This document shows, piece after piece, positions 1-64,000 of a DNA stretch of 64,000 bases (within the stretch, counting starts at the first letter, position 1; each line of letters starts with the position of its first letter). Source of the stretch: Barnesiella sp. (GTDB taxonomy: Bacteria > Bacteroidota > Bacteroidia > Bacteroidales > Barnesiellaceae_A). Location of the stretch: positions 76,592 to 140,591 of the forward strand of contig JAZRIS010000001.1 of assembly GCA_045645425.1 (NCBI GenBank), read 5' to 3'. Position numbers and translations under genes: made by a program. The notes below the pieces were generated by a model. The model did no database searches. It had not been told where the DNA came from and saw only the letters and a list, made by a program, of their open reading frames with translations.

Positions 1-1
1 A

Positions 2-2584
2 TTGAGCCCTGTCATTTCTATCGAACAAAAAACAACCAATCGCAATCCTCGCTCGACGGTAGGTACTACCACCGAGATATTCGACTTTCTGCGTCTGCTC
101 TTTGCCCGTGCTGGCGAGGCATACTCATACCTATCGGGCGAGAAGATGATTAAATATACCGAGGAACAAATTCTCGAACTCATTATCTCGAAATACGAAA
201 GTCGCAAAACCTATATTCTTGCACCTCTTGTACGCAATCGCAAAGGTCACTACAAAGAACTCTTTGAGCAGATGCGTCGCAAAGGCTTTCTCTCGGTGCG
301 GGTAGATGGTGAGATGTGCGAGATACTGCAGGGCATGAAGCTCGACCGATATAAAAACCACAGTGTAGAATTGGTTGTTGATAAACTCATCGTATCGAAC
401 AAAGATCGCGAACGGGTGAAAAACAGTGTGCGCACAGCCATGAAGCAGGGCGACGGCCTTATCATGGTGCTTGATGCCGATACCAACGAGATACGACACT
501 ATAGTCGTGCATTGATGGATCCCGCAACAGGACTCTCTTATAGCGAGCCGGCTCCGCACAACTTCTCATTCAACTCACCCTTGGGTGCTTGCCATCGTTG
601 CAAGGGTCTGGGATATATCAATATAATCGACCGCGATAAACTCATGCCCGACATGACCAAGTCGATATACAACGGTGGCATTGAGGCCTTGGGCAAATAC
701 AAACGCTCGCTTATTTTCGGGCAAATAGAAGCCATTTGCGAGCGATATGGGGTAACTCTCAAAACACCGCTCAACGAGCTGCCCGAAGAGGCTATCGACG
801 AGATACTCAATGGTAGCAACGAGCGACTTGTACTCAAAGACGATCCCGAAGGGTACTCCGATTACTTTCTCACCTTCGACGGATTGGTAAAATATATCGA
901 GATGCAACAACAGAGTGAAGCCTCGGCGTCGGCTCAAAAGTGGGCAGGACAATTTGTATCGGTGGTAACATGCCCCGATTGTAACGGACAACGCCTCAAT
1001 ACCGAAGCTCTTCACTACCGCATAGCCGGCAAGAATATTGCCGACCTCGCTACAATGGATATTGCCGACCTCGCCCAATGGATAGATAGGGTAGAGGAGC
1101 AACTCAATGCGCAACAACGCATTATCGCTGCCGAGATTCTAAAAGAGATACGCAGCCGACTGCACTTCTTGGTTGCTGTGGGACTCGACTACCTCAACCT
1201 CAACCGTGCATCGGCCACGCTATCGGGAGGCGAAAGCCAGCGCATACGCCTTGCCACACAGATAGGTTCGCAACTTGTCAATGTACTATACATCCTCGAT
1301 GAGCCAAGTATAGGCTTGCATCAGCGCGACAACATGCGCCTCATCAAGTCGCTCAAAGAGTTGCGCGACATAGGCAACACGGTGATTGTGGTAGAGCACG
1401 ACAAAGATATGATGCTCGAAGCCGATTATCTCATAGACCTCGGCCCCAAGGCGGGTCGATTAGGTGGCAATGTGGTATTTGCCGGTACTCCTCAAGATAT
1501 GTTGCATAGTCACACACTCACAGCCGAATATCTGCGACCCGAAAGCCCTACAAAAATAGCTGTTCCCACACAACGCCGCACAGGTAATGGCAAGCACATC
1601 ACACTCTATGGCGCATCAGGCCACAACCTCAAGCATGTCACCGTGTCACTGCCATTGGGGTGCTTTATATGTGTTACAGGCGTGTCGGGCAGTGGCAAGT
1701 CGTCACTCATCAATGCCACACTGCAACCCATATTCAACCAACGCTTCTACCGCTCACTGCAAGACCCATTACCCTATGAACGCATCGAGGGGCTGGAGCA
1801 TATCGACAAAGTAGTGACCGTCGATCAATCGCCGTTGGGCCGCACACCTCGCTCCAATCCGGCTACTTATACCGGCGTATTTGCCGACATCCGCAACCTA
1901 TATGTCGAGTCGCCCGAAGCCAAAATCAGAGGCTACAAGCCCGGTCGCTTCTCGTTCAACGTAGCAGGAGGACGGTGTGAAGCCTGCGGAGGTAACGGTT
2001 ACAAAACCATTGGTATGAATTTTCTTCCCGATGTATATGTACCCTGCGAAGTGTGTCAAGGCAAACGATACAATCGCGAAACGCTCGAAGTGCGATTTAA
2101 AGGCAAGTCTATCGCCGATGTATTGGATATGACTATCAATCAAGCCGTAGAGTTCTTTGAGAACATACCCACCGTACTCAACAAAATAAAGGTATTGCAG
2201 GATGTGGGCTTGGGCTACATCAAGCTCGGACAACCCTCCACCACACTATCGGGAGGAGAGAGCCAGCGGGTAAAACTTGCCACCGAACTTGCCAAGCGCG
2301 ACACGGGTAAGACTCTCTATATACTCGACGAGCCTACCACAGGATTGCACTTTGAAGACATACGCGTGCTACTCGGTGTTCTCAACCGCCTCACCGACAA
2401 GGGCAACACGATTGTTGTGATAGAGCATAACATGGATGTAATAAAGAGTGCCGACTACATCATAGACATGGGGCCCGAAGGTGGCCGAGAGGGGGGTAGG
2501 GTGCTCGCCCATGGCACTCCCGAAGAGATATGCCGCCACAACACCTACACGGCACAATTTCTACGTCAGGAATTGGGTATGTGA
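2..2584 (+). CDS. uvrA: Excinuclease ABC subunit A (UvrA), N-terminus cut by window edge
   Basis: 860-aa ORF open to position 2. Two ABC signature motifs LSGGESQR, Walker [10 protein letters not shown], Walker B YILDEP twice, several CxxC zinc-finger pairs ([30 protein letters not shown]). Confidence 0.97.
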
Positions 2585-2619
2585 TAGAATGAGATAATAT
2601 ACACATTAATAAATATATC

Positions 2620-2817
2620 ATGAAAAAGTTTATCATAAGAGCCACCATCGAGTCGTTGGTATTCTCTCTGTGCACTACGGGACTTGCAGCGCTGGGATAT
2701 TGGTTTATGGGAGATAGGATGACCAACCCCGAGGTACTTATCAGCTTGGCAGCTACCTTTTCGGGCTGGTTTATTTGGACAGTTATAGAAACATATGTCT
2801 TGAAAAATAAAATATGA
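2620..2817 (+). CDS. Small hypothetical membrane protein (two hydrophobic segments)
   Basis: 65-aa ORF with MKK start. Its stop overlaps the next gene's ATG (ATGA at 2814-2817), suggesting translational coupling. No recognisable family. Confidence 0.4.
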   Translation: MKKFIIRATIESLVFSLCTTGLAALGYWFMGDRMTNPEVLISLAATFSGWFIWTVIETYVLKNKI

Positions 2818-3830
2818 AAAGTTTTGCATCGGACAACAATTCAAGTGTGCATCCCGAAGTGATGCAGGCTCTTATAGAGGCCAACGAAGGCCATGCGTTG
2901 GGCTATGGCGATGATAAGTGGACAGTTGAGTCCACCGAGTTGGTAAAAAAACTCTTTGCAAGACCTTGTGAGCCACTATTTGTATTTAATGGCACAGGTA
3001 GCAACACCATGGCATTACAACTCATGACACGCCCTTATCACATCATCTTTTGTGCCGAAACCGGGCATATTGCAGTAGATGAATGTGGTGCACCGGGCAA
3101 GGGTACAGGTTGTTTTATTCGCACCATCGACACACCCGATGGCAAGCTCACACCCGAGTTGTTGGCGCCTTACATGGTAAACTTTGGTGTTGAACATCAC
3201 TCTCAACCCGGAGCTATATACATAAGCCAATGTAGCGAACTCGGAACAATATACAAGCCCCAAGAACTCAAAGAATTGTGCGACTATGCTCATAGTCACG
3301 GACTTATGGTGCATATGGATGGAGCACGCATTGCCAATGCCGCCGCAGCACTCAATATGTCGATAGACGAGGTTTCGGGCGCTTGCGGTATAGATACACT
3401 CACCCTTGGCGGAACAAAAAACGGACTGATGGGTGCCGAATGTGTTGTAATTTTCAATGAAAAGTTGGTAGGAGAGGGCCGATATGCTCGCAAACAATCG
3501 TGCCAATTAGCCAGCAAAATGCGCTACTTGTCGGCTCAATTCAAGGCTTTTCTCACCAACAATCTGTGGCAACGCTGTGCTTCTCATGCCAATGATATGG
3601 CCGCATTGCTTGCCACCGAGTTGGGCAAAATGAGCGATATTGCCTTTACACAACCCGTAGAGAGCAATCAGTTGTTCTTGACAATACCCATCGAAAAGTC
3701 ACGCAAGCTGCACGACAAATACTACTTTTACTATTGGAACGAGTCCATAGGCGAAATGCGTCTTGTCACATCGTGGGACACCACCGAAGATGACGTACGT
3801 AACCTTGTGCAATACCTTCGACATCTATAA
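2814..3830 (+). CDS. PLP-dependent threonine aldolase / beta-eliminating lyase family protein
   Basis: 338 aa. N-terminal FASDN...HPEVM..L pattern and a GGTKNG lysine-containing segment typical of low-specificity threonine aldolases. Assigned from memory of the family. Confidence 0.75.
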   Translation: MKSFASDNNSSVHPEVMQALIEANEGHALGYGDDKWTVESTELVKKLFARPCEPLFVFNGTGSNTMALQLMTRPYHIIFCAETGHIAVDECGAPGKGTGCFIRTIDTPDGKLTPELLAPYMVNFGVEHHSQPGAIYISQCSELGTIYKPQELKELCDYAHSHGLMVHMDGARIANAAAALNMSIDEVSGACGIDTLTLGGTKNGLMGAECVVIFNEKLVGEGRYARKQSCQLASKMRYLSAQFKAFLTNNLWQRCASHANDMAALLATELGKMSDIAFTQPVESNQLFLTIPIEKSRKLHDKYYFYYWNESIGEMRLVTSWDTTEDDVRNLVQYLRHL

Positions 3831-3902
3831 CTGCAGCAAAAAGTATGTAGCTGACTCAAGAGTGCATAAACAGCAGTCTTATTCTATTGAACAAAGCATT
3901 GG

Positions 3903-3950
3903 GATGCCCTTATGAGCGAAAAGCTCGTGGGGCATCTCTTATTTATATTT
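3903..3950 (+). terminator. Rho-independent terminator after the aldolase gene
   Basis: GATGCCC (3903-3909) pairs with GGGCATC (3930-3936), with an inner GAGC/GCTC stem, followed by a T-rich tract. Confidence 0.7.
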
Positions 3951-4141
3951 CCCGACCTCATATTTATATTTCTTATATCCTATTTAACATAATATTAATT
4001 ATAGGAAAATAGTATGCTTATATATATAATGTGACAAATCGAGGAGAATATCATTACGGCATACACCGGATATGGCCGCAAATTGTAGCTTTGGGCATCA
4101 CGCTCATAGGCTCAACGCTTGCACATAATGTAACAAAAATT

Positions 4142-4149
4142 TAACTTTG
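4142..4149 (+). promoter_or_regulatory. Bacteroidota -7 promoter box TAnnTTTG (TAACTTTG)
   Basis: Exact match to the TAnnTTTG consensus, 26 nt upstream of the ATG at 4175. Confidence 0.55.
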
Positions 4150-4174
4150 CACAAAACATATATACATAGCACCC

Positions 4175-5386
4175 ATGGACAATCTGCCGGTATTTAACGA
4201 GCAATTCTTTGCATACATCAAGCAACATCTTGGCGAGGATGCCAATCGCCTGCGCCTAAAAAAGGCTAAACCGACAGACAATTTCTCTACCGAATTGGCC
4301 ATTACACAAGTCGAAGTGCGCAATCGTCGGCTTGAAAAGAAAATTCCCGCTTGGTATCAGCAAGAACGCATCGTATTTCCATCGGCTCTCTCTACCGAGC
4401 AATGCTCTTCGCAAGAAACCGCTACTTACAAACAACACCTTGTGCGAGGCAACTCTCTATGCGACCTCACGGGAGGATTGGGCATCGATACCTACTACAT
4501 GTCACAATGCGTCGATAAAGCCACATATATAGAGCAAAACGAACTCTATTGTCATTGTGCCCGGCACAACTTCAACACGCTCGGTATAAGCCATATAACA
4601 GTGCACAACAGCGATTGCAATACATTCTTGAGCCAGACGAACGAGCAATTTGACACCATTTTTATCGACCCCGCACGTCGCGGCAAATCGCAAGAACGCT
4701 TGTTTGCTTTGGCTCATTGCGAGCCCAACGTATTGGAAATGATGCCCACGCTACTGAGTAGATGCAAACGGCTGATAATCAAGCTATCGCCTATGGTGGA
4801 TATAGCCATGTTGCGACAAGAAATAGATAGACCCTGTGCCTTGCATATCGTGTCGCTCAACAACGAATGTAAAGAAATTCTTGCCATTATAGACACCGAT
4901 ATTGATGACAACGAGCCTATCAAGCACGACATAACCTGCTCGATACTCAGCAATAGCAACCCACCCAAAGAGCTACATTTTTCCTTCGACGACGAGCCGC
5001 TATCACCCTGCCCCATGGCACACACCGTCGAGAACTATCTCTATGAGCCCGACACAGCCTTGCTCAAGGCCGGGATGTTCCGCTCTATATGTTCGCAATA
5101 TGGTGTACAAAAATTACACAAAAACAGCCACCTCTACACTTCATCAAGTATGGTAGATGATTTTGCCGGCCGCACCTTCAAGGTAGCAGAGGTACTGCCT
5201 TTCTCGTCGAGCTTATGCAAAGTTTTTGCCAAGCAATACCCTGTCTGCAACATCACCACTCGCAACTTTCCGCTATCGGCAGTAGAGCTGCGCAAGAAAC
5301 TCCGCACAGGCGATGGTGGCAATATATACTTGTTTGCAACTACCATAGCCGACAAGCATGTACTTATAGTTTGCAATAAAGCATAA
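4175..5386 (+). CDS. Class I SAM-dependent methyltransferase (putative RNA methyltransferase, THUMP-like C-terminal region)
   Basis: 403 aa. SAM-binding DLTGGLGID motif and IFIDPARR motif. The family guess is from memory. Confidence 0.7.
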   Translation: MDNLPVFNEQFFAYIKQHLGEDANRLRLKKAKPTDNFSTELAITQVEVRNRRLEKKIPAWYQQERIVFPSALSTEQCSSQETATYKQHLVRGNSLCDLTGGLGIDTYYMSQCVDKATYIEQNELYCHCARHNFNTLGISHITVHNSDCNTFLSQTNEQFDTIFIDPARRGKSQERLFALAHCEPNVLEMMPTLLSRCKRLIIKLSPMVDIAMLRQEIDRPCALHIVSLNNECKEILAIIDTDIDDNEPIKHDITCSILSNSNPPKELHFSFDDEPLSPCPMAHTVENYLYEPDTALLKAGMFRSICSQYGVQKLHKNSHLYTSSSMVDDFAGRTFKVAEVLPFSSSLCKVFAKQYPVCNITTRNFPLSAVELRKKLRTGDGGNIYLFATTIADKHVLIVCNKA

Positions 5387-5390
5387 CAAG

Positions 5391-5424
5391 AATAGGGGTA
5401 TCACATCAATGCGACACCCCTATT
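5391..5424. terminator. Bidirectional hairpin between convergent genes
   Basis: AATAGGGGT (5391-5399) pairs with ACCCCTATT (5416-5424). Lies between the stop at 5386 (+) and the stop at 5449 (-). Confidence 0.65.
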
Positions 5425-5448
5425 CGTCTATATTTCTATTTCAGATTG

Positions 5449-6360
5449 TTATATTTCGAGAGCTCCTACAATGTCACTTACCGACTTAAATCCGTGACGG
5501 GTAAGATACTCTTCGATGCCATCTACCACCTTGACAGTAATAGCCGGATCGATAAAATTGGCCGTACCTATTTGAATAGCACTTGCACCGGCCAACATAA
5601 ACTCGATAGCATCGGTAGCCGAAGAGATACCACCCAATCCTATAACAGGTATCTTGACAGCCTTGGCCACCTGCCACACCATACGCAAGGCAACCGGCTT
5701 GACACAGGCTCCCGACAATCCTCCCGTAATTGTAGAGAGGCGCGGACGACGACGCTCGGCATCAATAGACATGCCCATCAAGGTATTGATGAGCGACACC
5801 GAGTCGGCTCCCTCGGCCTCAACAGCACAAGCAATAGAAGCAATATCGGTAACATTGGGCGACAACTTCACAATGAGTGTCTTAGGATATACCTTGCGCA
5901 CAGCCTTCACAACCGATGCAGCACCCTCACACGATGTGCCAAACGCCATACCGCCTTGCTTGACATTGGGACAAGATATATTCAACTCGATGGCAGGTAT
6001 CTTCTCCAATGAAGCAATACGCTCGGCAGTGGCAACATAATCCTCGACACATGCGCCCGACACATTTACAATCATATTGGTGTCTATATCCTTGATTTGC
6101 GGATAGATATGCTCGGCAAAGTACTCCACTCCTTTATTCTGCAAGCCAACGGCATTGAGCATACCCGACGGAGTCTCGGCCATGCGAGGATAGAGATTGC
6201 CCTCGCGATGATTGAGTGTTGTTCCTTTGACTATGATACCACCAAGGCGCGACAAGTCGATAAAGTCGGCAAACTCAAGGCCATAACCAAACGTACCCGA
6301 TGCTGTCATCACGGGATTTTTCAACTCCAAATTTCCTATTTTTACGCTTAAATCTACCAT
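5449..6360 (-). CDS. pyrD: Dihydroorotate dehydrogenase B, catalytic subunit
   Basis: 303 aa. [16 protein letters not shown]-terminus, class 1B DHODH layout. Its start overlaps the pyrK stop by 7 nt. Confidence 0.95.
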
Positions 6361-7118
6361 TTGAGTCTATCGATATTAAATATGGGACCTTCTTTACATA
6401 CACACACATGACCTTCTACCGTATCTTCGACACAGCACAAGCAAGCTCCTACGCCACAAGCCATGAGGTTCTCAAGCGACACCTCACAAGGAGTATTATG
6501 TTGGCGGGCTATGCGAGCAACGGCTTGCATCATAGGCTTGGGGCCGCAAGTATAGATATACGAAAACTTATCTTCGAGCACCGAGTGTTGTGTCACAAAA
6601 CCCTTTTCTCCTTTCGAGCCGTCTTCGGTAGATAGATAGACATCGCCTACGGCCTCAAACTCGGCAAGCTGCAAGAGGTCGTCGGCACTGCGTGCACCCA
6701 ACAAAAATGCAGGACGAATACCTTCTTGGGCAAGTGCCTTACCCCAATAGAGCAATGGGGCAACTCCCACACCGCCACCGATGAGCAACGGACGATGCTC
6801 TCTATCGGCAGGCATTGTAAAGGTATTGCCAAGAGGCAACACCATATTGACCACACTGCCCACAGCATACGAGGCCAGCTTGCATGTTCCTTCACCGGCT
6901 CTGCGCACCAACAACCACAGCTCATCACCCTCTATATTGTGTATAGAGATAGGGCGACGCAAGTATGTATTGGTACTATCGGCAATGAGCACTTCGGCAA
7001 ATTGGCCGGGCAACATGGCGGGTAAATGCCCCTCTACGGGAGAGAATTTCATCAAGGCATAGGCCGAGTGTAATTGTATGTTCTCGGTAAGCCTCAAGTC
7101 AAGAATATGTTTTTTCAT
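6354..7118 (-). CDS. pyrK: Dihydroorotate dehydrogenase electron-transfer subunit (FAD / 2Fe-2S)
   Basis: 254 aa. RRPISI FAD-binding motif, [11 protein letters not shown]-binding motif, C-terminal Cys cluster [10 protein letters not shown]...C.C. Confidence 0.9.
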
Positions 7119-7156
7119 ATCGAGGTTGTTTGTTTTGTTTGATTTCTAAATCAACA

Positions 7157-7164
7157 CAAATTTA
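7157..7164 (-). promoter_or_regulatory. -7 promoter box (TAAATTTG on minus strand) for pyrK-pyrD
   Basis: CAAATTTA on the plus strand, 39 nt upstream of the pyrK start at 7118. Confidence 0.5.
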
Positions 7165-7224
7165 CAAAAAATATCACTCCCAATGCAATAGGTTAAGAGA
7201 ATATCTACACATTATATATAAATA

Positions 7225-7722
7225 TCACTCCGGGATAAAGGTTTCGTAGGTATTGTCGCTGTAAAATACCATGATTTTGCTTATGCTCTTATTATTATTA
7301 TGCGCAATGGGTCTTGCGTGATAAAACGACACAGGCGGCTCGCTCGCTACTTTATTCTCACTCATACCTTGTGCGAGGGAGAGCTTATCAACTTCTATTT
7401 CCTTGCCATATTTCTCATCGTCATCGGTATTGCCGGCAAATACTTCATTCTCGCCAAAGATAGACAACTGCGATTGTTGTTGCACTTGCTGCACATCCAT
7501 GACACTCATGCGGGCCAACATCTCACCTTCGCCAAACAAAAGCCACGAAATAGAGAGGTCGGGAAATGCTGCATGTATTTTTCCTATCGTTGCATCGCTT
7601 ATCGATTTGTTGCGTCCCGTGAGCAACTGCGAAAATGACGACCTCGGCATCCCTATCGCATCGGCAAACTGCGACGCAATCATGCCTTTAGTTTCTATGT
7701 ACAATTTGAGCCTTTCTACCAT
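7225..7722 (-). CDS. XRE-type helix-turn-helix DNA-binding protein
   Basis: N-terminal HTH (MVERLKLYIETKGMIASQFADAIGMPRSSFSQLLTGRN). I chose the internal ATG at 7722 over the ORF-track start at 7749 because the extra residues are hydrophobic read-through. Confidence 0.7.
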   Translation of the reverse strand: MVERLKLYIETKGMIASQFADAIGMPRSSFSQLLTGRNKSISDATIGKIHAAFPDLSISWLLFGEGEMLARMSVMDVQQVQQQSQLSIFGENEVFAGNTDDDEKYGKEIEVDKLSLAQGMSENKVASEPPVSFYHARPIAHNNNKSISKIMVFYSDNTYETFIPE

Positions 7723-7768
7723 AAAAATTATAGTTAAATCTATTAACATTCAATTTTTCCACTATTTG

Positions 7769-7776
7769 CAAATGTA
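7769..7776 (-). promoter_or_regulatory. -7 promoter box (TACATTTG on minus strand) for the HTH gene, overlapped by the palindrome ATTTGCAAAT
   Basis: CAAATGTA on the plus strand, 47 nt upstream of 7722. The perfect 10-bp palindrome at 7764-7773 overlaps it. Confidence 0.45.
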
Positions 7777-8511
7777 AATAATATAATTCAATATTCCAAA
7801 TTCGCATTTACACAACAAGCATTTGCAAAACAAAACATCGGGTGTGCAATTCCACATAGCAATATCCACCCTCTTACCAAAATAGAATATATTTTACTTT
7901 ATATTTTATATCTTATATACTTGGTTTATAACAACATACAGCACTTTATATATCCATATAATACACAAAACAAGCACCCAACCACCCTATATTTACACAT
8001 CAACTTTATATTCATATCTATATTGGCCTTATTTTATGCTATTTACGTTATCTATAATAGCATATAATCTATTATAATAGATGTATTATTTGCGTTTGCA
8101 TATACAAATAACATAACACAAATGACACCTGTTTGCATTTGCGATTATTTGCATTTACATCCGACACATTACACATTGTTTGCCTTTCAAATTGTTAATG
8201 TTTTATAATCATAACATTTATCTCGTCGTTCACAACCCTTTTGCAAATATAAATCGTCTGTTTTTGGGAATTTTGCGATAAAACGACTCATTGTACGACT
8301 TCGTTGCCTTCACTACACTCTCGCAGAGGTTAAATAGCCAAAATTTCATCTTAACCAACTGAATATAAACACTTTGATACAAAACAGAAACAACCACCCT
8401 ATTCTACCCTAAAAAATTTGCATCCCCTATCCTATTTTCACACTCAAGCATTTGGTTATATACTCAACAAGCCTTATCTTCGTACAATCAATAACCAAAC
8501 ACACATTATTT

Positions 8512-9069
8512 ATGGAAATCGTACAAGCAACTCTCGAAGACTTTGATGGCATCGTGGCCCTCTTGAAAAGATACCATGTAGATTATATCTCACCCGAAGA
8601 TAAGGTGAACGGATTTGTAACAACCAATCTCACTACCGAGCAACTCACCCGCCTCATTGTTGAGGAAAATGGTGTAACCATTGCCAAGGAGAATGGTCGT
8701 GTCTATGCCTTTGCGCTCGCTGCTTCGTGGGAGTATTGGTCGGAATGGCCTCTGTTTGCCTATATGATAGAGCATCTTGAGGAGTATGAGCTCAACGGCG
8801 TGAAACTCACCCGCACCAACTCATACCAATATGGCCCCATCTGTGTCGATACCGAAGTGCGCGGAACAGGCGTGTTTGAGAAAGTATTCTACGCATCGTT
8901 GGCAAGTATGCGTCCCCGCTACCCCATCATGGCTACTTTCATCAACAAGATCAATCCTCGCTCATACGCCGCCCATACTCGCAAGGTACACACCACCGAG
9001 GCCGGAACATTCCAATTTAACAACAACAACTATTTCCTCATGTCGTGTCCTACCGACATGCAACCCTGA
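8512..9069 (+). CDS. GNAT-family N-acetyltransferase (putative)
   Basis: ATG at 8512 gives MEIVQATLEDFDGIVALLKRYH, a typical GNAT N-terminus. The central Q/RxxGxG-like segment VRGTGVFEKV supports it. Confidence 0.6.
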   Translation: MEIVQATLEDFDGIVALLKRYHVDYISPEDKVNGFVTTNLTTEQLTRLIVEENGVTIAKENGRVYAFALAASWEYWSEWPLFAYMIEHLEEYELNGVKLTRTNSYQYGPICVDTEVRGTGVFEKVFYASLASMRPRYPIMATFINKINPRSYAAHTRKVHTTEAGTFQFNNNNYFLMSCPTDMQP

Positions 9070-9092
9070 TTATCTCACACTTCAATACAGCG

Positions 9093-9135
9093 CACCCGCC
9101 CTATTCCTTTGCGAGAATAAGGCGGGTGTTCTATT
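9093..9135 (+). terminator. Rho-independent terminator after the GNAT gene
   Basis: CACCCGCCCTATTC (9093-9106) pairs with GAATAAGGCGGGTG (9115-9128) with one mismatch, followed by a T-rich tail. Confidence 0.7.
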
Positions 9136-9186
9136 ATTGCAGCTACCCTCTCTATCAAAGAGTCGAATACCACCGTGCATAAAAAG

Positions 9187-9224
9187 CACGACTATCCTAT
9201 CGCTCATGGCATAGGATAGTCGTG
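9187..9224 (-). terminator. Terminator of the efflux operon (minus strand)
   Basis: CACGACTATCCTAT pairs with ATAGGATAGTCGTG (14-bp perfect stem). On the minus strand it is followed by CTTTTT. Confidence 0.7.
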
Positions 9225-9249
9225 ATAGCAAAAATAGTGAAGCGGTCTA

Positions 9250-9543
9250 TTACATACCGTCTTCGATATTCCACACAAAGGCACGAAGTCCCAACATAGG
9301 AGTCGCCTCGTCCATCTGGCGCAAGTGGTCGAGAATGGGCTTGACACGATGGTCTTCTACTATCGATATGATAGCCGAGCACATCGAGGGCCATGCGTGA
9401 CTACCATAGTGAGGCTCGCCGGTTGTGGTACCTCTACCCTGCACTTGCTCAAAGTATGTAAATCCACGACAGTTATACTTGTCAAGTGCATCGATGATGC
9501 GATGTTGGTATGCTTGGTCGAAGGTTATCATTATTGATTTCAT
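9250..9543 (-). CDS. Small P-II-like transporter-associated protein (PG0541-like, from memory)
   Basis: 97 aa and soluble. Last gene of the RND operon. Its size and alternating pattern are consistent with a ferredoxin-like / P-II-like fold. The family name is recalled, not searched. Confidence 0.55.
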   Translation of the reverse strand: MKSIMITFDQAYQHRIIDALDKYNCRGFTYFEQVQGRGTTTGEPHYGSHAWPSMCSAIISIVEDHRVKPILDHLRQMDEATPMLGLRAFVWNIEDGM

Positions 9544-9564
9544 AGTCTTTTGTTTTTTAGGGTT

Positions 9565-9598
9565 TACACAACCGACACCGATGCGTGTCGGTTGTGTA
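9565..9598 (-). promoter_or_regulatory. Intra-operon hairpin between the RND pump gene and the P-II-like gene
   Basis: TACACAACCGACAC pairs with GTGTCGGTTGTGTA (14-bp perfect stem, 6-nt loop). There is no U-tract on the minus strand, so it is more likely an RNA-processing or stability element than a terminator. Confidence 0.4.
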
Positions 9599-9612
9599 TA
9601 GGATGGTTTCTA

Positions 9613-12600
9613 TTATTTCAGACCCAAATCTTCTTTGAGTTTCAGATGCTCGTGGTGTTTCTTACGGTTGCCTTTAACCTCGGCACCGGCCACTGTACAA
9701 TAGAGTGTGGGGATGAGCAAGAGTGTAAGAACGGTAGAAACGGTAAGACCACCGACAACAGCCCATGCCATGGGTCGCCACATCTCCGAGCCTTCGCCAT
9801 GATTGAGTGCCATAGGCATCATACCAAGGATGGTTGTGAGGGTAGTCATGATAACGGGACGCAAGCGCGACTCACCACCCAATATTACAGCTCGACGAAT
9901 ACTCATACCACGCTCACGGTTGAGGGCAATGTAGTCGATAAGTACGATACCATTCTTCACTACGATACCGATAAGCATGATACCGCCCAACATCGACATC
10001 ATATTGAGTGTTCCGCCTGTTGCTACCAAAGCGATAATGATACCCGACAAGGCGAAGGGGATAGAGAGCATGATGAGGAAGGGATATTTGAGCGACTCAA
10101 ACTGTGCTGCCATTACCACATACACAAGTAGGATGATAAGCACCATGAGCATACTCAAGTCGGCAAACGACTCTTGTTGGTCTTCATAGCTACCCGCCAA
10201 GTCGATACTAAATCCGGCAGGCATTTCCATCGTATCTATTACCTTCGTTGCCTCGGCTACCACCTCACTCATGGGCGCACCCGACACAATGGCGCTCACG
10301 GTATTGATACGCGAGCGGTCTTTACGCTCAATAGTAGGAGGATTAAATCGCTCTACCACCTTACCCACATCTTTGATGCGAACGGCTTTGCCTTGGTTGT
10401 TATACACAAGGATGTTCTCTATGTCGGCGATAGAAGTACGGAACTCAGGAGCATACACAACGCGTATATCATACTCGTCACCATCCTCACGATAGAGCGA
10501 TGCGGTGGAGCCGTTGATGCGGTTGCGCAAGTACATGGCCGCTGTAGAGAGGTTAAGACCATAGAGAGCCAATTTTTCACGGTCAAACTCTACTTGATAT
10601 TCGGGTTGATATTCTCCGCGGCTTATGCGCACCTCGCTACAACCTTTGATGTTACGAAGTTTACTGCTCAAATAGTTGGCTATGGTATCACTTGATGCAA
10701 AGTCGTAACCATAGATTTCAAAATCGACAGTGGCCTGTCCTCCCATACCGCCACCGCCTCCACCGAGGTTTACTTGCGCCTTCTTCAATTCGGGATAGTG
10801 CTCGGCAAGGTCTTTACGCATCAAGTCGCATATTTCCATCAGGTTGCGCTCGCGCTCATCGGGTGAGCACAGACGGATGTTGAAACTTGCCACATACGAG
10901 CCATTGGTATTGAGCGATGCAAAAGTATTGTCGGTATCGGCTTGTCCTACGGTGAAGCTCAATCGTGTTATCTCGGGGAAGAGTTCTTTCCAGCGCTTGT
11001 TTATATCAAGAGCCAATGCGCGTGTAATCTCGGTGCGTGTACCGATGGGCATCTCCAACACTGCGCTCACACGCGAGTTGTCCGATACGGGCATAAACTC
11101 GCTACCTATAAATCGCGCCAAGAAGACACTGCCGACAAAGAACAACACACAAATGGTAATCATCGACTTGCGGTGACTTGTTGCCCATGCGAGCAAGCGG
11201 CCATAGAAGCGGTCGAAGGCATCAAGACCACGAGTGACAGGCTCATACATACGAAGGAACAACTTGTTGCGACGCTTGTGCAAACGCAACATTTGCGAAC
11301 ACAACATAGGTGTGAGCGTAAGGGCGATGGTGGTAGATACAATCATGATGATGGTTACCATCCAACCCAACTCTTTGAAGAGCACTCCTGTCATACCCTC
11401 AATCATTGTCAAGGGGAAGAACACACAGATAAGTGTAAGTGTCGAAGCAATTACCGATATAGCCACCTCATTGGTACCATGCACAGCCGCTTGCTTGGGC
11501 TCGCTACCGCGCTCGATGTGGGTTGTTACGTTCTCCAATACCACAATCGCATCGTCCACAACCATACCGATGGCAATAGTCAATGCCGAGAGAGAGATAA
11601 TATTGAGCGAACTATCGGCAATGAGCAGATAGATAAATGCCGCAATAAGCGAGAGAGGAATGGTGATGACGATAATCATTGTTGCACGCCAGCGACCAAG
11701 GAATACAAACACCACAAGTGTCACAAAGAGTATGGCAAACATGATTGTTTCAAACAAGCTGTTGATGGTGTTGCGTATATTGTCCGAAGTATCTACAATC
11801 ACACCCAGCTTCACATCCTTGGGAAGGTTCTTTTGCAAGTCGGGCAAGGCAGCTTTTACAGCATCAGATATTTGCACCGAGTTGGCTCCCGATTGTTTTT
11901 GAATAACAATCATCGCACCTTGCACGCCATCGTTGTAAGCCTCTTGCAAGCGCTCCTCGATAGAGTCTTGGATGGTTGCAACGTCTTTCAAATATACTGT
12001 CTGACCATTGTAGTGACCCACGACAAGATTGTTCATTTGCGAGGCATCGGTAAACTCTCCCTCCACACGCATAGCGTATGTATCGGAGCCTATGTCAAAC
12101 GAGCCACCGGGCATATTCATGTTTTCTGCCGAGATTACTGCCGAAATGGCCTCGATGGTGAGATGGTAGGCTTCGAGTTTATTGGGATCTACATATACTT
12201 GAATTTGGCGTTTGGGCGCACCCGATATAGATACCGAACCTACACCATTGACACGAGCCAAGGGAGTAGCCACAGCATCGTCAAGAATTTTGTAGAGGGC
12301 ATTCATACTCTCCTCGGCTTGCACCGAGAGAATAAGAATAGGCATCATATCGGTACTAAACTTGAAGATGATGGGATTTTCGGCCGCATCGGGCAAGGCC
12401 GACTCTACCATATCAAGTTTGTCACGCACATCATTGGTGAGCACATCTATATCATTACCATACTCAAATTCGAGCGTAATCAATGAGATATTCTCGCGCG
12501 ATTGCGAGGTCATGTGCTTGAGGTCTTCTACTGCATTGAGGGCATTCTCCAACGGACGAGTAAGGTTGGTTTCTATATCCTCGGCACTCGCACCCGGATA

Positions 12601-12750
12601 GGCTGTCATCACCATGATGGTGTTGGTTTCGATATCGGGATAGAGGTCGATAGGCAACTTCGTCAATGAGAAGAGTCCCAATATAGCTATGGCAACAAAT
12701 ACCAGAGCTGTCATAATCGGTCGCTTGACCGCACCTTCATATAGACTCAT
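9613..12750 (-). CDS. Efflux RND transporter permease subunit (AcrB/HAE1-like)
   Basis: 1045 aa, 12-TM RND layout. N-terminus AVKRPIMTALVFVAIAILG and large periplasmic loops. Confidence 0.95.
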   Translation of the reverse strand: MSLYEGAVKRPIMTALVFVAIAILGLFSLTKLPIDLYPDIETNTIMVMTAYPGASAEDIETNLTRPLENALNAVEDLKHMTSQSRENISLITLEFEYGNDIDVLTNDVRDKLDMVESALPDAAENPIIFKFSTDMMPILILSVQAEESMNALYKILDDAVATPLARVNGVGSVSISGAPKRQIQVYVDPNKLEAYHLTIEAISAVISAENMNMPGGSFDIGSDTYAMRVEGEFTDASQMNNLVVGHYNGQTVYLKDVATIQDSIEERLQEAYNDGVQGAMIVIQKQSGANSVQISDAVKAALPDLQKNLPKDVKLGVIVDTSDNIRNTINSLFETIMFAILFVTLVVFVFLGRWRATMIIVITIPLSLIAAFIYLLIADSSLNIISLSALTIAIGMVVDDAIVVLENVTTHIERGSEPKQAAVHGTNEVAISVIASTLTLICVFFPLTMIEGMTGVLFKELGWMVTIIMIVSTTIALTLTPMLCSQMLRLHKRRNKLFLRMYEPVTRGLDAFDRFYGRLLAWATSHRKSMITICVLFFVGSVFLARFIGSEFMPVSDNSRVSAVLEMPIGTRTEITRALALDINKRWKELFPEITRLSFTVGQADTDNTFASLNTNGSYVASFNIRLCSPDERERNLMEICDLMRKDLAEHYPELKKAQVNLGGGGGGMGGQATVDFEIYGYDFASSDTIANYLSSKLRNIKGCSEVRISRGEYQPEYQVEFDREKLALYGLNLSTAAMYLRNRINGSTASLYREDGDEYDIRVVYAPEFRTSIADIENILVYNNQGKAVRIKDVGKVVERFNPPTIERKDRSRINTVSAIVSGAPMSEVVAEATKVIDTMEMPAGFSIDLAGSYEDQQESFADLSMLMVLIILLVYVVMAAQFESLKYPFLIMLSIPFALSGIIIALVATGGTLNMMSMLGGIMLIGIVVKNGIVLIDYIALNRERGMSIRRAVILGGESRLRPVIMTTLTTILGMMPMALNHGEGSEMWRPMAWAVVGGLTVSTVLTLLLIPTLYCTVAGAEVKGNRKKHHEHLKLKEDLGLK

Positions 12751-12799
12751 AGTTTATGATATTATTTATCAGTGAGAAGATGTTATCTTACTCTTTGCG

Positions 12800-13813
12800 T
12801 TATTCTACTACATTTACTTTTGCACCATCACTGAGGCGGGCTTGACCGGCTACTACTACTTGTGCATCGGGAGTAAGACCCGACAATACCTCATAGATAG
12901 TATCTACATGACGACCCAACTCTACCTTGACATAGGTTACTGTTCCGTCATTGTTATATACATAGACAAAGCGGTCGCCCGAGCCGGCTTGTTTCACCAC
13001 GGCACGATCGGGTACTACTACACGCTCTTGTGCGCCAAAGTCTATGGTTGCGCGCGCAAACATACCGGGGCGAACACGATTGCTACCGTTGGGTATCTCT
13101 ACTTCTACACCGAATGTGCGTGTCATGGGGTCGATAGTGGGATAGATAAGTGACACTCTACCCTTGAACAACTCATCGCCAAAGACATCAAATGTAATAT
13201 CTATGGGCATACCCATCTTTACTTTGGTAAATTCGCTTTCCGATACATTGATTACAATCTTCACGGGATTGATTTGCATAACGGTGAGAATAGGACCTTG
13301 TGCCAAGTCACCATCATCAAAGTTGCGTGCAGTTACGACACCATTTACAGGGCTGAGCAACTTGGTATTCTCAAGCAAGTTGTTATAGGCAGTCTTGGCG
13401 GCTTCAAATTGTGTTGTGATTTGGTCAAGTTGTTGTTGCGAAGCACCACCTACGGCAACAAGTTCTTTGGCACGATTGTACTCCAACTCGATGTTGTCGA
13501 GTTGCACTTTTTGTTGCATGATATTTGTTGCATCCAATTCAACAAGTAACTCGCCTTTCTTTACATGGTCGCCTACCTCAACATATATTTTGCGAATACG
13601 GCTGGGCATCGACGAGCTGATAGAGTTGCGTTTGTCGGGTTGTACGGTAGCAGTGTAAGTCGTTGTTTGAGGTACATTCTGCATAGAGGTAGAGGCAATC
13701 TTTACAGTCTCTACTTTCTCAACCACAGTGGTTTGCTCGTCACTCTTGCCCGAGCAAGCGATGAGCATGCTCATGCTCACGGCTGCAATGAAGAAAAGAT
13801 TAATCTTTTTCAT
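12800..13813 (-). CDS. Efflux RND periplasmic adaptor (membrane fusion protein), lipoprotein
   Basis: 337 aa. Lipobox LIAC|SG and coiled-coil hairpin segments. Sits directly upstream of the RND permease. Confidence 0.9.
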   Translation of the reverse strand: MKKINLFFIAAVSMSMLIACSGKSDEQTTVVEKVETVKIASTSMQNVPQTTTYTATVQPDKRNSISSSMPSRIRKIYVEVGDHVKKGELLVELDATNIMQQKVQLDNIELEYNRAKELVAVGGASQQQLDQITTQFEAAKTAYNNLLENTKLLSPVNGVVTARNFDDGDLAQGPILTVMQINPVKIVINVSESEFTKVKMGMPIDITFDVFGDELFKGRVSLIYPTIDPMTRTFGVEVEIPNGSNRVRPGMFARATIDFGAQERVVVPDRAVVKQAGSGDRFVYVYNNDGTVTYVKVELGRHVDTIYEVLSGLTPDAQVVVAGQARLSDGAKVNVVE

Positions 13814-13839
13814 AACTTGTTTTTTGTCTTATTCTGTTT

Positions 13840-15318
13840 TTACTTATTATTTTCTTGAGGTTCGTACTTGCTTATATCGGTAGTACCCAACAATTTCTTT
13901 ATATCGCTTACACCGGCAAGGAAGTCGTATATGGCTTGCGAATAGGCCAATCGGGCATGAGTAAGTGCCAACTCGGCATCGTTCAATGTTACGAATGTTG
14001 CCGAACCTATCTCAAAGCTCTTTTGCATTATCTGATATGCTTTCTCGGCTTGTTGCACACCCATCTTGTTCGAGTCTATTTGTTTCAAAGACTTGGTGAT
14101 GGCATCTATCTGTGCCTCTACCTGCATATTGAGGGCACGCTCAAGGTTTTCGCGTTGGAAGCCCATTTGTGCCACTGTAGCCTCGGCTTGTTTCACCTTG
14201 TAGTAGCGAGAGCCTCCCGAGAAGATGGGTATATTGAGCGCTATGGCCAATGTCGAATAGGGGTTGAAACGGAAATTGTCAAACATGCCACCATCGCTCA
14301 TCGATATCCAATTATAGTTGAATTGAGCGGCCAATGTGGGGATGTAGGCAAACTTTTGCAATGTGGCGGTCTTTTGCAACATCTTGGTTTGCAAGTCCAT
14401 TTGACGCAAATCGGTATTGTTGGCAAGCGAACGATCGATGTTCATTGTCACATGATACATGTCTTTCTCATAGTTGTCCAACTTGTCATTGACGACTACT
14501 TCTATCTCTACATCTATACCCATCAACATCTTTAGTTGCAACTTTGACAACTTCACGGCATTCTCGGTTTGCAACAATGTGGGCTCTATATTGCGCACTG
14601 CCACTTGCGAACGCAACACGTCATATTCCGAGGCTGTACCTTGTGCATATTGGTTGGCGTATGTCTCGGCATTCAACTTGGCATTGTCATATTGAGTTTT
14701 CAGCACTTTATACGAGTCTTGGCATAGCAACACATTATAATAGGCCTTTTGTACCTCGTTGATGAGCGAAAGGCGTGATGAACGTGCTGACTCTATGGCA
14801 TTCTCCATGTCTATGGCTGTTATTTCAACACTCTTCCACAGCTGGGGTGCTATGATAGGAAGGCTTGCCGAGAAACCCATCGAATAGGTATTGTCAAGAC
14901 CTACCTCAAAGCCCTCATTAGACGACGATGCAGCGTCGTCATCCGAGCCGCCCGATTCGGGAAAAGGAATACCCAAGGCATTGTAGATGGGGCCCAAATA
15001 TTCGCCCATCATCGCACCTATATCAAATGCTCCTCCCGACATGTACATGCGTTGCTTCTTGATAGCACGCTGATACGAAGCCGAGGCATCGATCTTGGGC
15101 AACAACCCTGCAATGGTTTCGCGCTTTGAATAATCTTTCTTTTTTACCTCTATATCGGCAACCTTGATTGTCGGGTTCTCACTCAATGCTATTGTCAATG
15201 CTTTATCCATATCGAGATAGAGCACCGAGTCGGCATTTGTTGCTGTTTGAGCAGAGGTGGTCATCACCGTTGTCAATACCATCAATGTGGCAATGAACAA
15301 ACTTAATCTCTTTTTCAT
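13840..15318 (-). CDS. TolC-family outer-membrane efflux protein
   Basis: 492 aa. Signal peptide ending TTSA|Q and duplicated TolC-type repeat organisation. First structural gene of the efflux operon. Confidence 0.9.
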   Translation of the reverse strand: MKKRLSLFIATLMVLTTVMTTSAQTATNADSVLYLDMDKALTIALSENPTIKVADIEVKKKDYSKRETIAGLLPKIDASASYQRAIKKQRMYMSGGAFDIGAMMGEYLGPIYNALGIPFPESGGSDDDAASSSNEGFEVGLDNTYSMGFSASLPIIAPQLWKSVEITAIDMENAIESARSSRLSLINEVQKAYYNVLLCQDSYKVLKTQYDNAKLNAETYANQYAQGTASEYDVLRSQVAVRNIEPTLLQTENAVKLSKLQLKMLMGIDVEIEVVVNDKLDNYEKDMYHVTMNIDRSLANNTDLRQMDLQTKMLQKTATLQKFAYIPTLAAQFNYNWISMSDGGMFDNFRFNPYSTLAIALNIPIFSGGSRYYKVKQAEATVAQMGFQRENLERALNMQVEAQIDAITKSLKQIDSNKMGVQQAEKAYQIMQKSFEIGSATFVTLNDAELALTHARLAYSQAIYDFLAGVSDIKKLLGTTDISKYEPQENNK

Positions 15319-15331
15319 ACCTTTTATTTTG

Positions 15332-15952
15332 TTATATTGTTTGTGTTATCTGTTCATAAATCTCATCGAGTACTTTACGTCCCTTATCTGTAACAATTCC
15401 GTAAAGAAATATCTTGGTATATACGGCCAAAATTTCGCCATAATTCCATTCATCTACCGGCGTACCTTTAATCTTGCGAAAGAGCATCATCTGCTGATTG
15501 TGCAGTGCGGTTGCAATATCAAGATTGAGGTCGAGGCGTATCAACCCCTCCTCTACTCCTTTGCGCAGTATATCGCGTATGTATTGATATTGTTTCTCGC
15601 GATATTTGTCGGCCTCCTCGGTTACTTTCGAGCGCATATGCTCTATATCGAGCTGGAAGGAACGGCTTGTGCGATTGATATAATAGATGATGCGGTTGTA
15701 ACACAATACAAGCTTCTCTATTGTGTTGTGGTCGCCACTCAATATCTGACACATCTCTTCCTCTTGAGCACGTCGGTCGCGTTGCATACACTCTACTATG
15801 AGCTCTTCCTTGTTCTTGAAGTTCTCATACAAGGTACGCTTGGACATGCCCAACTCCGATGCTATCGAATCCATCGTTATGGAACGTATGCCATAACGAT
15901 AGAACAACATCTGGGCCTTTGCTATAATATAGTCCTTGGTTTCTTCAGACAT
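15332..15952 (-). CDS. TetR/AcrR-family transcriptional regulator
   Basis: 206 aa. N-terminal HTH signature GIRSITMDSIASELGMSKRTLYENF. Confidence 0.9.
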   Translation of the reverse strand: MSEETKDYIIAKAQMLFYRYGIRSITMDSIASELGMSKRTLYENFKNKEELIVECMQRDRRAQEEEMCQILSGDHNTIEKLVLCYNRIIYYINRTSRSFQLDIEHMRSKVTEEADKYREKQYQYIRDILRKGVEEGLIRLDLNLDIATALHNQQMMLFRKIKGTPVDEWNYGEILAVYTKIFLYGIVTDKGRKVLDEIYEQITQTI

Positions 15953-15974
15953 TTCTACATTTTTTAAGAGGCCA

Positions 15975-15982
15975 CAAAATTA
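15975..15982 (-). promoter_or_regulatory. -7 promoter box (TAATTTTG on minus strand) for the tetR-efflux operon
   Basis: CAAAATTA on the plus strand, 23 nt upstream of the start at 15952. Confidence 0.5.
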
Positions 15983-16142
15983 CACAAAACTCCAGAAACC
16001 AAAAAAGTTTTCTTGTTATATTTAGTAGTAATATGTAAAGAAAAGCTAAATACACTATGATTTAACAAATAATAGCCTTTACACTCACATCAAAAAAAGG
16101 GAAATCATAGCATCCGATATGAAATTAGTAAATAAAAATCAC

Positions 16143-16150
16143 TAATTTTG
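16143..16150 (+). promoter_or_regulatory. -7 promoter box TAATTTTG for the prolyl oligopeptidase gene
   Basis: Exact TAnnTTTG match, 75 nt upstream of the ATG at 16225. Confidence 0.5.
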
Positions 16151-16224
16151 TAACTCGTAACACACCTTATAATATAGGTGTGACACTTACCTTAATGAAA
16201 ACACATCAAAAAAAAATGTAGATT

Positions 16225-18336
16225 ATGAACAACAAACCTATCTTGATTATGGGAGCAATTCTTGCAACAGCTTGCTCGTCGGGTGACAAGATTACCTACC
16301 CCGAAACAGAACGTACGGCCGTGTGTGACACGCTGTGGGGTGTACCTGTTGCCGACCCTTACCGTTGGTTGGAAAATGACACTTCTGAGGCTACTGCCCG
16401 CTGGGTAGAGGCTCAAAATGCGGTTACTCACAAGTACCTCGATGCTATTCCTTTCCGCGACCAACTTCGCAACCGACTCAATGACATTACAAGCTATGCC
16501 GTTGAGACAATGCCGGCAAAGAAAAACGGCAAATATTATTTCTATCGCAATGATGGCAAGCAAAATCAAAGTGTTCTTTACGAAAAAGCCTCGCTCGATG
16601 CCGAGCCTCGACTCATTCTCGACCCCAATACGTTGAGTGAGGATGGTACGGTTGCTCTCTCTTCGGTTGAGATTTCGCCCGACGGCAAGTACTTGGCTTA
16701 TGCCATCTCACGCAGCGGATCGGATTGGAACGAGATATATGTTATGGACTTGAACACTCTTCAACTCCTTCCCGACCACATACAATGGATTAAATTCTCA
16801 CCTATAAGTTGGCACAAAGACGGCTTCTATTACAGTGCGTTTAAACCCGAAAAGGGCAAAGAGCTATCGGCCATGAACGAGTATCACACGGTATATTACC
16901 ACAAATTGGGCACCGATACCGAGCATGACCAAAAGATATATTGCAATGCCGAGCACTCAAGAAGATATGTAAGAGCTACCGTGTCGGATGATAAGAACTT
17001 CCTCATCATCGAAGAGAGCGCCGGCACATCGGGTGTGGCACTCTACACACAAGAGCTCAACAACAACAATGCTCCTATCAAATGTATCATTCAAGGCTAT
17101 GACTATGAATATACCGTGGTAGGCATGAACGAAGGTCGCTTCCTCATCTATACCAATGACAACGCGCCCTACTATCGACTCATTTCGGTTGATCCTCGCA
17201 ATGCTCAACGCAATAATTGGAAAGAAGTGCTTGCCGAGCAACCCTATGTGTTGAGCGACATTGAAATTGCCAACGGCAATATCTTGGCTGCTTATGATAT
17301 CGACGTGATGAGCCATCTATATTGCTACACCATGAATGGCAAGAAACGCTACGAAGTGGCTTTGCCCGGACAAGGTGCTCTGCAAGGCATCAGCGGAGGC
17401 AAGGACGAGAAGGAGGCTTTCTTTACCTACACTTCTTTTATCATGCCTCGCACAGTGTACCGATTGGATGTTGAGAACAATGTATCGGAAAAATATTATG
17501 CCCCCGATATCGACTTCAACAGCGACCTTTACGAGAGCTATCAGGTATTCTTCACCAGCAAAGACGGCACTCGCGTACCCATGACTATCACTCACCGCAA
17601 GGGCTTGGAAATGAATGGTGCCAATCCTACTTTGCTGTATGGATATGGTGGCTTCTCCAATTCGCTATACCCCCGTTTTATCGACACAATGATACCCTTC
17701 TTGGAGCAAGGCGGTATATATGTCGATGTAAACTTGCGCGGTGGCAACGAGTATGGCGAGGAGTGGCACGTTGCGGGCACAAAGATGCAGAAACAAAATG
17801 TCTTTGACGACTTTATCGGTGCTGCCGAGTACCTTATTGCTCAAGGATTTACATCGCCTCAAAAATTGGCTATCAATGGTGGCTCTAATGGTGGTCTGTT
17901 GGTAGGTGCTTGTATGACACAACGCCCCGAGTTGTTTGCTGTGGCTATGCCGCAAGTAGGCGTGATGGATATGTTGCGCTACCACAAATTTACTATCGGT
18001 TGGGGATGGGCCGGCGACTATGGTACTGCCGACGACAGCAAAGAGATGTTCCAATACTTGTTGGGCTACTCTCCCATACACACTCTCAAAGAGGGCGTTA
18101 CCTATCCAGCCACTCTTGTTACTACTGCCGATCACGACGACCGTGTTGTTCCGGCTCACTCATTTAAGTTTGCCGCTCAACTCCAACACTGCGACAGTGG
18201 TGTCAATCCTACACTCATTCTCATCGACTCCAAGGCCGGACATGGCGCAGGTCGCCCCCGTCACAAAATTGTCGAGGAGAAAGCCAATATGTATGCTTTT
18301 ATGATGTACAATTTGGGCATGAACCCTACATTCTAA
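16225..18336 (+). CDS. Prolyl oligopeptidase (S9A prolyl endopeptidase), lipoprotein
   Basis: 703 aa. Lipobox ATAC|SS, DPYRWLE motif, catalytic-serine motif GGSNGGLL, C-terminal DDRV...H triad context. Confidence 0.92.
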   Translation: MNNKPILIMGAILATACSSGDKITYPETERTAVCDTLWGVPVADPYRWLENDTSEATARWVEAQNAVTHKYLDAIPFRDQLRNRLNDITSYAVETMPAKKNGKYYFYRNDGKQNQSVLYEKASLDAEPRLILDPNTLSEDGTVALSSVEISPDGKYLAYAISRSGSDWNEIYVMDLNTLQLLPDHIQWIKFSPISWHKDGFYYSAFKPEKGKELSAMNEYHTVYYHKLGTDTEHDQKIYCNAEHSRRYVRATVSDDKNFLIIEESAGTSGVALYTQELNNNNAPIKCIIQGYDYEYTVVGMNEGRFLIYTNDNAPYYRLISVDPRNAQRNNWKEVLAEQPYVLSDIEIANGNILAAYDIDVMSHLYCYTMNGKKRYEVALPGQGALQGISGGKDEKEAFFTYTSFIMPRTVYRLDVENNVSEKYYAPDIDFNSDLYESYQVFFTSKDGTRVPMTITHRKGLEMNGANPTLLYGYGGFSNSLYPRFIDTMIPFLEQGGIYVDVNLRGGNEYGEEWHVAGTKMQKQNVFDDFIGAAEYLIAQGFTSPQKLAINGGSNGGLLVGACMTQRPELFAVAMPQVGVMDMLRYHKFTIGWGWAGDYGTADDSKEMFQYLLGYSPIHTLKEGVTYPATLVTTADHDDRVVPAHSFKFAAQLQHCDSGVNPTLILIDSKAGHGAGRPRHKIVEEKANMYAFMMYNLGMNPTF

Positions 18337-18364
18337 ATCTATCTTACTATCACTGATAAAGCTG

Positions 18365-18405
18365 GAGGCTGTGTCAAAATGAAAATTTTGGCACAGCCTC
18401 TTTTT
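18365..18405 (+). terminator. Rho-independent terminator after the prolyl oligopeptidase gene; copy 1 of a 36-nt dispersed hairpin
   Basis: GAGGCTGTGTCAAAAT-gaaa-ATTTTGGCACAGCCTC, fully paired on the plus strand including one G-U, followed by TTTTT. Confidence 0.8.
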
Positions 18406-18695
18406 ATTACATATTTTTGTTTCAGGTATAATGGCAAAAATGATTACTTTCTATTTGGAATCTGCCAAGTGAACCCTCTAAGTCAAACACATCTAATAAT
18501 CAGACGAGAATAGGGGAAACCTTGTTCCTGAATATATACAGCAAGAGTATCTCTGTCACTTAAGGTTGAATATCTGTTTACTTTATATCCCATTGCTTCA
18601 GCGACTTGCATAACAATATCAAGTAGCTCTAATGGTTATTGATCATCATTGCATATGAGTGCACAATCTTTGTATCTTTTCATATCAAACTATAT

Positions 18696-19832
18696 TTATT
18701 TAAACATTCTATTTATCCACATCGCAAACAACTTATCAGTTACCGAATAAACCTTGTTTATTTCAGTAACAATATCTCGCTCCAAAAGTTTCTTAATGGC
18801 CGCCTGAACAGAGCTTGCTGACAAAAGAGCGTGTCGCTTGATAAATTGCGCTGATGTAATTTGTGTTGCCTCTCCATCTTTGGCAATAGCATATAGCAGA
18901 GCCTTCTGTTTCTCAGGAATGTTCGAAAGAATTTCTCGGAATATGGTGTCGTTATATGCTACCATATTATCAATAGCACCTTCAATAATTTCTCGTGTAC
19001 ACTCCTCGTTGTCGGCTGTATCTGCAAAGGATTCATTAAAAGTGCGCTGGATGTAGTATGTATGTCCTTTGAATAAGTCATAGACCCACTTGACATTTTC
19101 TGCAGAAATACGCCTATTTCGTTTCTTAAAATGTTCCATAACAAATGGTACATATATCTCAGGGACAATCGCTCTCAACTCTAAAATGTCAGCACTACTA
19201 TAGAATGGACGAGCCGAGGATGTAAACATCTCCTGCATCATATGACGCTCGCTTCCCGCGAAGATAAAGTTGCTATTTTTGAGTTTCTGAATATGTGTAC
19301 GCAACAAAGCCTCGATATTCTTTTCAGGATACTTGGCAATCTGTTGAAACTCATCAATAGCCACAATACAGGGCTTATCAGCATTCGCCAAGTAGCGGAA
19401 AATCTCTTCCAATGTATATTCAGGCTTCTCAATATCGCCCAACTCTAAATTAAATGTCGGCAAATTGGTTATAGGATCAAAACCGAATTTACCATTTATC
19501 GATTTGATGGTCTGTATAAATAGGCTGACCATCTTATGACTGCGTGGAAGCAGTGTGTCATAGATAGTGCGACCGAGCAGGTATGTAAACTCTCGAAGAC
19601 TTGATGTGTGGAGTATATCTATAAAGAATGTATAATACTCGTTAGCGATTTCAGGTTTGTCGTAGCAAAACTGAATAAGTCCGGTCTTACCCATGCGGCG
19701 AGGTGATATTACAACCAGATTATTCCCATTGGTGATTGATTTAATCAGACGAGCAGACTCATTTACTCTGTCGCAAAAATACTCAGGCTCAATCTTACCC
19801 GTAACAATAAAAGGATTCTTAACTTTTGCCAT
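18696..19832 (-). CDS. AAA+ superfamily ATP-binding protein (archaeal-ATPase / COG1672-like)
   Basis: 378 aa. Walker A SPRRMGKTG, Walker B IVAIDEFQ, C-terminal winged-helix-like tail. Looks more AT-rich by eye than its neighbours. Confidence 0.7.
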   Translation of the reverse strand: MAKVKNPFIVTGKIEPEYFCDRVNESARLIKSITNGNNLVVISPRRMGKTGLIQFCYDKPEIANEYYTFFIDILHTSSLREFTYLLGRTIYDTLLPRSHKMVSLFIQTIKSINGKFGFDPITNLPTFNLELGDIEKPEYTLEEIFRYLANADKPCIVAIDEFQQIAKYPEKNIEALLRTHIQKLKNSNFIFAGSERHMMQEMFTSSARPFYSSADILELRAIVPEIYVPFVMEHFKKRNRRISAENVKWVYDLFKGHTYYIQRTFNESFADTADNEECTREIIEGAIDNMVAYNDTIFREILSNIPEKQKALLYAIAKDGEATQITSAQFIKRHALLSASSVQAAIKKLLERDIVTEINKVYSVTDKLFAMWINRMFK

Positions 19833-19852
19833 AATACCACGAATTTTATTGG

Positions 19853-19860
19853 CAAATATA
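19853..19860 (-). promoter_or_regulatory. -7 promoter box (TATATTTG on minus strand) for the ATPase gene
   Basis: CAAATATA on the plus strand, 21 nt upstream of the start at 19832. Confidence 0.45.
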
Positions 19861-20091
19861 ATTATTCATTTTGAATTATGCAAATTAAATAATACAAAAA
19901 AGCTGACCATTCCTGAATGGGTAATAGTCAGCATTGTAATTAGTCATTTACTGCCAATTTTCGCTTTGCTGCTGCCCTCTGGCGAAGATGTGAAAACCTA
20001 TTTCCACCAAATATAAATAATTTATAGGTGACTCCTATACACCTTTAATTAAATGCAAATAGACTAAACTAGTAGGAAGCAGTATTATACA

Positions 20092-20123
20092 AAAGAGGAT
20101 GCCAAATTCGGCACCCTCTTTTT
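20092..20123 (-). terminator. Terminator after the repeat-protein gene
   Basis: AAAGAGGATGCC pairs with GGCACCCTCTTT (one mismatch). An A-run and a T-run flank it, so it could work in both directions. Confidence 0.6.
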
Positions 20124-20152
20124 GATATGTGTTGTTTGCTTAGGCTATATTG

Positions 20153-21298
20153 TTACTTATTCAATTCAAATCCGATAAGTACTCCGTCGTAGCTATCGAC
20201 AAGTTTAAAGACTGTGTCGAGTGTCGTAATACCCAACTTGCTTACTATCGAGCGGAACATATCGACAAACTTGTCGGCCTCAAACAATATAACCATCTTA
20301 TTACCCACTACCTCAAAATATGCAGGCGTGGTAACAACTGCAACGGTGCCGAGATTGATAAAATCGAGGGTAAAATAGCCCTTTGCCTCGGCCTTTGTTG
20401 CCGTGCCGGGCAATGGCAACTTGCCGTAGCTCAATACAAACTTGCCTTCTTTTTCAAATGCAATAGAAAAATTTTGTGCTGTAAATCCGAGTTTGCCATA
20501 GATGGGTGCCAACTCGTTGGAAATTTGCGAGGCTACAATATCGCCACCGGCCGATTTAAGGAAGTCTTCCGACTTGAACTTGCATGCCGGTGCTGCATAT
20601 TGCCATGTACCTTCGAGGCTGGCTACCGTAAGTTCGGTATTGGCTCCTATTACACTGCTCAATATATCGCCAAACATCGACATGGCGTTGTTGTCCGACG
20701 ACTCACTGCCCGATGACTTTCCTCCGCTCATGGCGTTGAAGAGCGCATCCAAGCCCGACGAGGCGGTACTTCCGCTCGCAGTTTGTGTCTTTTGGGTAGT
20801 GGTATCATTGCGTTGCTCGGTTGTGGTCTGTCCCTTACTACCTCCGCTCATGGCGTTGAAGAGCGCATCCAAGCCCGACGAGGCGGCACTTCCGCTCGCA
20901 GTTTGTGTCTTTTGAGTGGTTGTGTCGTTGCGTTGCTCGGTTGTGGTCTGACCCTTGCTACCATTGCTCATAGCGTTAAAGAGCGCATCCATGGCCGACG
21001 AGGCAGTGCTGCCTCCCGCAGTTTGTGTCTTTTGGGCGGTGGTATCATTGCGTTGCTCGGTTGTAGTCTGACCCTTGCTACCTCCGCTCATGGCGTTGAA
21101 GAGCGCATCCATGGCCGACGAGGCGGTACTTCCGCTCGTAGTTTGCGACTTTTGGGCGGTGGTATCATTGCGTTGCTCGGTTGTGGTCTGACCCTTGCTA
21201 CCTCCGCTCATACCAAAGACATATTGGGCTTCGGCATAGTTACTTACGCACAATGCAATGCACACAGTAAATAGATAATTTGCTATTTGTCGTTTCAT
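20153..21298 (-). CDS. Secreted protein with four 40-aa tandem repeats and a DUF4923-like (lipocalin-like) C-terminal domain
   Basis: 381 aa. Signal peptide ending NYAEA|Q, then a repeat unit SGGSKGQTTTEQRNDTTAQK.QT.(S/G)GS.ASS..DALFNAM four times. The C-terminal LEGTWQYAAPACKFKSEDFLKSAGG pattern is recalled from DUF4923 proteins. Confidence 0.7.
   Translation of the reverse strand: MKRQIANYLFTVCIALCVSNYAEAQYVFGMSGGSKGQTTTEQRNDTTAQKSQTTSGSTASSAMDALFNAMSGGSKGQTTTEQRNDTTAQKTQTAGGSTASSAMDALFNAMSNGSKGQTTTEQRNDTTTQKTQTASGSAASSGLDALFNAMSGGSKGQTTTEQRNDTTTQKTQTASGSTASSGLDALFNAMSGGKSSGSESSDNNAMSMFGDILSSVIGANTELTVASLEGTWQYAAPACKFKSEDFLKSAGGDIVASQISNELAPIYGKLGFTAQNFSIAFEKEGKFVLSYGKLPLPGTATKAEAKGYFTLDFINLGTVAVVTTPAYFEVVGNKMVILFEADKFVDMFRSIVSKLGITTLDTVFKLVDSYDGVLIGFELNK
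20729..21208. repeat. Four tandem copies of a 120-bp coding repeat, plus a partial fifth copy reaching about 20718
   Basis: Copies start at 20729, 20849, 20969 and 21089. My manual alignment of the first two copies shows 11 mismatches in 120 nt. Confidence 0.9.
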
Positions 21299-21327
21299 AA
21301 TATATGTTTGATAATTTTTGAATGGTG

Positions 21328-21335
21328 CAAACTTA
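21328..21335 (-). promoter_or_regulatory. -7 promoter box (TAAGTTTG on minus strand) for the repeat-protein gene
   Basis: CAAACTTA on the plus strand, 30 nt upstream of the start at 21298. Confidence 0.45.
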
Positions 21336-21558
21336 TATATTTTTTTGCGATTATATAACCATATATCGACACAAAGTCACACAATAGGGTCTAAAAAAAA
21401 TAGAACAAAATTATTACCCTTCGATGAACTTTTATGCCACACAATGGTTATAGTATATAGAGGTGCGATGATACACCGATGCACTCCCTACAATCGGGTT
21501 TTGGAGGAGCAGCCGATTGCAGTTCATCATAGTATCGAAGCGCCTCTATAACAATACG

Positions 21559-21594
21559 AGGCTGTGTCAAAATGTAAATTTTGGCTCGGCCTCT
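21559..21594 (+). repeat. Copy 2 (degenerate) of the 36-nt hairpin repeat
   Basis: GAGGCTGTGTCAAAATGTAAATTTTGGCTCGGCCTC has 3 mismatches in 36 nt against 18365-18400. It is in the same orientation, but no plus-strand gene ends here. Confidence 0.7.
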
Positions 21595-21654
21595 TTAATT
21601 GTAAAATACAAGGCTTTGAAATTTAGGGCCTGAAGAGTGCACAAGGGCACATTG

Positions 21655-22779
21655 TCATACCGATGTTTCTCGCTCAAAGATTTCTATCATCTGCGGGATG
21701 ATGTTCTCTACCGAATATTTTACGATACTCTTTTGTGCCATCATTCCCAATCGCTTTCTTTCCTCGGGGTTGCGATACAGATACAAGAATTTCTCCACAA
21801 ATTCGGCCTCGTTATTATAGGCATATAACATGCCCGTTTCTCCGTTCTTTATCAGGTCTTTATGGCCTCTTACGGTATTGGCGAGTATGGGCAATCCTAC
21901 ATACATTTCTTCGAGCAGACCTATGGGCAATCCCTCTATGAGGCTGGGCGAAACGGCCACGTCGGCAAGTTGCAGATAGGCCGATATATTGCGTTGGTAG
22001 CCGGCAAAAATCACCTTATCATCTACGCCCGACTCTTGAGCCAATCGACGGCATGACTCCATCTCTTCTCCATCTCCCAACAACAAGAGTTTGCATTGCG
22101 GTATGTGATGCTGCAATTTGGCAAGGGCTTTGATAAGAAATCTATGATTTTTGTTGCGCGTATATCGTGCTATGTATATACACACATAGTCGTCATCACC
22201 GATATGGTATTTTTTTCGCAACTCATCGCTACCTACATCACACGGGCGCTCTATGTGATTGACATCATATCCCACACCCGGCAAGCTGTATTGGTGCGCT
22301 ATTTCGGGGAAAAATTTGCGGGCATTCGTGCTATCTTCCTCGTTGATGGTTATTATCGCATCGGTACAACGTGCCATCAACTTTTCGGCGGTATAATACA
22401 CCAGCCAATTTATAAGAGGGGCGCCCTCGTAAAAGTGAAATCCATGTGCCATGTATATAACTTTCGCACCTTTACGTCGAGCTTTGAAAGAGGCCATACG
22501 GGCTATCATGGCACCTATGGGCGTGTGGCAATTTATAATATCATACTGCTCATCGTCTATGTAACGAGAGAGTTTTTTTATAGCCGATATGTTGCTGGGA
22601 TGAAAGGGTGAGCGTTTTACCGGTATATCTATCTGCCTGTTTACATAGGGAATGTCAATACCATCATTTTCCGACGCAACATCTACCATCCATCCGTCAC
22701 TTACCAACTGCTTGATATGTGGTATAAGAAACGCACGAATGTGTACATACGACGATGCTACTATCAGAATTTTTTTCAT
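21655..22779 (-). CDS. Glycosyltransferase family 4 (GT-B, GT1-type C-terminal domain)
   Basis: 374 aa. N-terminus MKKILIVASS and a C-terminal EGLPIGLLEEM (E-x7-E type) motif. Confidence 0.85.
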   Translation of the reverse strand: MKKILIVASSYVHIRAFLIPHIKQLVSDGWMVDVASENDGIDIPYVNRQIDIPVKRSPFHPSNISAIKKLSRYIDDEQYDIINCHTPIGAMIARMASFKARRKGAKVIYMAHGFHFYEGAPLINWLVYYTAEKLMARCTDAIITINEEDSTNARKFFPEIAHQYSLPGVGYDVNHIERPCDVGSDELRKKYHIGDDDYVCIYIARYTRNKNHRFLIKALAKLQHHIPQCKLLLLGDGEEMESCRRLAQESGVDDKVIFAGYQRNISAYLQLADVAVSPSLIEGLPIGLLEEMYVGLPILANTVRGHKDLIKNGETGMLYAYNNEAEFVEKFLYLYRNPEERKRLGMMAQKSIVKYSVENIIPQMIEIFERETSV

Positions 22780-22894
22780 TGCTCACTTATTGTAGGGCAA
22801 AGGTAGTTAAAAATATCTATCTACAACAAAGAATTGTTCTATTTATCGCTTCTCCCTCGCATAGGGGCAATAGACTCAACATTGCAACACACTG

Positions 22895-24340
22895 TCACAC
22901 TATCAACGACGGATGTGCACCCACATAGAGGGCTGTGGCTAACAACAACACATAGAATATTGCAAATATTACTGACACACGACGTTGGCTCTTGTTGTAG
23001 GTTGCCATGCGTGTCATTACATAGGCACCCAAGACAGATAACAGGGGAACAAAACAAAACGCATAGCGCGATACAACGCCTCCTGTTACAAAGGCCGGCA
23101 CACAATAGGCTACTGCCGATGCAAGTGCCATGAGCGACACTCGCCTATCGACATCCTTGCGCCACCAATGCAGTACATAAAACACGAATATAGGTAATGC
23201 TGCCATATACCACAAGTAACTCATGCGATGGTAGGCTCCCGACATGGGCATACCAAAGGCTTCGGGAACACTCTCAAACGGAAATGGTATCATAAATTGC
23301 ACACCGGCTGTAAAGGGCAGCATAGCTATCTTGTGCCATATTGGATAGCTCGCATAGTGACCCACAAGAGCCAAAAAAGGTTTTTGACTCTCTCCATACG
23401 AGAAACTTCGATGACCACCCCCGGCCACATAATCGCTTATATACTCATTACTGCCCCACCAACTATTTTCCACACCTATCCACAGCGATATTATCGCCAT
23501 TGACATGACGACTGCAAATGGCCATATATCTCTATGCGAAAATCTATATATCCATATCACCACCATATATACAAGCAACACATATATATAGGTAGGGCGA
23601 GATAAAGACAAGACTGCCATTCCCAACAACAATACTATCATGTGCAGGGGCACTCTATATCGTTGTTTTATGGCATACATTGCATTGATACACAACAACA
23701 ACGACACTATAACAAAGGGCTCTTTCAACAGTACTGTTCCGTTGGCCATTACACCCGGCACAAGTGCGGTAATGAGCATGGCATATCCCGCCATTTGCGT
23801 GGTATAGGGCTTCTCTTTTCCCACCACATAGCACACGCATTGTCCTACCAGCAACAACACTACTTGCATCAAAAACAGATTGACTATTATGGGATATGCT
23901 ATATCTATTACACCCATATCGAGCCACAATGACAAATAGAAAGGAAATCCCATGTAGGGAACAATGGGCGAAAATTGGCCGAGCGTGTGATGCGATATAT
24001 CTTGGGCAAGACGACGAAACGAATAGGCATCATGGAGCAAAAACGGAGCCTCTACACTGCCCAGCAGCACTGTCGATTGCCACAGATTGAGTGTAAAGAA
24101 TATCGACATCATTGCAAAGGCAATGCTCAAGGCTATCTGGCCCCATGTGCTATAATACGACGAATGACGATATATAATAATAGGTATAATATAGGCAGCC
24201 AGCAATAGAGGCAATATTGTCAAGGCTCTACCACAAGGTATATAAGCAAACAACATTGTCGCAGCCAATAATACCACGGCAATAACATCTGCCACTCCTA
24301 TCCTCATTATACTTCTCATTTCCAGTACGCTATATTGCAC
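22895..24340 (-). CDS. Polytopic integral membrane protein (Wzy / O-antigen-polymerase-like or GT-C-like; unassigned)
   Basis: About 470-481 aa with 10 or more hydrophobic segments. The start is uncertain (GTG at 24340, ATG at 24319 or 24307). Lies 115 nt upstream of the GT4 gene on the same strand. Confidence 0.6.
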   Translation of the reverse strand: MQYSVLEMRSIMRIGVADVIAVVLLAATMLFAYIPCGRALTILPLLLAAYIIPIIIYRHSSYYSTWGQIALSIAFAMMSIFFTLNLWQSTVLLGSVEAPFLLHDAYSFRRLAQDISHHTLGQFSPIVPYMGFPFYLSLWLDMGVIDIAYPIIVNLFLMQVVLLLVGQCVCYVVGKEKPYTTQMAGYAMLITALVPGVMANGTVLLKEPFVIVSLLLCINAMYAIKQRYRVPLHMIVLLLGMAVLSLSRPTYIYVLLVYMVVIWIYRFSHRDIWPFAVVMSMAIISLWIGVENSWWGSNEYISDYVAGGGHRSFSYGESQKPFLALVGHYASYPIWHKIAMLPFTAGVQFMIPFPFESVPEAFGMPMSGAYHRMSYLWYMAALPIFVFYVLHWWRKDVDRRVSLMALASAVAYCVPAFVTGGVVSRYAFCFVPLLSVLGAYVMTRMATYNKSQRRVSVIFAIFYVLLLATALYVGAHPSLIV

Positions 24341-24373
24341 TCAAGAATAATTGTCATCTTGCATCACAAACGA

Positions 24374-24381
24374 CAAAGTTA
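24374..24381 (-). promoter_or_regulatory. -7 promoter box (TAACTTTG on minus strand) for the membrane-protein/GT4 pair
   Basis: CAAAGTTA on the plus strand, 34 nt upstream of position 24340. Confidence 0.45.
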
Positions 24382-24515
24382 CAACTTTTTTACATACACA
24401 CAAGGGCATATATAAATTTCATCATCGCACGGCATTACTATCTCTTTTTCAATCACATACTCAACACACCGTGCAATAAGTTCATCTATATCATAGGCAT
24501 TATATATTTTTTTAT

Positions 24516-24523
24516 TATCTTTG
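24516..24523 (+). promoter_or_regulatory. -7 promoter box TATCTTTG for the six-gene lipoprotein operon
   Basis: Exact TAnnTTTG match, 49 nt upstream of the ATG at 24572. The ORF-track TTG start (24521) lies inside this box and is therefore unlikely. Confidence 0.55.
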
Positions 24524-24571
24524 CCAGATATTTTATATAGCAAACTTGAATGTTATTTAAAAACTAAACCT

Positions 24572-27103
24572 ATGATTAGAAAAAAATTAGGAATTTTTCT
24601 TTTCGCAGGATTGTTATCTCTCACCGTGTCATGTAACAAAGATGCAGAGAGTCCAACCCTCGGAAAAGGTAGTTTTGCTCTTTCTCTATCTACCAACGAA
24701 GAGGTAGTGCCGGTATTGAGAAGCGAAACACAAACACAATCGGTAGAAACTCCAAGTGTCGAAGATTTTCGTTTATCTATGAGCAACGAAAACGGAACAT
24801 TCTCGCGCCAATGGAGCAGTATCAACAACCTCAAGCCCGAAGATACTTATGACATAGGCAATTACACTCTCAAAGCCGAGTATGGTTCTATCGAAGAGGA
24901 AGGTTTCAAAACTCCCTACTATGTGGGCGAAACAAAGTTTGCCATTCGCGACCACGAAACGACTCAAGTAAGTCTTTTGTGTGCTCTGGGTCATGTCAAG
25001 CTCACACTCAATTACACCGAGTCTTTCCGCAAATACTTCTCTAATTATGAGGCTACTGTTCGCTCATCGGCCGGCAAGGATGTGGTTATAACCAAGAGCG
25101 AAACACGCGACGCATACTTGCGACCCGGCGATATATCATTGAAGTTGCAACTTACCAAGGCCAATGGCGTATCGGCAACTTTTGAGCCTGCCAAAATCAA
25201 GGATGCCAAGGCTCGCGAGCACTATATTGTCACATTGGACGTGTCAGAAAAAATAGGTGAAGCTATCCTCACTATTGTTTTTGACCAAGCTACCGAGCTT
25301 GCTCCCATCACTATCAACGTGTCGGAGGAGGCTATGGTTGCCCCTGCTCCATACATCATTTTGGATGGTATTACCAATGGTGGCAGCATCGAGTTGCAAG
25401 AGTGCAGTACTCCCGACAATGGCCTGCTCAATGCCGCTATCACTGCAAGAGGTGGCTTGCAATCGTGTACTTTGACAACGCAATCGGCCTACTTGCAATC
25501 GTTGGGCTTTTCTGAGGTTATCGAACTCACAGCTTTGACAACCGAACAGACTCATTTGTTTGAAACTTTAGGATTTGAAGTGAAAGGTTTTGGCAGCAAT
25601 CGCGCCGAAATGGCTATCGTCAATTTTGCTACGCTCACGCCTTCTCTGTTAATTCCTCAAGGTGGCGACAACAAGCATCAATTTACTCTTACTGCTACCG
25701 ACAAGAACGGCAAAGTATCCGACCCCGTTTCTTTCACCATTGTCAGCACTCCTCTCTCCTTGTCTTTGGGCAAAATTGACGATGTGATGATGGGTAGCAC
25801 AAGTATTGATGTGCCTGTGACATTTGATGGCAAGGATATGTCAAGAATGAAGATTATGCGCCTCAACGGCAATAGCAGCTTGTCTATACCCTACACCATC
25901 AAGTCGAACAATGGCAACAACTATATCCTCACTGCCAACTTGGATGTAGAAAATAAATCACAAACGCTTTTCCTCTCTTATGCCGGATTTAAAGAGAGTA
26001 GCAAACAACCCGTAAACATCATTGTTCCTCAATACACTATCAACTTCCCGCCTGCCGATATATGGCACAATCGTGCAAGTTTTGTAGTGAAGGCAGTCGA
26101 TGCCACACACCAACAAGTTGTTGAGAAATACATCAAATTTTATGTAAAGGAAAACAATAATTGGAAAGTATTCACTCCCGAAACCACAAGCCAAGGATAT
26201 AAAATATCGGGACTATCGGCCGGTCGTTCTTATGAATTCAACTCTTCATGTCTTGCCGATGCTGCCGACTTGAACAACAATACTTCTATCAGTATCGTTA
26301 CAGAGGCTCCCTTGGCATTGCCCAACCCCAACTTCGATTCTTGGACTCAATGGTTCTCCAAAGAGATAAAAAAAGGTGGCAGATATGGTGATGCTCCTGC
26401 CGCATGGGTACAAGAAACACAAACCCTTACATCGAGCGATCCCCAAGGATGGGCTACTGTCAATAGCAAGACTCTTCCCACCTCGCCCTCTACCGAGAAT
26501 ACTTGGTACATGGTGCCCTCTACCCTCCCCATAGCAGGTATCGATGGCAATGCCGCCATGTTGCGCAATGTGGCTTGGTCTAACAACGGAAGCACTCCTC
26601 CGCAAGGTTTGTGGGGTGTCGATCAGTCATTAAACAGCCTTAATGTACCCTCTATCTCCAATCGCAGTGCCGGAAAACTGTTCTTGGGCTCATACAATTA
26701 CAATCACGGAACAGGTGCCGAAACTTACAACGAGGGTATCAGCTTTACATCGCGTCCCAGCAAGTTGTCGGGTTACTACAAATATACTGCAAAGGGTAAT
26801 GACTCTCATGGTACTGCCCAAATCGTTGTAGAACATCGCACAAGCAATGGCGAAGTAATAACATTGGCTACGGGCAATATGGCTCTCTCTCCTATCGCCG
26901 ATTTTACTTACTTCGAAATACCTATCAATTATAGCAACGTTGCATACAAAGCCACTCACTTGAGAGTTATGTTCACATCAAGCAACCATGCTTCGTACAA
27001 CGCAGCTTCCGAAACACAGAATATCGTTACTGTCAATAACAAATCACAAGCCGTATCTACCGGTAGCGAATTGTGCCTTGACAACCTAACACTTACATAT
27101 TAA
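24572..27103 (+). CDS. Large modular lipoprotein A: DUF4493-like N-domain, Ig/FN3-like middle, PCMD-like C-terminal domain
   Basis: MIRKKLGIFLFAGLLSLTVSC|NKDAES lipobox. N-module motif PYYVGETKFAI...C...VKLTLNY is shared with B and C. C-module has SAGKLFLGSY...SRPSKLSGYYKY and ends ...LCLDNLTLTY. Confidence 0.8.
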   Translation: MIRKKLGIFLFAGLLSLTVSCNKDAESPTLGKGSFALSLSTNEEVVPVLRSETQTQSVETPSVEDFRLSMSNENGTFSRQWSSINNLKPEDTYDIGNYTLKAEYGSIEEEGFKTPYYVGETKFAIRDHETTQVSLLCALGHVKLTLNYTESFRKYFSNYEATVRSSAGKDVVITKSETRDAYLRPGDISLKLQLTKANGVSATFEPAKIKDAKAREHYIVTLDVSEKIGEAILTIVFDQATELAPITINVSEEAMVAPAPYIILDGITNGGSIELQECSTPDNGLLNAAITARGGLQSCTLTTQSAYLQSLGFSEVIELTALTTEQTHLFETLGFEVKGFGSNRAEMAIVNFATLTPSLLIPQGGDNKHQFTLTATDKNGKVSDPVSFTIVSTPLSLSLGKIDDVMMGSTSIDVPVTFDGKDMSRMKIMRLNGNSSLSIPYTIKSNNGNNYILTANLDVENKSQTLFLSYAGFKESSKQPVNIIVPQYTINFPPADIWHNRASFVVKAVDATHQQVVEKYIKFYVKENNNWKVFTPETTSQGYKISGLSAGRSYEFNSSCLADAADLNNNTSISIVTEAPLALPNPNFDSWTQWFSKEIKKGGRYGDAPAAWVQETQTLTSSDPQGWATVNSKTLPTSPSTENTWYMVPSTLPIAGIDGNAAMLRNVAWSNNGSTPPQGLWGVDQSLNSLNVPSISNRSAGKLFLGSYNYNHGTGAETYNEGISFTSRPSKLSGYYKYTAKGNDSHGTAQIVVEHRTSNGEVITLATGNMALSPIADFTYFEIPINYSNVAYKATHLRVMFTSSNHASYNAASETQNIVTVNNKSQAVSTGSELCLDNLTLTY

Positions 27104-27110
27104 TCACATT

Positions 27111-28361
27111 ATGAAAAAGGTATTATATTCATTTATCATTATATGCCTCTCGGTAGCATTGGCTTCGTGTCACAACGAAAAATTTCCTACCGATGGCAAC
27201 TCAACAGGTACAGTTGATTTATCAACCATAAACGTAAGTTGTGACTATGACGTTGAAGTATTGCGTAGCACCAATATCGACAATTTCATTGTCACCATCA
27301 TCGAGAAATCGAGCAATAACACCATCAACCAATGGAGTTATAGCAAGATGCCCGAAGTATATACCCTCACTGCCGGCTCATACATCTTGAAAATCGAGTC
27401 GGGCTCTCTGCAAGATGCTGCTTGGGACTCTCCCTACTATGCCGCCGAAAAGGAATTCCAAGTGAATGTGGATAAAATTACTGCCATAGGCGATATGGTG
27501 TGCGTATTGAAAAACGTAAAAGTAACCGTTGAGTTTAGTCAAGAACTCTTGGCCGTACTTGGTAATGATGTTAAGGTAAACGTTGCGTTGGGCAAAGGTC
27601 AGCTCGACTTTAAGAAAGACGAAACTCGTGCCGGATATTTTGCTGTTGAAGAAGTCAATAACCGACTTTATGCCTACTTCTCGGGTAGCGTCGATGGCTA
27701 TGTTGATGAAATATACAACGAATATGATGATGTCAAAGCCGGACAATGGCGTATCTTGCGCTATTCGCTCAAACAAAACGACACTCCCAATGTCGAGAAC
27801 GGCTCTTTTGTCGCCGATCTATCGGTAGATGTTTCTTGTAACGTCGTAGAAAAAGACGTACAAGTAGATGTGAATGAGGATGTCATAGAAGACCCCAATC
27901 CCGAGCCTCAACCCGGTGAAGAGCCCGGAGAAAACCCCGGTGATCAACCCGGCGAAGAGCCTGCCAATGGCCCCGTTATCAAAGCTACTACATTCAATAT
28001 CAAAGAACCTCAAATCATTACTCCCGACTTGATTATACAAGTTGTCGTAACAAGTGAACAACCTTTGACCTCACTTGTTGTTGATATTGACTCGGAAACA
28101 TTGACTCCTGCCGAGTTGGAGAGCGTTGGCTTGGCTGCTCATTTCGACCTTGCCAACCCCGGCGATTTGCGTGGCTCGCTCGAAGGTTTGGGCTTCCCCG
28201 TTGCCGAGAATGTAGTGGGCAAACAAGAACTTTCGTTCGACATCACTCCCTTTGCCGGCCTTTTGGCTATATTGGGTAGTGGCTCACACAACTTCATCCT
28301 CACTGCTACCGACAATGCCGGTAACTCTTCAACCGAAACATTAACCCTTATAGTTCAATAG
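27111..28361 (+). CDS. Lipoprotein B: DUF4493-like N-domain, Pro/Glu-rich linker, Ig-like C-domain
   Basis: Lipobox VALASC|HNE, motif PYYAAEKEFQV...C...VKVTVEF, linker EDPNPEPQPGEEPGENPGDQPGEEPANGP. The start is 7 nt after A's stop. Confidence 0.8.
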   Translation: MKKVLYSFIIICLSVALASCHNEKFPTDGNSTGTVDLSTINVSCDYDVEVLRSTNIDNFIVTIIEKSSNNTINQWSYSKMPEVYTLTAGSYILKIESGSLQDAAWDSPYYAAEKEFQVNVDKITAIGDMVCVLKNVKVTVEFSQELLAVLGNDVKVNVALGKGQLDFKKDETRAGYFAVEEVNNRLYAYFSGSVDGYVDEIYNEYDDVKAGQWRILRYSLKQNDTPNVENGSFVADLSVDVSCNVVEKDVQVDVNEDVIEDPNPEPQPGEEPGENPGDQPGEEPANGPVIKATTFNIKEPQIITPDLIIQVVVTSEQPLTSLVVDIDSETLTPAELESVGLAAHFDLANPGDLRGSLEGLGFPVAENVVGKQELSFDITPFAGLLAILGSGSHNFILTATDNAGNSSTETLTLIVQ

Positions 28362-28365
28362 TAAG

Positions 28366-30489
28366 ATGAAACGATATAACAAAATATTTTCTCTATTGCT
28401 TGTCTTCCTATCGCTTATAGGATTTATGTCATGCAAAGACGACTCGAACAATGTGGGCGAGGGTCGTTTAACATTGGGGATGCACGTTTCTGTTCCTCCT
28501 CAAAAAGGTGTAGAAGAGAGCGCACAACAACAAGCTGCCGATATGCTTGCCGATAGTTGTCGTGTGAGAATATACAATAGCAAAGGTCTTATTCGCTACT
28601 ACAAGGGTCTTAACAATGTACCCGACAACATGATGTTGGCAACAGGCGACTATCGCATCAAGGCTGTTACAGGCGACTCTGTTCCTGCTACTTTCACTAT
28701 GGGATATTATAGCGGAGAGAGCAATTTTACCATTGAGGCGGGTAAGACTACAAATGCCGAGGTTACTTGCAAGATTGTCAGCACCTTGGTAACAGTATCT
28801 TTTGCCGATGCGTTGCAAGATATCCTCACCGACTACAAGGTAACCATTGCTTCGCCCAACGCTTCTCTCGTATTTACCCACAATCACATCGATTCTATCG
28901 GTTACTTTATCCTGCCCAAAGATTGCACCCAACTCAGTTGGGCTATCGAAGGCTTGCGCTCCGATGGCAACACATATACTCAATCGGGTATCTTGCAGAA
29001 TGTCAAGCCGGCTATGAAGTACAACCTCAAGTTTGATTACAACGAGTCGGAATACAATCAAGGTGGTGCATACTTCAATCTCTTGGTCGATGAGCGCACG
29101 GTCGAAATGACCAATAACATTGTCATTTACAAGCGCCCCAGCATCACAGGTCTTGATTTTGACATTACTCGCCCCATCGTATTCGAGGAGAACTCGGGCG
29201 ACAACTTGTCGGTATATATCAACGCCTCTTCGGCTCTATCGCAAGTTGTTGTTTCGGCCGACAATCTCCAAGAAATGGGCTTCCCTGCCAACTCGGTAGA
29301 TTTTGTTGCCGCCAGCGAGATTACCCTCAACACTTGGGCGATGGCCGGATTGTCTTATCGCTATGAATATGACAGCGACAATGATATATCGGTTGCCAAG
29401 CTCACCCTTGCAGCGTCTCTCATCAGCAACCTCAAACAAGGCTCTTATATCATCGCTATTCGTGCCGCCGACATGCACGGTAAGGAATGGACCGAGCAAC
29501 TCAATATCACTATCTCCAATGCGGTTGTTATGACCGAGCAACTTATCCGTAGCGAGATTTGGGCCAAACGTGCAACCCTCAGAGGTAGCATTTTGCGTGA
29601 AACCGACGAGCCCTATTCGTTCCAATACCGCATCAAAAACGATGCTACTTGGACAAGTGTCGATGCTACTCGCAATGGCAACTCTATAACTGCTCAAATC
29701 GGCAATCTCACTCCCGGTAAGACTTATGAGTATCGTGCCGTTTCGGGCACTGTTCCTTCGGCTGTTACAATGGAATTTAACACCGAGAGTGCATTTGTTA
29801 TTCCCAACGCCGGATTTGAAAATTGGCACATGGATGGCAAGGTATTGCTCGTTTATGGCAGTGGCGAAGAGAAATGGTGGGACAGCGGTAATCATGGCTC
29901 ATCGACCCTCGACAAGAACATTACCACACAAGACACCGAGCTCAAGCACAGTGGCAAGTCTTCTATCAAGATGAAATCGCAATTTGTTGGTTTGGGTACC
30001 GTTGGTAGATTTGCTGCCGGTAACGTCTTTGCCGGAGTATATGCCGAGACAAAGGGTATGGATGGTATCTTGGACTTTGGTCGCCCCATCAATTCTCGTC
30101 CTTCCAAGCTCAAAGGTTACTACAAATATGTGACCGGTGAGGTCGATTATTCAAACACAGACGCCCTTCCCAAAGGCTCTCCCAACGATGTTGGTAGCAT
30201 ATACATTGCATTGGGCGATTGGGACGATCCTGTCCGCATCAACACAAAAACAGGAACTGTGTTTGACAAAAACGACGAGCATGTGATAGCTTATGGCGAG
30301 ATTATACAGACATCCAATACTCCCGAAGAAGGCCTCATACCTTTCACTATCGACATCGACTATCGTTCAACCGACCGCATCCCCACATATATTCTCCTTG
30401 TGGCTTCGGCAAGTTTCTATGGCGACTTCTTTACCGGTAGCTCACAAAGTACCATGTGGCTCGACGACTTGGAACTTGTATATGAATAA
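28366..30489 (+). CDS. Large modular lipoprotein C: DUF4493-like N-domain, FN3-like module, PCMD-like C-terminal domain
   Basis: Lipobox LIGFMSC|KDDSNN, motif GYYSGESNFTI...C...TLVTVSF, FN3-like NLTPGKTYEYRAV. C-module has FENWH..., FAAGNVFAGVY and SRPSKLKGYYKY, and ends ...MWLDDLELVYE. Confidence 0.8.
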   Translation: MKRYNKIFSLLLVFLSLIGFMSCKDDSNNVGEGRLTLGMHVSVPPQKGVEESAQQQAADMLADSCRVRIYNSKGLIRYYKGLNNVPDNMMLATGDYRIKAVTGDSVPATFTMGYYSGESNFTIEAGKTTNAEVTCKIVSTLVTVSFADALQDILTDYKVTIASPNASLVFTHNHIDSIGYFILPKDCTQLSWAIEGLRSDGNTYTQSGILQNVKPAMKYNLKFDYNESEYNQGGAYFNLLVDERTVEMTNNIVIYKRPSITGLDFDITRPIVFEENSGDNLSVYINASSALSQVVVSADNLQEMGFPANSVDFVAASEITLNTWAMAGLSYRYEYDSDNDISVAKLTLAASLISNLKQGSYIIAIRAADMHGKEWTEQLNITISNAVVMTEQLIRSEIWAKRATLRGSILRETDEPYSFQYRIKNDATWTSVDATRNGNSITAQIGNLTPGKTYEYRAVSGTVPSAVTMEFNTESAFVIPNAGFENWHMDGKVLLVYGSGEEKWWDSGNHGSSTLDKNITTQDTELKHSGKSSIKMKSQFVGLGTVGRFAAGNVFAGVYAETKGMDGILDFGRPINSRPSKLKGYYKYVTGEVDYSNTDALPKGSPNDVGSIYIALGDWDDPVRINTKTGTVFDKNDEHVIAYGEIIQTSNTPEEGLIPFTIDIDYRSTDRIPTYILLVASASFYGDFFTGSSQSTMWLDDLELVYE

Positions 30490-31267
30490 CATTCTTAAGA
30501 CATTGATGCTGACGATATTGCTCCCGGTATTTACTGCCGGAGCAATATCTGTGTCGGCTCAACAACAAGAGATTATTACCGATACTACCCTACTCGACAC
30601 TCCCCCATCGCGCGGTCTTAAACAACACACGTTTGTACCCAAAGGTCAGTGGATTGTGGGAGGTACCATTTCCTACTCTCAACAGAGCGAGCGCAACTAT
30701 CAGTTTCTCGTTGTCGAGGGTATCGATGGTGTGGGTTATAGTTTCAATGCAAGCCCTATGTTCAGTTATATGATAGCCGACAATATGGGCTTGGGTGGTC
30801 GTTTTTCTTATGGCCGCTCGCTTGTGAGAATTAACTCGGCCGACATCAACCTCAGCCCCGACCTCAATCTATCGGTCAGCGACATTTACAACCTCAGTCA
30901 CACATACACCGGTATGGTTGTCCTGCGCAATTATATCAGTATAGGCAACAATATGCGATTTGGCCTTTTCAATGAGACTCAGTTGCACATTGGTGGTGGG
31001 CAAAGCAAGTTGGTGAGTGGCAGTGGCGACAACATCACAGGCAGCTACGAAACGAGTTTCTCGGTGGGACTCAATTTGGCTCCCGGTATCACGGCTTTTT
31101 TCAATGACTTTGTGGCTGTCGAGGTAAATGTGGGCTTGTTGGGATTTAAATATACCAGCACGCAACAGATTACCGACCAAGTCTATGAGGGTAAAACCCA
31201 CACAACTACGGCCAATTTTCAGATTAATTTATTCTCAATAGGATTGGGAGTGGCTTTCTATATATGA
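30482..31267 (+). CDS. Small outer-membrane beta-barrel protein D
   Basis: The ATG at 30482 overlaps C's stop by 8 nt. Signal peptide ends ISVSA|QQQ. Amphipathic strand pattern; C-terminus ANFQINLFSIGLGVAFYI is paralogous to E. Confidence 0.7.
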   Translation: MNNILKTLMLTILLPVFTAGAISVSAQQQEIITDTTLLDTPPSRGLKQHTFVPKGQWIVGGTISYSQQSERNYQFLVVEGIDGVGYSFNASPMFSYMIADNMGLGGRFSYGRSLVRINSADINLSPDLNLSVSDIYNLSHTYTGMVVLRNYISIGNNMRFGLFNETQLHIGGGQSKLVSGSGDNITGSYETSFSVGLNLAPGITAFFNDFVAVEVNVGLLGFKYTSTQQITDQVYEGKTHTTTANFQINLFSIGLGVAFYI

Positions 31268-31274
31268 TGTTGTT

Positions 31275-32105
31275 ATGAAAAAGATGATGTGTATAATTGT
31301 CCTTGCGACAATAATGTGTGTTGTCAATACAACAACGCTATGGGCCTCACAACCCTATACAACTGCACTATCTGCTGCAAGCGACTCTATAAGTGGCACA
31401 ACAATAGATAGTGACGAAAAGAAAAATGTCCGTAAGTTTCAACGCGGTCTTACCAATTACAGTTTCATTAAGAAAAACGAGTGGATATGCGGTATTACCG
31501 CCTCATACACAGGATTTACAAGTGACGAGAGCGACTTGTTGTTGCTTGTCAAAGACTTCAACTTTACAGGCTCGCTATTTGGTGTCGATCCCTTTGTCGG
31601 CTATTTTGTCACCGACAATCAGTGTGTGGGTGTCAAACTTGGCTATTCGGCTACCAAGGGCAATTTAGGCAATTTCTCTCTCGATGTTATCGAGGGTATG
31701 CCCATAGCCCTCAGCAACCTCGAATATAATGCTCAATTCTACTCGGCCGGTATTTTTCATCGCGCCTATTTGGGATTGACTCATAGCGGACAGTTGGGTC
31801 TGTTCAACGAAACAAATCTCTCTTTCCGCAGTGGTGTAAGCCACTTTATAAGGGGTAATGAAGATGGTAGTTCTACCGACACCAAGACTCTCTCCAACGA
31901 GATTATCTTGGGTCTTTCGCCCGGTATTTCGGTCTTTATCATGGACAATGTCAGTGCCAGCGTTTCGGTGGGCATTTTGGGCCTCAGCTACAAGCACAAC
32001 AAACAATATGTCGAAGATGTGATGACCGGCGAATTTATTTCGAGCGGTGCCAATTTCCAGATTAACATCCTCAACATTAACATCGGTATTACTGTTCATA
32101 TATGA
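31275..32105 (+). CDS. Small outer-membrane beta-barrel protein E (paralog of D)
   Basis: 276 aa with a signal peptide. Shares G(L/I)FNETQL/NL..G and a C-terminal ANFQINILNINIGITVHI with D. Confidence 0.7.
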   Translation: MKKMMCIIVLATIMCVVNTTTLWASQPYTTALSAASDSISGTTIDSDEKKNVRKFQRGLTNYSFIKKNEWICGITASYTGFTSDESDLLLLVKDFNFTGSLFGVDPFVGYFVTDNQCVGVKLGYSATKGNLGNFSLDVIEGMPIALSNLEYNAQFYSAGIFHRAYLGLTHSGQLGLFNETNLSFRSGVSHFIRGNEDGSSTDTKTLSNEIILGLSPGISVFIMDNVSASVSVGILGLSYKHNKQYVEDVMTGEFISSGANFQINILNINIGITVHI

Positions 32106-32123
32106 TAGTTGATTGCTGATACA

Positions 32124-33686
32124 ATGAAAAGAAGAATATACAACATACTATGCCTCATGATGGCTCTATTGGCCTTTGTCGGATGTATCGAAAACGATAT
32201 ACCCTATCCTCGCATCCCCGCTCAAATACTTTCGGTCGAGGCCAATGGCTTGTTGCAAGCTCCGGCCATTGACAATGAGGCTCAAACTGTGAAGTTGGTA
32301 CTTGCCGATACGGTAAACCTCAAACGTGTCACTATCACTCAGGCTACTATTACCGACGAGGCTACGGCTTCTCCGTCAATAGTGGGCACTCACGACTTTA
32401 CAAGCCCGGTCGAGTTTACGTTGTCGCTTTACCAAGACTACCGCTGGACGATTGAGGCTTCGCAAGAAATTGAGCGTACAATATCTGTTGTAGGGCAAGT
32501 GGGCAATGCCATTATCGAGGCCAAATACAAGCGTGCCCGGGTTTTTGTCAATGAGCGCATAGACCTCTCGCAAGTCGAGTTCACCTCATTGCAATTAGGT
32601 CCCAAGGGCATTACCTCCTACTCGCCTACTCTATCACAATTACACGACTTCTCTCACGGGCCTCGTCAGGTAGAGGTTAGATACCACGACATCGTTGAGC
32701 AGTGGACTATATATGTCATTCACACCAAGAGCAATGTAACTCTCTCGTCGGTTGATGCGTGGACATGTGTAGCTTGGCTATACGGCAACGGATTGGAGCA
32801 AAACGACAACCGTTTTGAGGTGCGTGAAGCTTCTGCTACCGAGTGGACTGAAGTACCGGAGGAGTATATGGTAGAGCGTGGCAGTACTTTCTCGGCTCGA
32901 CTCATACACCTCAAGCCCAACACTCAATATGTGGCGCGTGCCGTTATCCCCGGCGAGACCAGCAATGAGATTGCCTTCACTACCGAGGGCGAGGTACCCC
33001 TGCCCAACGGAGGTTTTAATGATTGGTGGAAAGATGGCAGTGTGTGGAATCCGTGGGGCGAAAACGACACTCAATGGTGGGATACCGGCAACAAGGGTGC
33101 CTCTACCATGGGTGAGTCTAACACCATACCCACCGATGATGCGATACAAGGCAAAGCGGCTATGTTGCAAACCAAGTTTGTCGGCATAGGCGGATTGGGC
33201 AAACTTGCTGCCGGAAATATCTTTGTCGGCAGATTTGGCCGTGTGGAGGGTACCAATGGTGTCATACACCTTGGTCAGCCATTCAACCACCGCCCCACCA
33301 AGCTCAAGGGTTACTACAAGTACCGCACAGGTCTTATAGACCAAGCCGAGAAGGGTATGGAATATCTCAAAGGCAAGACCGACAGCATGTCGATATACAT
33401 CGCTCTTGGCGACTGGAACGAGCCGGTAGAGATACGCACCAACCCCAACAATCGCAAGCTCTTTGACATCAACGACCCGCACATCATTGCCTATCAAGCT
33501 ATCATTACGAGCGAAGAGAAAAGCGAATACACGCCTTTTGAGTTGGAGCTTGAGTATCGTTCTACTTCTCGCATCCCTAATTACATTATTATCATTGCAA
33601 GCAGTAGCAAGCTGGGCGACTTCTTTACGGGCAGTACACAGAGTGTATTGTATGTCGATGAGTTCTCGCTCGAATGGGACTATTGA
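32124..33686 (+). CDS. Lipoprotein F: Ig-like N-region, FN3-like module, PCMD-like C-terminal domain
   Basis: The ATG at 32124 gives MKRRIYNILCLMMALLAFVGC|IENDIP. FN3-like LKPNTQYVARAV. C-module has GGFNDWW..., LAAGNIFVGRF and HRPTKLKGYYKY, and ends ...LYVDEFSLEWDY. Confidence 0.8.
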   Translation: MKRRIYNILCLMMALLAFVGCIENDIPYPRIPAQILSVEANGLLQAPAIDNEAQTVKLVLADTVNLKRVTITQATITDEATASPSIVGTHDFTSPVEFTLSLYQDYRWTIEASQEIERTISVVGQVGNAIIEAKYKRARVFVNERIDLSQVEFTSLQLGPKGITSYSPTLSQLHDFSHGPRQVEVRYHDIVEQWTIYVIHTKSNVTLSSVDAWTCVAWLYGNGLEQNDNRFEVREASATEWTEVPEEYMVERGSTFSARLIHLKPNTQYVARAVIPGETSNEIAFTTEGEVPLPNGGFNDWWKDGSVWNPWGENDTQWWDTGNKGASTMGESNTIPTDDAIQGKAAMLQTKFVGIGGLGKLAAGNIFVGRFGRVEGTNGVIHLGQPFNHRPTKLKGYYKYRTGLIDQAEKGMEYLKGKTDSMSIYIALGDWNEPVEIRTNPNNRKLFDINDPHIIAYQAIITSEEKSEYTPFELELEYRSTSRIPNYIIIIASSSKLGDFFTGSTQSVLYVDEFSLEWDY

Positions 33687-33724
33687 GAGGCTCATATAGA
33701 GCAATAGAGCTCTTATCTATACAC

Positions 33725-33760
33725 ACGCACCCCACTGCCACAACGAGCAGTGGGGTGCGT
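33725..33760. terminator. Bidirectional terminator shared by the two convergent operons
   Basis: ACGCACCCCACTGC pairs with GCAGTGGGGTGCGT (14-bp perfect stem, 8-nt loop). Confidence 0.75.
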
Positions 33761-33784
33761 CTATTTTATACGATGTATAAACAA

Positions 33785-34462
33785 TTAGAAGGTTACACCC
33801 AAATTGAGGCTCCAAGCCAAGCCAAAATCAAATCCATGATAAAGTGTCACGTCTTGACCATAATTGTGCCATTCACCTTCTATAAGCAAATCGCGCGCCA
33901 TGAGTCCGGTAGAGAAATAGAGGCTGTAATCGCCATCGGTGCGGAAGTTCAAGCCAAACACAGGATTGACAAAGAAACACGATGGATTGTAGCTCACATC
34001 GGGAGCATTTTCAACCTCCTTCGAACCGGTCAAGTGTCCACCTATCGAGAAGGCAAAGAAGGGTTGGCAACGTGTGTCGGTAAAGTACAATCGTGCGTGC
34101 AAATAAAGAGGTATCGAGATAAGGTTATGACTCACACCAAAATTTCCATTTTCAAAATCATCTGATGGATATCCCCGGTCTGAATCTTCATAAATATAGT
34201 TGAAGTTGATACCAATACCCGCACCAAGGAAGAAAAGATTGCTGAAACGATAACCTCCTATGTAGTTGATACCTACATAGTTTGTTTCATCATCATTATC
34301 ATCGAAATTGGTTGCCACAGGCAACTCTATCGACTGCTCATACCCTGCCTCAAAGGCCTGCTTTTCTTTCACGGTAATGGTTTGCGCAGCCGTGATAAGC
34401 TGTGCCGACACCATCATAGGCAACAGTACTACTATGGCACTTAATAGCAATTTTCTACACAT
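33785..34462 (-). CDS. Paralogous small beta-barrel-type secreted protein G1
   Basis: 225 aa. Signal peptide ...MVSA|QLITAAQTITVKEK, strand-like motifs RFSNLFFLGAGIGINF, TDTRCQPFFAFSIGG, YNPSCFF, terminal ...LNLGVTF. Confidence 0.75.
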   Translation of the reverse strand: MCRKLLLSAIVVLLPMMVSAQLITAAQTITVKEKQAFEAGYEQSIELPVATNFDDNDDETNYVGINYIGGYRFSNLFFLGAGIGINFNYIYEDSDRGYPSDDFENGNFGVSHNLISIPLYLHARLYFTDTRCQPFFAFSIGGHLTGSKEVENAPDVSYNPSCFFVNPVFGLNFRTDGDYSLYFSTGLMARDLLIEGEWHNYGQDVTLYHGFDFGLAWSLNLGVTF

Positions 34463-34495
34463 AGTTTTGTCTTATCTTTTTGATTTATCTATTTT

Positions 34496-35170
34496 TCAGA
34501 ATGTTACACCTACACTCATCTTCATGGCTATACCTTCACCCATGTCATGATTTACATACGTTTCTTTATCAACGGGATCATAATATACCGTATATACAAT
34601 ATCACGTATCATGCAACCCACGGTCAAATACATACCCAACTTATCGTTTAGTTGATAGTTTACACCCAACTGCGGATTTATCATAAAACACGACGGATTA
34701 TAATACGCCTTATGGTACTTAGCATCTTTACGTCCGGTTACCTGTCCACCTACCGAGAGTGCAAAAAATGGCTGACAACGGGTATCGGTAAAATACAATC
34801 GAGTGTGCAGATATATCGGCACAGATACCAAGTTTTCGGGGCAGTCGCTACAATAAAGTCCATATACGTCGCTATAACTCAAATCAAAATCGTAACTATA
34901 AGAGTGAAAGTTAATACCAATACCGGCACCGAGAAAGAAAAGGTTACTGAAGCGAATACCTCCTATATACTCCAAGCCATATACGCTTCTATCACCACCC
35001 TTATCTTCAAAGTCGGTTGCATCCGTAAACTCTATCGATTGTTCGTAATGCAGTGGTTTTGCCGGCTTCTCTTTCACGGTAATGGTTTGCGCAGCAGTAA
35101 TAAGCTGTGCCGAGGCTACAGCCGGGAACATTAACGCTACAATTAATGCGATAAAGACTCTTTTTCTCAT
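34496..35170 (-). CDS. Paralogous small beta-barrel-type secreted protein G2
   Basis: 224 aa. Signal ...VASA|QLITAAQTITVKEK, same conserved strand motifs, terminal ...MSVGVTF. Confidence 0.75.
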   Translation of the reverse strand: MRKRVFIALIVALMFPAVASAQLITAAQTITVKEKPAKPLHYEQSIEFTDATDFEDKGGDRSVYGLEYIGGIRFSNLFFLGAGIGINFHSYSYDFDLSYSDVYGLYCSDCPENLVSVPIYLHTRLYFTDTRCQPFFALSVGGQVTGRKDAKYHKAYYNPSCFMINPQLGVNYQLNDKLGMYLTVGCMIRDIVYTVYYDPVDKETYVNHDMGEGIAMKMSVGVTF

Positions 35171-35182
35171 AATATTTCATTC

Positions 35183-35860
35183 TTAGAACGTTACACCAAG
35201 ATTAAGACTCCAAGCAAATCCAAATTCATAATAAAGTTCTACGTCTTGTCCATAATTATACCACGCACCTTCAATAATCAAATCGCGAGCCATAAGGCCG
35301 GTTGAGACATAGAAATCGCAATTACTATTGGTGCGGAAGTTCAAGCCAAACACAGGATTGAGAAAGAAACACGATGGATTATACGACACATCTTTAGCAC
35401 GTTCAACCTCCATCGAACCGGTCAAGTGTCCGCCTATCGAGAAGGCAAAGAAGGGTTGGCAACGCGTGTCGGTAAAATACAATCGTGCGTGCAAATAAAG
35501 AGGTATCGAAATCAAGTTGTGGCGTAATCCGAAGGTTCCTGAGCCATCATAATAATCACTTGGATAACCCCAAGTGAAATCTTCATAGAAATAATTGAAG
35601 TTGATACCAATACCCGCACCCAAGAAGAAAAGGTTGCTGAAACGATAACCACCGATATAGTTGATACCTACATAGTCTGTTCCATCATCCTTTTCATCAA
35701 AGTTGGTAGCAAAGGGCAGTTCAATCGACTGCTCATATCCTGCCTCAAAGGCCGGCTTCTCTTTCACGGTAATGGTTTGCGCAGCAGTAATAAGCTGCGC
35801 CGATGCTACTGCAGGGAGTAGCAAAGCAACAATCAATGCGATAAAAATAGATTTTTTCAT
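35183..35860 (-). CDS. Paralogous small beta-barrel-type secreted protein G3
   Basis: 225 aa. Closest to G1, with differences clustered in short patches. Terminal ...LNLGVTF. Confidence 0.75.
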   Translation of the reverse strand: MKKSIFIALIVALLLPAVASAQLITAAQTITVKEKPAFEAGYEQSIELPFATNFDEKDDGTDYVGINYIGGYRFSNLFFLGAGIGINFNYFYEDFTWGYPSDYYDGSGTFGLRHNLISIPLYLHARLYFTDTRCQPFFAFSIGGHLTGSMEVERAKDVSYNPSCFFLNPVFGLNFRTNSNCDFYVSTGLMARDLIIEGAWYNYGQDVELYYEFGFAWSLNLGVTF

Positions 35861-35872
35861 AGATATATAATT

Positions 35873-36583
35873 TTAGAATGTACAACCTATACTTGCCTTG
35901 AGATAAGGCATCATAATGTACGATATTTCCATGTGATCGCAATAAGGCTCGGCTTGGAACCAACAAGCTACATTGAGATACATCGAAAAGTTATTTCCAC
36001 ATCGCCAATTAACACCAACTGCCGGAGCAACAAGAAATCCGATACGACTATATTCGGCCGATTTACCCGTATATTCCCAATAATAACTATTATCCATAAA
36101 ATCTACGGTGGCTTGTGACGAAAATCTCACACCCATTGATGCTGAGAAAAATGGCTGAACACGACCTTTACCAAGATAGGCACGCACATGCGCATATAGA
36201 GGCACATTAATTACAGATTTAAGTAATAGTCCTCGCTCTTGATTTCCAAACTTTGTGTACGAATTATCATTATAATTACTCGAATCAATGTCGTAATATA
36301 AACCAATACCGGCACCAACAAAGAGTGTGTTATTAAATCTATAACCACCTATATAATCGGCGCCAAATGCAGGTGTAAAATGTAAACGATCTCCATCCAT
36401 GAAAGCCAAATCGGTAATACCTAAAAAATATAGCTCTACCGATTGTTCATAACCGGGTTCAATAGCAGAAAGTATTTTTTTCTCCTTTACCGTAATGGTT
36501 TGCGCAGCAGTAATAAGCTGCGCCGAGGCTACAGCCGGAAATAGAATGGCTACAATAGCACATATAATCAACTTGACTTTCAT
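35873..36583 (-). CDS. Paralogous small beta-barrel-type secreted protein G4 (most divergent)
   Basis: 236 aa. Same signal and mature N-terminus ...VASA|QLITAAQTITVKEK. Lacks the two Cys found in G1-G3. Terminal ...ASIGCTF. Confidence 0.7.
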   Translation of the reverse strand: MKVKLIICAIVAILFPAVASAQLITAAQTITVKEKKILSAIEPGYEQSVELYFLGITDLAFMDGDRLHFTPAFGADYIGGYRFNNTLFVGAGIGLYYDIDSSNYNDNSYTKFGNQERGLLLKSVINVPLYAHVRAYLGKGRVQPFFSASMGVRFSSQATVDFMDNSYYWEYTGKSAEYSRIGFLVAPAVGVNWRCGNNFSMYLNVACWFQAEPYCDHMEISYIMMPYLKASIGCTF

Positions 36584-36635
36584 AGTGAATTAGTTTTAAA
36601 AGATAATTATCAAATACCGGCAGTTATAGCCTGCA

Positions 36636-37151
36636 TTATTTCTCTTTTACTTTCACATCGACCGACTTGCTCTTGCGCAGTATCTCGGTATTGTCTTGTC
36701 CGTATGTGGCCAAACGAGCCTCTTGGACATTCTCAATATCGGCTCTCGTTGCGTTACGGAAGTTGGTATATTTGGCAGGATAACCACTCACGGTTATCTC
36801 CAACAAGCCTTCGTCGTTGGTAATAACATCTATGATTGTACCCACAAGCAAGTCGGCATCATGCGCCTTGGCAGCTTTGCTCAATGCTATCTTCTTGAGG
36901 TCGGGCATCATGGCCTTTATTTGCTCGGCATTGCCGGCTGTAACAGGAAAAATTTTATAGGCTTCTTTCTCGGTATAAGTAATCTTGTTGGGCGACACTA
37001 CTACATCGGCAATGAGTGGTGCTGTCATCATGTAATGATCGGGCTCAAGCGTGCGTGTAGATGACTCTTGATAAACAACTCGTGTATCGCGTTGCGCAAA
37101 TACTACAAGCGACAGACTTGCCATAGCAAGTACAAACATAATGCGTTTCAT
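36636..37151 (-). CDS. Secreted hypothetical protein H (first gene of the G operon)
   Basis: The ATG at 37151 gives MKRIMFVLAMASLSLVVFA|QRD. 171 aa, no recognisable family. Its stop is 52 nt upstream of the G4 start. Confidence 0.6.
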   Translation of the reverse strand: MKRIMFVLAMASLSLVVFAQRDTRVVYQESSTRTLEPDHYMMTAPLIADVVVSPNKITYTEKEAYKIFPVTAGNAEQIKAMMPDLKKIALSKAAKAHDADLLVGTIIDVITNDEGLLEITVSGYPAKYTNFRNATRADIENVQEARLATYGQDNTEILRKSKSVDVKVKEK

Positions 37152-37200
37152 GGTGTAAAACTCTTGGATACCTCTTACATCCTCTCTGAGGTAATAATAC

Positions 37201-37400
37201 AAAAAAAGCGTGAGGATATTGTTGCTTATCTTTTACGAGGTATCGCCAAACACCTTACAGAGAATAAACAGTCCACCCCACGCGGAGCCGATACCCCGGC
37301 GGGGTGATATGGCTGAGCATGAGCGTTTTGTTGACTGCTAAATCTTTCTCTGTTTGAAATTTTGGCGATTTTCGTAAAAGAAGATTAAGCACAAACGCTT
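37201..37400 (-). ncRNA. Unclassified ~195-nt multi-segment hairpin RNA with 3' U-tract (sRNA or leader attenuator candidate)
   Basis: Nested complementary segments: 37206-11/37395-400, 37223-28/37386-91, 37230-38/37372-80, 37242-50/37361-69, 37257-64/37346-53, 37269-73/37333-37, 37274-79/37301-06, 37287-90/37297-300. On the minus strand the structure is followed by TTTTTTT (37201-37207). The promoter box at 37442-37449 lies upstream. Confidence 0.4.
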
Positions 37401-37441
37401 AAAAAAAATGTAACAACAAAAGGTCTCAACCTTTCGATTTA

Positions 37442-37449
37442 CAAATATA
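37442..37449 (-). promoter_or_regulatory. -7 promoter box (TATATTTG on minus strand) upstream of the hairpin RNA and the H-G4-G3-G2-G1 operon
   Basis: CAAATATA on the plus strand. Lies between the MFS terminator and the hairpin element. Confidence 0.45.
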
Positions 37450-37486
37450 GAAATAAATTTTGATTTATACCTATCTTAACTACATA

Positions 37487-37536
37487 AAAAAAATATGGGC
37501 ACAACCTCGTGAGGGTTGTGCCCATATTTTTTTTAT
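37487..37536. terminator. Bidirectional terminator after the MFS gene
   Basis: ATATGGGCACAACC pairs with GGTTGTGCCCATAT. An A8 run lies upstream and a T8 run downstream. Confidence 0.8.
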
Positions 37537-37556
37537 GTATCGTACTATCGATACTA

Positions 37557-38927
37557 TTACTTTTGTACATTGGGTTTTTCAAGACCATAATCTTTGCGAC
37601 GGTCTTCTATCTTCAAGTAAATACCTATTATCAAAGCCAATACACCAAATGACGAGAAGATAATCATAGGCAACTGATAGCCACCACTCGACTCAAGTGT
37701 AGCACCAATCAAAATGGGTGTAAGGCAAAGACCTATATTTTGAATCCAGAAAATCAAGCAGTAGGCCGAGCCCAATATCTTGGCATCGATAATCTTGGGT
37801 ACCGAGGGCCACAATGCGGCAGGTACCAATGAGAACGATACTCCCAAGATGAGGATAAGTATCACGGCAAAAGTCTTTGAAGGTATGAGGGGCAAGAGGA
37901 ATGCAAAGCTGAGGTGGCATGCAATCATAATGATAGCACCCAACATGAGCATCGATGCACCTTTACCTTTATAGTCGATAAATGCGCCCAAGAAGGGTGT
38001 GAGCACCATAGCCAAGATGGGGAAGAAGCTGAAGAGTTGTGAAGCCTCATCGGCTCCGATACCCAATGTTGTCTCCAAGTAGTTGGGGGCAAAACGTTGG
38101 AAGGGGAAGATAGCCGAGTAATACAATACACACAAGAGAGCTACCAACCAGAACATCTTGCTTGACAAGATTTTGCCCAAGTCGCTGATGCGGAACTCCT
38201 CCTCGCTCGAAGGCTCTTCGCTCAACTCGCCGGCGGCAATGAGTTGCTTGTCAAACTTGCTATCCATTACAGAGAACACGGTGTAGCAAATAAGACCGAT
38301 GAGCAACAAGGCGGTACAGAAACCTACGGGTGCTACTACCGAGTTGTCAAACTGTTTTGATACGATAGGTGCAATCCACATAACGGCAAACACACCAAGA
38401 CGTGCAATAGCCATCTCGATACCCATGGCCAACGCCATCTCTTTGCCTTTAAACCATTTTGCGATAGACTTTGATACGGTTGTTCCGGCCATCTCACATC
38501 CGCAACCAAATATCATAAAGCCCAAGCATGCCATCTTGGCATTACCCGGTAGCTCTACCCACCAGCTGTTGAGCCATTGGCACAAGCCTGTTTCCGCAAA
38601 GCTATCCGAAATAGCCCAGAACTTAATGGCGGCTCCTATCACCATCAATGAGGCCGACAAGATACCGGTGAAACGAATACCCATCTTGTCGAGGATGATA
38701 CCGGCAAAGATAAGGAAGAAACAGAATACGTTGAGGAAGTACTCCGATGCTGCATAAGTACCAAATACGGTACTATTCCATCCGAGATTGCTCTCAACAA
38801 GTGACTTGAGGGGTGACATTACATCGACAAACATGTAGGCGAAGAACATCATGAGCGCAACAAGAATGAGCGCTGCCCAACGTGCTACTACCGAGTCGTT
38901 GAGCTTTTTCTGAATTACTTGTGTCAT
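37557..38927 (-). CDS. MFS transporter
   Basis: 456 aa with about 12 TM segments and a central cytoplasmic loop (acidic SEEPSSEEE). Confidence 0.8.
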   Translation of the reverse strand: MTQVIQKKLNDSVVARWAALILVALMMFFAYMFVDVMSPLKSLVESNLGWNSTVFGTYAASEYFLNVFCFFLIFAGIILDKMGIRFTGILSASLMVIGAAIKFWAISDSFAETGLCQWLNSWWVELPGNAKMACLGFMIFGCGCEMAGTTVSKSIAKWFKGKEMALAMGIEMAIARLGVFAVMWIAPIVSKQFDNSVVAPVGFCTALLLIGLICYTVFSVMDSKFDKQLIAAGELSEEPSSEEEFRISDLGKILSSKMFWLVALLCVLYYSAIFPFQRFAPNYLETTLGIGADEASQLFSFFPILAMVLTPFLGAFIDYKGKGASMLMLGAIIMIACHLSFAFLLPLIPSKTFAVILILILGVSFSLVPAALWPSVPKIIDAKILGSAYCLIFWIQNIGLCLTPILIGATLESSGGYQLPMIIFSSFGVLALIIGIYLKIEDRRKDYGLEKPNVQK

Positions 38928-38965
38928 AGTTTTAGTTTGTTATTTGTTTGATTGTTAGTTTCTCA

Positions 38966-40384
38966 TTATTCCAATATGCGTTTCTCCAACAACACCACAT
39001 TCTCTACATGATGTGTGTGGGGGAACATATCGACAGGTTGCACACGAGTCACACGATACATATCGTCGAGCAGGGCAAGGTCGCGCGCTTGTGTAGCAGG
39101 ATTGCAACTCACATATACAATGCGACGAGGGGCGGCAAATCGTATCACGCCTATCACATCATCGTGCATACCTGCACGAGGAGGGTCGGTAATGATGACA
39201 TCGGGACGACCGTGTTGCTCGATAAACTCGGTAGTGAGTATATCTTTCATATCTCCGGCATAGAATATCGTATTGTCTATACCATTAAACTCGGCATTGA
39301 GCTTGGCATCTTCTATGGCCTCGGGTACATACTCTATACCCACTACTCGGCGTGCTTGACGCGACACAAAGTTGGCTATCGTACCCGTACCGGTATAGAG
39401 GTCATATACCAATTCCTCACCCGTAAGAGCAGCAAACTCTCTTGCCACTTTATACAACTCATAGGCTTGTTCCGAGTTGGTCTGATAGAACGACTTGGGA
39501 CCTACCTTAAATTGCAAGCCCTCCATTTGTTCCAATATATAATCTCTGCCACGGAAACATATCACCTCTTGGTCGGTAATCGTGTCATTGGCTTTCTGAT
39601 TGATGATATAGAGCAACGAGGTTATCTCAGGGAAATTATCGGCTATATGTTGCATCATGTCGGCTATCATATCGGGCTCATTGTCATGGAATACAACAAT
39701 GAGCATAATCTCGCCGGTAGAGGCTGTGCGCACAATCATATTGCGCAACAATCCGGTTTGTGCACGCAGGTCAAAGAATGTCATACCTCGCTCCAAGGCG
39801 TATGCACGCACATCAAGACGTATGCGATTGGTTATATCATCTTGCAAGTAACATTTCTTGATATCCAGCACCTTGTCAAACATACCCGGTATATGAAATC
39901 CCAACGCATTGCGATCGGTATATACCTCCTCTTGTTGCATCTGCTCGGCAGTGAGCCACGAGCGATTGGAGAACGTATATTCCAGCTTATTGCGATACGC
40001 AAGTGTCTTGACCGACCCCTTGATGGGCGATATTTCGGGCAGCTCTATCTTGCCTATGCGTGTGAGATTATCTACAACCTGTTGTTGCTTGAACTGCAAC
40101 TGATAGTCATACGGAACATGTTGCCACTTGCAACCGCCACACACACCAAAGTGCGAACAGAAAGGCTCGATGCGCATCGGCGATGGCCGGTGCATGTGTG
40201 CTATGCGTGCTTCGGCATAACTGTGTTTCTTCCTCACTATCTGCAAATCTACCACATCGCCGGGTGCGGCAAAGGGTACAAAAATCACTTTATCATTATG
40301 ACGACAGAGGGCCTTACCCTCGGCCGCTATTCCTGTTATTTCTATTTCCTCCACAAGTGGCAGAGGTTGTTTCTTGCGTGCCAA
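38966..40384 (-). CDS. rlmD: 23S rRNA (uracil-C5)-methyltransferase, RlmD/RumA type
   Basis: 472 aa. N-terminal TRAM domain, Fe-S Cys cluster CSHFGVCGGCKWQH, SAM-binding motif DLYTGTGT, catalytic VSCNP. Confidence 0.9.
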   Translation of the reverse strand: MARKKQPLPLVEEIEITGIAAEGKALCRHNDKVIFVPFAAPGDVVDLQIVRKKHSYAEARIAHMHRPSPMRIEPFCSHFGVCGGCKWQHVPYDYQLQFKQQQVVDNLTRIGKIELPEISPIKGSVKTLAYRNKLEYTFSNRSWLTAEQMQQEEVYTDRNALGFHIPGMFDKVLDIKKCYLQDDITNRIRLDVRAYALERGMTFFDLRAQTGLLRNMIVRTASTGEIMLIVVFHDNEPDMIADMMQHIADNFPEITSLLYIINQKANDTITDQEVICFRGRDYILEQMEGLQFKVGPKSFYQTNSEQAYELYKVAREFAALTGEELVYDLYTGTGTIANFVSRQARRVVGIEYVPEAIEDAKLNAEFNGIDNTIFYAGDMKDILTTEFIEQHGRPDVIITDPPRAGMHDDVIGVIRFAAPRRIVYVSCNPATQARDLALLDDMYRVTRVQPVDMFPHTHHVENVVLLEKRILE

Positions 40385-40416
40385 TGCTTATATTATTTAA
40401 TAAATAAAAAATCGCC

Positions 40417-40424
40417 CAAAGTTA
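40417..40424 (-). promoter_or_regulatory. -7 promoter box (TAACTTTG on minus strand) for rlmD and the MFS gene
   Basis: CAAAGTTA on the plus strand, 33 nt upstream of the start at 40384. Confidence 0.45.
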
Positions 40425-40518
40425 GCTATTTTTTTCAATATGCTCGCCATATAAATACAAAAAACGATAGGTTTGAATTTTTATATAGTTGTCTTATATA
40501 AAAATCGAAATTTTGTAC

Positions 40519-40526
40519 TATCTTTG
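40519..40526 (+). promoter_or_regulatory. -7 promoter box TATCTTTG for ppdK
   Basis: Exact TAnnTTTG match, 46 nt upstream of the ATG at 40572. Confidence 0.5.
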
Positions 40527-40571
40527 CCAATCATTTGTAAAAAAAGTAACAACCAATAATACATTTTTAGA

Positions 40572-43286
40572 ATGAAAAGAGTTTATACATTCGGTAACGG
40601 ACAAGCAGAAGGTCGTGCCGATATGAAAAATTTATTGGGTGGTAAAGGTGCCAACTTGGCCGAGATGAACCTTATCGGTGTTCCCGTGCCTCCCGGCTTC
40701 ACTATCACTACCGAAGTTTGTACAGAGTATAATCAACAAGGTAAAGAAGCTGTTATCGCACTCCTTGAGAACGATGTTCGTGCTGCGATAGCTCACGTTG
40801 AGTCGCTCACAGGTACAATTTTTGGCGACGAAACCAACCCTCTCTTGGTATCAGTACGTTCGGGTGCTCGTGTATCAATGCCCGGTATGATGGATACTGT
40901 ATTGAACTTGGGTATGAACGATACAGCAGTAGAGGCTCTTGCTCGCAAATCGGGTAACGCTCGTTTCGCTTGGGACTCTTATCGCCGCTTTGTTCAAATG
41001 TACGGTGACGTTGTTTTGGGCATGAAACCCCAAAGCAAAGACGATATTGACCCCTTCGAGGAAGTTATGGAGAAAGTAAAAGAAGAGAAAGGCGTTAAAC
41101 TCGATACAGAGCTCAGCGTTGAAGACCTCCAAAACCTCGTAAGACTCTTCAAAGCCGCTGTTAAAGAGCGCACAGGCAAAGACTTCCCCGACTCTCCTTG
41201 GGAGCAACTCTGGGGTGCTGTTTGTGCCGTATTCGACAGCTAGATGAACGAGCGCGCTATCCTCTACCGTCGCATGAACCAAATTCCCGAAGAATGGGGT
41301 ACTGCCGTAAACGTTCAAGCCATGGTATTTGGTAACATGGGTGACACATCGGCTACCGGTGTTGCTTTCACTCGCGACGCTGCTACCGGCGAAGACATCT
41401 TCAACGGTGAGTATCTTATCAATGCTCAAGGTGAAGACGTGGTGGCAGGTATCCGCACTCCTCAACAAATCACTACCGAGGGTTCTCGTCGTTGGGCTGC
41501 TTTGCAAGGCATCAGCGAGGAAGAGCGTGCCGCCAAATATCCCTCTCTCGAAGAGGCTATGCCCGAGTGCGCCAAGGACCTCATCGAAACTCAACAAAAA
41601 CTCGAAGACTACTTCAAAGATATGCAAGACCTTGAGTTTACTATCCAAGATGGTAAATTGTGGTTGTTGCAAACTCGTAACGGTAAGCGTACAGGTGCCG
41701 CTATGGTGAAAATCGCTATGGATATGCACCGTGCCGGTATTATCGACGAGAAGACTGTATTGCGTCGCATGGAAGCCGACAAACTCGATGAGTTGTTGCA
41801 CCCCGTATTTGACACTGCTGCCATGAAGAGCGCCAAGGTTATTACCAAAGGTCTTCCCGCTTCTCCCGGTGCTGCCGTAGGTCAAATCGTATTCCACGCC
41901 GACGATGCCGAGGCTTGGCACGAAAACCGCAAGAAAGTCGTAATGGTACGCATCGAGACTTCGCCCGAAGACCTCCGTGGTATGAGCGTTGCCGAAGGTA
42001 TCCTCACTGCTCGTGGTGGTATGACATCTCACGCTGCCGTTGTTGCTCGCGGTATGGGTAAATGCTGCGTATCGGGTGCCGGTGAAATCAAGGTTGATTA
42101 CAAAGCTCGCACAGTAGAGATTGGTGGCAAGACTTATAACGAAGGTGATTGGATTTCTCTCAACGGCTCAACAGGTGACGTTTACGATGGTCAAATCCCC
42201 ACTCGTATGCCCGACCTCAGCGGTGACTTCGGTGCTATCATGGATCTCTGCGAGAAATATACCAAAGCCGATGTTCGCACCAACGCCGACTCTCCTCGTG
42301 ACGCCAAAGTTGCTCGCGACTTCGGTGCCAAAGGTATCGGTCTTTGCCGTACAGAGCACATGTTCTTTGAAGGCGAGCGCATCAAAGCTATGCGCGAAAT
42401 GATTCTCTCGAAAGACGAAGAGGGTCGTCGTCGTGCCCTCGCCAAATTGCTCCCCATGCAACGTGGCGACTTCGAAGGTATCTTCGAGGCTATGGACGGC
42501 TATGGCGTGACTATCCGCTTGCTCGATCCCCCCTTGCACGAGTTCGTTCCTCACCAAACTGCAACTATGAAAGAACTTGCCGACGAAATGGGCATTACTC
42601 TCGACGAAGTGAAACTCGCTTGCGATGCACTCGAAGAGTTCAACCCCATGCTCGGTCACCGTGGTTGCCGTCTTGGTAACACATACCCCGAAATTACCGA
42701 AATGCAAGCTCGCGCTATCATCGAGGCTGCCCTCAATGTTAAGGCTAAAGGTATCGACGTTCACCCCGAAATCATGGTGCCCCTCGTAGGTATGATTACC
42801 GAGTTGCGCATGCAAGCCAACATCATCAACCGTGTTGCTCAAGAAGTATTTGCCGAGCGTGGCGAAACTGTTGAATACAAGGTAGGTACTATGATTGAGG
42901 TTCCCCGTGCAGCTGTTACTGCCGACCAAATCGCCGAGGTTGCCGACTTCTTCTCATTCGGTACCAACGACTTGACTCAAATGACATTCGGTTACTCTCG
43001 CGACGATGCCGGTAAGTTCTTGAAAGTTTATAAAGAACTCGGTATCATCAAGACCGATCCCTTCGCTGTTCTCGACCAACAAGGTGTGGGCCAACTCGTG
43101 AAGATGGGTGTTGAAAAGGGTCGTGCTACCAAGCCCGAATTGAAGATTGGTATCTGTGGTGAGCATGGTGGTGAGCCTTCTTCTGTTAAGTTCTGCGCCA
43201 ACTTGGGCATGAACTATGTATCTTGCTCTCCCTTCCGTGTGCCCATCGCACGCGTTGCTGCTGCGCAAGCTGCTATCGAGGCTTAA
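40572..43286 (+). pseudogene. ppdK: Pyruvate, phosphate dikinase interrupted by one in-frame TAG (41241-41243); ORF pieces 40572-41243 and 41244-43286
   Basis: Both pieces are in the same frame and together give a full-length PPDK of about 904 codons: ATP-grasp N-domain, phospho-histidine segment [16 protein letters not shown]-utilising C-domain with the GICGE motif. The stop sits in ...[15 protein letters not shown]. Confidence 0.85.
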
Positions 43287-43310
43287 GAAATTTCTTAATC
43301 TCACATACTC

Positions 43311-43346
43311 AAGCGAGCATCTCATTGCAGATGCTCGCTTTTTTTA
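43311..43346 (+). terminator. Rho-independent terminator of ppdK
   Basis: AAGCGAGCATCT-cattgc-AGATGCTCGCTT followed by TTTTTT. Confidence 0.85.
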
Positions 43347-43383
43347 TACCTTTGCCGTTGTATGACGAAATAGAAACACTGCC

Positions 43384-44061
43384 ATGAACAATAGAAAAGA
43401 ACTGCTCTTTAAGGCCTTGACAAAAGGCATTGCCGGATGTATAATCATTGCCCTGCTGCTCTTTGTACCGGCCGGCACTCTTGCATACCGCAACGCTTGG
43501 TTGCTGATGGGCATCCTCTTTATACCCATGCTCATAATGGGCACTGTGATGCTATTTGCCTCGCCTCAACTGTTGCAACGTCGATTGGAGTCAAAAGAAA
43601 AACGACACACACAACAAGGTGTTATCAAATATTCGGGTTTGCTCTTTGTTATCGGATTTATTGTTGCCGCACTTGACTATCGTTGGGGATGGTCGCTTAT
43701 GCCTTCTTGCATCACAGGGTGCGGTGCCCTACTCTTCCTTGTTGGCTATGCCCTATATGGCAAGGTGATGCACGAAAATGTATGGTTGTCGCGCACCATC
43801 AATGTCGAGAAGGAGCAGGAGGTAATAACAACAGGCCTATACGCCATAGTGCGCCATCCCATGTACACGGCTACTCTTTTTATGTTTCTTTCTATCCCGT
43901 TGGTACTCGGGTCGTGGTGGGCATTACCCATTTTCTTGCTTTACATTCCCATCATCGTCAGTCGCATACTCGACGAAGAGAAACTCTTGAGAGAAGAACT
44001 CAAAGGATATGAGGAATACTGCGCACAACAACGCTGGCGACTCATACCCAGCGTGTGGTAA
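43384..44061 (+). CDS. Isoprenylcysteine carboxyl methyltransferase (ICMT/PEMT-like) family membrane protein
   Basis: 225 aa, multi-TM. Signature TTGLYAIVRHPMY. Confidence 0.75.
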   Translation: MNNRKELLFKALTKGIAGCIIIALLLFVPAGTLAYRNAWLLMGILFIPMLIMGTVMLFASPQLLQRRLESKEKRHTQQGVIKYSGLLFVIGFIVAALDYRWGWSLMPSCITGCGALLFLVGYALYGKVMHENVWLSRTINVEKEQEVITTGLYAIVRHPMYTATLFMFLSIPLVLGSWWALPIFLLYIPIIVSRILDEEKLLREELKGYEEYCAQQRWRLIPSVW

Positions 44062-44081
44062 TGCACAATGGAACAAAGAAT

Positions 44082-44125
44082 AAAAAATCGGGATCACTTC
44101 ACAGCGAAGCAACCCCGATTTTTTT
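44082..44125. terminator. Bidirectional terminator between convergent genes
   Basis: AAAAAATCGGG pairs with CCCGATTTTTT, with an inner CTTC/GAAG stem. Confidence 0.65.
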
Positions 44126-44140
44126 CATATCTATCAACAA

Positions 44141-46168
44141 CTATTTTTTCACAATCGCATCTATGGCATTGAGTATGGGTGTGGTGCTCACATCGCTACC
44201 CACGGCTTGTTGCATCCAATGGTTGGGTGTGAGGCGACCCAGACGATATATGCGCATAATTTCGGCAGCAAAATCGCGCTTGTCGGTATATTGTGCAAAG
44301 TGCTCTTCGAGCTGGAACTCTACAATATGTCCCAACGGATAGTTGGGCAAATACATGGGCGAATTGACCATGTGTGAATAGATAGCCAAGATAGGCGAAT
44401 CTTTTTCGCCCAAAATAGGCTCATAATAGCTGTTCCACACATCGCGTGCTATCGCCAAGGTTGCTTCGCGCAACTGTGATACCGTTGCATCGGGATGCTC
44501 ATACAACCATTGCCACATGCGCATATCTACCAATGACACTCCCATTATCTCATACAATCCCCAGAAGATGTCGAGCGTGGTATTATCATCTATTTGTTGC
44601 GGATAACCGAGCAACTGCAAATCGCGTTTTTGGAAGATAAACGCCAACGCCTCGGTAAAGCCCGTATTGGGTACGCCACGCAACATATAATGGTCTATAT
44701 CATAGAGGTCTATGGTCTGCTCTACATTATGTCCAAACTCATGCACAGCAATGTTATAGCCTTTATAGTCCATGCCCTCGCCACCGATGCGGGTGCGCAA
44801 CAACGAGTTTTCCCATCGGCCCACGGCACCCCAAGCATGTCCCGAACCTCTGGCACCTTGTACAGTAATTTTGTCGGCCAAATAGCGAGCTTCATCGGCT
44901 GTAAAACCAAAGGCCACAAGCATACGGGGCATATCGGCCTCAAAGGCCTCGGGGGTAGGATATTGCTTGCGAGTGAGCGCTGTCAATTCATCCTCCGAGA
45001 TAGTGCTGCGGCTCTTAAATCCATCGTACCATATATCATACGGACGCAAATCTCTACCCAAGCGTTCCTTGATGAGCGCTCCTACGGCCTTGACTTGTGG
45101 CGATGATACAAGATTGACAAACAATGCTTCTATCTCTTGCGATGTCATCTCAACGGCTATCTCAAAGTTGCGTATGATGCCTGTGGGGGCTTGCAACTCA
45201 TACACATCGGCCTCTTTCATGGCTGCATAATGTGCCATGATGCGCTCATATCGGGCGCAATCTTCGGGCGCAAGGGTTACTTCATTGCCGGCTTGCCATG
45301 TGCGGTTGCTATATGGAGCCCAATCGTACTCGGCGTTGTTGATAACCGCCTGTGGTATAGAGCCATCGACAATACGTTGCATGACTTGATATATCATCTC
45401 TTGCTTCTCATGAGCATTGGGCACATTGGCATAATTCGATTTTATCTCATCGCGCAAATTCCAGTGCGAAAGCAACACCATATCTTCGGGAAAGAGTTTT
45501 TGACCCTCTTCGTTGAGAAGATGACCCATCATAATGTTATATCCGGCAATGTAGTTTTCGCCATCGGCATTGGCCTGTCCTATTTTCTTGTTGATGTCGG
45601 CCGGCACTCGCGAGGTAAACATATCGCCCATTCGAGCATACGCCCACTCTTGGCGGCTCCACTCTTTGCCCTTTTCATTCTTTTCTTCAAGCGTATAGTT
45701 GGGGAAGTTGAGAATGGTTATAAATGCTACCTTATTCTCATACAAGTCGGTAGTCATGTGTGAGAAGGGGTTGAATGCACTCATGATATAGTCGAGATTG
45801 ATAGGTTCGGGGCCTGTGAGCATAGTGGGCAGATTGAGCTCTACGGCCACTTGGTTTTGCGCTCCCAATAGCACTTCATACACTTTTGTCAATTTGTCAC
45901 AAAGTACTTGGCGCTCTTGGGCATCGGCTACATAATTCTCCTTGACAAATTGAACAAACTCTTCATTCGTTCCATCTTGCTCTTGCCACAATGCGGCAAC
46001 TTGCTCTATGCCTCGTTTCATTGCTTCATGATTGGCATCGGGATAAAGACTCTGCATATCGGCAACGAGCGCATCAATGTTTTTATCACACTCATCATTT
46101 ACCGAGCAACAACTCACACTCATTACTACCATAACAAACAGTGTTAAGTAACTGATTAATTGCTTCAT
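44141..46168 (-). CDS. Putative zinc metallopeptidase lipoprotein (HExxH gluzincin-like)
   Basis: 675 aa. Lipobox MSVSC|CS and HEFGH motif, with a downstream Glu (…GFTEALAF). The family is not identified. Confidence 0.55.
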   Translation of the reverse strand: MKQLISYLTLFVMVVMSVSCCSVNDECDKNIDALVADMQSLYPDANHEAMKRGIEQVAALWQEQDGTNEEFVQFVKENYVADAQERQVLCDKLTKVYEVLLGAQNQVAVELNLPTMLTGPEPINLDYIMSAFNPFSHMTTDLYENKVAFITILNFPNYTLEEKNEKGKEWSRQEWAYARMGDMFTSRVPADINKKIGQANADGENYIAGYNIMMGHLLNEEGQKLFPEDMVLLSHWNLRDEIKSNYANVPNAHEKQEMIYQVMQRIVDGSIPQAVINNAEYDWAPYSNRTWQAGNEVTLAPEDCARYERIMAHYAAMKEADVYELQAPTGIIRNFEIAVEMTSQEIEALFVNLVSSPQVKAVGALIKERLGRDLRPYDIWYDGFKSRSTISEDELTALTRKQYPTPEAFEADMPRMLVAFGFTADEARYLADKITVQGARGSGHAWGAVGRWENSLLRTRIGGEGMDYKGYNIAVHEFGHNVEQTIDLYDIDHYMLRGVPNTGFTEALAFIFQKRDLQLLGYPQQIDDNTTLDIFWGLYEIMGVSLVDMRMWQWLYEHPDATVSQLREATLAIARDVWNSYYEPILGEKDSPILAIYSHMVNSPMYLPNYPLGHIVEFQLEEHFAQYTDKRDFAAEIMRIYRLGRLTPNHWMQQAVGSDVSTTPILNAIDAIVKK

Positions 46169-46200
46169 AGGTTTTCTTGTTTTTTATATTTACATCTTAC

Positions 46201-46500
46201 TTATTCTATCACAAAGTCGCATGCCACACGACTCTCGCGCACACGCTTGCAGTAGGTCGATATGGCTACATGAGCCGGATGCTTCTTATAGGCATCCAAA
46301 TCTTCAAGGGAAGCAAAAGTCGATATAAGACAAGCATCATAATTGCCATCGACAACATTGATACCCACCTCGCACGAGAGAAGTTGCGGCACAACTCCCA
46401 TCAATGCTTCAAGGTGTTCTTTCATCCATTGTGCATTTTCTGCTGCGGTGTGGCCCTCGGCCTCGGGCTTCAGTTTCCACATGACTATATGTTTTATCAT
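46201..46500 (-). CDS. Dabb (stress-responsive A/B barrel) family protein
   Basis: 99 aa. MIKHIVMWKLK N-terminus and an HPAHV-containing C-terminal half, both typical of Dabb domains. Confidence 0.75.
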   Translation of the reverse strand: MIKHIVMWKLKPEAEGHTAAENAQWMKEHLEALMGVVPQLLSCEVGINVVDGNYDACLISTFASLEDLDAYKKHPAHVAISTYCKRVRESRVACDFVIE

Positions 46501-46513
46501 ATCTATTTATTAT

Positions 46514-47371
46514 TTATTGTTGTATAAATTCTATTTGCGATGCTACTTCATATCCATGATTATACAAGTCGAGCAACTTCGACGTATTGCGCTCGATACG
46601 ATCTACAACAATGGGTATTTGTGGTCGTATGACTTTTATCATGCCTTGTTCTTCGAGCGTTTCCACCATATCTACTTGTTTATTATACAAGGCATTGCGA
46701 GCGGCAATAGCTTGGCGCAATCGAGGATATTTTCGATAGAAGAAAGGGGGCACGGTTGTAGGCTTTGCAGGCTTGCGATAACCCTTGTTGCGGGTGAGCA
46801 CAACAACATTATTGTCGTACCCGAGTTGGCGGGCTCGTAGCAAAGGTATCGAATCGGCTATACCGCCATCGAGCATAGGACATCCATCTACATAAACAAT
46901 GGGCGATACAAAGGGCAGACTGCTCGACGCCTTGACAATATCAATAATGCGCTTGGGATTGTACTTTTCGTTATGATAACAAGCCTCTCCCGTATTGCAG
47001 TCGGTCGTCACCATTTCATATACTTCCTTGCAATGCGCATACGCCTCATAATCATAGGGTATAATCTCCTCGGGAAAGGTGTGAAACAGCAAGTCGAAAT
47101 CCATGATATTACCCTTCGTAATGAGTTGCTTGATACCTATGTAATGGTACTTATCGAGTAGGTCTATATTGCTATATTTGGCCCTACCCTTTTGTCCCGA
47201 CATATACGACAATCCGTTACAAGCTCCGGCACTCACTCCTATGGTATAAGGAAAACGTATTCCTCTCTCCATCAGATTGTCAAGTACGCCACATGTAAAC
47301 ACGCCTCGCATACCTCCTCCTTCGAGCACGAGTCCCGACGAGTTATTTAAGTATATCGCATTCTCTTTCAT
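46514..47371 (-). CDS. Patatin-like phospholipase family protein
   Basis: 285 aa. Oxyanion motif GGGMRG, nucleophile elbow GVSAG, catalytic DGG motif (LDGGIADSIP). Confidence 0.88.
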   Translation of the reverse strand: MKENAIYLNNSSGLVLEGGGMRGVFTCGVLDNLMERGIRFPYTIGVSAGACNGLSYMSGQKGRAKYSNIDLLDKYHYIGIKQLITKGNIMDFDLLFHTFPEEIIPYDYEAYAHCKEVYEMVTTDCNTGEACYHNEKYNPKRIIDIVKASSSLPFVSPIVYVDGCPMLDGGIADSIPLLRARQLGYDNNVVVLTRNKGYRKPAKPTTVPPFFYRKYPRLRQAIAARNALYNKQVDMVETLEEQGMIKVIRPQIPIVVDRIERNTSKLLDLYNHGYEVASQIEFIQQ

Positions 47372-47388
47372 GTATGAGTGAATTCAAT

Positions 47389-48165
47389 TTAGTCACAAGA
47401 CGATTTTATGGCTTCTATGACGGCTGTTGTAAATCCGTGTGCATCAAGTGTATTGATACCCTTTATCGTATATCCGCCGGGGGTACACACCTTGTCTATC
47501 TCTACCGACGGATGAGTGTCATTCTGCAATATCAATTCGGCAGCACCCTTCATCGATTGTGCCACCATCTTCATGCCTTCTTGCGGATATATACCCAGCT
47601 CTACACCGGCCTGCATGGCCGCTTGGATATACTTGAGGGCATAGGCTATACCGCACGATGTCATGGATGTGGCGGCCGACATTTGGCGCTCGGGTATCAA
47701 CAGGGCCATACCCATTTCGTTAAACATATCGAGTATATACTTCTCTTGCTCGGCACTTGCACGATACGACGATATGAGTGTCATACTCTCTTGCAAGCCT
47801 ATGGCCGTATTGGGTATAACCCTGAATATGGCATTGCCTCGTTGCGGCAACATGGCATCAAGCTCATCAAAGTCTATACCGGCGGCTACCGATACTATTA
47901 TCTGCGAGGAGGTGGGTGCAATCTCGTCTATTACCTCTTTTATTTTCCAAGGCTTAACGGCAAGAATAATGAGTTGTGCGCTTCTTGCCGCCTCTACATT
48001 GCTGTGGGTTGTATGTATAGCTGCATAAGTAGCTTTTATATCTTCAAGTTTGCGGGGTGAAGGATTGCTCAATACTATATCCTCGGGCTTGACAATACTA
48101 CCCCTGCACAATCCGCGAGCTATTGCTCCACCCATATTGCCTACTCCTATTATGGCTATTTTCAT
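47389..48165 (-). CDS. proC: Pyrroline-5-carboxylate reductase
   Basis: 258 aa. Rossmann motif IAIIGVGNMGGAIARGL and C-terminal PGGYTI motif. Confidence 0.9.
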   Translation of the reverse strand: MKIAIIGVGNMGGAIARGLCRGSIVKPEDIVLSNPSPRKLEDIKATYAAIHTTHSNVEAARSAQLIILAVKPWKIKEVIDEIAPTSSQIIVSVAAGIDFDELDAMLPQRGNAIFRVIPNTAIGLQESMTLISSYRASAEQEKYILDMFNEMGMALLIPERQMSAATSMTSCGIAYALKYIQAAMQAGVELGIYPQEGMKMVAQSMKGAAELILQNDTHPSVEIDKVCTPGGYTIKGINTLDAHGFTTAVIEAIKSSCD

Positions 48166-48268
48166 GTGAGCATCTTATTATGGTTGCCTATCATATGACA
48201 AAGGAACTCTAATCATCGACCAGAGAGCCGAAAAATTAAAGTTCCTATTATCTCATCTGTTACTCATC

Positions 48269-49789
48269 TTACTGATGTTGTTCGCGCAAGAGGTCATTTA
48301 CCGTCTTAACAGGATTGAATGTTGCAATAGGCACCTCTACAAAGAGGGTATTCCAATCGCTCATTGCGCCATTCCACAATCCGGGAAGTTCCAATGCCTT
48401 CAACTCCTTGCCGCTCTTCGACTTATAGGATATAAATCCGGTGTTTTTATCGACATACATGGGCAGGTTGTATTTCTCGCCTTGGGCATTTCTCACGGCA
48501 CATACCAAATCTACGGGATTGAAGTGTGTTCCGTTCTCAAAGAATGTTTTGGCCTCGGCATTGCTCATATCTATTTGCGAGCTTTCGAGTATTTGCAACG
48601 ATACCGTACCATCTTGATTGTATGCCAAGAAGGGGCCTCCACCCGGCTCTCCTACATTTTTCACCATGCCACACACACGCACAGGACGGTCAAACTTCTT
48701 GAGCAGATATGCAACCAACTGTTGTTCGTTCAGCTCGGCTATGTTTTCATTGCGATTGTAGAGCGATTTTTCGAGGAACGATACCATTTCTTGCAAGTCG
48801 GCAGCGGTATAATTTCCGCCTTTGAGTTGTGTCATGTAGGCATCTATCTGCTTTTTGAGCGACACCAGCACACCGCCTATTATCTTCTTGTAACGCACGG
48901 TTTCGTCCTTCAATCTGTCGGGTACAACATTGTCGATATTCTTTACAAATATCACATCGGCATCTATGTCGTTGAGATTTTCAATGAGTGCGCCATGACC
49001 GCCGGGACGGAACAACAATGTACCATCACTATCGCGGAAGGGCTTATTTTCCATATCGGCAGCAATCGTATCGGTAGAGGGCTTTTGCTCCGAGAATGAT
49101 ATATGGTAGCGCACATTATATTGGCTCTCATACTCGGGACGCACTTGCTCAACAAGCTCCTTGAAGAGTGGCATGTGCTCGTGCGATACTGTAAAATGCA
49201 CATTTACATCGCGTGCCGCATTGCCGGCATAGAGTGCGCCTTCGGCAAGATGCTCTTCCATAGCTGTACGCACCTGCTCCTCGTAGGTGTGAAACTGCAA
49301 CAGACCTTTGGGCAATGCGCCATAGTTAAGACCCTCTTCGCCCAAGAGTGCGGCCACCACTTCCTTGTAGTTGCCTTCCTCGGTGAGGTCATCTATTGTC
49401 TTGCCATAAAGCACCACACACGCATCGTTGAGTGCATCATAAAACGCAAATCGAGTGATGTTGTCAAAAAATTTCTTTTCAAAATCGCTTGTAGGCTCGT
49501 CATACTCGGCATCCAAGAACTCAAACAAATTCTTAAACATGCGACTTGCCGCACCTGACGCCGGCACAAACTTCACGATGCGATGATTGTCGGCAAGATA
49601 CTTATCCCACTCGGCAAGATATTGCTCGGCTTGGGCGTCATCTACCGACAATATACCATTATCTATCGAGGCCGAAGCCGATAACTTGAGGAAAGGAAAT
49701 CCGGTGGCAAAACAACGTAATTGCTCTTCGATTTTTTCTTCCGATATGCCCCTTGAGGCAAATACTTTGAGATCTTCCGATGTGTACAT
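48269..49789 (-). CDS. DUF4301-family protein (function unknown; name recalled from memory)
   Basis: 506 aa. The N-terminus ...DLKVFASRGISEEKIEEQLRCFATGFPFLKL resembles the DUF4301 proteins of Bacteroidota. Confidence 0.6.
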   Translation of the reverse strand: MYTSEDLKVFASRGISEEKIEEQLRCFATGFPFLKLSASASIDNGILSVDDAQAEQYLAEWDKYLADNHRIVKFVPASGAASRMFKNLFEFLDAEYDEPTSDFEKKFFDNITRFAFYDALNDACVVLYGKTIDDLTEEGNYKEVVAALLGEEGLNYGALPKGLLQFHTYEEQVRTAMEEHLAEGALYAGNAARDVNVHFTVSHEHMPLFKELVEQVRPEYESQYNVRYHISFSEQKPSTDTIAADMENKPFRDSDGTLLFRPGGHGALIENLNDIDADVIFVKNIDNVVPDRLKDETVRYKKIIGGVLVSLKKQIDAYMTQLKGGNYTAADLQEMVSFLEKSLYNRNENIAELNEQQLVAYLLKKFDRPVRVCGMVKNVGEPGGGPFLAYNQDGTVSLQILESSQIDMSNAEAKTFFENGTHFNPVDLVCAVRNAQGEKYNLPMYVDKNTGFISYKSKSGKELKALELPGLWNGAMSDWNTLFVEVPIATFNPVKTVNDLLREQHQ

Positions 49790-49823
49790 ATTATAATTGT
49801 ATTGGTTATTGCTAAATTATCCT

Positions 49824-49831
49824 CAAAACTA
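49824..49831 (-). promoter_or_regulatory. -7 promoter box (TAGTTTTG on minus strand) for the DUF4301 gene
   Basis: CAAAACTA on the plus strand, 35 nt upstream of the start at 49789. Confidence 0.45.
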
Positions 49832-50014
49832 CAAAAAAAGTAGTAGAAACGCATGCTTTTGAAAGAAAAAATTTTTCTCACCGCACTACACTTCATCACA
49901 ATCCATCGCTCTATATAGCTCCCGCTATTCTCTTTTGCACTCTACTCATTATTGCATTTTTCATGTTACAATAAATTTCTTGTATTATTATTTGCATTTT
50001 ATTAAATTGTATAT

Positions 50015-50022
50015 TAATTTTG
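50015..50022 (+). promoter_or_regulatory. -7 promoter box TAATTTTG for the DUF2089 gene pair
   Basis: Exact TAnnTTTG match, 27 nt upstream of the ATG at 50049. Confidence 0.5.
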
Positions 50023-50048
50023 TATCACAAAAATTAAACAAAAGATAT

Positions 50049-50342
50049 ATGACAATCAAAAAAACATTACCCACCAAGTGTCCCTCATGCGGAGCTCACA
50101 CGCAAGTACACGCATTGCATTGCAATGAGTGCGACACTACAATCAGTGGAGAGTATAACATTCCTCCCATCATGCAACTCGCTACCGAGGAGCAGCAATT
50201 TATTACCAACTTTATCAAATGTAGCGGTTCGCTCAAGCAGATGGCAAATGACATGGGGCTGAGCTACCCTACCGTGCGCAACCTATTGGATGATATTATC
50301 GACAAACTCATTAAATTGGAAAACAATGAACAGACTATTTAA
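50049..50342 (+). CDS. DUF2089-like zinc-ribbon plus HTH small protein
   Basis: 97 aa from the ATG at 50049. Zinc ribbon CPSCG...C.EC, then an HTH-like segment MANDMGLSYPTVRNLLDDII. Confidence 0.65.
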   Translation: MTIKKTLPTKCPSCGAHTQVHALHCNECDTTISGEYNIPPIMQLATEEQQFITNFIKCSGSLKQMANDMGLSYPTVRNLLDDIIDKLIKLENNEQTI

Positions 50343-50883
50343 CCCCTTCCGCTACATTGCCGGAACAAAAGCCCTTGTATTGGGTATCGTATTTATCATA
50401 TCATCGGCTCTGCTGTTGTACAGCAACGACATGATACAAGACAGCTACATTCACCTCGGAATTGCCGATGCTGCATTGTGGCAAGTAATGTTGGTGCAAT
50501 TTGCTTGGTGGATTATACCCGCCATACTGCTTTATGCCGGTGGACTCTTACTCACCAAATCGCACATTCGCATCATCGACATCTTGGGCACCACGGCTTT
50601 CTCGCAACTCCTGTTGATACCCATGATTGCTCCGCTATTGCTCCCCGCTGTCAAAGATGGCAGCTTGCGCATAGTAGAGAATTTATTGCAAGGTGTCAGC
50701 GCCGCTACCAACGACTTGTTGGCCGTAATGTTATATGGTATTTGGTCCACTCTGTTGTTGGTTCTCTTCTACATCTGGAACTATCATGCCTTTGCTACAA
50801 GTTGCAACCTCAAAGGCTGGAAGCCTATAACTTACTATATCTTCATCCAGATTGTCATTACCATTGTAGGCTCTTTATTTTAA
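50326..50883 (+). CDS. Hypothetical multi-TM membrane protein
   Basis: 185 aa from the ATG at 50326, which overlaps the upstream gene by 17 nt. Four to five hydrophobic segments. Confidence 0.6.
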   Translation: MNRLFNPFRYIAGTKALVLGIVFIISSALLLYSNDMIQDSYIHLGIADAALWQVMLVQFAWWIIPAILLYAGGLLLTKSHIRIIDILGTTAFSQLLLIPMIAPLLLPAVKDGSLRIVENLLQGVSAATNDLLAVMLYGIWSTLLLVLFYIWNYHAFATSCNLKGWKPITYYIFIQIVITIVGSLF

Positions 50884-50902
50884 TACTCAAGTATCAACAT
50901 TT

Positions 50903-50945
50903 ACCCAAGAAGGGGTTGCATTTTCAATGCAACCCCTTCTTGGGT
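50903..50945. terminator. Bidirectional terminator (19-bp perfect stem)
   Basis: ACCCAAGAAGGGGTTGCAT-tttca-ATGCAACCCCTTCTTGGGT, between convergent genes. Confidence 0.8.
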
Positions 50946-50960
50946 ATTTATAGACATATC

Positions 50961-51773
50961 TCAATTTTTCTTCAACTCATAGGTCTTGGCCTTGAAGAAA
51001 CGAGCCAATTCTTCTACATCTTCTATATGTGCATACTCCTCGGGCATGATGGGCTCTCCAACGGCTACCCGCAAGGTGGTGCCATATTTTTTCTTGACCT
51101 CGGTGGGCAATCGTAGCGAACTAAGCAAGTAGGTTATCGTGCGCAAGAAGTAAAACATGAGTGTGTTGCGACCATAGAAATATACCGGCACAACCGGTTT
51201 CTTAAACTGCTTGACAAGTCGAATGATACTGGGTTGCCAATCTCTATCTTCAGTCGTAAAATCTCGCTTGAGGTTGGATACCGCTCCGGCCGGGAAAAAT
51301 CCTATCGAGCATCCATTACGCACATGCTGCATTGCCTCTCTGATACCATTCATCGAGGCCTTGCGCGCATCTTCGGTATTGGAGTGTGGTTGCACCGATA
51401 TAAAATTGGGTACCAAGGCATTGATCATCATGAGCATCTTGTTTACCATCACTTTATAATCGGGTCTGTAACGTGCAAACAATGAGATAATTGACACACC
51501 ATCAAGCGCACCAAACGGGTGATTGGACAATGCTACGAATGAGCCTTCCGGCAATCTTTTCAACACCTCTTCGCCCTCTATTTCAAGGGTTATGTTAAGG
51601 TCACGCAATATACCATCGGTAAAGTCAGCTCCTTGCATGTGACAGTTGTCTCTATGCAACTTGTTTACCATCTCTACATTGAGCCATCGCAACAATACAT
51701 TGATTATAGCATCACTCTTAAACCATGGAGCCATTTTCTTCACATCCTCGGCATCCAATACACTTTTCTTCAT
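50961..51773 (-). CDS. Lysophospholipid / 1-acylglycerol-3-phosphate acyltransferase family protein (PlsC-like)
   Basis: 270 aa. HX4D acyltransferase motif NHPFGALD and a FPAG motif (GFFPAGAVS). Confidence 0.75.
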   Translation of the reverse strand: MKKSVLDAEDVKKMAPWFKSDAIINVLLRWLNVEMVNKLHRDNCHMQGADFTDGILRDLNITLEIEGEEVLKRLPEGSFVALSNHPFGALDGVSIISLFARYRPDYKVMVNKMLMMINALVPNFISVQPHSNTEDARKASMNGIREAMQHVRNGCSIGFFPAGAVSNLKRDFTTEDRDWQPSIIRLVKQFKKPVVPVYFYGRNTLMFYFLRTITYLLSSLRLPTEVKKKYGTTLRVAVGEPIMPEEYAHIEDVEELARFFKAKTYELKKN

Positions 51774-51784
51774 CGATACAATTC

Positions 51785-53131
51785 TTATAACAGCATTTCA
51801 CATATGCCCATATAGATGACAACACCTATAATATCACTCGTGATGGTGATAAAGGGGCCTGTTGCAAGCGCAGGGTCTATCTTAAATTTTTCCAATGTCA
51901 GGGGCACAATAGTACCAAAAATAGAGGCAAATATCACTACGGCCAACAACGACAACGATACCGCCAACGTAATGGCCATGCTATCCATAAAGAATATATT
52001 GTACAGCAATACCAACAACGATATAATAGAGGAGTTGATAAAGGCTACCCCGGCTTCTTTGAAGAGTTGTTGCGAGGCATGCTTGATGTCAAGTGTACCG
52101 TTGGCCAAACCTTGTACGACGATGGCCGACGATTGGATACCTACATTACCGCCCGTTCCACCTATGAGGGGGATAAAGAGTGCCAAGGCCGGATGACGAG
52201 CCAAACTGCTCTCAAAGCCTCCCAAGATGGTTGCGCTGGCAATACCTCCGGCAATACCTATTAAGAGCCACGGTAAGCGTGCCTTGGTTTGGTCAAAGAC
52301 GGTGTCGGTGCTCTCAATATCTTGCGAGATACCCGAGGCCAACTGATAGTCGCGCTCCGACTGCTCACGCACCTCATCCATCACGTCATCGACCGTAATG
52401 CGACCCACAAGCCTGCCTATGCTATCTACTACCGGCACGGCTACTATATCGTATTTTTCTATGACTTGGGCTACTTCTTCTATCGAGGTATCGGTCTTGA
52501 CTGCCACAGGAGCTTGCTCCATGACTTGCTTGATGCGCGACACACTCGGGTTGGTTATCATCTTCTTCAATGGGAAGATACCTTTGAGTCGCTCATCGTC
52601 ATCTACAACATAGACATAGTATATCTCCGACATGGTCTCGGCTTGCAGACGCATCTCCTTGACACACTCGGCCATACTCCAATTCTCATTCACAATCACC
52701 ATCTCGGTACCCATGATACCACCGGCGGTGTCCTCATCGTACTTCAACAAATCGACAATATCGCCCGCTTGCTCTACGTCGTCGATGTGCGATAGAATTT
52801 CTTCTTGAACATCCTCGTCGAGGTCACGCATCACATCTACCGCATCATCGGTCTCCATGTGATCGATAAACTGCTTGGCAATGACATCTACCGGCAGACG
52901 TTCCAATATTTTCAGTCGGTCTTCGTCGTCGAGTTCCAGCAACACATCGGCTGCTTTCTCGGCATCCAACAGCAAATAGACAAACTCGGCCTCGTCGAGG
53001 TCAAGTTCCTGATATAATGCAGCAATATCGGCGGGGTGCAAATCGTTGAGTATATCCAACGCTTTTTCCTTATCCTTCGATTCGATTATCGAGCGAAAAT
53101 TCTCGTAAAATTCTTGTGAAAATTGCTCCAT
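51785..53131 (-). CDS. mgtE: Magnesium transporter MgtE
   Basis: 448 aa. Acidic N-domain, tandem CBS region, C-terminal 5-TM domain with a GNVGIQS-type motif (GGTGGNVGIQSS). Confidence 0.93.
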   Translation of the reverse strand: MEQFSQEFYENFRSIIESKDKEKALDILNDLHPADIAALYQELDLDEAEFVYLLLDAEKAADVLLELDDEDRLKILERLPVDVIAKQFIDHMETDDAVDVMRDLDEDVQEEILSHIDDVEQAGDIVDLLKYDEDTAGGIMGTEMVIVNENWSMAECVKEMRLQAETMSEIYYVYVVDDDERLKGIFPLKKMITNPSVSRIKQVMEQAPVAVKTDTSIEEVAQVIEKYDIVAVPVVDSIGRLVGRITVDDVMDEVREQSERDYQLASGISQDIESTDTVFDQTKARLPWLLIGIAGGIASATILGGFESSLARHPALALFIPLIGGTGGNVGIQSSAIVVQGLANGTLDIKHASQQLFKEAGVAFINSSIISLLVLLYNIFFMDSMAITLAVSLSLLAVVIFASIFGTIVPLTLEKFKIDPALATGPFITITSDIIGVVIYMGICEMLL

Positions 53132-53179
53132 TGTCCTATGTTTTTACACCCACAAAGGGGCTGTTTATATTCCTATTAC

Positions 53180-53980
53180 TTATTTCTGTAATACGCCATC
53201 TATGAGCTTGGTGAGCTCTATAAACTCTGCCACCGAGAGTTGTTCGGGACGACGATTGAACACCTCGTCGGTCATTGTTGCCATTCGTTCTCCAAGCAAT
53301 GGTCGCAAGGAGTTGCGCAGGGTCTTGCGACGTTGGTTGAAGGCCGTCTTGACTACTCGCTTGAAGAGCACCTCATCACAACCCAGCGAGGTTACATTGT
53401 TGCGTGTCATGCGTATGACTGCCGACTTCACTTTTGGAGGCGGGTCAAAGACATGCTCCGATACCGTGAAGAGATACTCCACATCATACCACGCCTGCAA
53501 CAATACGCTCAATATACCATAGGCCTTGCTACCGGGAGGCGACGCCAATCGCTCGGCTACCTCCTTCTGTATCATACCACTGCAACAGGGTATATTGTCT
53601 TTATAATCAAGCACCTTGAAAAATATCTGACTCGATATATTATAGGGATAGTTGCCTATAACACAAAACTTCTCTTCAAACAATTTAGACAAGTCACATT
53701 TCAAGAAGTCCTCGCCAAGTATCCTACCCTGCAATTCGGGAAAATGCACCGACAAGTATGCCACCGACTCTACATCCAGCTCTACCACTGTGAGGTTATG
53801 CCCATTATCGAGCAATGGTCGTGTGAGCATTCCCATACCGGGGCCTATCTCCAGCACAGGCATAGACTTGTAGGCATCGAGCGTGGCGGCTATGCGATGT
53901 GCTATATCAACATCTTTCAAGAAATGTTGTCCTAACGCTTTTTTGGGCTTTACGGTATGCAACTTTTTTTGTACCGACAT
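53180..53980 (-). CDS. rsmA: 16S rRNA (adenine1518/1519-N6)-dimethyltransferase
   Basis: 266 aa. KKALGQHFL N-terminal motif, SAM-binding motif EIGPGMGMLT, and NYPYNISS. Confidence 0.93.
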   Translation of the reverse strand: MSVQKKLHTVKPKKALGQHFLKDVDIAHRIAATLDAYKSMPVLEIGPGMGMLTRPLLDNGHNLTVVELDVESVAYLSVHFPELQGRILGEDFLKCDLSKLFEEKFCVIGNYPYNISSQIFFKVLDYKDNIPCCSGMIQKEVAERLASPPGSKAYGILSVLLQAWYDVEYLFTVSEHVFDPPPKVKSAVIRMTRNNVTSLGCDEVLFKRVVKTAFNQRRKTLRNSLRPLLGERMATMTDEVFNRRPEQLSVAEFIELTKLIDGVLQK

Positions 53981-54048
53981 CGATGATGTTTATTAACGAT
54001 ATTTATAAAATCTATTGGCTACAAAGCTCACTTTTTCGAGAAAAGAGT

Positions 54049-54056
54049 TATCTTTG
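54049..54056 (+). promoter_or_regulatory. -7 promoter box TATCTTTG
   Basis: Exact TAnnTTTG match ending 2 nt before the ORF-track TTG start (54059). This argues for a downstream start codon. Confidence 0.5.
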
Positions 54057-54097
54057 CATTGCGCAAATTTACAATTAAATTTTGGATTTTACTAATT

Positions 54098-55093
54098 TTG
54101 AAGAAAATACTATCACATATTACCAAGTATGTTCTGCCGTTGATATTGGGCATCGGCATATTTTGGCTGGTATATCGACAATTTGATTGGAACGAGATAT
54201 TATCTATCTTGAGCCAAGACATGAACTACCTGCTCATAGCTCTTTCGATGCTTGTAGGTGTTGTCAGCCACATTGCCCGGGCGTTGCGCTGGCAACTTCA
54301 GTTGCGCACTCTCAATATCAACCCCTCTTTCTCGACGCTTTGCAATGCCATATTCGGTACTTATGCCTTCAACTTGGTACTGCCCCGCTTTGGCGAGTTG
54401 TGGCGTTGCACCTACATGGCCAATCATGAGAAAGCCTCTTTTTCGCGCGTATTTGGCTCTATGCTCAGCGACCGCATTGTCGATGGCATTACGGCTGTTA
54501 CCATCATCGGTTGTGTTTTCTTATCTCAAATGGGCATTACGGCATCGTTTATCGAGCAAAACCCCTCTTTGCAACACAATATACACAACCTGCTCACATC
54601 GCCTTGGCTATACATCATTGCCATTATACTCATAGGAGCGCTGATATATGCCTTCAAGAATAATAGCAACAACCTCATTATCAAAAAGATAAAAGAAACA
54701 CTACACAAGATAGCCGAGGGCTTCAACTCGGTACTATCCATGAAAAGTGGCAAAATATTATTCTTTTTATATACCATTATAATATGGGGATGCTACTTTT
54801 TACAATTATATATTTGTATATTTGCATTCGATTGGATGAGTCACGTCACCATCATGCAGGCTCTGGTACTTTTTGTATTGGGCAGCATAGGTATGACAGT
54901 ACCGGTGCAAGGCGGTATAGGCCCTTGGCACGCTGCTGTTATATATGGCATGATGTTTTACGGATTTACCCAAGAACAGGCCGGTGCTTTTGCATTGGTA
55001 GCACACGGCTCTCAGATGATAGTCACTATATTGTTGGGCATATACACCACAATAGCTATTCTCTGCGAGCGCAACTACAACAAACGACCTTAA
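54098..55093 (+). CDS. Flippase-like / lysylphosphatidylglycerol-synthase TM-region family (UPF0104-like) membrane protein
   Basis: The ORF is open from 54059. I prefer the TTG at 54098 (reads (M)KKILSHITKYVLPL...) because of the promoter position, but the start stays uncertain. About 8 TM segments; RALRWQ motif. Confidence 0.65.
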   Translation: MKKILSHITKYVLPLILGIGIFWLVYRQFDWNEILSILSQDMNYLLIALSMLVGVVSHIARALRWQLQLRTLNINPSFSTLCNAIFGTYAFNLVLPRFGELWRCTYMANHEKASFSRVFGSMLSDRIVDGITAVTIIGCVFLSQMGITASFIEQNPSLQHNIHNLLTSPWLYIIAIILIGALIYAFKNNSNNLIIKKIKETLHKIAEGFNSVLSMKSGKILFFLYTIIIWGCYFLQLYICIFAFDWMSHVTIMQALVLFVLGSIGMTVPVQGGIGPWHAAVIYGMMFYGFTQEQAGAFALVAHGSQMIVTILLGIYTTIAILCERNYNKRP

Positions 55094-55130
55094 CAACTAA
55101 ATACTCAGTAACAACATTTTAAAGGAGATT

Positions 55131-56606
55131 ATGATTATGACACAAGAAATCACCAACCTCAACCCTCAGGCTATTTGGAAATACTTTGCACAAATTTGCA
55201 GCATACCTCACCCCTCCGGTCATACTGCGATGATTGCCGATTACTTGATGGAAACAGGCAAAAAACTCGGACTTGAAACTTATCGCGACAAGGCCGACAA
55301 TGTCATAATACGCAAGCCGGCTACTCCCGGCATGGAAAACCGCACTCCGGTTATTCTCCAAGCTCACTACGACATGGTGCCTCAAGCCAACAAAGCTACC
55401 AACCACAACTTTGAAACCGACCCCATCCTCCCCCGCATCGATGGCGAATGGGTCAAGGCTACCGACACCACCTTGGGTGCCGACAATGGTATAGGTGTGG
55501 CTGCTATTCTGGCTGTTCTCGAAGCCAATGATATTGTTCACGGCCCCATCGAAGCTCTCATCACTCGCGATGAAGAGACCGGCATGTACGGCGCAAAAGG
55601 CATAGAACAAGGCATTCTCAAAGGTAAAATATTGTTGAACACCGACTCGGAAGCCGATGGCGAATTATATATGAGTTGTGCCGGCGGATTGGATATTGAA
55701 GCAACATTCCGCTACCAAGAGAATGAGAGCACTCAACTCAACGACTATGTGGCATACAAAGTGGCTATTGGCGGATTGTTGGGCGGTCACTCGGGTGTTG
55801 ATATCAAACTCGAAAGACTCAATGCCAACAAAGCCATGTTCCGCTTCTTGAAGATTGCCGTGGGCTGTCATAGCGCTCGTTTGGCCTCTTATTCAGGCGG
55901 TACACTGCGCAATGCCATCCCTCGCGAGGCCGAGGCTGTGGTTGTATTGCCCGAGGTGCGTGCCAAGAAATTCCTCGCTTTTGTCGATGAATTTAAGCAC
56001 ACTCTGCAACACGAATACGGCTTTATCGAAAAGAATATCATCTTCACCGCAACTCCTACCGATATACCCCAAAAGCTCATGCCCGAGCCTGCACAAGACG
56101 ACCTCATCAACGCTGTCGTAGCTTGTCACAATGGTGTATATCGCATGATACCCGATGCGCCCGAAGTGGTTGAGACCTCATCCAACCTCTCTATCGTAAC
56201 TGCCAACGATGGTATCGCCGAGGTGAAGATTTTGGCCCGCAGCTCAAGCGAAACTCAAAAATACACTCTCGCATCCGAAATTGAGAGTACATTTGCCCTT
56301 GCCGGTGCCAAAGTTATTTTTGACGGTGCATACCCCGGTTGGGAGCCCAACCTCCAATCTCCCATCCTGCACACCATGCGTCCATTGTACCCCCAAGTAT
56401 TGGGTATAGAGGCCGAGGTAAAAATGATGCACGCCGGTCTTGAGTGTGGTATTATCGGTGCAGCATATCCCGGATTGGATATGATTTCGTTTGGCCCGAC
56501 TATCAAATTCCCCCACTCTCCCGATGAGCAAGTAAACATCGCATCGGTCGAGAACTTCTGGAAAATATTGTGTGCAACGCTCGAAAACATTCCTGTTGAA
56601 AAATAA
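55131..56606 (+). CDS. pepD: Aminoacyl-histidine (Xaa-His) dipeptidase, M20C family
   Basis: 491 aa. Motifs SGHTAMIADYL, QAHYDMV, TLGADNGIGVA and TRDEETGM, typical of PepD. Confidence 0.9.
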   Translation: MIMTQEITNLNPQAIWKYFAQICSIPHPSGHTAMIADYLMETGKKLGLETYRDKADNVIIRKPATPGMENRTPVILQAHYDMVPQANKATNHNFETDPILPRIDGEWVKATDTTLGADNGIGVAAILAVLEANDIVHGPIEALITRDEETGMYGAKGIEQGILKGKILLNTDSEADGELYMSCAGGLDIEATFRYQENESTQLNDYVAYKVAIGGLLGGHSGVDIKLERLNANKAMFRFLKIAVGCHSARLASYSGGTLRNAIPREAEAVVVLPEVRAKKFLAFVDEFKHTLQHEYGFIEKNIIFTATPTDIPQKLMPEPAQDDLINAVVACHNGVYRMIPDAPEVVETSSNLSIVTANDGIAEVKILARSSSETQKYTLASEIESTFALAGAKVIFDGAYPGWEPNLQSPILHTMRPLYPQVLGIEAEVKMMHAGLECGIIGAAYPGLDMISFGPTIKFPHSPDEQVNIASVENFWKILCATLENIPVEK

Positions 56607-56611
56607 TCACT

Positions 56612-57130
56612 ATGAACAACGATAACATCAACACAACCCCTCCCACAACCGACAACAAGCCCACCCCGCAACGCACCAACCCCATTGCCAAATGGTTTAG
56701 AAATATAGGTTGTGGCATACTGCTCTTGCTTGTATTGGGCGGTGGCGGATATTTCTATTGGAAATACTACTCGGTATTTGGCGAAGGTGTCAAAAGCGGT
56801 GTACTGAACTTTGTTGTTCTCAAAGGCGACATTTTCAAGACCTACGAGGGAAAACTCATCATGGAGGGTGTCGTATCATCGGGTCAAGGACAAATAGAGT
56901 CAAACCACTTTACATTCTCGATAGAAGACAAAGAACTTGCCAAGAAACTCATGCGCATGGGTGGTCAAAAGGTAGAGTTGCAATACAAAGAATACCACGG
57001 CACACTACCTTGGCGAGGACACAGCGTATTTGTGGTCGATAGCATATTGTCCAATACCGCAATACCCCAAGAAACACCCTCACAACCCGTCGAGAAAGAG
57101 GTAGTAGAAGCCGTATCGACATCGATATAA
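56612..57130 (+). CDS. Hypothetical membrane-anchored protein
   Basis: 172 aa. Low-complexity N-terminus, a single TM (GCGILLLLVLGGGGYFYW), and a soluble C-domain. Starts 5 nt after the pepD stop. Confidence 0.55.
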   Translation: MNNDNINTTPPTTDNKPTPQRTNPIAKWFRNIGCGILLLLVLGGGGYFYWKYYSVFGEGVKSGVLNFVVLKGDIFKTYEGKLIMEGVVSSGQGQIESNHFTFSIEDKELAKKLMRMGGQKVELQYKEYHGTLPWRGHSVFVVDSILSNTAIPQETPSQPVEKEVVEAVSTSI

Positions 57131-57150
57131 CACTACTCTCCAATCATATT

Positions 57151-57200
57151 GCGACCGCACCAAGACACCACTCTTGCGATGCGGTCGCTTTTGTTTTGTT
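57151..57200 (+). terminator. Rho-independent terminator
   Basis: GCGACCGCA (57151-59) pairs with TGCGGTCGC (57180-88), followed by TTTTGTTTTGTTT. Confidence 0.65.
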
Positions 57201-57274
57201 TATTTTTTTGCACAACCTCACCAATATTCTCACTAATATTGCATTATCTGGTTGATTATTTCGGTGTTTTTTTG

Positions 57275-57282
57275 TAAATTTG
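57275..57282 (+). promoter_or_regulatory. -7 promoter box TAAATTTG for valS
   Basis: Exact TAnnTTTG match, 70 nt upstream of the ATG at 57352. Confidence 0.5.
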
Positions 57283-57351
57283 CACGGTTTTATATCAAAA
57301 TATAGCAACCCATATTACAAAAAGAAATAACGAAATATAAATCACATAACT

Positions 57352-59979
57352 ATGGACAAAGAACTTGCAACCAAATATGTACCCGACGAAGTAGAATCGA
57401 AGTGGTACAACTACTGGTTAGAGAATAAACTCTTCGAGTCGAAACCCGACAGCCGCGAGCCATACACGATTGTCATTCCCCCGCCCAACGTAACGGGTAT
57501 CTTGCACATGGGACACATGCTCAACAACACCATACAAGATATTCTCGTGCGTCGCGCCCGTATGGAAGGCAAAAACACCCTTTGGGTGCCCGGTACCGAC
57601 CACGCCTCTATCGCCACCGAAGCCAAGGTGGTTGCCAAGCTCGCCACTCAAGGCATTAAGAAAAACGACCTCTCACGAGAGGAGTTTCTCAAACACGCTT
57701 GGGAGTGGAAAGAAGAACACGGAGGCATCATTCTCAAACAGTTGCAACGTTTGGGCGCATCGTGCGATTGGTCACGCACCGCATTCACCATGGACAACAC
57801 CCGCAGCGAGAGCGTATTGCGAGTTTTTGTCGATTTGTTCAACAAAGGCCTTATCTATCGCGGCGTGCGCATGGTTAATTGGGACCCTCAAGCGCTCACC
57901 GCTCTCTCCGACGAAGAGGTTATATACAAAGACGAGCACAGCAAGCTCTACCACCTTCGCTACTATGTAGAGGGTGAAGACCGCTATATCGTAGTTGCCA
58001 CCACTCGCCCCGAAACAATATTGGGCGATACTGCCGTGTGCGTCAATCCCAACGACGAACGCTACTCATGGCTCAAAGGCAAGCGTGTCACCATACCCTT
58101 GGTAGGTCGCACTATTCCCATCATCATGGACGAATACGTTGAAATGGAGTTTGGTACCGGATGCTTGAAGGTTACTCCCGCCCACGACGTAAACGACTAT
58201 ATGCTGGGCGAAAAATATAACCTCCCCTCAATCGACATCTTCAACGACAACGGCACAATAAGCCAAGAAGGTGGCATGTATATAGGCATGGACCGCTTTG
58301 ACGTGCGCACTCAAATCGTTAAAGACCTCGCCGAAGCCAACTTGCTCGAAAAGGTAGAAGAATATGACAACAAAGTGGGTTATAGCGAACGTACAAACGT
58401 TGTCATCGAGCCCAAGCTCTCGATGCAATGGTTCTTGAAAATGGGCGACTTGGCACGCCCCGCCCTCGATGCCGTCATGAACGACGACATCAAATTCCAC
58501 CCCGCCAAATTCAAGAATACCTATCGCCACTGGATGGAAAACATCAAAGACTGGTGTATATCTCGCCAACTATGGTGGGGTCACCGCATACCGGCCTACT
58601 TCCTCCCCGAAGGCGGATATGTTGTAGCTGCCTCTATCGAAGAAGCTCTTGAATTGGCTCGCGAAAAAACAGGCAACGCCAATCTCCAAGCAAGCGACCT
58701 CCGTCAAGACGAAGATTGCCTCGATACTTGGTTCTCTTCTTGGTTGTGGCCTATCTCGCTCTTTGACGGTATCAACAACCCCGACAACGAGGAGTTTAAA
58801 TACTACTACCCCACTGCCGACCTCGTTACAGGACCCGACATCATCTTCTTCTGGATTGCCCGTATGATTATGGCAGGATACGAGTTCTGCCAACTCCCGC
58901 CCTTCCGCAACGTATATTTCACAGGTATCGTGCGCGACAAGATTGGTCGCAAGATGTCAAAATCGCTTGGCAACTCGCCCGATGCACTCGGCCTTATCGA
59001 CCAATTTGGTGCCGATGGCGTGCGCATGGGACTCATGCTTGCCGCACCCGCCGGCAACGACATCCTTTACGACGACTCGTTGTGCGAGCAAGGTCGCAAC
59101 TTCTGCAACAAGATATGGAACGCATTCCGCCTTGTTAAGGGCTGGAGCGTGGATGAAAATATTGCTCAACCCGACACTGCCGCTACTGCCGTGCGATGGT
59201 TTGATGCGCAGCTCTCCAAAACACTCGCCGAGGTCAAGGACTTGTTCTCCAAATTCCGCCTCTCCGAGGCTCTCATGGCTGTATATAAGCTATTCTGGGA
59301 CGAGTTTTCTTCATGGTATCTCGAAGTTGTCAAGCCCGGTTATCAACTCCCCATTGATGGTGCCACATACCGTGCTACACTCAACTTCTTCGATGCTCTA
59401 TTGCGCATGTTGCACCCCTTCATGCCCTTCATCACCGAAGAGTTGTGGCAACACCTTGCCGAGCGCAACCAAGGCGAAAGCATCATGACTGCTCGCATGC
59501 CCGAGCCCAAGGAGATTGACGAGGCACTTATAGCCGCTTTTGAAACTACCAAGCAAATCATTGCCGGAGTACGCACCGTTCGCTTGCAAAAGAACATCCC
59601 CAACCGCGAGGCTCTCACCATGCAAATTGTGGGCTCTCACAACAACGCCAACGACTGCGTCATCATCAAGCTCACCAACCTATCTCAAATAGATATTGTT
59701 ACCGAGAAAGATGCCAACTCTGCCGCATTCCTTGTAGGCACTACCGAGTATGCCGTACCATTGGGCAACAATATCGACGTTGAAGCCGAGCTTGCCAAGC
59801 TCAACGAAGACCTCAAATACATGCAGGGCTTCTTGCGCACCGTTATGGGCAAACTCTCAAACGAGAGATTTGTAAACAACGCTCCTGCTCAAGTAGTAGA
59901 ACTCGAACGCAAGAAAAAAGCCGATGCCGAAAGCAAGATAAAATCTATCGAAGAGCGCATCGCTGCATTGAGCAAATAA
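57352..59979 (+). CDS. valS: Valine--tRNA ligase
   Basis: 875 aa. HIGH-type motif GILHMGH, KMSKS motif, C-terminal coiled coil. Confidence 0.97.
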
Positions 59980-60003
59980 CAGACACTACCTCTCCTTTAT
60001 ATA

Positions 60004-60038
60004 GGCCGCATAAAGCACCATCTTTATGCGGTCTTTTT
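60004..60038 (+). terminator. Rho-independent terminator of valS
   Basis: GGCCGCATAAAG-caccat-CTTTATGCGGTC followed by TTTTT. Confidence 0.85.
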
Positions 60039-60121
60039 GTCACATCCTTTCTGTAATTTTTCGCACACGTTTATCCGGCGAAAATTTCAACAAAAGAGTT
60101 TGAGCTTACAACATTTTTGCC

Positions 60122-60129
60122 TATCTTTG
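60122..60129 (+). promoter_or_regulatory. -7 promoter box TATCTTTG for the small ORF, dxs and trkA
   Basis: Exact TAnnTTTG match, 61 nt upstream of the ATG at 60190. Confidence 0.5.
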
Positions 60130-60189
60130 TAAATTACATTATTATGCACACATTGTGCCACAACAACACATAAAACAACTGTAAATCAG

Positions 60190-60375
60190 ATGGCAAAAAG
60201 AAAATTTACAACCTTCAACATTATATGCCTCGTATCATTGTGGGTCATATTGTGCGGCTGTGTATTGGCATACAGTCCTCTCAATTTCATGACTATATTC
60301 ACAATCATAGCATCGGGCATCATCGTTTTTGTCCCTATTTACAAGAATAAAAAAAGAGAGAAAGATAACCGATAG
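60190..60375 (+). CDS. Small hypothetical two-TM membrane protein
   Basis: 61 aa with two hydrophobic segments and a basic tail. A promoter box lies upstream, and dxs follows 21 nt downstream. Confidence 0.45.
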   Translation: MAKRKFTTFNIICLVSLWVILCGCVLAYSPLNFMTIFTIIASGIIVFVPIYKNKKREKDNR

Positions 60376-60396
60376 GGCTATCAATACCATACTGCC

Positions 60397-62301
60397 ATGA
60401 ACAAAGATAATATAACAAACATACTCTCAACGATAGACACACCCGACGACTTGCGCAAACTCAGTGTTGCCGAGTTGCCCGCCGTATGTCAAGAGTTGCG
60501 CAACCACATCATCGACGCTTGCTCTACCAACCCCGGTCACTTTGGGTCGAGCATGGGTGCCGTTGAGATTACGGTTGCCTTGCACTATGTTTTCAACACA
60601 CCCTACGACCGCATAGTATGGGACGTAGGTCATCAGGCATACAGTCACAAGCTACTCACCGGTCGTCGCAATCGTTTCGACACCAATCGCAAACTCAATG
60701 GATTGAGCGGATTTCCCAATCCCGCCGAAAGCCCATACGACGCTTTCATAGGAGGCCACGCATCCAACTCTATCTCGGCGGCATTGGGCATGGCTATTGC
60801 CACCAAGTTGCAGAACGACACTCCTCATCGCAAGGTGGTTGCCGTCATTGGCGATGCCTCTATTGCTGGCGGATTGGCCTTTGAGGGTCTTAACAACGCC
60901 TCTATCAACCCTAACGACCTGCTCATTATCCTCAACGATAACGACATGGCCATCGACCACAATGTGGGTGGATTGAACAGCTATCTTGTCAATATCACCA
61001 CCTCGCGTCGATACAACAACATGCGCAACGGAATTTACCAATTCCTCAAGAAACTGCGACTCATTGGCGACTCAAGCAAAGGCTCTATATTGCGCTTTAA
61101 CAACAGCCTCAAGTCACTCCTATCCAAGCAACAAAACATCTTTGAAGGTCTTAACATCCGATACTTCGGCCCGGCCGACGGACACGATGTCGAGAATATT
61201 GTGCGCATCTTGCAAACAATCAAGGACATGAAAGGCCCCAAAATACTGCACTTATGCACCAAAAAAGGCAAAGGATACAAGCCTGCCGAGCTATCGCCCA
61301 CTCTATGGCACGCTCCCGGCAAGTTTAACAAAGATACCGGCGAGATTGTACGCAATACCGCTCCCAACCAACCCAGCAAATTCCAAGACGTTTTTGGACA
61401 CACTTTGGTAGAGCTGGCCGAACAAAACGAGCGCATTGTTTCTATCACTCCCGCCATGCCCACAGGCAGCTCTATGAACTTCATGATGGAACGTTTCCCC
61501 AAACGCTCCTTCGACGTGGGTATCTCGGAAGAACATGCCGTTACCTTCTCGGCCGGTCTTGCCAAGGATGGCATGCTACCCTTCTGCTGCATATATTCGA
61601 GCTTTATGCAACGTGCCTACGACGAGATTATTCACGATGTTGCCATACAAAATCTCCCCGTCTCTTTCTGTATAGACCGTGCCGGTATCGTTGGAGAAGA
61701 TGGTGTTACCCACCACGGATGTTTCGACTTGAGCTTCTTGCGTAGCATTCCCAACATGATTGTTTCGGCTCCCATGGACGAGCACACCTTGCGCCATTTG
61801 TTATACACGGCTCAAGCTGTCGAGCATGGTCCGCTTGCCATACGATACCCTCGTGGCGGTGGCGAAATTGTAGATTGGCGTTGCCCCATGCAACTCATTC
61901 CCATAGGCAAGGGTCGCAAGCTCACCGACGGCAATGGCGATATAGCCATATTGAGCATAGGTAACATAGGAACTACCGTTGCCCACGCCATCGAGAAAGC
62001 ACAAGAACAAGGTTGCAATGCGGCTCATTACGATATGATTTTCCTCAAGCCCATCGACGAGGAGATATTGCAAGAGGTTGCCCGGAAATACAGTCGCATC
62101 ATTACCGTCGAGAATGGTACTATTGTGGGCGGTCTGGGCAGTGCCGTTATGGAATGGATGAACGACCACGGTTACACTCCGCGCATCAAGCGTATCGGTA
62201 TTCCCGATACTTTCATCGCTCAAGGTACCGTTGCCGAGTTGCACAAACTGTGTGGAATGGATACCGATAGTATCGTTACATTGCTCACAACTCAATGGTA
62301 A
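60397..62301 (+). CDS. dxs: 1-deoxy-D-xylulose-5-phosphate synthase
   Basis: 634 aa. VWDVGHQAY motif and TPP-binding motif [17 protein letters not shown]. Confidence 0.96.
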
Positions 62302-62316
62302 AGAAAGGATTGTAAA

Positions 62317-63651
62317 ATGAGAATTGTTATTGCAGGAGCCGGAGAAGTAGGACTTCACCTTGCCAAAATGCTTTCTCGCGAGGAGTTGGATGTGGTATTG
62401 GTCGATAGCAACGAAGAGGTGCTATCGGAGGTTGAAAACAACTACAACCTCATCGCCATTACAGGCAACCCCACATCTTTCGACACGCTCAAGCGGGCGG
62501 GTGTAGCCGATGCCGACCTCTTTCTTGCCGTCACTCCCTACGAAACACGCAATATCGTTGCTTGCACAATAGCATCATCATTGGGCGCAAACAAGACCGT
62601 TGCTCGCATCGACAACTTCGATTATTTGAGCAAAGAGAGTCGCAAGCACTTCAAATCTATGGGTGTCGATGACCTCATCTATCCCGAGAAATTGGCTTGT
62701 GAGGAGGTACTTGCAGCCATGCGACACACATGGGCGCGCAGTTGGTTTGAGCTGCACAATGGCGCATTGATACTCGTTGCTGTCAAGTTGCGCGACAATG
62801 CCAGCATACTCAATCGCAAGCTCTATGAGCTCACAAGCAACAGCAACCTGTTTCACATTGCCGCCATCAAGCGTCACAACCGCACCATCATCCCTCGCGG
62901 TAACGACGAGGTATTGCAAGGCGATATTGTATATTTTACAACCACACCCGAGTATGTCGAGGGCATACGAGAGATATGCGGCAAGCAACAAGTTGATGTC
63001 AAGAATATCATCATCTTGGGTGGCAGTCGCATAGCCATACGCATAGCCCAAGAAGTAGGCGATGATGTAAGAATAAAACTCATCGAAAAAGATCGCAACA
63101 AGAGCTACCGATTGGTCGAAAAGATGCGCAATACGACTATCATTCAAGGTGATGCACGCGACGAAGAGCTGCTCTCTGAAGTGGGTATCGCCGACACCGA
63201 CATGTTCATTGCCTTGAGCGACAGCTCCGAAACAAACATTCTGGCTTGCCTCACAGCCAAGCAAATGGGCGTTCCCCGCACCGTAGCCGAAGTAGAAGAT
63301 ATACAATACATCGCCACTGCCGAAAACCTCAATATCGGTACGGTGATTAACAAGAAACTCATTGCGGCAAGTCACATCTTCCAGCTGTTGCTCGATGCCG
63401 ACTCAAGCAATGCCAAGTGCCTCGCCTTTGCCGATGCCGAGGTCGTGGAGTTGATTGCCAAGCCCGGCTCCAAAATCACACGCCGTCCGGTCAAGGAGCT
63501 CAATCTGCCCATCGACATGACGCTGGGTGGTGTCATCCACAAGGGTGTGGGTACGATTGTGTCGGGTAATACTCAAATACAAGAGAACGACCATGTCTTG
63601 GTTTTCTGCCTCGACACGGCTCTCAGCAAATTGGATCGTTGGTTTGGATAA
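62317..63651 (+). CDS. trkA: Trk system potassium uptake protein TrkA
   Basis: 444 aa. Two Rossmann-type RCK-N domains (IVIAGAGEVGLHLA and IIILGGSRIAIRIA). Confidence 0.92.
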   Translation: MRIVIAGAGEVGLHLAKMLSREELDVVLVDSNEEVLSEVENNYNLIAITGNPTSFDTLKRAGVADADLFLAVTPYETRNIVACTIASSLGANKTVARIDNFDYLSKESRKHFKSMGVDDLIYPEKLACEEVLAAMRHTWARSWFELHNGALILVAVKLRDNASILNRKLYELTSNSNLFHIAAIKRHNRTIIPRGNDEVLQGDIVYFTTTPEYVEGIREICGKQQVDVKNIIILGGSRIAIRIAQEVGDDVRIKLIEKDRNKSYRLVEKMRNTTIIQGDARDEELLSEVGIADTDMFIALSDSSETNILACLTAKQMGVPRTVAEVEDIQYIATAENLNIGTVINKKLIAASHIFQLLLDADSSNAKCLAFADAEVVELIAKPGSKITRRPVKELNLPIDMTLGGVIHKGVGTIVSGNTQIQENDHVLVFCLDTALSKLDRWFG

Positions 63652-63663
63652 TACAATAGCAAG

Positions 63664-64000
63664 ATGAACAAGATACATATAGGCATAATACTACGCATTC
63701 TCGGAATACTACTCTGTTTCGAGGCTGTATTGATGTTCATCCCCACAGCCGTATCGTTCTATTACCACGAACCCGACTGCTGGGCTTTTCTCCTCTCGTC
63801 TATTGCCACGCTCATCGTGGGTGGCTCATTGGCCTATCGTCTGCGCCACTGTCGCCAAACAATGGGTCGTCGCGACGGTATTTTGTTAGGTACTGCCGTA
63901 TGGATTGTATTTGCATTCATGGGCATGTTACCGTTCTTGAGCATTTGCCCCTCATTTACCGATGCAGTATTTGAAACCGTGTCGGCTACTACAACAACAG
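63664..64000 (+). CDS. trkH: Trk-type potassium transporter membrane subunit TrkH, 3' end cut by window edge
   Basis: My own translation from the ATG at 63664 gives MNKIHIGIILRILGILLCFEAVLMFIPTAVSFYY...FTDAVFETVSATTTT. Hydrophobic TrkH-like N-terminus, directly after trkA. Confidence 0.8.
   Translation, partial: MNKIHIGIILRILGILLCFEAVLMFIPTAVSFYYHEPDCWAFLLSSIATLIVGGSLAYRLRHCRQTMGRRDGILLGTAVWIVFAFMGMLPFLSICPSFTDAVFETVSATTTT

Follow-up and report, generated by a model that had tools for sequence, protein, structure and literature searches.

The locus raises the question of what six closely spaced genes, encoding four modular lipoproteins and two small predicted beta-barrels, build at the surface of a Bacteroidales cell. 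It lies in a window of 64,000 nt, the whole stretch of DNA analysed, from Barnesiella sp. (GenBank assembly GCA_045645425.1, contig JAZRIS010000001.1). The answer preferred here, to which about an even chance is given, is a putative glycan-directed surface adhesin complex, present across Bacteroidales and docked on a platform formed by the two barrels.

Operon structure and conservation

Genes A, B, C, D, E and F are all encoded on the plus strand. Intergenic gaps, in order, are 7, 4, −8, 7 and 18 nt; these spacings and the gene coordinates, listed already in the preliminary description, were reproduced from the open reading frames. The database copy of D (P0001) has 253 aa; the start of D may lie 8 codons further downstream, giving a 16-nt gap in place of the C/D overlap. 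A candidate Bacteroides-type −7 promoter box (consensus TAnnTTTG), TATCTTTG, was read directly at 24516..24523 (plus strand), ahead of the six genes as described before; 48 nt separate it from the ATG start codon of A. Sigma-70-type promoter scans are uninformative in Bacteroidota. The closing hairpin was likewise found, at 33725..33760 (plus strand): terminator-like, with a 14-bp stem (10 G-C pairs) and an 8-nt loop, followed by CTATTTTATA. It lies between F and G1, which are convergent genes.

The six-gene unit is a real operon, its order retained in many gut Bacteroidales species; the recurrence of the same order in dozens of species puts it beyond chance. In a neighbourhood survey of 80 species genomes, D-E-F was found in all of them wherever the contig had room. 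A-B-C, assessable in 69 genomes, adjoins D-E-F in 53: collinear in 48, rearranged or partial on the contig in 5 (L034, downstream; L071 and L073, divergent; L040 and L060, partial). In 16 genomes D-E-F stands without A-B-C, beside housekeeping genes. Homologs of B that are 30–35% identical and carry an extra BACON domain occur in the same six-gene order. D-E-F linkage is constant from family to family, with entirely different genes on either side. D-E-F is an invariant core and A-B-C a detachable add-on, a new finding. The earlier view of one co-conserved module holds as to co-conservation and needs revision as to unity, two sub-modules being present.

Lipoproteins and their PCMD heads

Lipoprotein F (520 aa; 32124..33686, plus strand) has its lipidated Cys21 followed by a highly conserved IxNDIPYP segment; CIkNDIPYP is at least 80% conserved over 80 orthologs. 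Two Ig-like repeats (aa 3–103; best stretch aa 29–103, nt 32208–32432, plus strand) are followed by an FN3-like domain and a PCMD (aa 298–516, nt 33015–33671, plus strand; Pfam 2.3e-46). Lipoproteins A, B and C share an N-terminal DUF4493. A (843 aa; 24572..27103, plus strand; lipobox Cys21) consists of DUF4493 (aa 31–251, nt 24662–25324; 3.8e-43), an Ig-like middle region and PCMD (aa 613–809, nt 26408–26998; 5.3e-9). B (416 aa; 27111..28361, plus strand; lipobox Cys20) consists of DUF4493 (aa 32–253, nt 27204–27869; 3.5e-40), a P/E-rich linker (aa 256–284) and a C-terminal Ig-like domain (aa about 286–416). C (707 aa; 28366..30489, plus strand; Cys23 followed by KDD) consists of DUF4493 (aa 31–254, nt 28456–29127; 2.4e-42), an Ig-like and FN3-like region and PCMD (aa 484–705, nt 29815–30480; 1.3e-39). 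All these DUF4493 and PCMD matches exceed the Pfam gathering scores, which establishes both family assignments of the preliminary description; FN3-like Pfam matches are sub-threshold and occur in C only.

The four lipoboxes quoted earlier, TVSC-NKDAES (A), LASC-HNE (B), FMSC-KDDSNN (C) and FVGC-IENDIP (F), are read in the translations, and every shared-module motif is present: PYYVGETKF, PYYAAEKEF and GYYSGESNF in the N-terminal module; AGKLFLG, AGNVFAG and AGNIFVG with RPSKLSGYYKY, RPSKLKGYYKY and RPTKLKGYYKY in the C-terminal one. By blastp, A aligns with B over A aa 2–383 (2e-11) and with C over the DUF4493 region (3e-9); C aligns with F over about 360 aa at 37% identity (6e-70). In all four lipoproteins and their orthologs the lipobox Cys is followed by acidic residues, as had been pointed out for A, C and F; this agrees with the Bacteroidota lipoprotein export signal. 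A, B and C are probably accessory lipoproteins, predicted to be surface-exposed.

PDB 8a9y chain T, presumably a levan-utilisome surface glycan-binding lipoprotein, starts with two Ig-like repeats that align with F aa 3–103 (E = 3e-7). The depositors named this chain a DUF4960 protein. This homology between the F N-terminus and the repeats of that lipoprotein, found by sequence comparison, is new. The operon lipoproteins share with the SusE/F-positioned glycan-binding lipoproteins of SusCD utilisomes a lipidated N-terminus, acidic residues past the Cys, Ig-like spacers before a C-terminal beta-sandwich head, and presumed docking beside an outer-membrane barrel. They differ in that the head is PCMD, not DUF4960, and the partner barrels are small. 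The PCMD has structural-genomics homologs in 3hbz, 3s30, 4jrl and 4het, deposited as 'putative glycoside hydrolase', with full-length alignments for C and F (E from 2e-5 to 1.5e-16). These are stand-alone PCMD lipoproteins of about 350 aa, whereas the operon PCMD forms the head of much longer modular proteins. In the searched library PCMD occurs solely as an annotation label and DUF4493 has no mention, in agreement with the earlier statement that the function of the operon is undescribed.

With its pair of Ig-like repeats, the FN3-like domain and a beta-sandwich head formed by PCMD, F resembles in architecture a surface glycan-binding protein, its putative role. Glycan binding by PCMD is likewise putative, suggested by the beta-sandwich head, the family name and the BACON domains in some B homologs; we know of no PCMD domain with a known ligand, so it rests on analogy.

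Unlike SusCD utilisomes, the operon has no SusC (a 22-strand TonB-dependent transporter), SusD, glycoside hydrolase or sensor/regulator: a Pfam scan of the six genes and ten flanking ORFs found neither these nor an HTCS or ECF regulator, as previously reported. The lipoproteins could still be glycan-binding helpers of a SusCD pair encoded elsewhere, with the barrels unrelated and merely co-transcribed. BACON and PCMD typically occur in Bacteroidales proteins that handle glycans at the surface, and some Bacteroides loci have a SusC-like gene with an ECF sigma/anti-sigma pair 4–6 kb downstream. However, the downstream SusC is not conserved beside the operon (loci L005 and L006, and the present window), and D-E-F linkage is invariant across families despite complete turnover of the flanks. 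Hardly any weight is given to this explanation.

Predicted barrels D and E

D (30482..31267, plus strand) is a signal-peptide protein of 261 aa, predicted to form a small, long-stranded beta-barrel in the outer membrane; conserved motifs are RGLxxxxF(V/I)PKGQW at the N-terminus and ANFQINLFSIGLGVAFYI at the C-terminus. E (31275..32105, plus strand) is a 276-aa paralog, 30% identical to D (blastp, 6e-27). Both have ANFQIN C-termini. Orthologs of E carry variable, low-complexity N-terminal extensions. D and E are adjacent in all surveyed loci, and in P0332 a D-like and an E-like barrel are fused into a single protein.

AlphaFold2 models D as a barrel made up of long hairpins (mean pLDDT 79), with 9 strand segments by DSSP, the last of low confidence and the strand count uncertain. 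The best Foldseek matches are the 8-stranded barrels OmpA, TtoA (3dzm), OprG, OmpW, OmpX, Ail and NspA; because TM-scores are low (0.3–0.56), D is assigned to the general barrel class only. Weak OMP_b-brl matches occur in 16 of 53 relatives. The earlier proposal of small outer-membrane barrels is borne out by the model of D and its matches, and D/E are predicted to be paralogous barrels of about 8–10 long strands, of OmpA/OmpX/OmpW/TtoA type. As in OmpX and TtoA, in which long strands protrude, the strands of D are predicted to do so. Unlike the known 8-stranded barrels (OmpA N-domain, OmpX/Ail, OmpW/OprG, Thermus TtoA), D and E score below the gathering threshold of every Pfam and NCBIfam model, form a fixed paralogous pair whose operon always includes a PCMD lipoprotein, and carry the N-terminal RGLxxxxF(V/I)PKGxW motif, with the low-complexity extensions in some relatives.

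In the adhesin complex, D and E would stand side by side in the outer membrane as a protruding platform, not a pore, and F would be the obligate barrel partner, docked via its invariant N-terminal segment CI(K/E)NDIPYP. Gene linkage suggests that all four lipoproteins may dock on D/E. Counting against it, most Bacteroides surface lipoproteins reach the surface without a dedicated barrel, which leaves two barrels unaccounted for.

D/E may instead be a dedicated translocon or assembly factor, Slam-like in function, that moves the large lipoproteins to the surface rather than holding them. As in the Neisseria Slam system, an outer-membrane barrel gene is linked, here strictly, to surface-type lipoprotein genes, and the conserved N-terminus of F directly after the lipidated Cys could act as a recognition signal. 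Slam is a 14-strand barrel (DUF560) with a periplasmic TPR domain, and no Slam homology of the operon proteins was found by Pfam or by Foldseek of D. The predicted D/E barrels are of the small OmpA/OmpX class, whose lumen is too small for a polypeptide (Slam barrels have 14 strands, autotransporter barrels 12), and hundreds of Bacteroides lipoproteins with the export signal are surface-exposed without operon-specific barrels. In favour of a translocon, PMC13655056 still calls the step that sorts lipoproteins of this phylum to the surface unknown. The translocon is considered improbable.

A TonB-independent uptake device, with D/E as substrate-specific diffusion channels (cf. OmpW/OprG, KdgM/NanC) below PCMD lipoproteins that capture the ligand, would be a passive counterpart of the SusCD utilisome. 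F has the architecture of a utilisome glycan-binding lipoprotein, and OprG and OmpW are among the fold matches of D. The operon, however, lacks genes for any enzyme, any periplasmic binding protein, any inner-membrane transporter and any regulator; the long strands and tight hairpin turns of the D model suggest a protruding platform; and eight-stranded barrels pass small hydrophobic molecules only, ill-suited to lectin-type heads. This function is very improbable.

Predicted pilin-like base of A, B and C

The preliminary description had recorded pilin-like genes as absent. This stands for sequence families: pilin Pfam families gave no match among 61 DUF4493 proteins even at E = 1, and pilin structures were absent from a profile search of PDB sequences. 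For fold the absence is doubtful, because the B model best matches the type V pilin superfamily and a conserved Arg has the layout of the pilin cleavage site. The top Foldseek matches of that model include 3pay, 5cag, 4h40, 3r4r, 4qdg, 3gf8 (DUF1812), 3t2l, 4rdb, 3up6 and 3ufi, which we take to be members of this superfamily, with probability 1.00 and the top TM-scores of the list (TMq 0.26–0.30, DUF4493 being only 54% of the query). Gram-positive pilins and complement MG domains, which are likewise tandem beta-sandwich proteins, reach similar Foldseek E-values.

DUF4493 N-termini consist of the lipobox Cys, a first strand GxGx(L/V)xLx(V/L) and a loop in which [TS]-R-[AS] is conserved, about 27–35 residues past the Cys. 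The loop Arg is Arg50 in A (VLR|S, beyond the first strand), present in most A orthologs, and Arg52 in B, kept in 46 of 49 orthologs; of 50 C sequences, 36 have Arg and 3 Lys at this position, and C of the window and its closest relatives are without it. The pilin-like fold of B and the loop Arg in A–C orthologs, a new finding, suggest putative Arg cleavage.

A type V pilus-like assembly would accommodate these features. A–C would be tip- or adaptor-type pilins whose loop is cut by an Arg-specific protease after the lipidated first (anchor) strand; strand exchange would give a short heteromeric fibre or stalk with PCMD heads, anchored via F or D/E instead of an Mfa2/FimB-type anchor pilin. Type V pili (FimA/Mfa1 stalk, Mfa2/FimB anchor, Mfa3-5 tip/adaptor) likewise have lipoprotein precursors, and, as in tip pilins, a pilin-like base would bear an adhesive head. 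Within the B model, pLDDT is below that of the core at the Arg loop and in the final two strands of DUF4493. Known pilins have the same layout and Cys distance, with an anchor strand and, between beta1 and beta2, a loop that contains the Arg46/Arg49 cleavage site (PMC13655056). Donor strands are missing from tip and adaptor pilins (PMC13655056), and tip pilins can bear globular heads (bioRxiv 10.1101/2024.11.15.621889).

Against the assembly, besides the null pilin searches, the missing Arg in the window's C and the similar E-values elsewhere, genes for stalk or anchor pilins are missing from the operon, and its proteins have no evident C-terminal donor strand: A, C and F end in the last strand of the PCMD sandwich, B in the last Ig strand. 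The 16 genomes with D-E-F alone are without any DUF4493 gene. DUF4493 has about 225 aa, whereas type V pilins have roughly 300–550 aa. The unit also contains a pair of dedicated barrels, and its fourth lipoprotein has no pilin-like base. The pilus-like assembly is considered unlikely.

In the adhesin complex, the base of A–C would be a membrane-proximal DUF4493, a tandem beta-sandwich of type V pilin-like fold in the one model (of B), bearing spacers, followed in A and C by a PCMD head and in B by an Ig-like domain. With no TonB-dependent transporter, enzyme or regulator, import and degradation would fall outside its role. The complex would show putative lectin heads at the cell surface, with which the cell would adhere to a glycan ligand or capture it.

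Structure, conservation and neighbourhood of the operon

The operon consists of six co-directional genes on the forward strand (ORF listing): A at 24572-27103, B at 27111-28361, C at 28366-30489, D at 30482-31267, E at 31275-32105 and F at 32124-33686. Gaps from A to F are 7, 4, -8, 7 and 18 nt. A, B, C and F are lipoproteins; D and E are predicted small outer-membrane barrels. The candidate promoter box TATCTTTG is located at 24516-24523, 48 nt 5' of the start of A. The hairpin at 33725-33760 has a stem of 14 bp and a T-rich tail after it. Gene direction and spacings agree with the preliminary description, and the box, the closing hairpin, the four lipoboxes and all motifs quoted there are present in the sequence or its translations. 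No convincing pair of inverted repeats, a sign of phase variation, is found around the promoter, and an invertible promoter is therefore rejected.

Barrel D has 1349 database relatives, with copies 47-57% identical in named Bacteroides species. Individual Bacteroides alleles occur on 650-850 metagenome contigs each. The barrel family comprises 272 clusters, defined at 50% identity, at E <= 1e-30 and 676 at E <= 1e-10 (exhaustive profile search); the barrel is C-terminal in all except a few among the matches listed. A one-genome-per-species scan confirms the family at at least 578 of 600 candidate stretches, including Bacteroidaceae, Barnesiellaceae, Tannerellaceae, Muribaculaceae, Rikenellaceae, Odoribacter and Prevotellaceae.

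Eighty fetched loci were scanned with purpose-built HMMs for the barrel, DUF4493, the C-terminal domain of B and PCMD. A-B-C is collinear with and immediately 5' of D-E-F in 48 of the 80 genomes. It is otherwise arranged, or only partly on the contig, in five (downstream in L034; divergent in L071 and L073; partial in L040 and L060). D-E-F stands alone in 16, each with no less than 6.3 kb of sequence upstream; these are mostly Muribaculaceae, where housekeeping genes, e.g. FtsH, lie upstream. The contig is too short for a call in 11. D-E-F is found in every surveyed locus (n = 80) where the contig leaves room. The operon is an invariant core, D-E-F, with a detachable accessory set, A-B-C.

Six-gene order is kept with distant B homologs (30-35% identity) that have added BACON domains. 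Bacteroides loci from human-gut metagenomes have the identical order, between a PPDK_N-type gene and gdhA/malic enzyme. B. thetaiotaomicron BT_1971-1976, guessed from this gdhA/malic-enzyme neighbourhood to be the operon, was rejected; BT_1971 is a catalase. Chance co-location of the six genes is ruled out by the kept order, and their co-conservation, which the preliminary description had left to comparative genomics, is thereby established. Flanking genes vary from family to family while the same unit is kept; the operon is thus self-contained. It is real and widespread in Bacteroidales.

Families Plug, TonB_dep_Rec and SusD have no match in the six proteins or in ten flanking ORFs (9.6-43.3 kb of the window). 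No glycan-degrading enzyme, HTCS, ECF/anti-sigma or SusR gene is present in the operon. An ECF/FecR/SusC set lies 3' of the operon in some Bacteroides loci and is not conserved. Because the SusC/SusD pair is missing, the locus is not a canonical PUL, as had been proposed from the sequence.

Upstream flanks in the window are an S9 peptidase, an ATPase, a DUF4923 protein, a glycosyltransferase and a membrane protein; downstream flanks are barrels, an MFS transporter and a tRNA methyltransferase. An efflux gene is also among the flanks. The S9 prolyl oligopeptidase gene, at 16225-18336 (+), lies about 6 kb upstream of the operon; in the Bacteroides loci L001-L006 such a gene occupies position 1 to about 480 (-). 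The shared gene reflects residual synteny; a functional link is not evident. The DUF4923 (lipocalin-like) gene is located at 20153-21298 (-). Such a gene occurs near the operon in the window, in 16 of 86 HMM-scanned loci and, by Pfam, in L087, across several families (L079, L087, L010-L015, L037, L047, L059, L066, L071, L073, L075, L082, L083); it lies less than 10 kb from the operon, often within about 3 kb, with variable position and strand. The gene directly upstream of the operon and divergent from it, at 22895-24340 (-), encodes a protein of 481 aa that has numerous hydrophobic stretches and matches no Pfam family at 1e-5. It adjoins a group 1 glycosyltransferase gene (21655-22779); both are absent among called genes of the Bacteroides and Muribaculaceae loci examined.

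Four tandem signal-peptide paralogs of about 225 aa, 37-78% identical, are located at 33785-36583 (-) and point toward the operon terminator; L007, the closest relative locus, has three. Three of the four have weak OMP_b-brl matches, and two of these three score no more than about 0.2 bits away from the gathering score. Fourteen other loci, all having D-E-F but no DUF4493 genes within the fetched sequence, encode a different small OMP_b-brl barrel after F, in the same orientation. Taken with the window paralogs, these suggest that small barrels may be recurrent companions of D-E-F.

Domain families, barrels D and E and lipoprotein F

Pfam assigns DUF4493 (PF14900) to A, B and C (E = 3.8e-43, 3.5e-40 and 2.4e-42; 148.3, 138.7 and 145.8 bits; nearly the full model in each) and PCMD (PF13201) to A, C and F (E = 5.3e-9, 1.3e-39 and 2.3e-46; 36.6, 136.8 and 158.8 bits). 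All scores exceed the gathering scores of 27 bits (PF14900) and 28 bits (PF13201), and both families, named in the preliminary description, are thereby confirmed. DUF4493 is matched by all 61 B homologs. FN3-like matches in C are below threshold only. The sole NCBIfam match among the six proteins is that of a lipobox region to the PG1828 lipoprotein family. The claim of shuffled modules holds in pairwise BLASTP: C and F share about 360 residues at 37% identity, the paralogs D and E are 30% identical (6e-27), and aa 2-383 of A align with B, whereas the alignment of A with C covers the DUF4493 region.

PCMD is homologous to the structural-genomics PDB entries 3hbz, 3s30, 4jrl and 4het, none with known function. 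PDB sequence searches with D, the B-family profile and A gave nothing informative. No discussion of DUF4493 was found in the literature searched, where PCMD appears, with one exception, as an annotation label only; the named domain families and barrels of the operon are functionally undescribed there. A PCMD protein of B. caecimuris is reported to be a CD4 T-cell (Treg-inducing) antigen in OMM12-colonised mice (bioRxiv 10.64898/2026.09.23.753882), so the host can see proteins of such kind.

The AlphaFold2 model of D (53-sequence alignment, mean pLDDT 79) has a signal peptide, a disordered segment and a barrel of long, tight-turned hairpins with strands of 19-26 residues. Its PDB matches (Foldseek) are OmpA, TtoA (3dzm), OprG, OmpW, OmpX, Ail and NspA, at low TM-scores that place D by class only: it is probably a small barrel of 8, at most 10, strands. 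The earlier proposal of small outer-membrane barrels agrees with this model. D and E remain under every curated threshold (Pfam, NCBIfam): D reaches only 14 bits with OMP_b-brl_2, whose cut-off is 27, and weak OMP_b-brl matches occur in 16 of 53 relatives (best 3e-5). Neither D nor E matches PF11751 (T9SS PorP/SprF); one relative does so sub-threshold (0.014). D and E share the motif RGLxxxxF(V/I)PKGxW ahead of the first strand and an ANF(K/Q)IN C-terminus.

P0332, a metagenomic protein of 449 aa, carries a D-like barrel followed by an E-like barrel, possibly as a gene-calling artefact; as a fusion, it supports a physical pairing of D and E. No Rosetta-stone fusion of a barrel with a lipoprotein domain was found; long relatives carry just low-complexity extensions. 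Such N-terminal extensions of 150-340 residues occur in E-type barrels of L059, L071, L073, L034, L060 and L038 (Muribaculaceae and other relatives) and of P0270, where the extension is K/A/P/E-rich, and P0294. They have no Pfam domain and are most simply read as periplasmic.

Barrels of such size have no lumen for proteins or oligosaccharides, and this favours a role of D and E as platform or anchor over transport. A dedicated lipoprotein translocon formed by D and E would suit two barrels encoded among four lipoproteins, and is very unlikely given that lumen. A passive uptake channel would suit an outer-membrane barrel pair beside glycan-binding-type proteins; with no passage for oligosaccharides, it is highly improbable.

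Residues 3-103 of F, two Ig-like repeats, match (E = 3e-7) the N-terminal pair of such repeats in chain T of PDB 8a9y. This DUF4960 protein is presumably the surface glycan-binding lipoprotein of the levan utilisome. By this match F is built like a SusE/F-positioned glycan-binding protein. An alternative reading, in which the lipoproteins serve as accessories of a SusCD pair encoded elsewhere, is highly improbable. The segment CI(K/E)NDIPYP directly after the lipidated Cys of F is at least 80% conserved over 80 orthologs. Such conservation is unusual in a lipoprotein tether and suggests a specific contact.

Lipoproteins A, B and C and the pilin question

The model of B (mean pLDDT 83) comprises a tandem beta-sandwich, a P/E-rich linker and an Ig-like domain, with about 19 strands in the DUF4493 region. 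The last two DUF4493 strands (aa 237-254) have pLDDT of about 55-61 versus >90 in the core, and the P/E-rich disordered linker follows them (aa 237-284 in all, window 27819-27962); this may be an element that packs loosely and could be exchanged. The top matches by TM-score, at Foldseek probability 1.00, are 3pay, 5cag, 4h40, 3r4r, 4qdg, 3gf8 (DUF1812), 3t2l, 4rdb, 3up6 and 3ufi, all ten of which we take to be type V pilin superfamily structures. Their TMt is modest, at 0.32-0.42, and similar E-values are obtained with other proteins of tandem beta-sandwich build; the predicted DUF4493 fold is suggestive of a pilin.

The lipobox Cys (Cys21 in A, Cys20 in B, Cys23 in C) is conserved in 49 or 50 orthologs of each. 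In the ortholog alignments it is followed by an acidic linker, a first strand GxGx(L/V)xLx(V/L) and a variable loop with [TS]-R-[AS] about 27-35 residues past the Cys. The loop Arg is present in most orthologs of A, in 46 of 49 orthologs of B (Arg52) and in 36 of 50 orthologs of C, three further ones having Lys; it is missing from the C protein of the window and its three nearest relatives. Conservation of this Arg lends independent support to the pilin-like fold. In type V pilins the beta1-beta2 loop is cut at Arg46 (FimA) or Arg49 (Mfa1), after the lipidated anchor strand (PMC13655056). Most orthologs of A, B and C have this layout of an N-terminal strand followed by an Arg loop, and their Arg would be a candidate site of cleavage.

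Pilin Pfam families (P_gingi_FimA, Mfa_like, Mfa2/DUF1812 and others) have no match in 61 DUF4493 proteins at E up to 1, and a PDB-sequence profile search with the B family returns no pilin. No stalk or anchor gene is present in the operon (Pfam, six proteins). No C-terminal donor strand is visible: the DUF4493 modules are followed by further folded domains, and each protein ends in the last strand of a PCMD or Ig domain. Failing on donor strand, stalk or anchor gene and family membership, the locus does not qualify as a canonical type V pilus locus. The preliminary description had seen no pilin-like genes; this stands for family matches, stalk, anchor and donor strand, but is doubtful in view of the B model fold and Arg layout. 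C-terminal donor strands are needed by stalk and anchor pilins. Tip and adaptor pilins have no donor strands (PMC13655056), and tip pilins may bear globular heads (bioRxiv 10.1101/2024.11.15.621889).

In Rikenellaceae, gene A is shrunk to a DUF4493-only lipoprotein of 249 aa, and an additional lipoprotein of 588-597 aa is encoded ahead of it (L033, 4360-6126; L055, 4354-6147; L069, 4333-6111; L072, 4334-6112). The extra protein has the same N-terminal layout (Cys, then GKVRVTIK, then SRTS) and no Pfam, NCBIfam or PDB match. In a search of the fetched loci for bona fide pilin genes, just this unclassifiable lipoprotein was found.

Strand-exchange assembly of a true type V-like kind would account for the fold and the Arg loop, lacks a visible donor strand and is unlikely; it overlaps with the platform model set out below. 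DUF4493 lipoproteins as an unrecognised type V pilin branch, matured at the Arg and assembled by strand exchange on the D/E pair in place of an Mfa2/FimB anchor, are decidedly unlikely.

Proposed assembly and relation to known surface systems

In the preferred model, D and E would form a paired barrel platform in the outer membrane. F, a lipoprotein of glycan-binding design, would be their obligate partner. A, B and C would be accessory stalked lipoproteins with a pilin-fold base, A and C displaying PCMD heads and B an Ig-like domain. The putative surface complex would serve glycan-directed adhesion or capture, without import. As a whole, this model stands at about an even chance.

With SusCD-associated glycan-binding lipoproteins the operon shares the Ig-like repeats and design of F, but it has no SusC/SusD. 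With type V pili, A-C share the lipobox Cys; the loop Arg of most orthologs and the predicted base fold are suggestive, and a stalk, anchor or donor strand is missing. The D/E pair belongs to neither system, and no curated family covers the barrels. Operons of domains with unknown function are common in Bacteroidales, and this one is at odds with nothing in current understanding. It is akin to lipoprotein-barrel complexes of the cell surface and to adhesins of pilin fold, and its function is undescribed.

The operon joins traits of the phylum's two main surface systems with a barrel pair found in neither. If the pilin reading of DUF4493 is true, it would be a new surface-fibre or stalked-lectin architecture common to many gut Bacteroidales, with the first dedicated outer-membrane component for type V-like assembly. 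The complex, if real, would represent a new class of adhesin or lectin display and a defined system in which to study how large lipoproteins are retained at, or assembled on, the Bacteroidota surface. The operon may be relevant to the way in which the outer membrane retains type V-like and surface lipoprotein assemblies.

Follow-up and report, generated by a model that had tools for sequence, protein, structure and literature searches.

Small outer-membrane barrels such as OmpA-TM, OmpX/Ail, OmpW and NspA/Opa (PF13505) are the closest described counterparts of the four proteins analysed here, G1–G4, which resemble them in size, in the presence of a signal peptide, in their eight predicted antiparallel strands and in a C-terminal Phe. 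Their turns on the periplasmic side are short and their external loops long and variable, again as in small 8-stranded barrels. In contrast to this group, the G proteins carry a conserved 14-residue periplasmic N-tail and have an obligate upstream partner gene, H. They also differ from Neisseria Opa in being devoid of phase-variation repeats. The array was analysed within a 64,000-nt stretch of a Barnesiella contig (the window). We propose that the conserved unit would be a two-gene envelope module, composed of periplasmic H and the 8-stranded barrel G.

Organization of the array and fold of the barrels

H, G4, G3, G2 and G1 are co-oriented on the minus strand, with gaps of 52, 12, 12 and 33 nt in the ORF list, as the first-pass annotation had described. 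All four G copies, 12–33 nt apart, are complete.

36636–37151, minus strand: H, 171 aa counted from the ATG
35873–36583, minus strand: G4, 236 aa, class D barrel paralog, the most diverged copy
35183–35860, minus strand: G3, 225 aa, class C' barrel paralog, the copy used for the structure model
34496–35170, minus strand: G2, 224 aa, class A barrel paralog
33785–34462, minus strand: G1, 225 aa, class C barrel paralog
33725–33760, strand not applicable: hairpin with a 14-bp stem (10 GC pairs), located where G1 and the PCMD lipoprotein gene converge

The locus may constitute a single operon that runs from a promoter and a structured leader through H, G4, G3, G2 and G1; this presumed co-transcription belongs to a model that, taken whole, we rate somewhat below an even chance. 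A terminator shared with the lipoprotein operon had been proposed, and a hairpin is indeed found between the convergent stop codons. It is likely the terminator common to both operons, but its T-tract is canonical on the plus side only.

G1–G4 are predicted to be outer-membrane barrels with eight strands, of the same class as OmpA-TM, NspA and OmpW, in agreement with the small barrels first suggested. In the AlphaFold model of G3 (pLDDT 82.5, pTM 0.71), eight long transmembrane strands form a closed antiparallel barrel whose periplasmic turns are short and whose external loops are long. The best Foldseek matches of this model are NspA (1p4t), OmpA-TM, OmpW, OprF-N and Ail, all with probability 1.00, at a sequence identity to solved barrels of just 10–15%. 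Against the Pfam family OMP_b-brl (PF13505, cut-off 28.7 bits), G1 scores 28.9 and G4 28.5, while G2 reaches 18.9 and G3 gives no match. The expected C-terminal aromatic residue is present, since all four copies end in ...TF, and residues G222, T224 and F225 show a conservation of at least 90% across the barrel family. The chains extend no further than the last strand of the barrel, and Pfam detected no C-terminal OmpA-like peptidoglycan-binding domain (PF00691) in G1–G4. Two Cys (TRCQ and PSCF) occur in G1–G3 and are missing from G4, also as reported earlier. The predicted topology of G3, in residue numbers, is as follows.

41–53, 63–73, 78–89, 117–128, 134–146, 164–176, 182–201 and 206–224: predicted strands
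54–62, 90–116, 147–163 and approximately 192–215: predicted external loops
74–77, 129–133 and 177–181: predicted periplasmic turns

G1 and G3 are 79% identical and differ in patches, as first noted. Their dS of 0.5–0.8 indicates that the duplication is old. The proposal that the variable patches are external holds for the main ones, which fall in predicted loops L2 and L3 and at the β7/β8 tip. It fails for the patch at 177–186 (TNSNCDFYVS in G3, TDGDYSLYFS in G1), which begins in the predicted periplasmic turn T3 and extends into β7. This placement of the variation in loops and turns is that of the predicted model.

Multiple paralogs with variation concentrated in the predicted external loops are what would be expected of a family used for antigenic variation or as phage decoys, evolving under diversifying selection and working with the adjacent lipoprotein operon. 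Region-wide dN/dS, estimated from few sequences, is 0.08–0.50 in the external regions and 0.04–0.13 elsewhere. The loop values are raised yet remain below 1, so that diversifying selection is unsupported. Furthermore, the paralog classes are ancient, with orthologs across genomes, and thus do not turn over rapidly. An ortholog of G4 (class D) is present only in L002 among the compared genomes, and the array order here is D-C'-A-C, versus A-(D)-B-C elsewhere. One-at-a-time antigenic variation finds no support in the arrangement of the genes, which all point the same way and are separated by gaps of 12 nt. A switch mechanism was sought in the operon and the promoter flanks but not found: there are no tandem repeats within the operon, and no convincing inverted repeats flank the promoter. 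The array has the lipoprotein operon as its neighbour in L001, L002 and L004, but this operon is missing beside the module in L003 and L007–L013, where H is always there; the partnership first suggested with this operon is thus unsupported. We regard such a variation system as quite unlikely.

The conserved N-terminal tail

In all four G proteins, a hydrophobic leader ending in ...VASA/Q (the slash marks cleavage) represents a Sec signal peptide with an SPI cleavage site, and the identical junction ...SA/QLITAAQTITVKEK recorded in the first reading is present in each. The Gln at position +1 follows the Bacteroidetes Q-rule, which, as had been stated, is documented in the literature (PMC5837995, PMC10653852). 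At the DNA level, the plus-strand pattern ACGGTAATGGTTTGCGCAGC.GT.ATAAGCTG.GCCGA has four matches with 0, 0, 0 and 1 mismatches, against a chance expectation of 0 (100 shuffles). The blocks encoding the tail are located at:

36479–36526, minus strand: N-tail block of G4, 48 nt, encoding the N-tail peptide SAQLITAAQTITVKEK
35756–35803, minus strand: N-tail block of G3, 48 nt
35066–35113, minus strand: N-tail block of G2, 48 nt
34361–34408, minus strand: N-tail block of G1, 48 nt

Residues 21–36 of G3, corresponding to the tail, have a pLDDT below 50 in the AlphaFold model, which included the signal peptide, indicating that the tail is no part of the barrel. A variable linker of 5 residues separates it from β1. 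In the family alignment, the conservation score of the tail is 0.84, approximately that of the best strand, compared with 0.52 for the extracellular regions, and 15 of the 16 positions of the peptide are identical among 17 genes from 5 genomes. The conserved N-terminal block is thus kept in the other genomes compared, at the peptide level and in a multi-copy array.

The nucleotides behave differently from one genome to another. Paralogs in four other genomes differ at approximately 10 of the 48 nt despite encoding the same peptide; the mean difference between paralogs is 4.2 nt here versus 9.2–10.7 nt within the four related genomes, and orthologs across genomes differ by 7.6–8.1 nt. Most paralog pairs in L001–L004 are 9–14 nt apart in the block, with only 3 and 5 nt in two adjacent pairs of L002. 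Since the peptide is kept across these differences, the constraint acts on the peptide and not on the nucleotides. Within the Barnesiella array, 1 of 16 synonymous sites of the block is changed between G2 and G3, versus 50 of 100 in the rest of the gene (p=0.0006). An excess of synonymous conservation is also observed for G3–G4 (p=0.024) and G1–G2 (p=0.019); in the other G pairs, the synonymous sites of the block are no more conserved than the remaining gene.

These comparisons indicate strong protein-level selection on the tail peptide throughout the family, with synonymous change free in other genomes, and local concerted evolution or gene conversion as the origin of the extra nucleotide identity in the Barnesiella genome. 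Gene conversion and selection on the N-terminus had been offered as alternatives; both apply. The block could instead be conserved as nucleic acid, either because it folds into an RNA hairpin (GCGCAGC...GCTGCGC) or because it serves recombination or regulation from within the coding sequence. Its near identity in four otherwise diverged genes, the 7-bp inverted repeat in G3 and G4 and the synonymous excess in some pairs would fit such a role. However, L001–L004 encode the same peptide with the divergent blocks described above and have lost the inverted repeat. The nucleotide identity is lineage-specific and would at most provide a recombination substrate; this explanation is largely refuted and very improbable.

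H and its linkage to the barrel

H has a signal of the SPI type, cleaved at ...VFA/QRD, consistent with the Q-rule. The α/β core of H (residues ~45–150) is preceded by a conserved N-terminal segment and followed by an amphipathic tail at the C-terminus, ...SVDVKVKEK. H is predicted to be an exported periplasmic α/β protein, non-lipidated in this lineage. No match to H was found in Pfam, NCBIfam, PADLOC or PHROG. The AlphaFold model of H has an overall pLDDT of 76, with values exceeding 90 in the core. A profile search against the PDB returned weak scores (1y2i, E=0.24; 1vr4, 0.73; 2gtc, 0.81), while Foldseek matched 1y2i with E=6e-3, probability 0.99 and TM 0.29/0.41. 1y2i and 1vr4 top both the profile and the fold search, and the DUF74 structure 3qkb also appears in the latter. 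The predicted fold is therefore weakly assigned as YbjQ/dodecin-like, an assignment that reveals no biochemical function.

Of the 27 loci that extend far enough upstream, the window counted, 25 have an H homologue immediately before the barrel gene (L001–L004, L007–L013, L014–L017, L019, L021–L023, five loci among L028–L033, and L097). In L007–L013, this adjacency is kept without any other shared synteny. H was not detected in L018, where the leader immediately precedes the barrel, nor in L020. Gene neighbourhoods thus point to H, rather than the lipoprotein operon, as the conserved partner of the barrel genes.

Natural single-chain H–barrel proteins also exist (P0205, P0174, P0227, P0238 and P0253), with the H domain N-terminal. 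Four fusions were confirmed by the barrel HMM, and those four have no internal signal peptide. In the fusions, the H domain takes the place of the barrel tail, the barrel is retained and both tails are missing. The type of H co-varies with the tails. Where H is of the SPI type (seven lineages), G always preserves its canonical N-tail and the C-tail of H reads φ-x-φ-K-E/K. In the six lineages whose H is of the lipoprotein type, the tails are degenerate or the barrel is fused to CarboxypepD_reg and lacks the N-tail. One or a few evolutionary transitions possibly underlie this correlation, which makes it statistically weak. Some of the lipoprotein-type lineages still carry a β-like tail (QIITWRTITKV, QVVRSGVVRR), and the tail may thus serve another or an additional role.

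One such role would be binding of a different partner, for example as a TonB-box-like strand pairing with TonB, or by attachment to BAM, a chaperone or a peptidoglycan-associated protein, with H linked to the barrel but not the ligand of the tail. The tail is an amphipathic β-strand motif, x-T-I-T-V-x, that resembles enterobacterial TonB boxes, e.g., DTITVTA of FhuA. Distant members read SLVVTR and SMIVTR, the tail is disordered in the monomer model, and, as noted, similar sequences remain where H is a lipoprotein. On the other hand, the similarity covers only a few residues of low complexity. G1–G4, at 224–236 aa and with 8 predicted strands versus 22, have neither a plug domain nor a 22-strand barrel, and Pfam gave no Plug or TonB_dep_Rec match for them. 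A different partner would also leave the H–G adjacency, the fusions and the loss of both tails in the fusions unaccounted for, and we consider it unlikely.

The tail might also act within its own chain, as a plug or lid of the barrel or an assembly aid conserved for folding. It is positioned just before β1, after the short variable linker, and N-terminal plugs or helices are found in other small barrels, FapF being among the Foldseek matches. Nevertheless, AlphaFold, albeit with the signal peptide in the model, leaves the tail out of the lumen, of which 8-stranded barrels have almost none, the fusions exchange the tail for the H domain while keeping the barrel, and the CarboxypepD_reg-fused variants dispense with it. 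An intramolecular function is accordingly rather improbable.

Our preferred explanation is that the N-tail of the barrel docks non-lipidated H under the outer membrane. The earlier suggestion of a docking segment fits both the linkage of H and the family-wide conservation of the tail; the contact itself is inferred, and the model as a whole remains tentative, with chances a little short of even. The first ~14 residues of the mature barrel (pyroGlu-LITAAQTITVKEK) would constitute a flexible tail in the periplasm. Other lineages hold H at the outer membrane either through a lipid anchor on H itself or by joining H and the barrel covalently in one chain. H of the present lineage has neither, and the tail would tether it non-covalently, probably by β-strand pairing with H and possibly with the similar amphipathic C-terminal tail of H. 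Amplification of the barrel gene in this clade has placed 3–4 ancient paralog classes behind a single H. As every paralog would have to bind the same H, the tail peptide would be held fixed, whereas the surface loops, being less constrained, would drift. In the Barnesiella genome, recombination among the repeated 5' ends has also homogenised the nucleotides of the block and rearranged the array. If correct, the H–barrel partnership would exist in three interchangeable forms, namely tail docking, lipid anchor and covalent fusion, and the amplified barrels would share one H.

The leader RNA and comparison with known systems

The region upstream of H contains a putative promoter and two hairpins:

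37442–37449, minus strand: -7 box TAtaTTTG (Bacteroides-type), 298 nt upstream of the H ATG
37200–37403, minus strand: rod-like leader hairpin of ~205 nt with AAGCGT/ACGCTT closing, followed by a U-run at 37201–37207
37171–37191, minus strand: small 3' hairpin CCTCAGAGAGG...GAGG, located past the rod and ahead of the H ATG, and conserved in some members of the leader family

The -7 box is found at -298 to -303 relative to the H ATG in ten loci. The leader shows strong compensatory covariation and strand-specific G·U pairs. It is one member of a widespread Bacteroidales family that is not specific to the H–G operon and whose copies stand ahead of numerous genes for accessory and surface proteins in gut Bacteroidales. 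A -7 box lies 35–72 nt upstream of 82 of the 96 copies, and essentially all copies with enough sequence are oriented toward the downstream ORF, whose ATG is most often ~85–95 nt past the conserved 3' pattern. Rfam 15 gave no leader match at the gathering threshold in the window, and at E<=1 the only matches within 33600–37600 fall on the adjacent terminator hairpin. As far as checked, the family is absent from Rfam and undescribed. It may represent a common attenuation or processing signal. That the N-tail is a dedicated H-docking strand and the leader a large undescribed rod-RNA family, both together, seems doubtful to us.

As an imperfect intergenic hairpin of ~200 nt in multiple copies, the leader is reminiscent of the Correia elements of Neisseria and the enterobacterial ERIC sequences, but it differs from both in its fixed orientation to the downstream ORF, its promoter-proximal position and its compensatory covariation. 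With intrinsic-terminator attenuators it shares a stem followed by a U-run and the presumed co-transcription with the downstream gene.

The core of H has the β-α-β-β pattern of YbjQ/UPF0145 (DUF74) and dodecin, together with the motif ...A..A...AD.lvg..id....g.l.itvsG. Unlike YbjQ/DUF74, H is exported and has extra conserved N- and C-terminal segments. The match scores are non-significant, and neither H nor any of 49 aligned homologues matches PF01906 (DUF74) in Pfam.

Two-domain proteins of the OmpA family likewise combine a barrel with a periplasmic globular domain. H is not the peptidoglycan-binding OmpA_C domain (no Pfam match) and is a separate polypeptide in this genome. The H–barrel fusions, in contrast, are literally two-domain proteins, with H at the N-terminus where the OmpA family has its periplasmic domain at the C-terminus.

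The array and its upstream partner gene

Five minus-strand ORFs make up the array: H, which encodes an exported 171-residue protein, and downstream of it G4, G3, G2, and G1, which encode paralogous proteins predicted to be small outer-membrane barrels. Their coordinates and the gaps between them (52, 12, 12, and 33 nt, in order from H to G1) agree with the first-pass annotation.

Features of the array and its surroundings
37557-38927, minus strand, MFS transporter gene
36636-37151, minus strand, H ORF
35873-36583, minus strand, G4 ORF
35183-35860, minus strand, G3 ORF
34496-35170, minus strand, G2 ORF
33785-34462, minus strand, G1 ORF
33725-33760, 14-bp GC-rich hairpin in the gap where G1 and the PCMD lipoprotein gene converge
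24572-33686, plus strand, six-gene operon converging on the array

The junction ...SA–QLITAAQTITVKEK, earlier described as common to the G proteins, is identical in all four, and each of them ends in ...TF. The plus-strand core pattern proposed for the N-terminal block has exactly four matches (0, 0, 0, and 1 mismatches), where none would be expected by chance. G1 and G3 are 79% identical with patchy differences, and two Cys positions are found in G1–G3 and not in G4, both as had been noted.

The hairpin at 33725-33760 carries a canonical T-tract on its plus side only. Directly after the MFS transporter gene, at 37488-37532, a 20-bp stem bounded by A-runs and T-runs forms a very strong hairpin that looks like a bidirectional terminator insulating the H–G promoter. 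Weak Rfam matches at this position (L20_leader and others) merely pick up the 20-bp-stem hairpin. An AT-rich inverted repeat flanking H (I6, 17 nt, 82% complementary) was judged to be a chance match.

The convergent operon, which had been suggested as the partner of the barrels, encodes three large lipoproteins and a PCMD-domain lipoprotein (PF13201, E=2e-46), together with two predicted barrel-like proteins of ~260-276 aa (30482-31267 and 31275-32105). It adjoins the array, in synteny, only in the loci L001, L002, and L004. Its absence from L003 places it outside the H–barrel module, and since it is also missing from L007-L013, the suggested partnership proved to be wrong. In contrast, of the 27 loci whose sequence extends far enough 5' for an H gene to be seen, 25 have an H homologue immediately 5' of the barrel, typically separated from it by ~9-25 nt. 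The linkage holds in Muribaculaceae, Alistipes, and Cryptobacteroides genomes without other shared synteny. No H was detected in L020, and in a Bacteroidaceae MAG (L018:9600-10567) the leader RNA element described below directly precedes the barrel gene with no H homologue detected, a possible exception to the rule.

H is more conserved than G. In its predicted structure, residues 45-150 form a confidently modelled alpha/beta core, preceded by a conserved yet unstructured N-terminal segment and followed by a disordered C-terminal tail. Searches of H and G against PADLOC, PHROGs, and NCBIfam gave no match, nor did H match Pfam. YbjQ/UPF0145 (DUF74) entries were the top, weak matches of H in a PDB-sequence profile search and a fold search. 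By exhaustive profile search, the H family comprises 1,368 clusters at 50% identity.

Barrel fold and the N-terminal peptide

The earlier reading of the G proteins as small surface barrels is supported by a predicted eight-stranded fold and by Pfam OMP_b-brl (PF13505) scores at the threshold (G1 28.9 and G4 28.5, cut-off 28.7). The barrel family is small by word-indexed search, which gave 67 clusters, all from gut metagenomes and either unnamed or labelled 'hypothetical' or 'opacity protein-like'; its members among the collected genomes are MAGs of ruminant and other gut Bacteroidales. The AlphaFold model of G3 (62 homologues, pLDDT 82.5) contains eight long strands, and its best structural matches are NspA, OmpA-TM, OmpW, OprF-N, and Ail (probability 1.00 each). 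Barrels of this type have both termini in the periplasm, and the model fits this standard topology, with short turns and long loops. In some distant barrels (P0065 and P0066, and those of L015, L017, L019, and L023), the N-tail peptide described below is replaced by an N-terminal CarboxypepD_reg domain with a long, Ala/Glu/Lys-rich repeat linker. The upstream H homologue is a lipoprotein in L015, L019, and L023, and the start of the H ORF is missing in L017.

In the predicted topology, the main variable patches map to external loops L2 (90-116) and L3 (147-163) and to the tip of the beta7/beta8 hairpin, as had been anticipated, and one patch (177-186) begins in the predicted periplasmic turn T3. 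Among 62 family members, strands have a mean conservation of 0.77, periplasmic turns 0.67, and external regions 0.52. The patchy differences between the paralogs had been read as diversification of external loops, in antigenic variation or as phage-receptor decoys. Nei-Gojobori dN/dS among class-C genes is higher in external regions, yet only 0.08-0.50 (0.04-0.13 elsewhere), so the loops are less constrained and positive selection is not shown; the claim of diversifying selection thus went too far. The operon contains no phase-variation device, with neither tandem repeats nor convincing inverted repeats flanking a promoter.

With a conservation score of 0.84, the mature N-terminus (N-tail) is among the two best-conserved segments of the barrel protein. 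In the window it reads pyroGlu-LITAAQTITVKEK, and its variants across the family include QLIT[AST]AQTITVKEK, QIISSSQIITTETR, QIITSSQTITTKTQ, QLVQSSSLVVTR, and QLIRSSRTVITKTKK. The ~48-nt block that encodes it might have a function of its own at the nucleic-acid level. In four related genomes, however, the same peptide is encoded by blocks that differ at 9-14 of their 48 nt in most paralog pairs (just 3 and 5 nt in two adjacent L002 pairs), indicating a constraint on the peptide rather than on DNA or RNA and largely refuting this alternative. An RNA hairpin within the block (GCGCAGC/GCTGCGC) is not kept in other genomes.

The block differs between paralogs by a mean of 4.2 nt in the window genome versus 9.2-10.7 nt within other genomes, and by 7.6-8.1 nt between orthologs. 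Excess synonymous identity is found for G2-G3 (p=0.0006), G3-G4, and G1-G2, and peptide position 6 is Ala in all four window copies and Ser or Thr in orthologs elsewhere. The homogeneity of the block in this genome is concerted evolution, by gene conversion or unequal crossing-over at the repeated 5' ends. Selection and gene conversion, offered initially as alternatives, therefore both apply, the peptide being kept across the family and the paralogs homogenized locally. In the tree, the paralogs fall into four ancient classes that have orthologs in different genomes. The window array has the order D-C'-A-C (G4 to G1), versus A-(D)-B-C elsewhere, with class C duplicated and class B missing; the G1-G3 dS of 0.5-0.8 indicates that the class-C duplicate is old.

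A structured leader RNA upstream of H

Upstream of H, a Bacteroides -7 box is followed by a conserved element of ~205 nt, the leader. A sigma-70 promoter scan was set aside as not applicable to Bacteroides promoters.

Leader features
37442-37449, minus strand, Bacteroides -7 box TAtaTTTG, 298 nt 5' of the H ATG
37200-37403, minus strand, leader, ~205-nt conserved element between the -7 box and the H ATG
L003:7842-8045; L007:9235-9437; L009:4602-4803; L013:9238-9444, other leader copies
L018:9646-9850; L021:6280-6489; L032:3741-3948; L034-L148, other leader copies

The -7 box lies at -298 to -303 relative to the H ATG in ten loci, and in 82 of 96 leader copies a -7 box is present 35-72 nt upstream. 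The close relative L002 is without a leader, and L001 retains only its 3' end. Folded separately, every copy gives one and the same extended, rod-like hairpin (MFE ~ -65 to -91 kcal/mol), with AAGCGT/ACGCTT closing the stem and a U-run after it, and the sense fold was more stable than the antisense in every copy of the first nine-copy set. As the automatic RNAalifold consensus was poor (covariation term -0.47), it was replaced by a projection of the individual MFE folds. With the tested structure derived from the same 81 distinct copies, 88.3% of cells pair versus 41-48% when partners are slid, 39 pairs show compensatory changes, compensated cells number 381 versus 86-213 in slid controls, and all 500 shuffles fall short on each of the five measures. 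Many G.U pairs are strand-specific. Translation of the leader yields peptides such as ...NAWGGLFI...FGD... (within 37152-37310 in the window). Public gene calls attach these spuriously to the N-termini of H or G proteins (P0085, L018 stop-to-stop ORFs), an annotation artefact that the conserved leader causes.

All 15 leader copies in genome loci precede H or G, and specificity for the H–G operon was refuted by a metagenome scan: 80 of the 115 exact pattern matches were examined, and a single one of them lies ahead of H–G. The remaining examined copies are upstream of diverse accessory genes of gut Bacteroidales, encoding surface lipoproteins, BspA-like LRR proteins, small HTH proteins, P-loop proteins, and a methylase-like protein, most often with ~85-95 nt from pattern to ATG (range ~40 to 280 nt). 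Identity with FopS sRNAs was ruled out by their size of only 65-70 nt (PMC11697453). No matching description was found in the literature on MITEs and structured RNAs. Either the leader serves many genes as an attenuator or processing signal, or it is a directional repeat of the Correia/ERIC kind. It may matter more than the H–barrel module: a strongly covarying element without a match in Rfam, it lies ahead of dozens of different genes, accessory and surface-protein ones, in Bacteroidales of the human and ruminant gut, and could point to post-initiation control as a common feature of surface-protein expression in a dominant gut phylum.

Split, lipidated, and fused forms of the module

The H family includes single-chain H–linker–barrel fusions (P0205, P0174, P0227, P0238), and P0253 is probably another. 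The four were revealed and confirmed by a custom barrel HMM, Pfam giving only one weak barrel match among the long H-family members; the four have the family barrel motifs and no internal signal peptide. These fusions are Rosetta-stone support for the H–barrel partnership. Three tandem H domains without a barrel form lipoproteins of ~355-385 aa (P0191, P0221, P0223, P0241, P0256, P0270), so the H domain occurs in another architecture too. Many H homologues are themselves lipoproteins. The two-gene module of periplasmic H and eight-stranded barrel exists in split, lipidated, and fused forms.

The tails vary with these forms. In seven lineages with a plain SPI-signal H, the barrel N-tail is canonical and the H C-terminus is amphipathic (phi-x-phi-K-E/K; SVDVKVKEK in the window). 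Where H is a lipoprotein (six lineages), the barrel has either a degenerate tail or a CarboxypepD_reg domain and linker instead, and the fusions have neither tail. The N-tail may dock H, a reading that we place a little below an even chance; the docking segment envisaged earlier is thereby retained, with H rather than the lipoprotein operon as its partner. As rivals, the constrained peptide could bind another ligand, such as TonB, or act as an intramolecular plug, and the antigenic-variation reading counts as a further rival. If the N-tail docks H, it would tether H through strand pairing in the split, non-lipidated form, which is the form in the window. A single H serving four barrels would keep all four tails frozen and let the loops drift, and the repeated 5' ends would also drive recombination.

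Small outer-membrane barrels are common, but what their non-barrel extensions and partners do is seldom known, and in gut Bacteroidales least often. The H–G locus offers a clean, testable case, in which several presumably co-expressed barrels apparently serve one periplasmic protein through an invariant 14-residue peptide, and the natural fusion and lipoprotein variants provide built-in controls. If true, this would be a two-component envelope module of a new type, represented in well above a thousand protein clusters.
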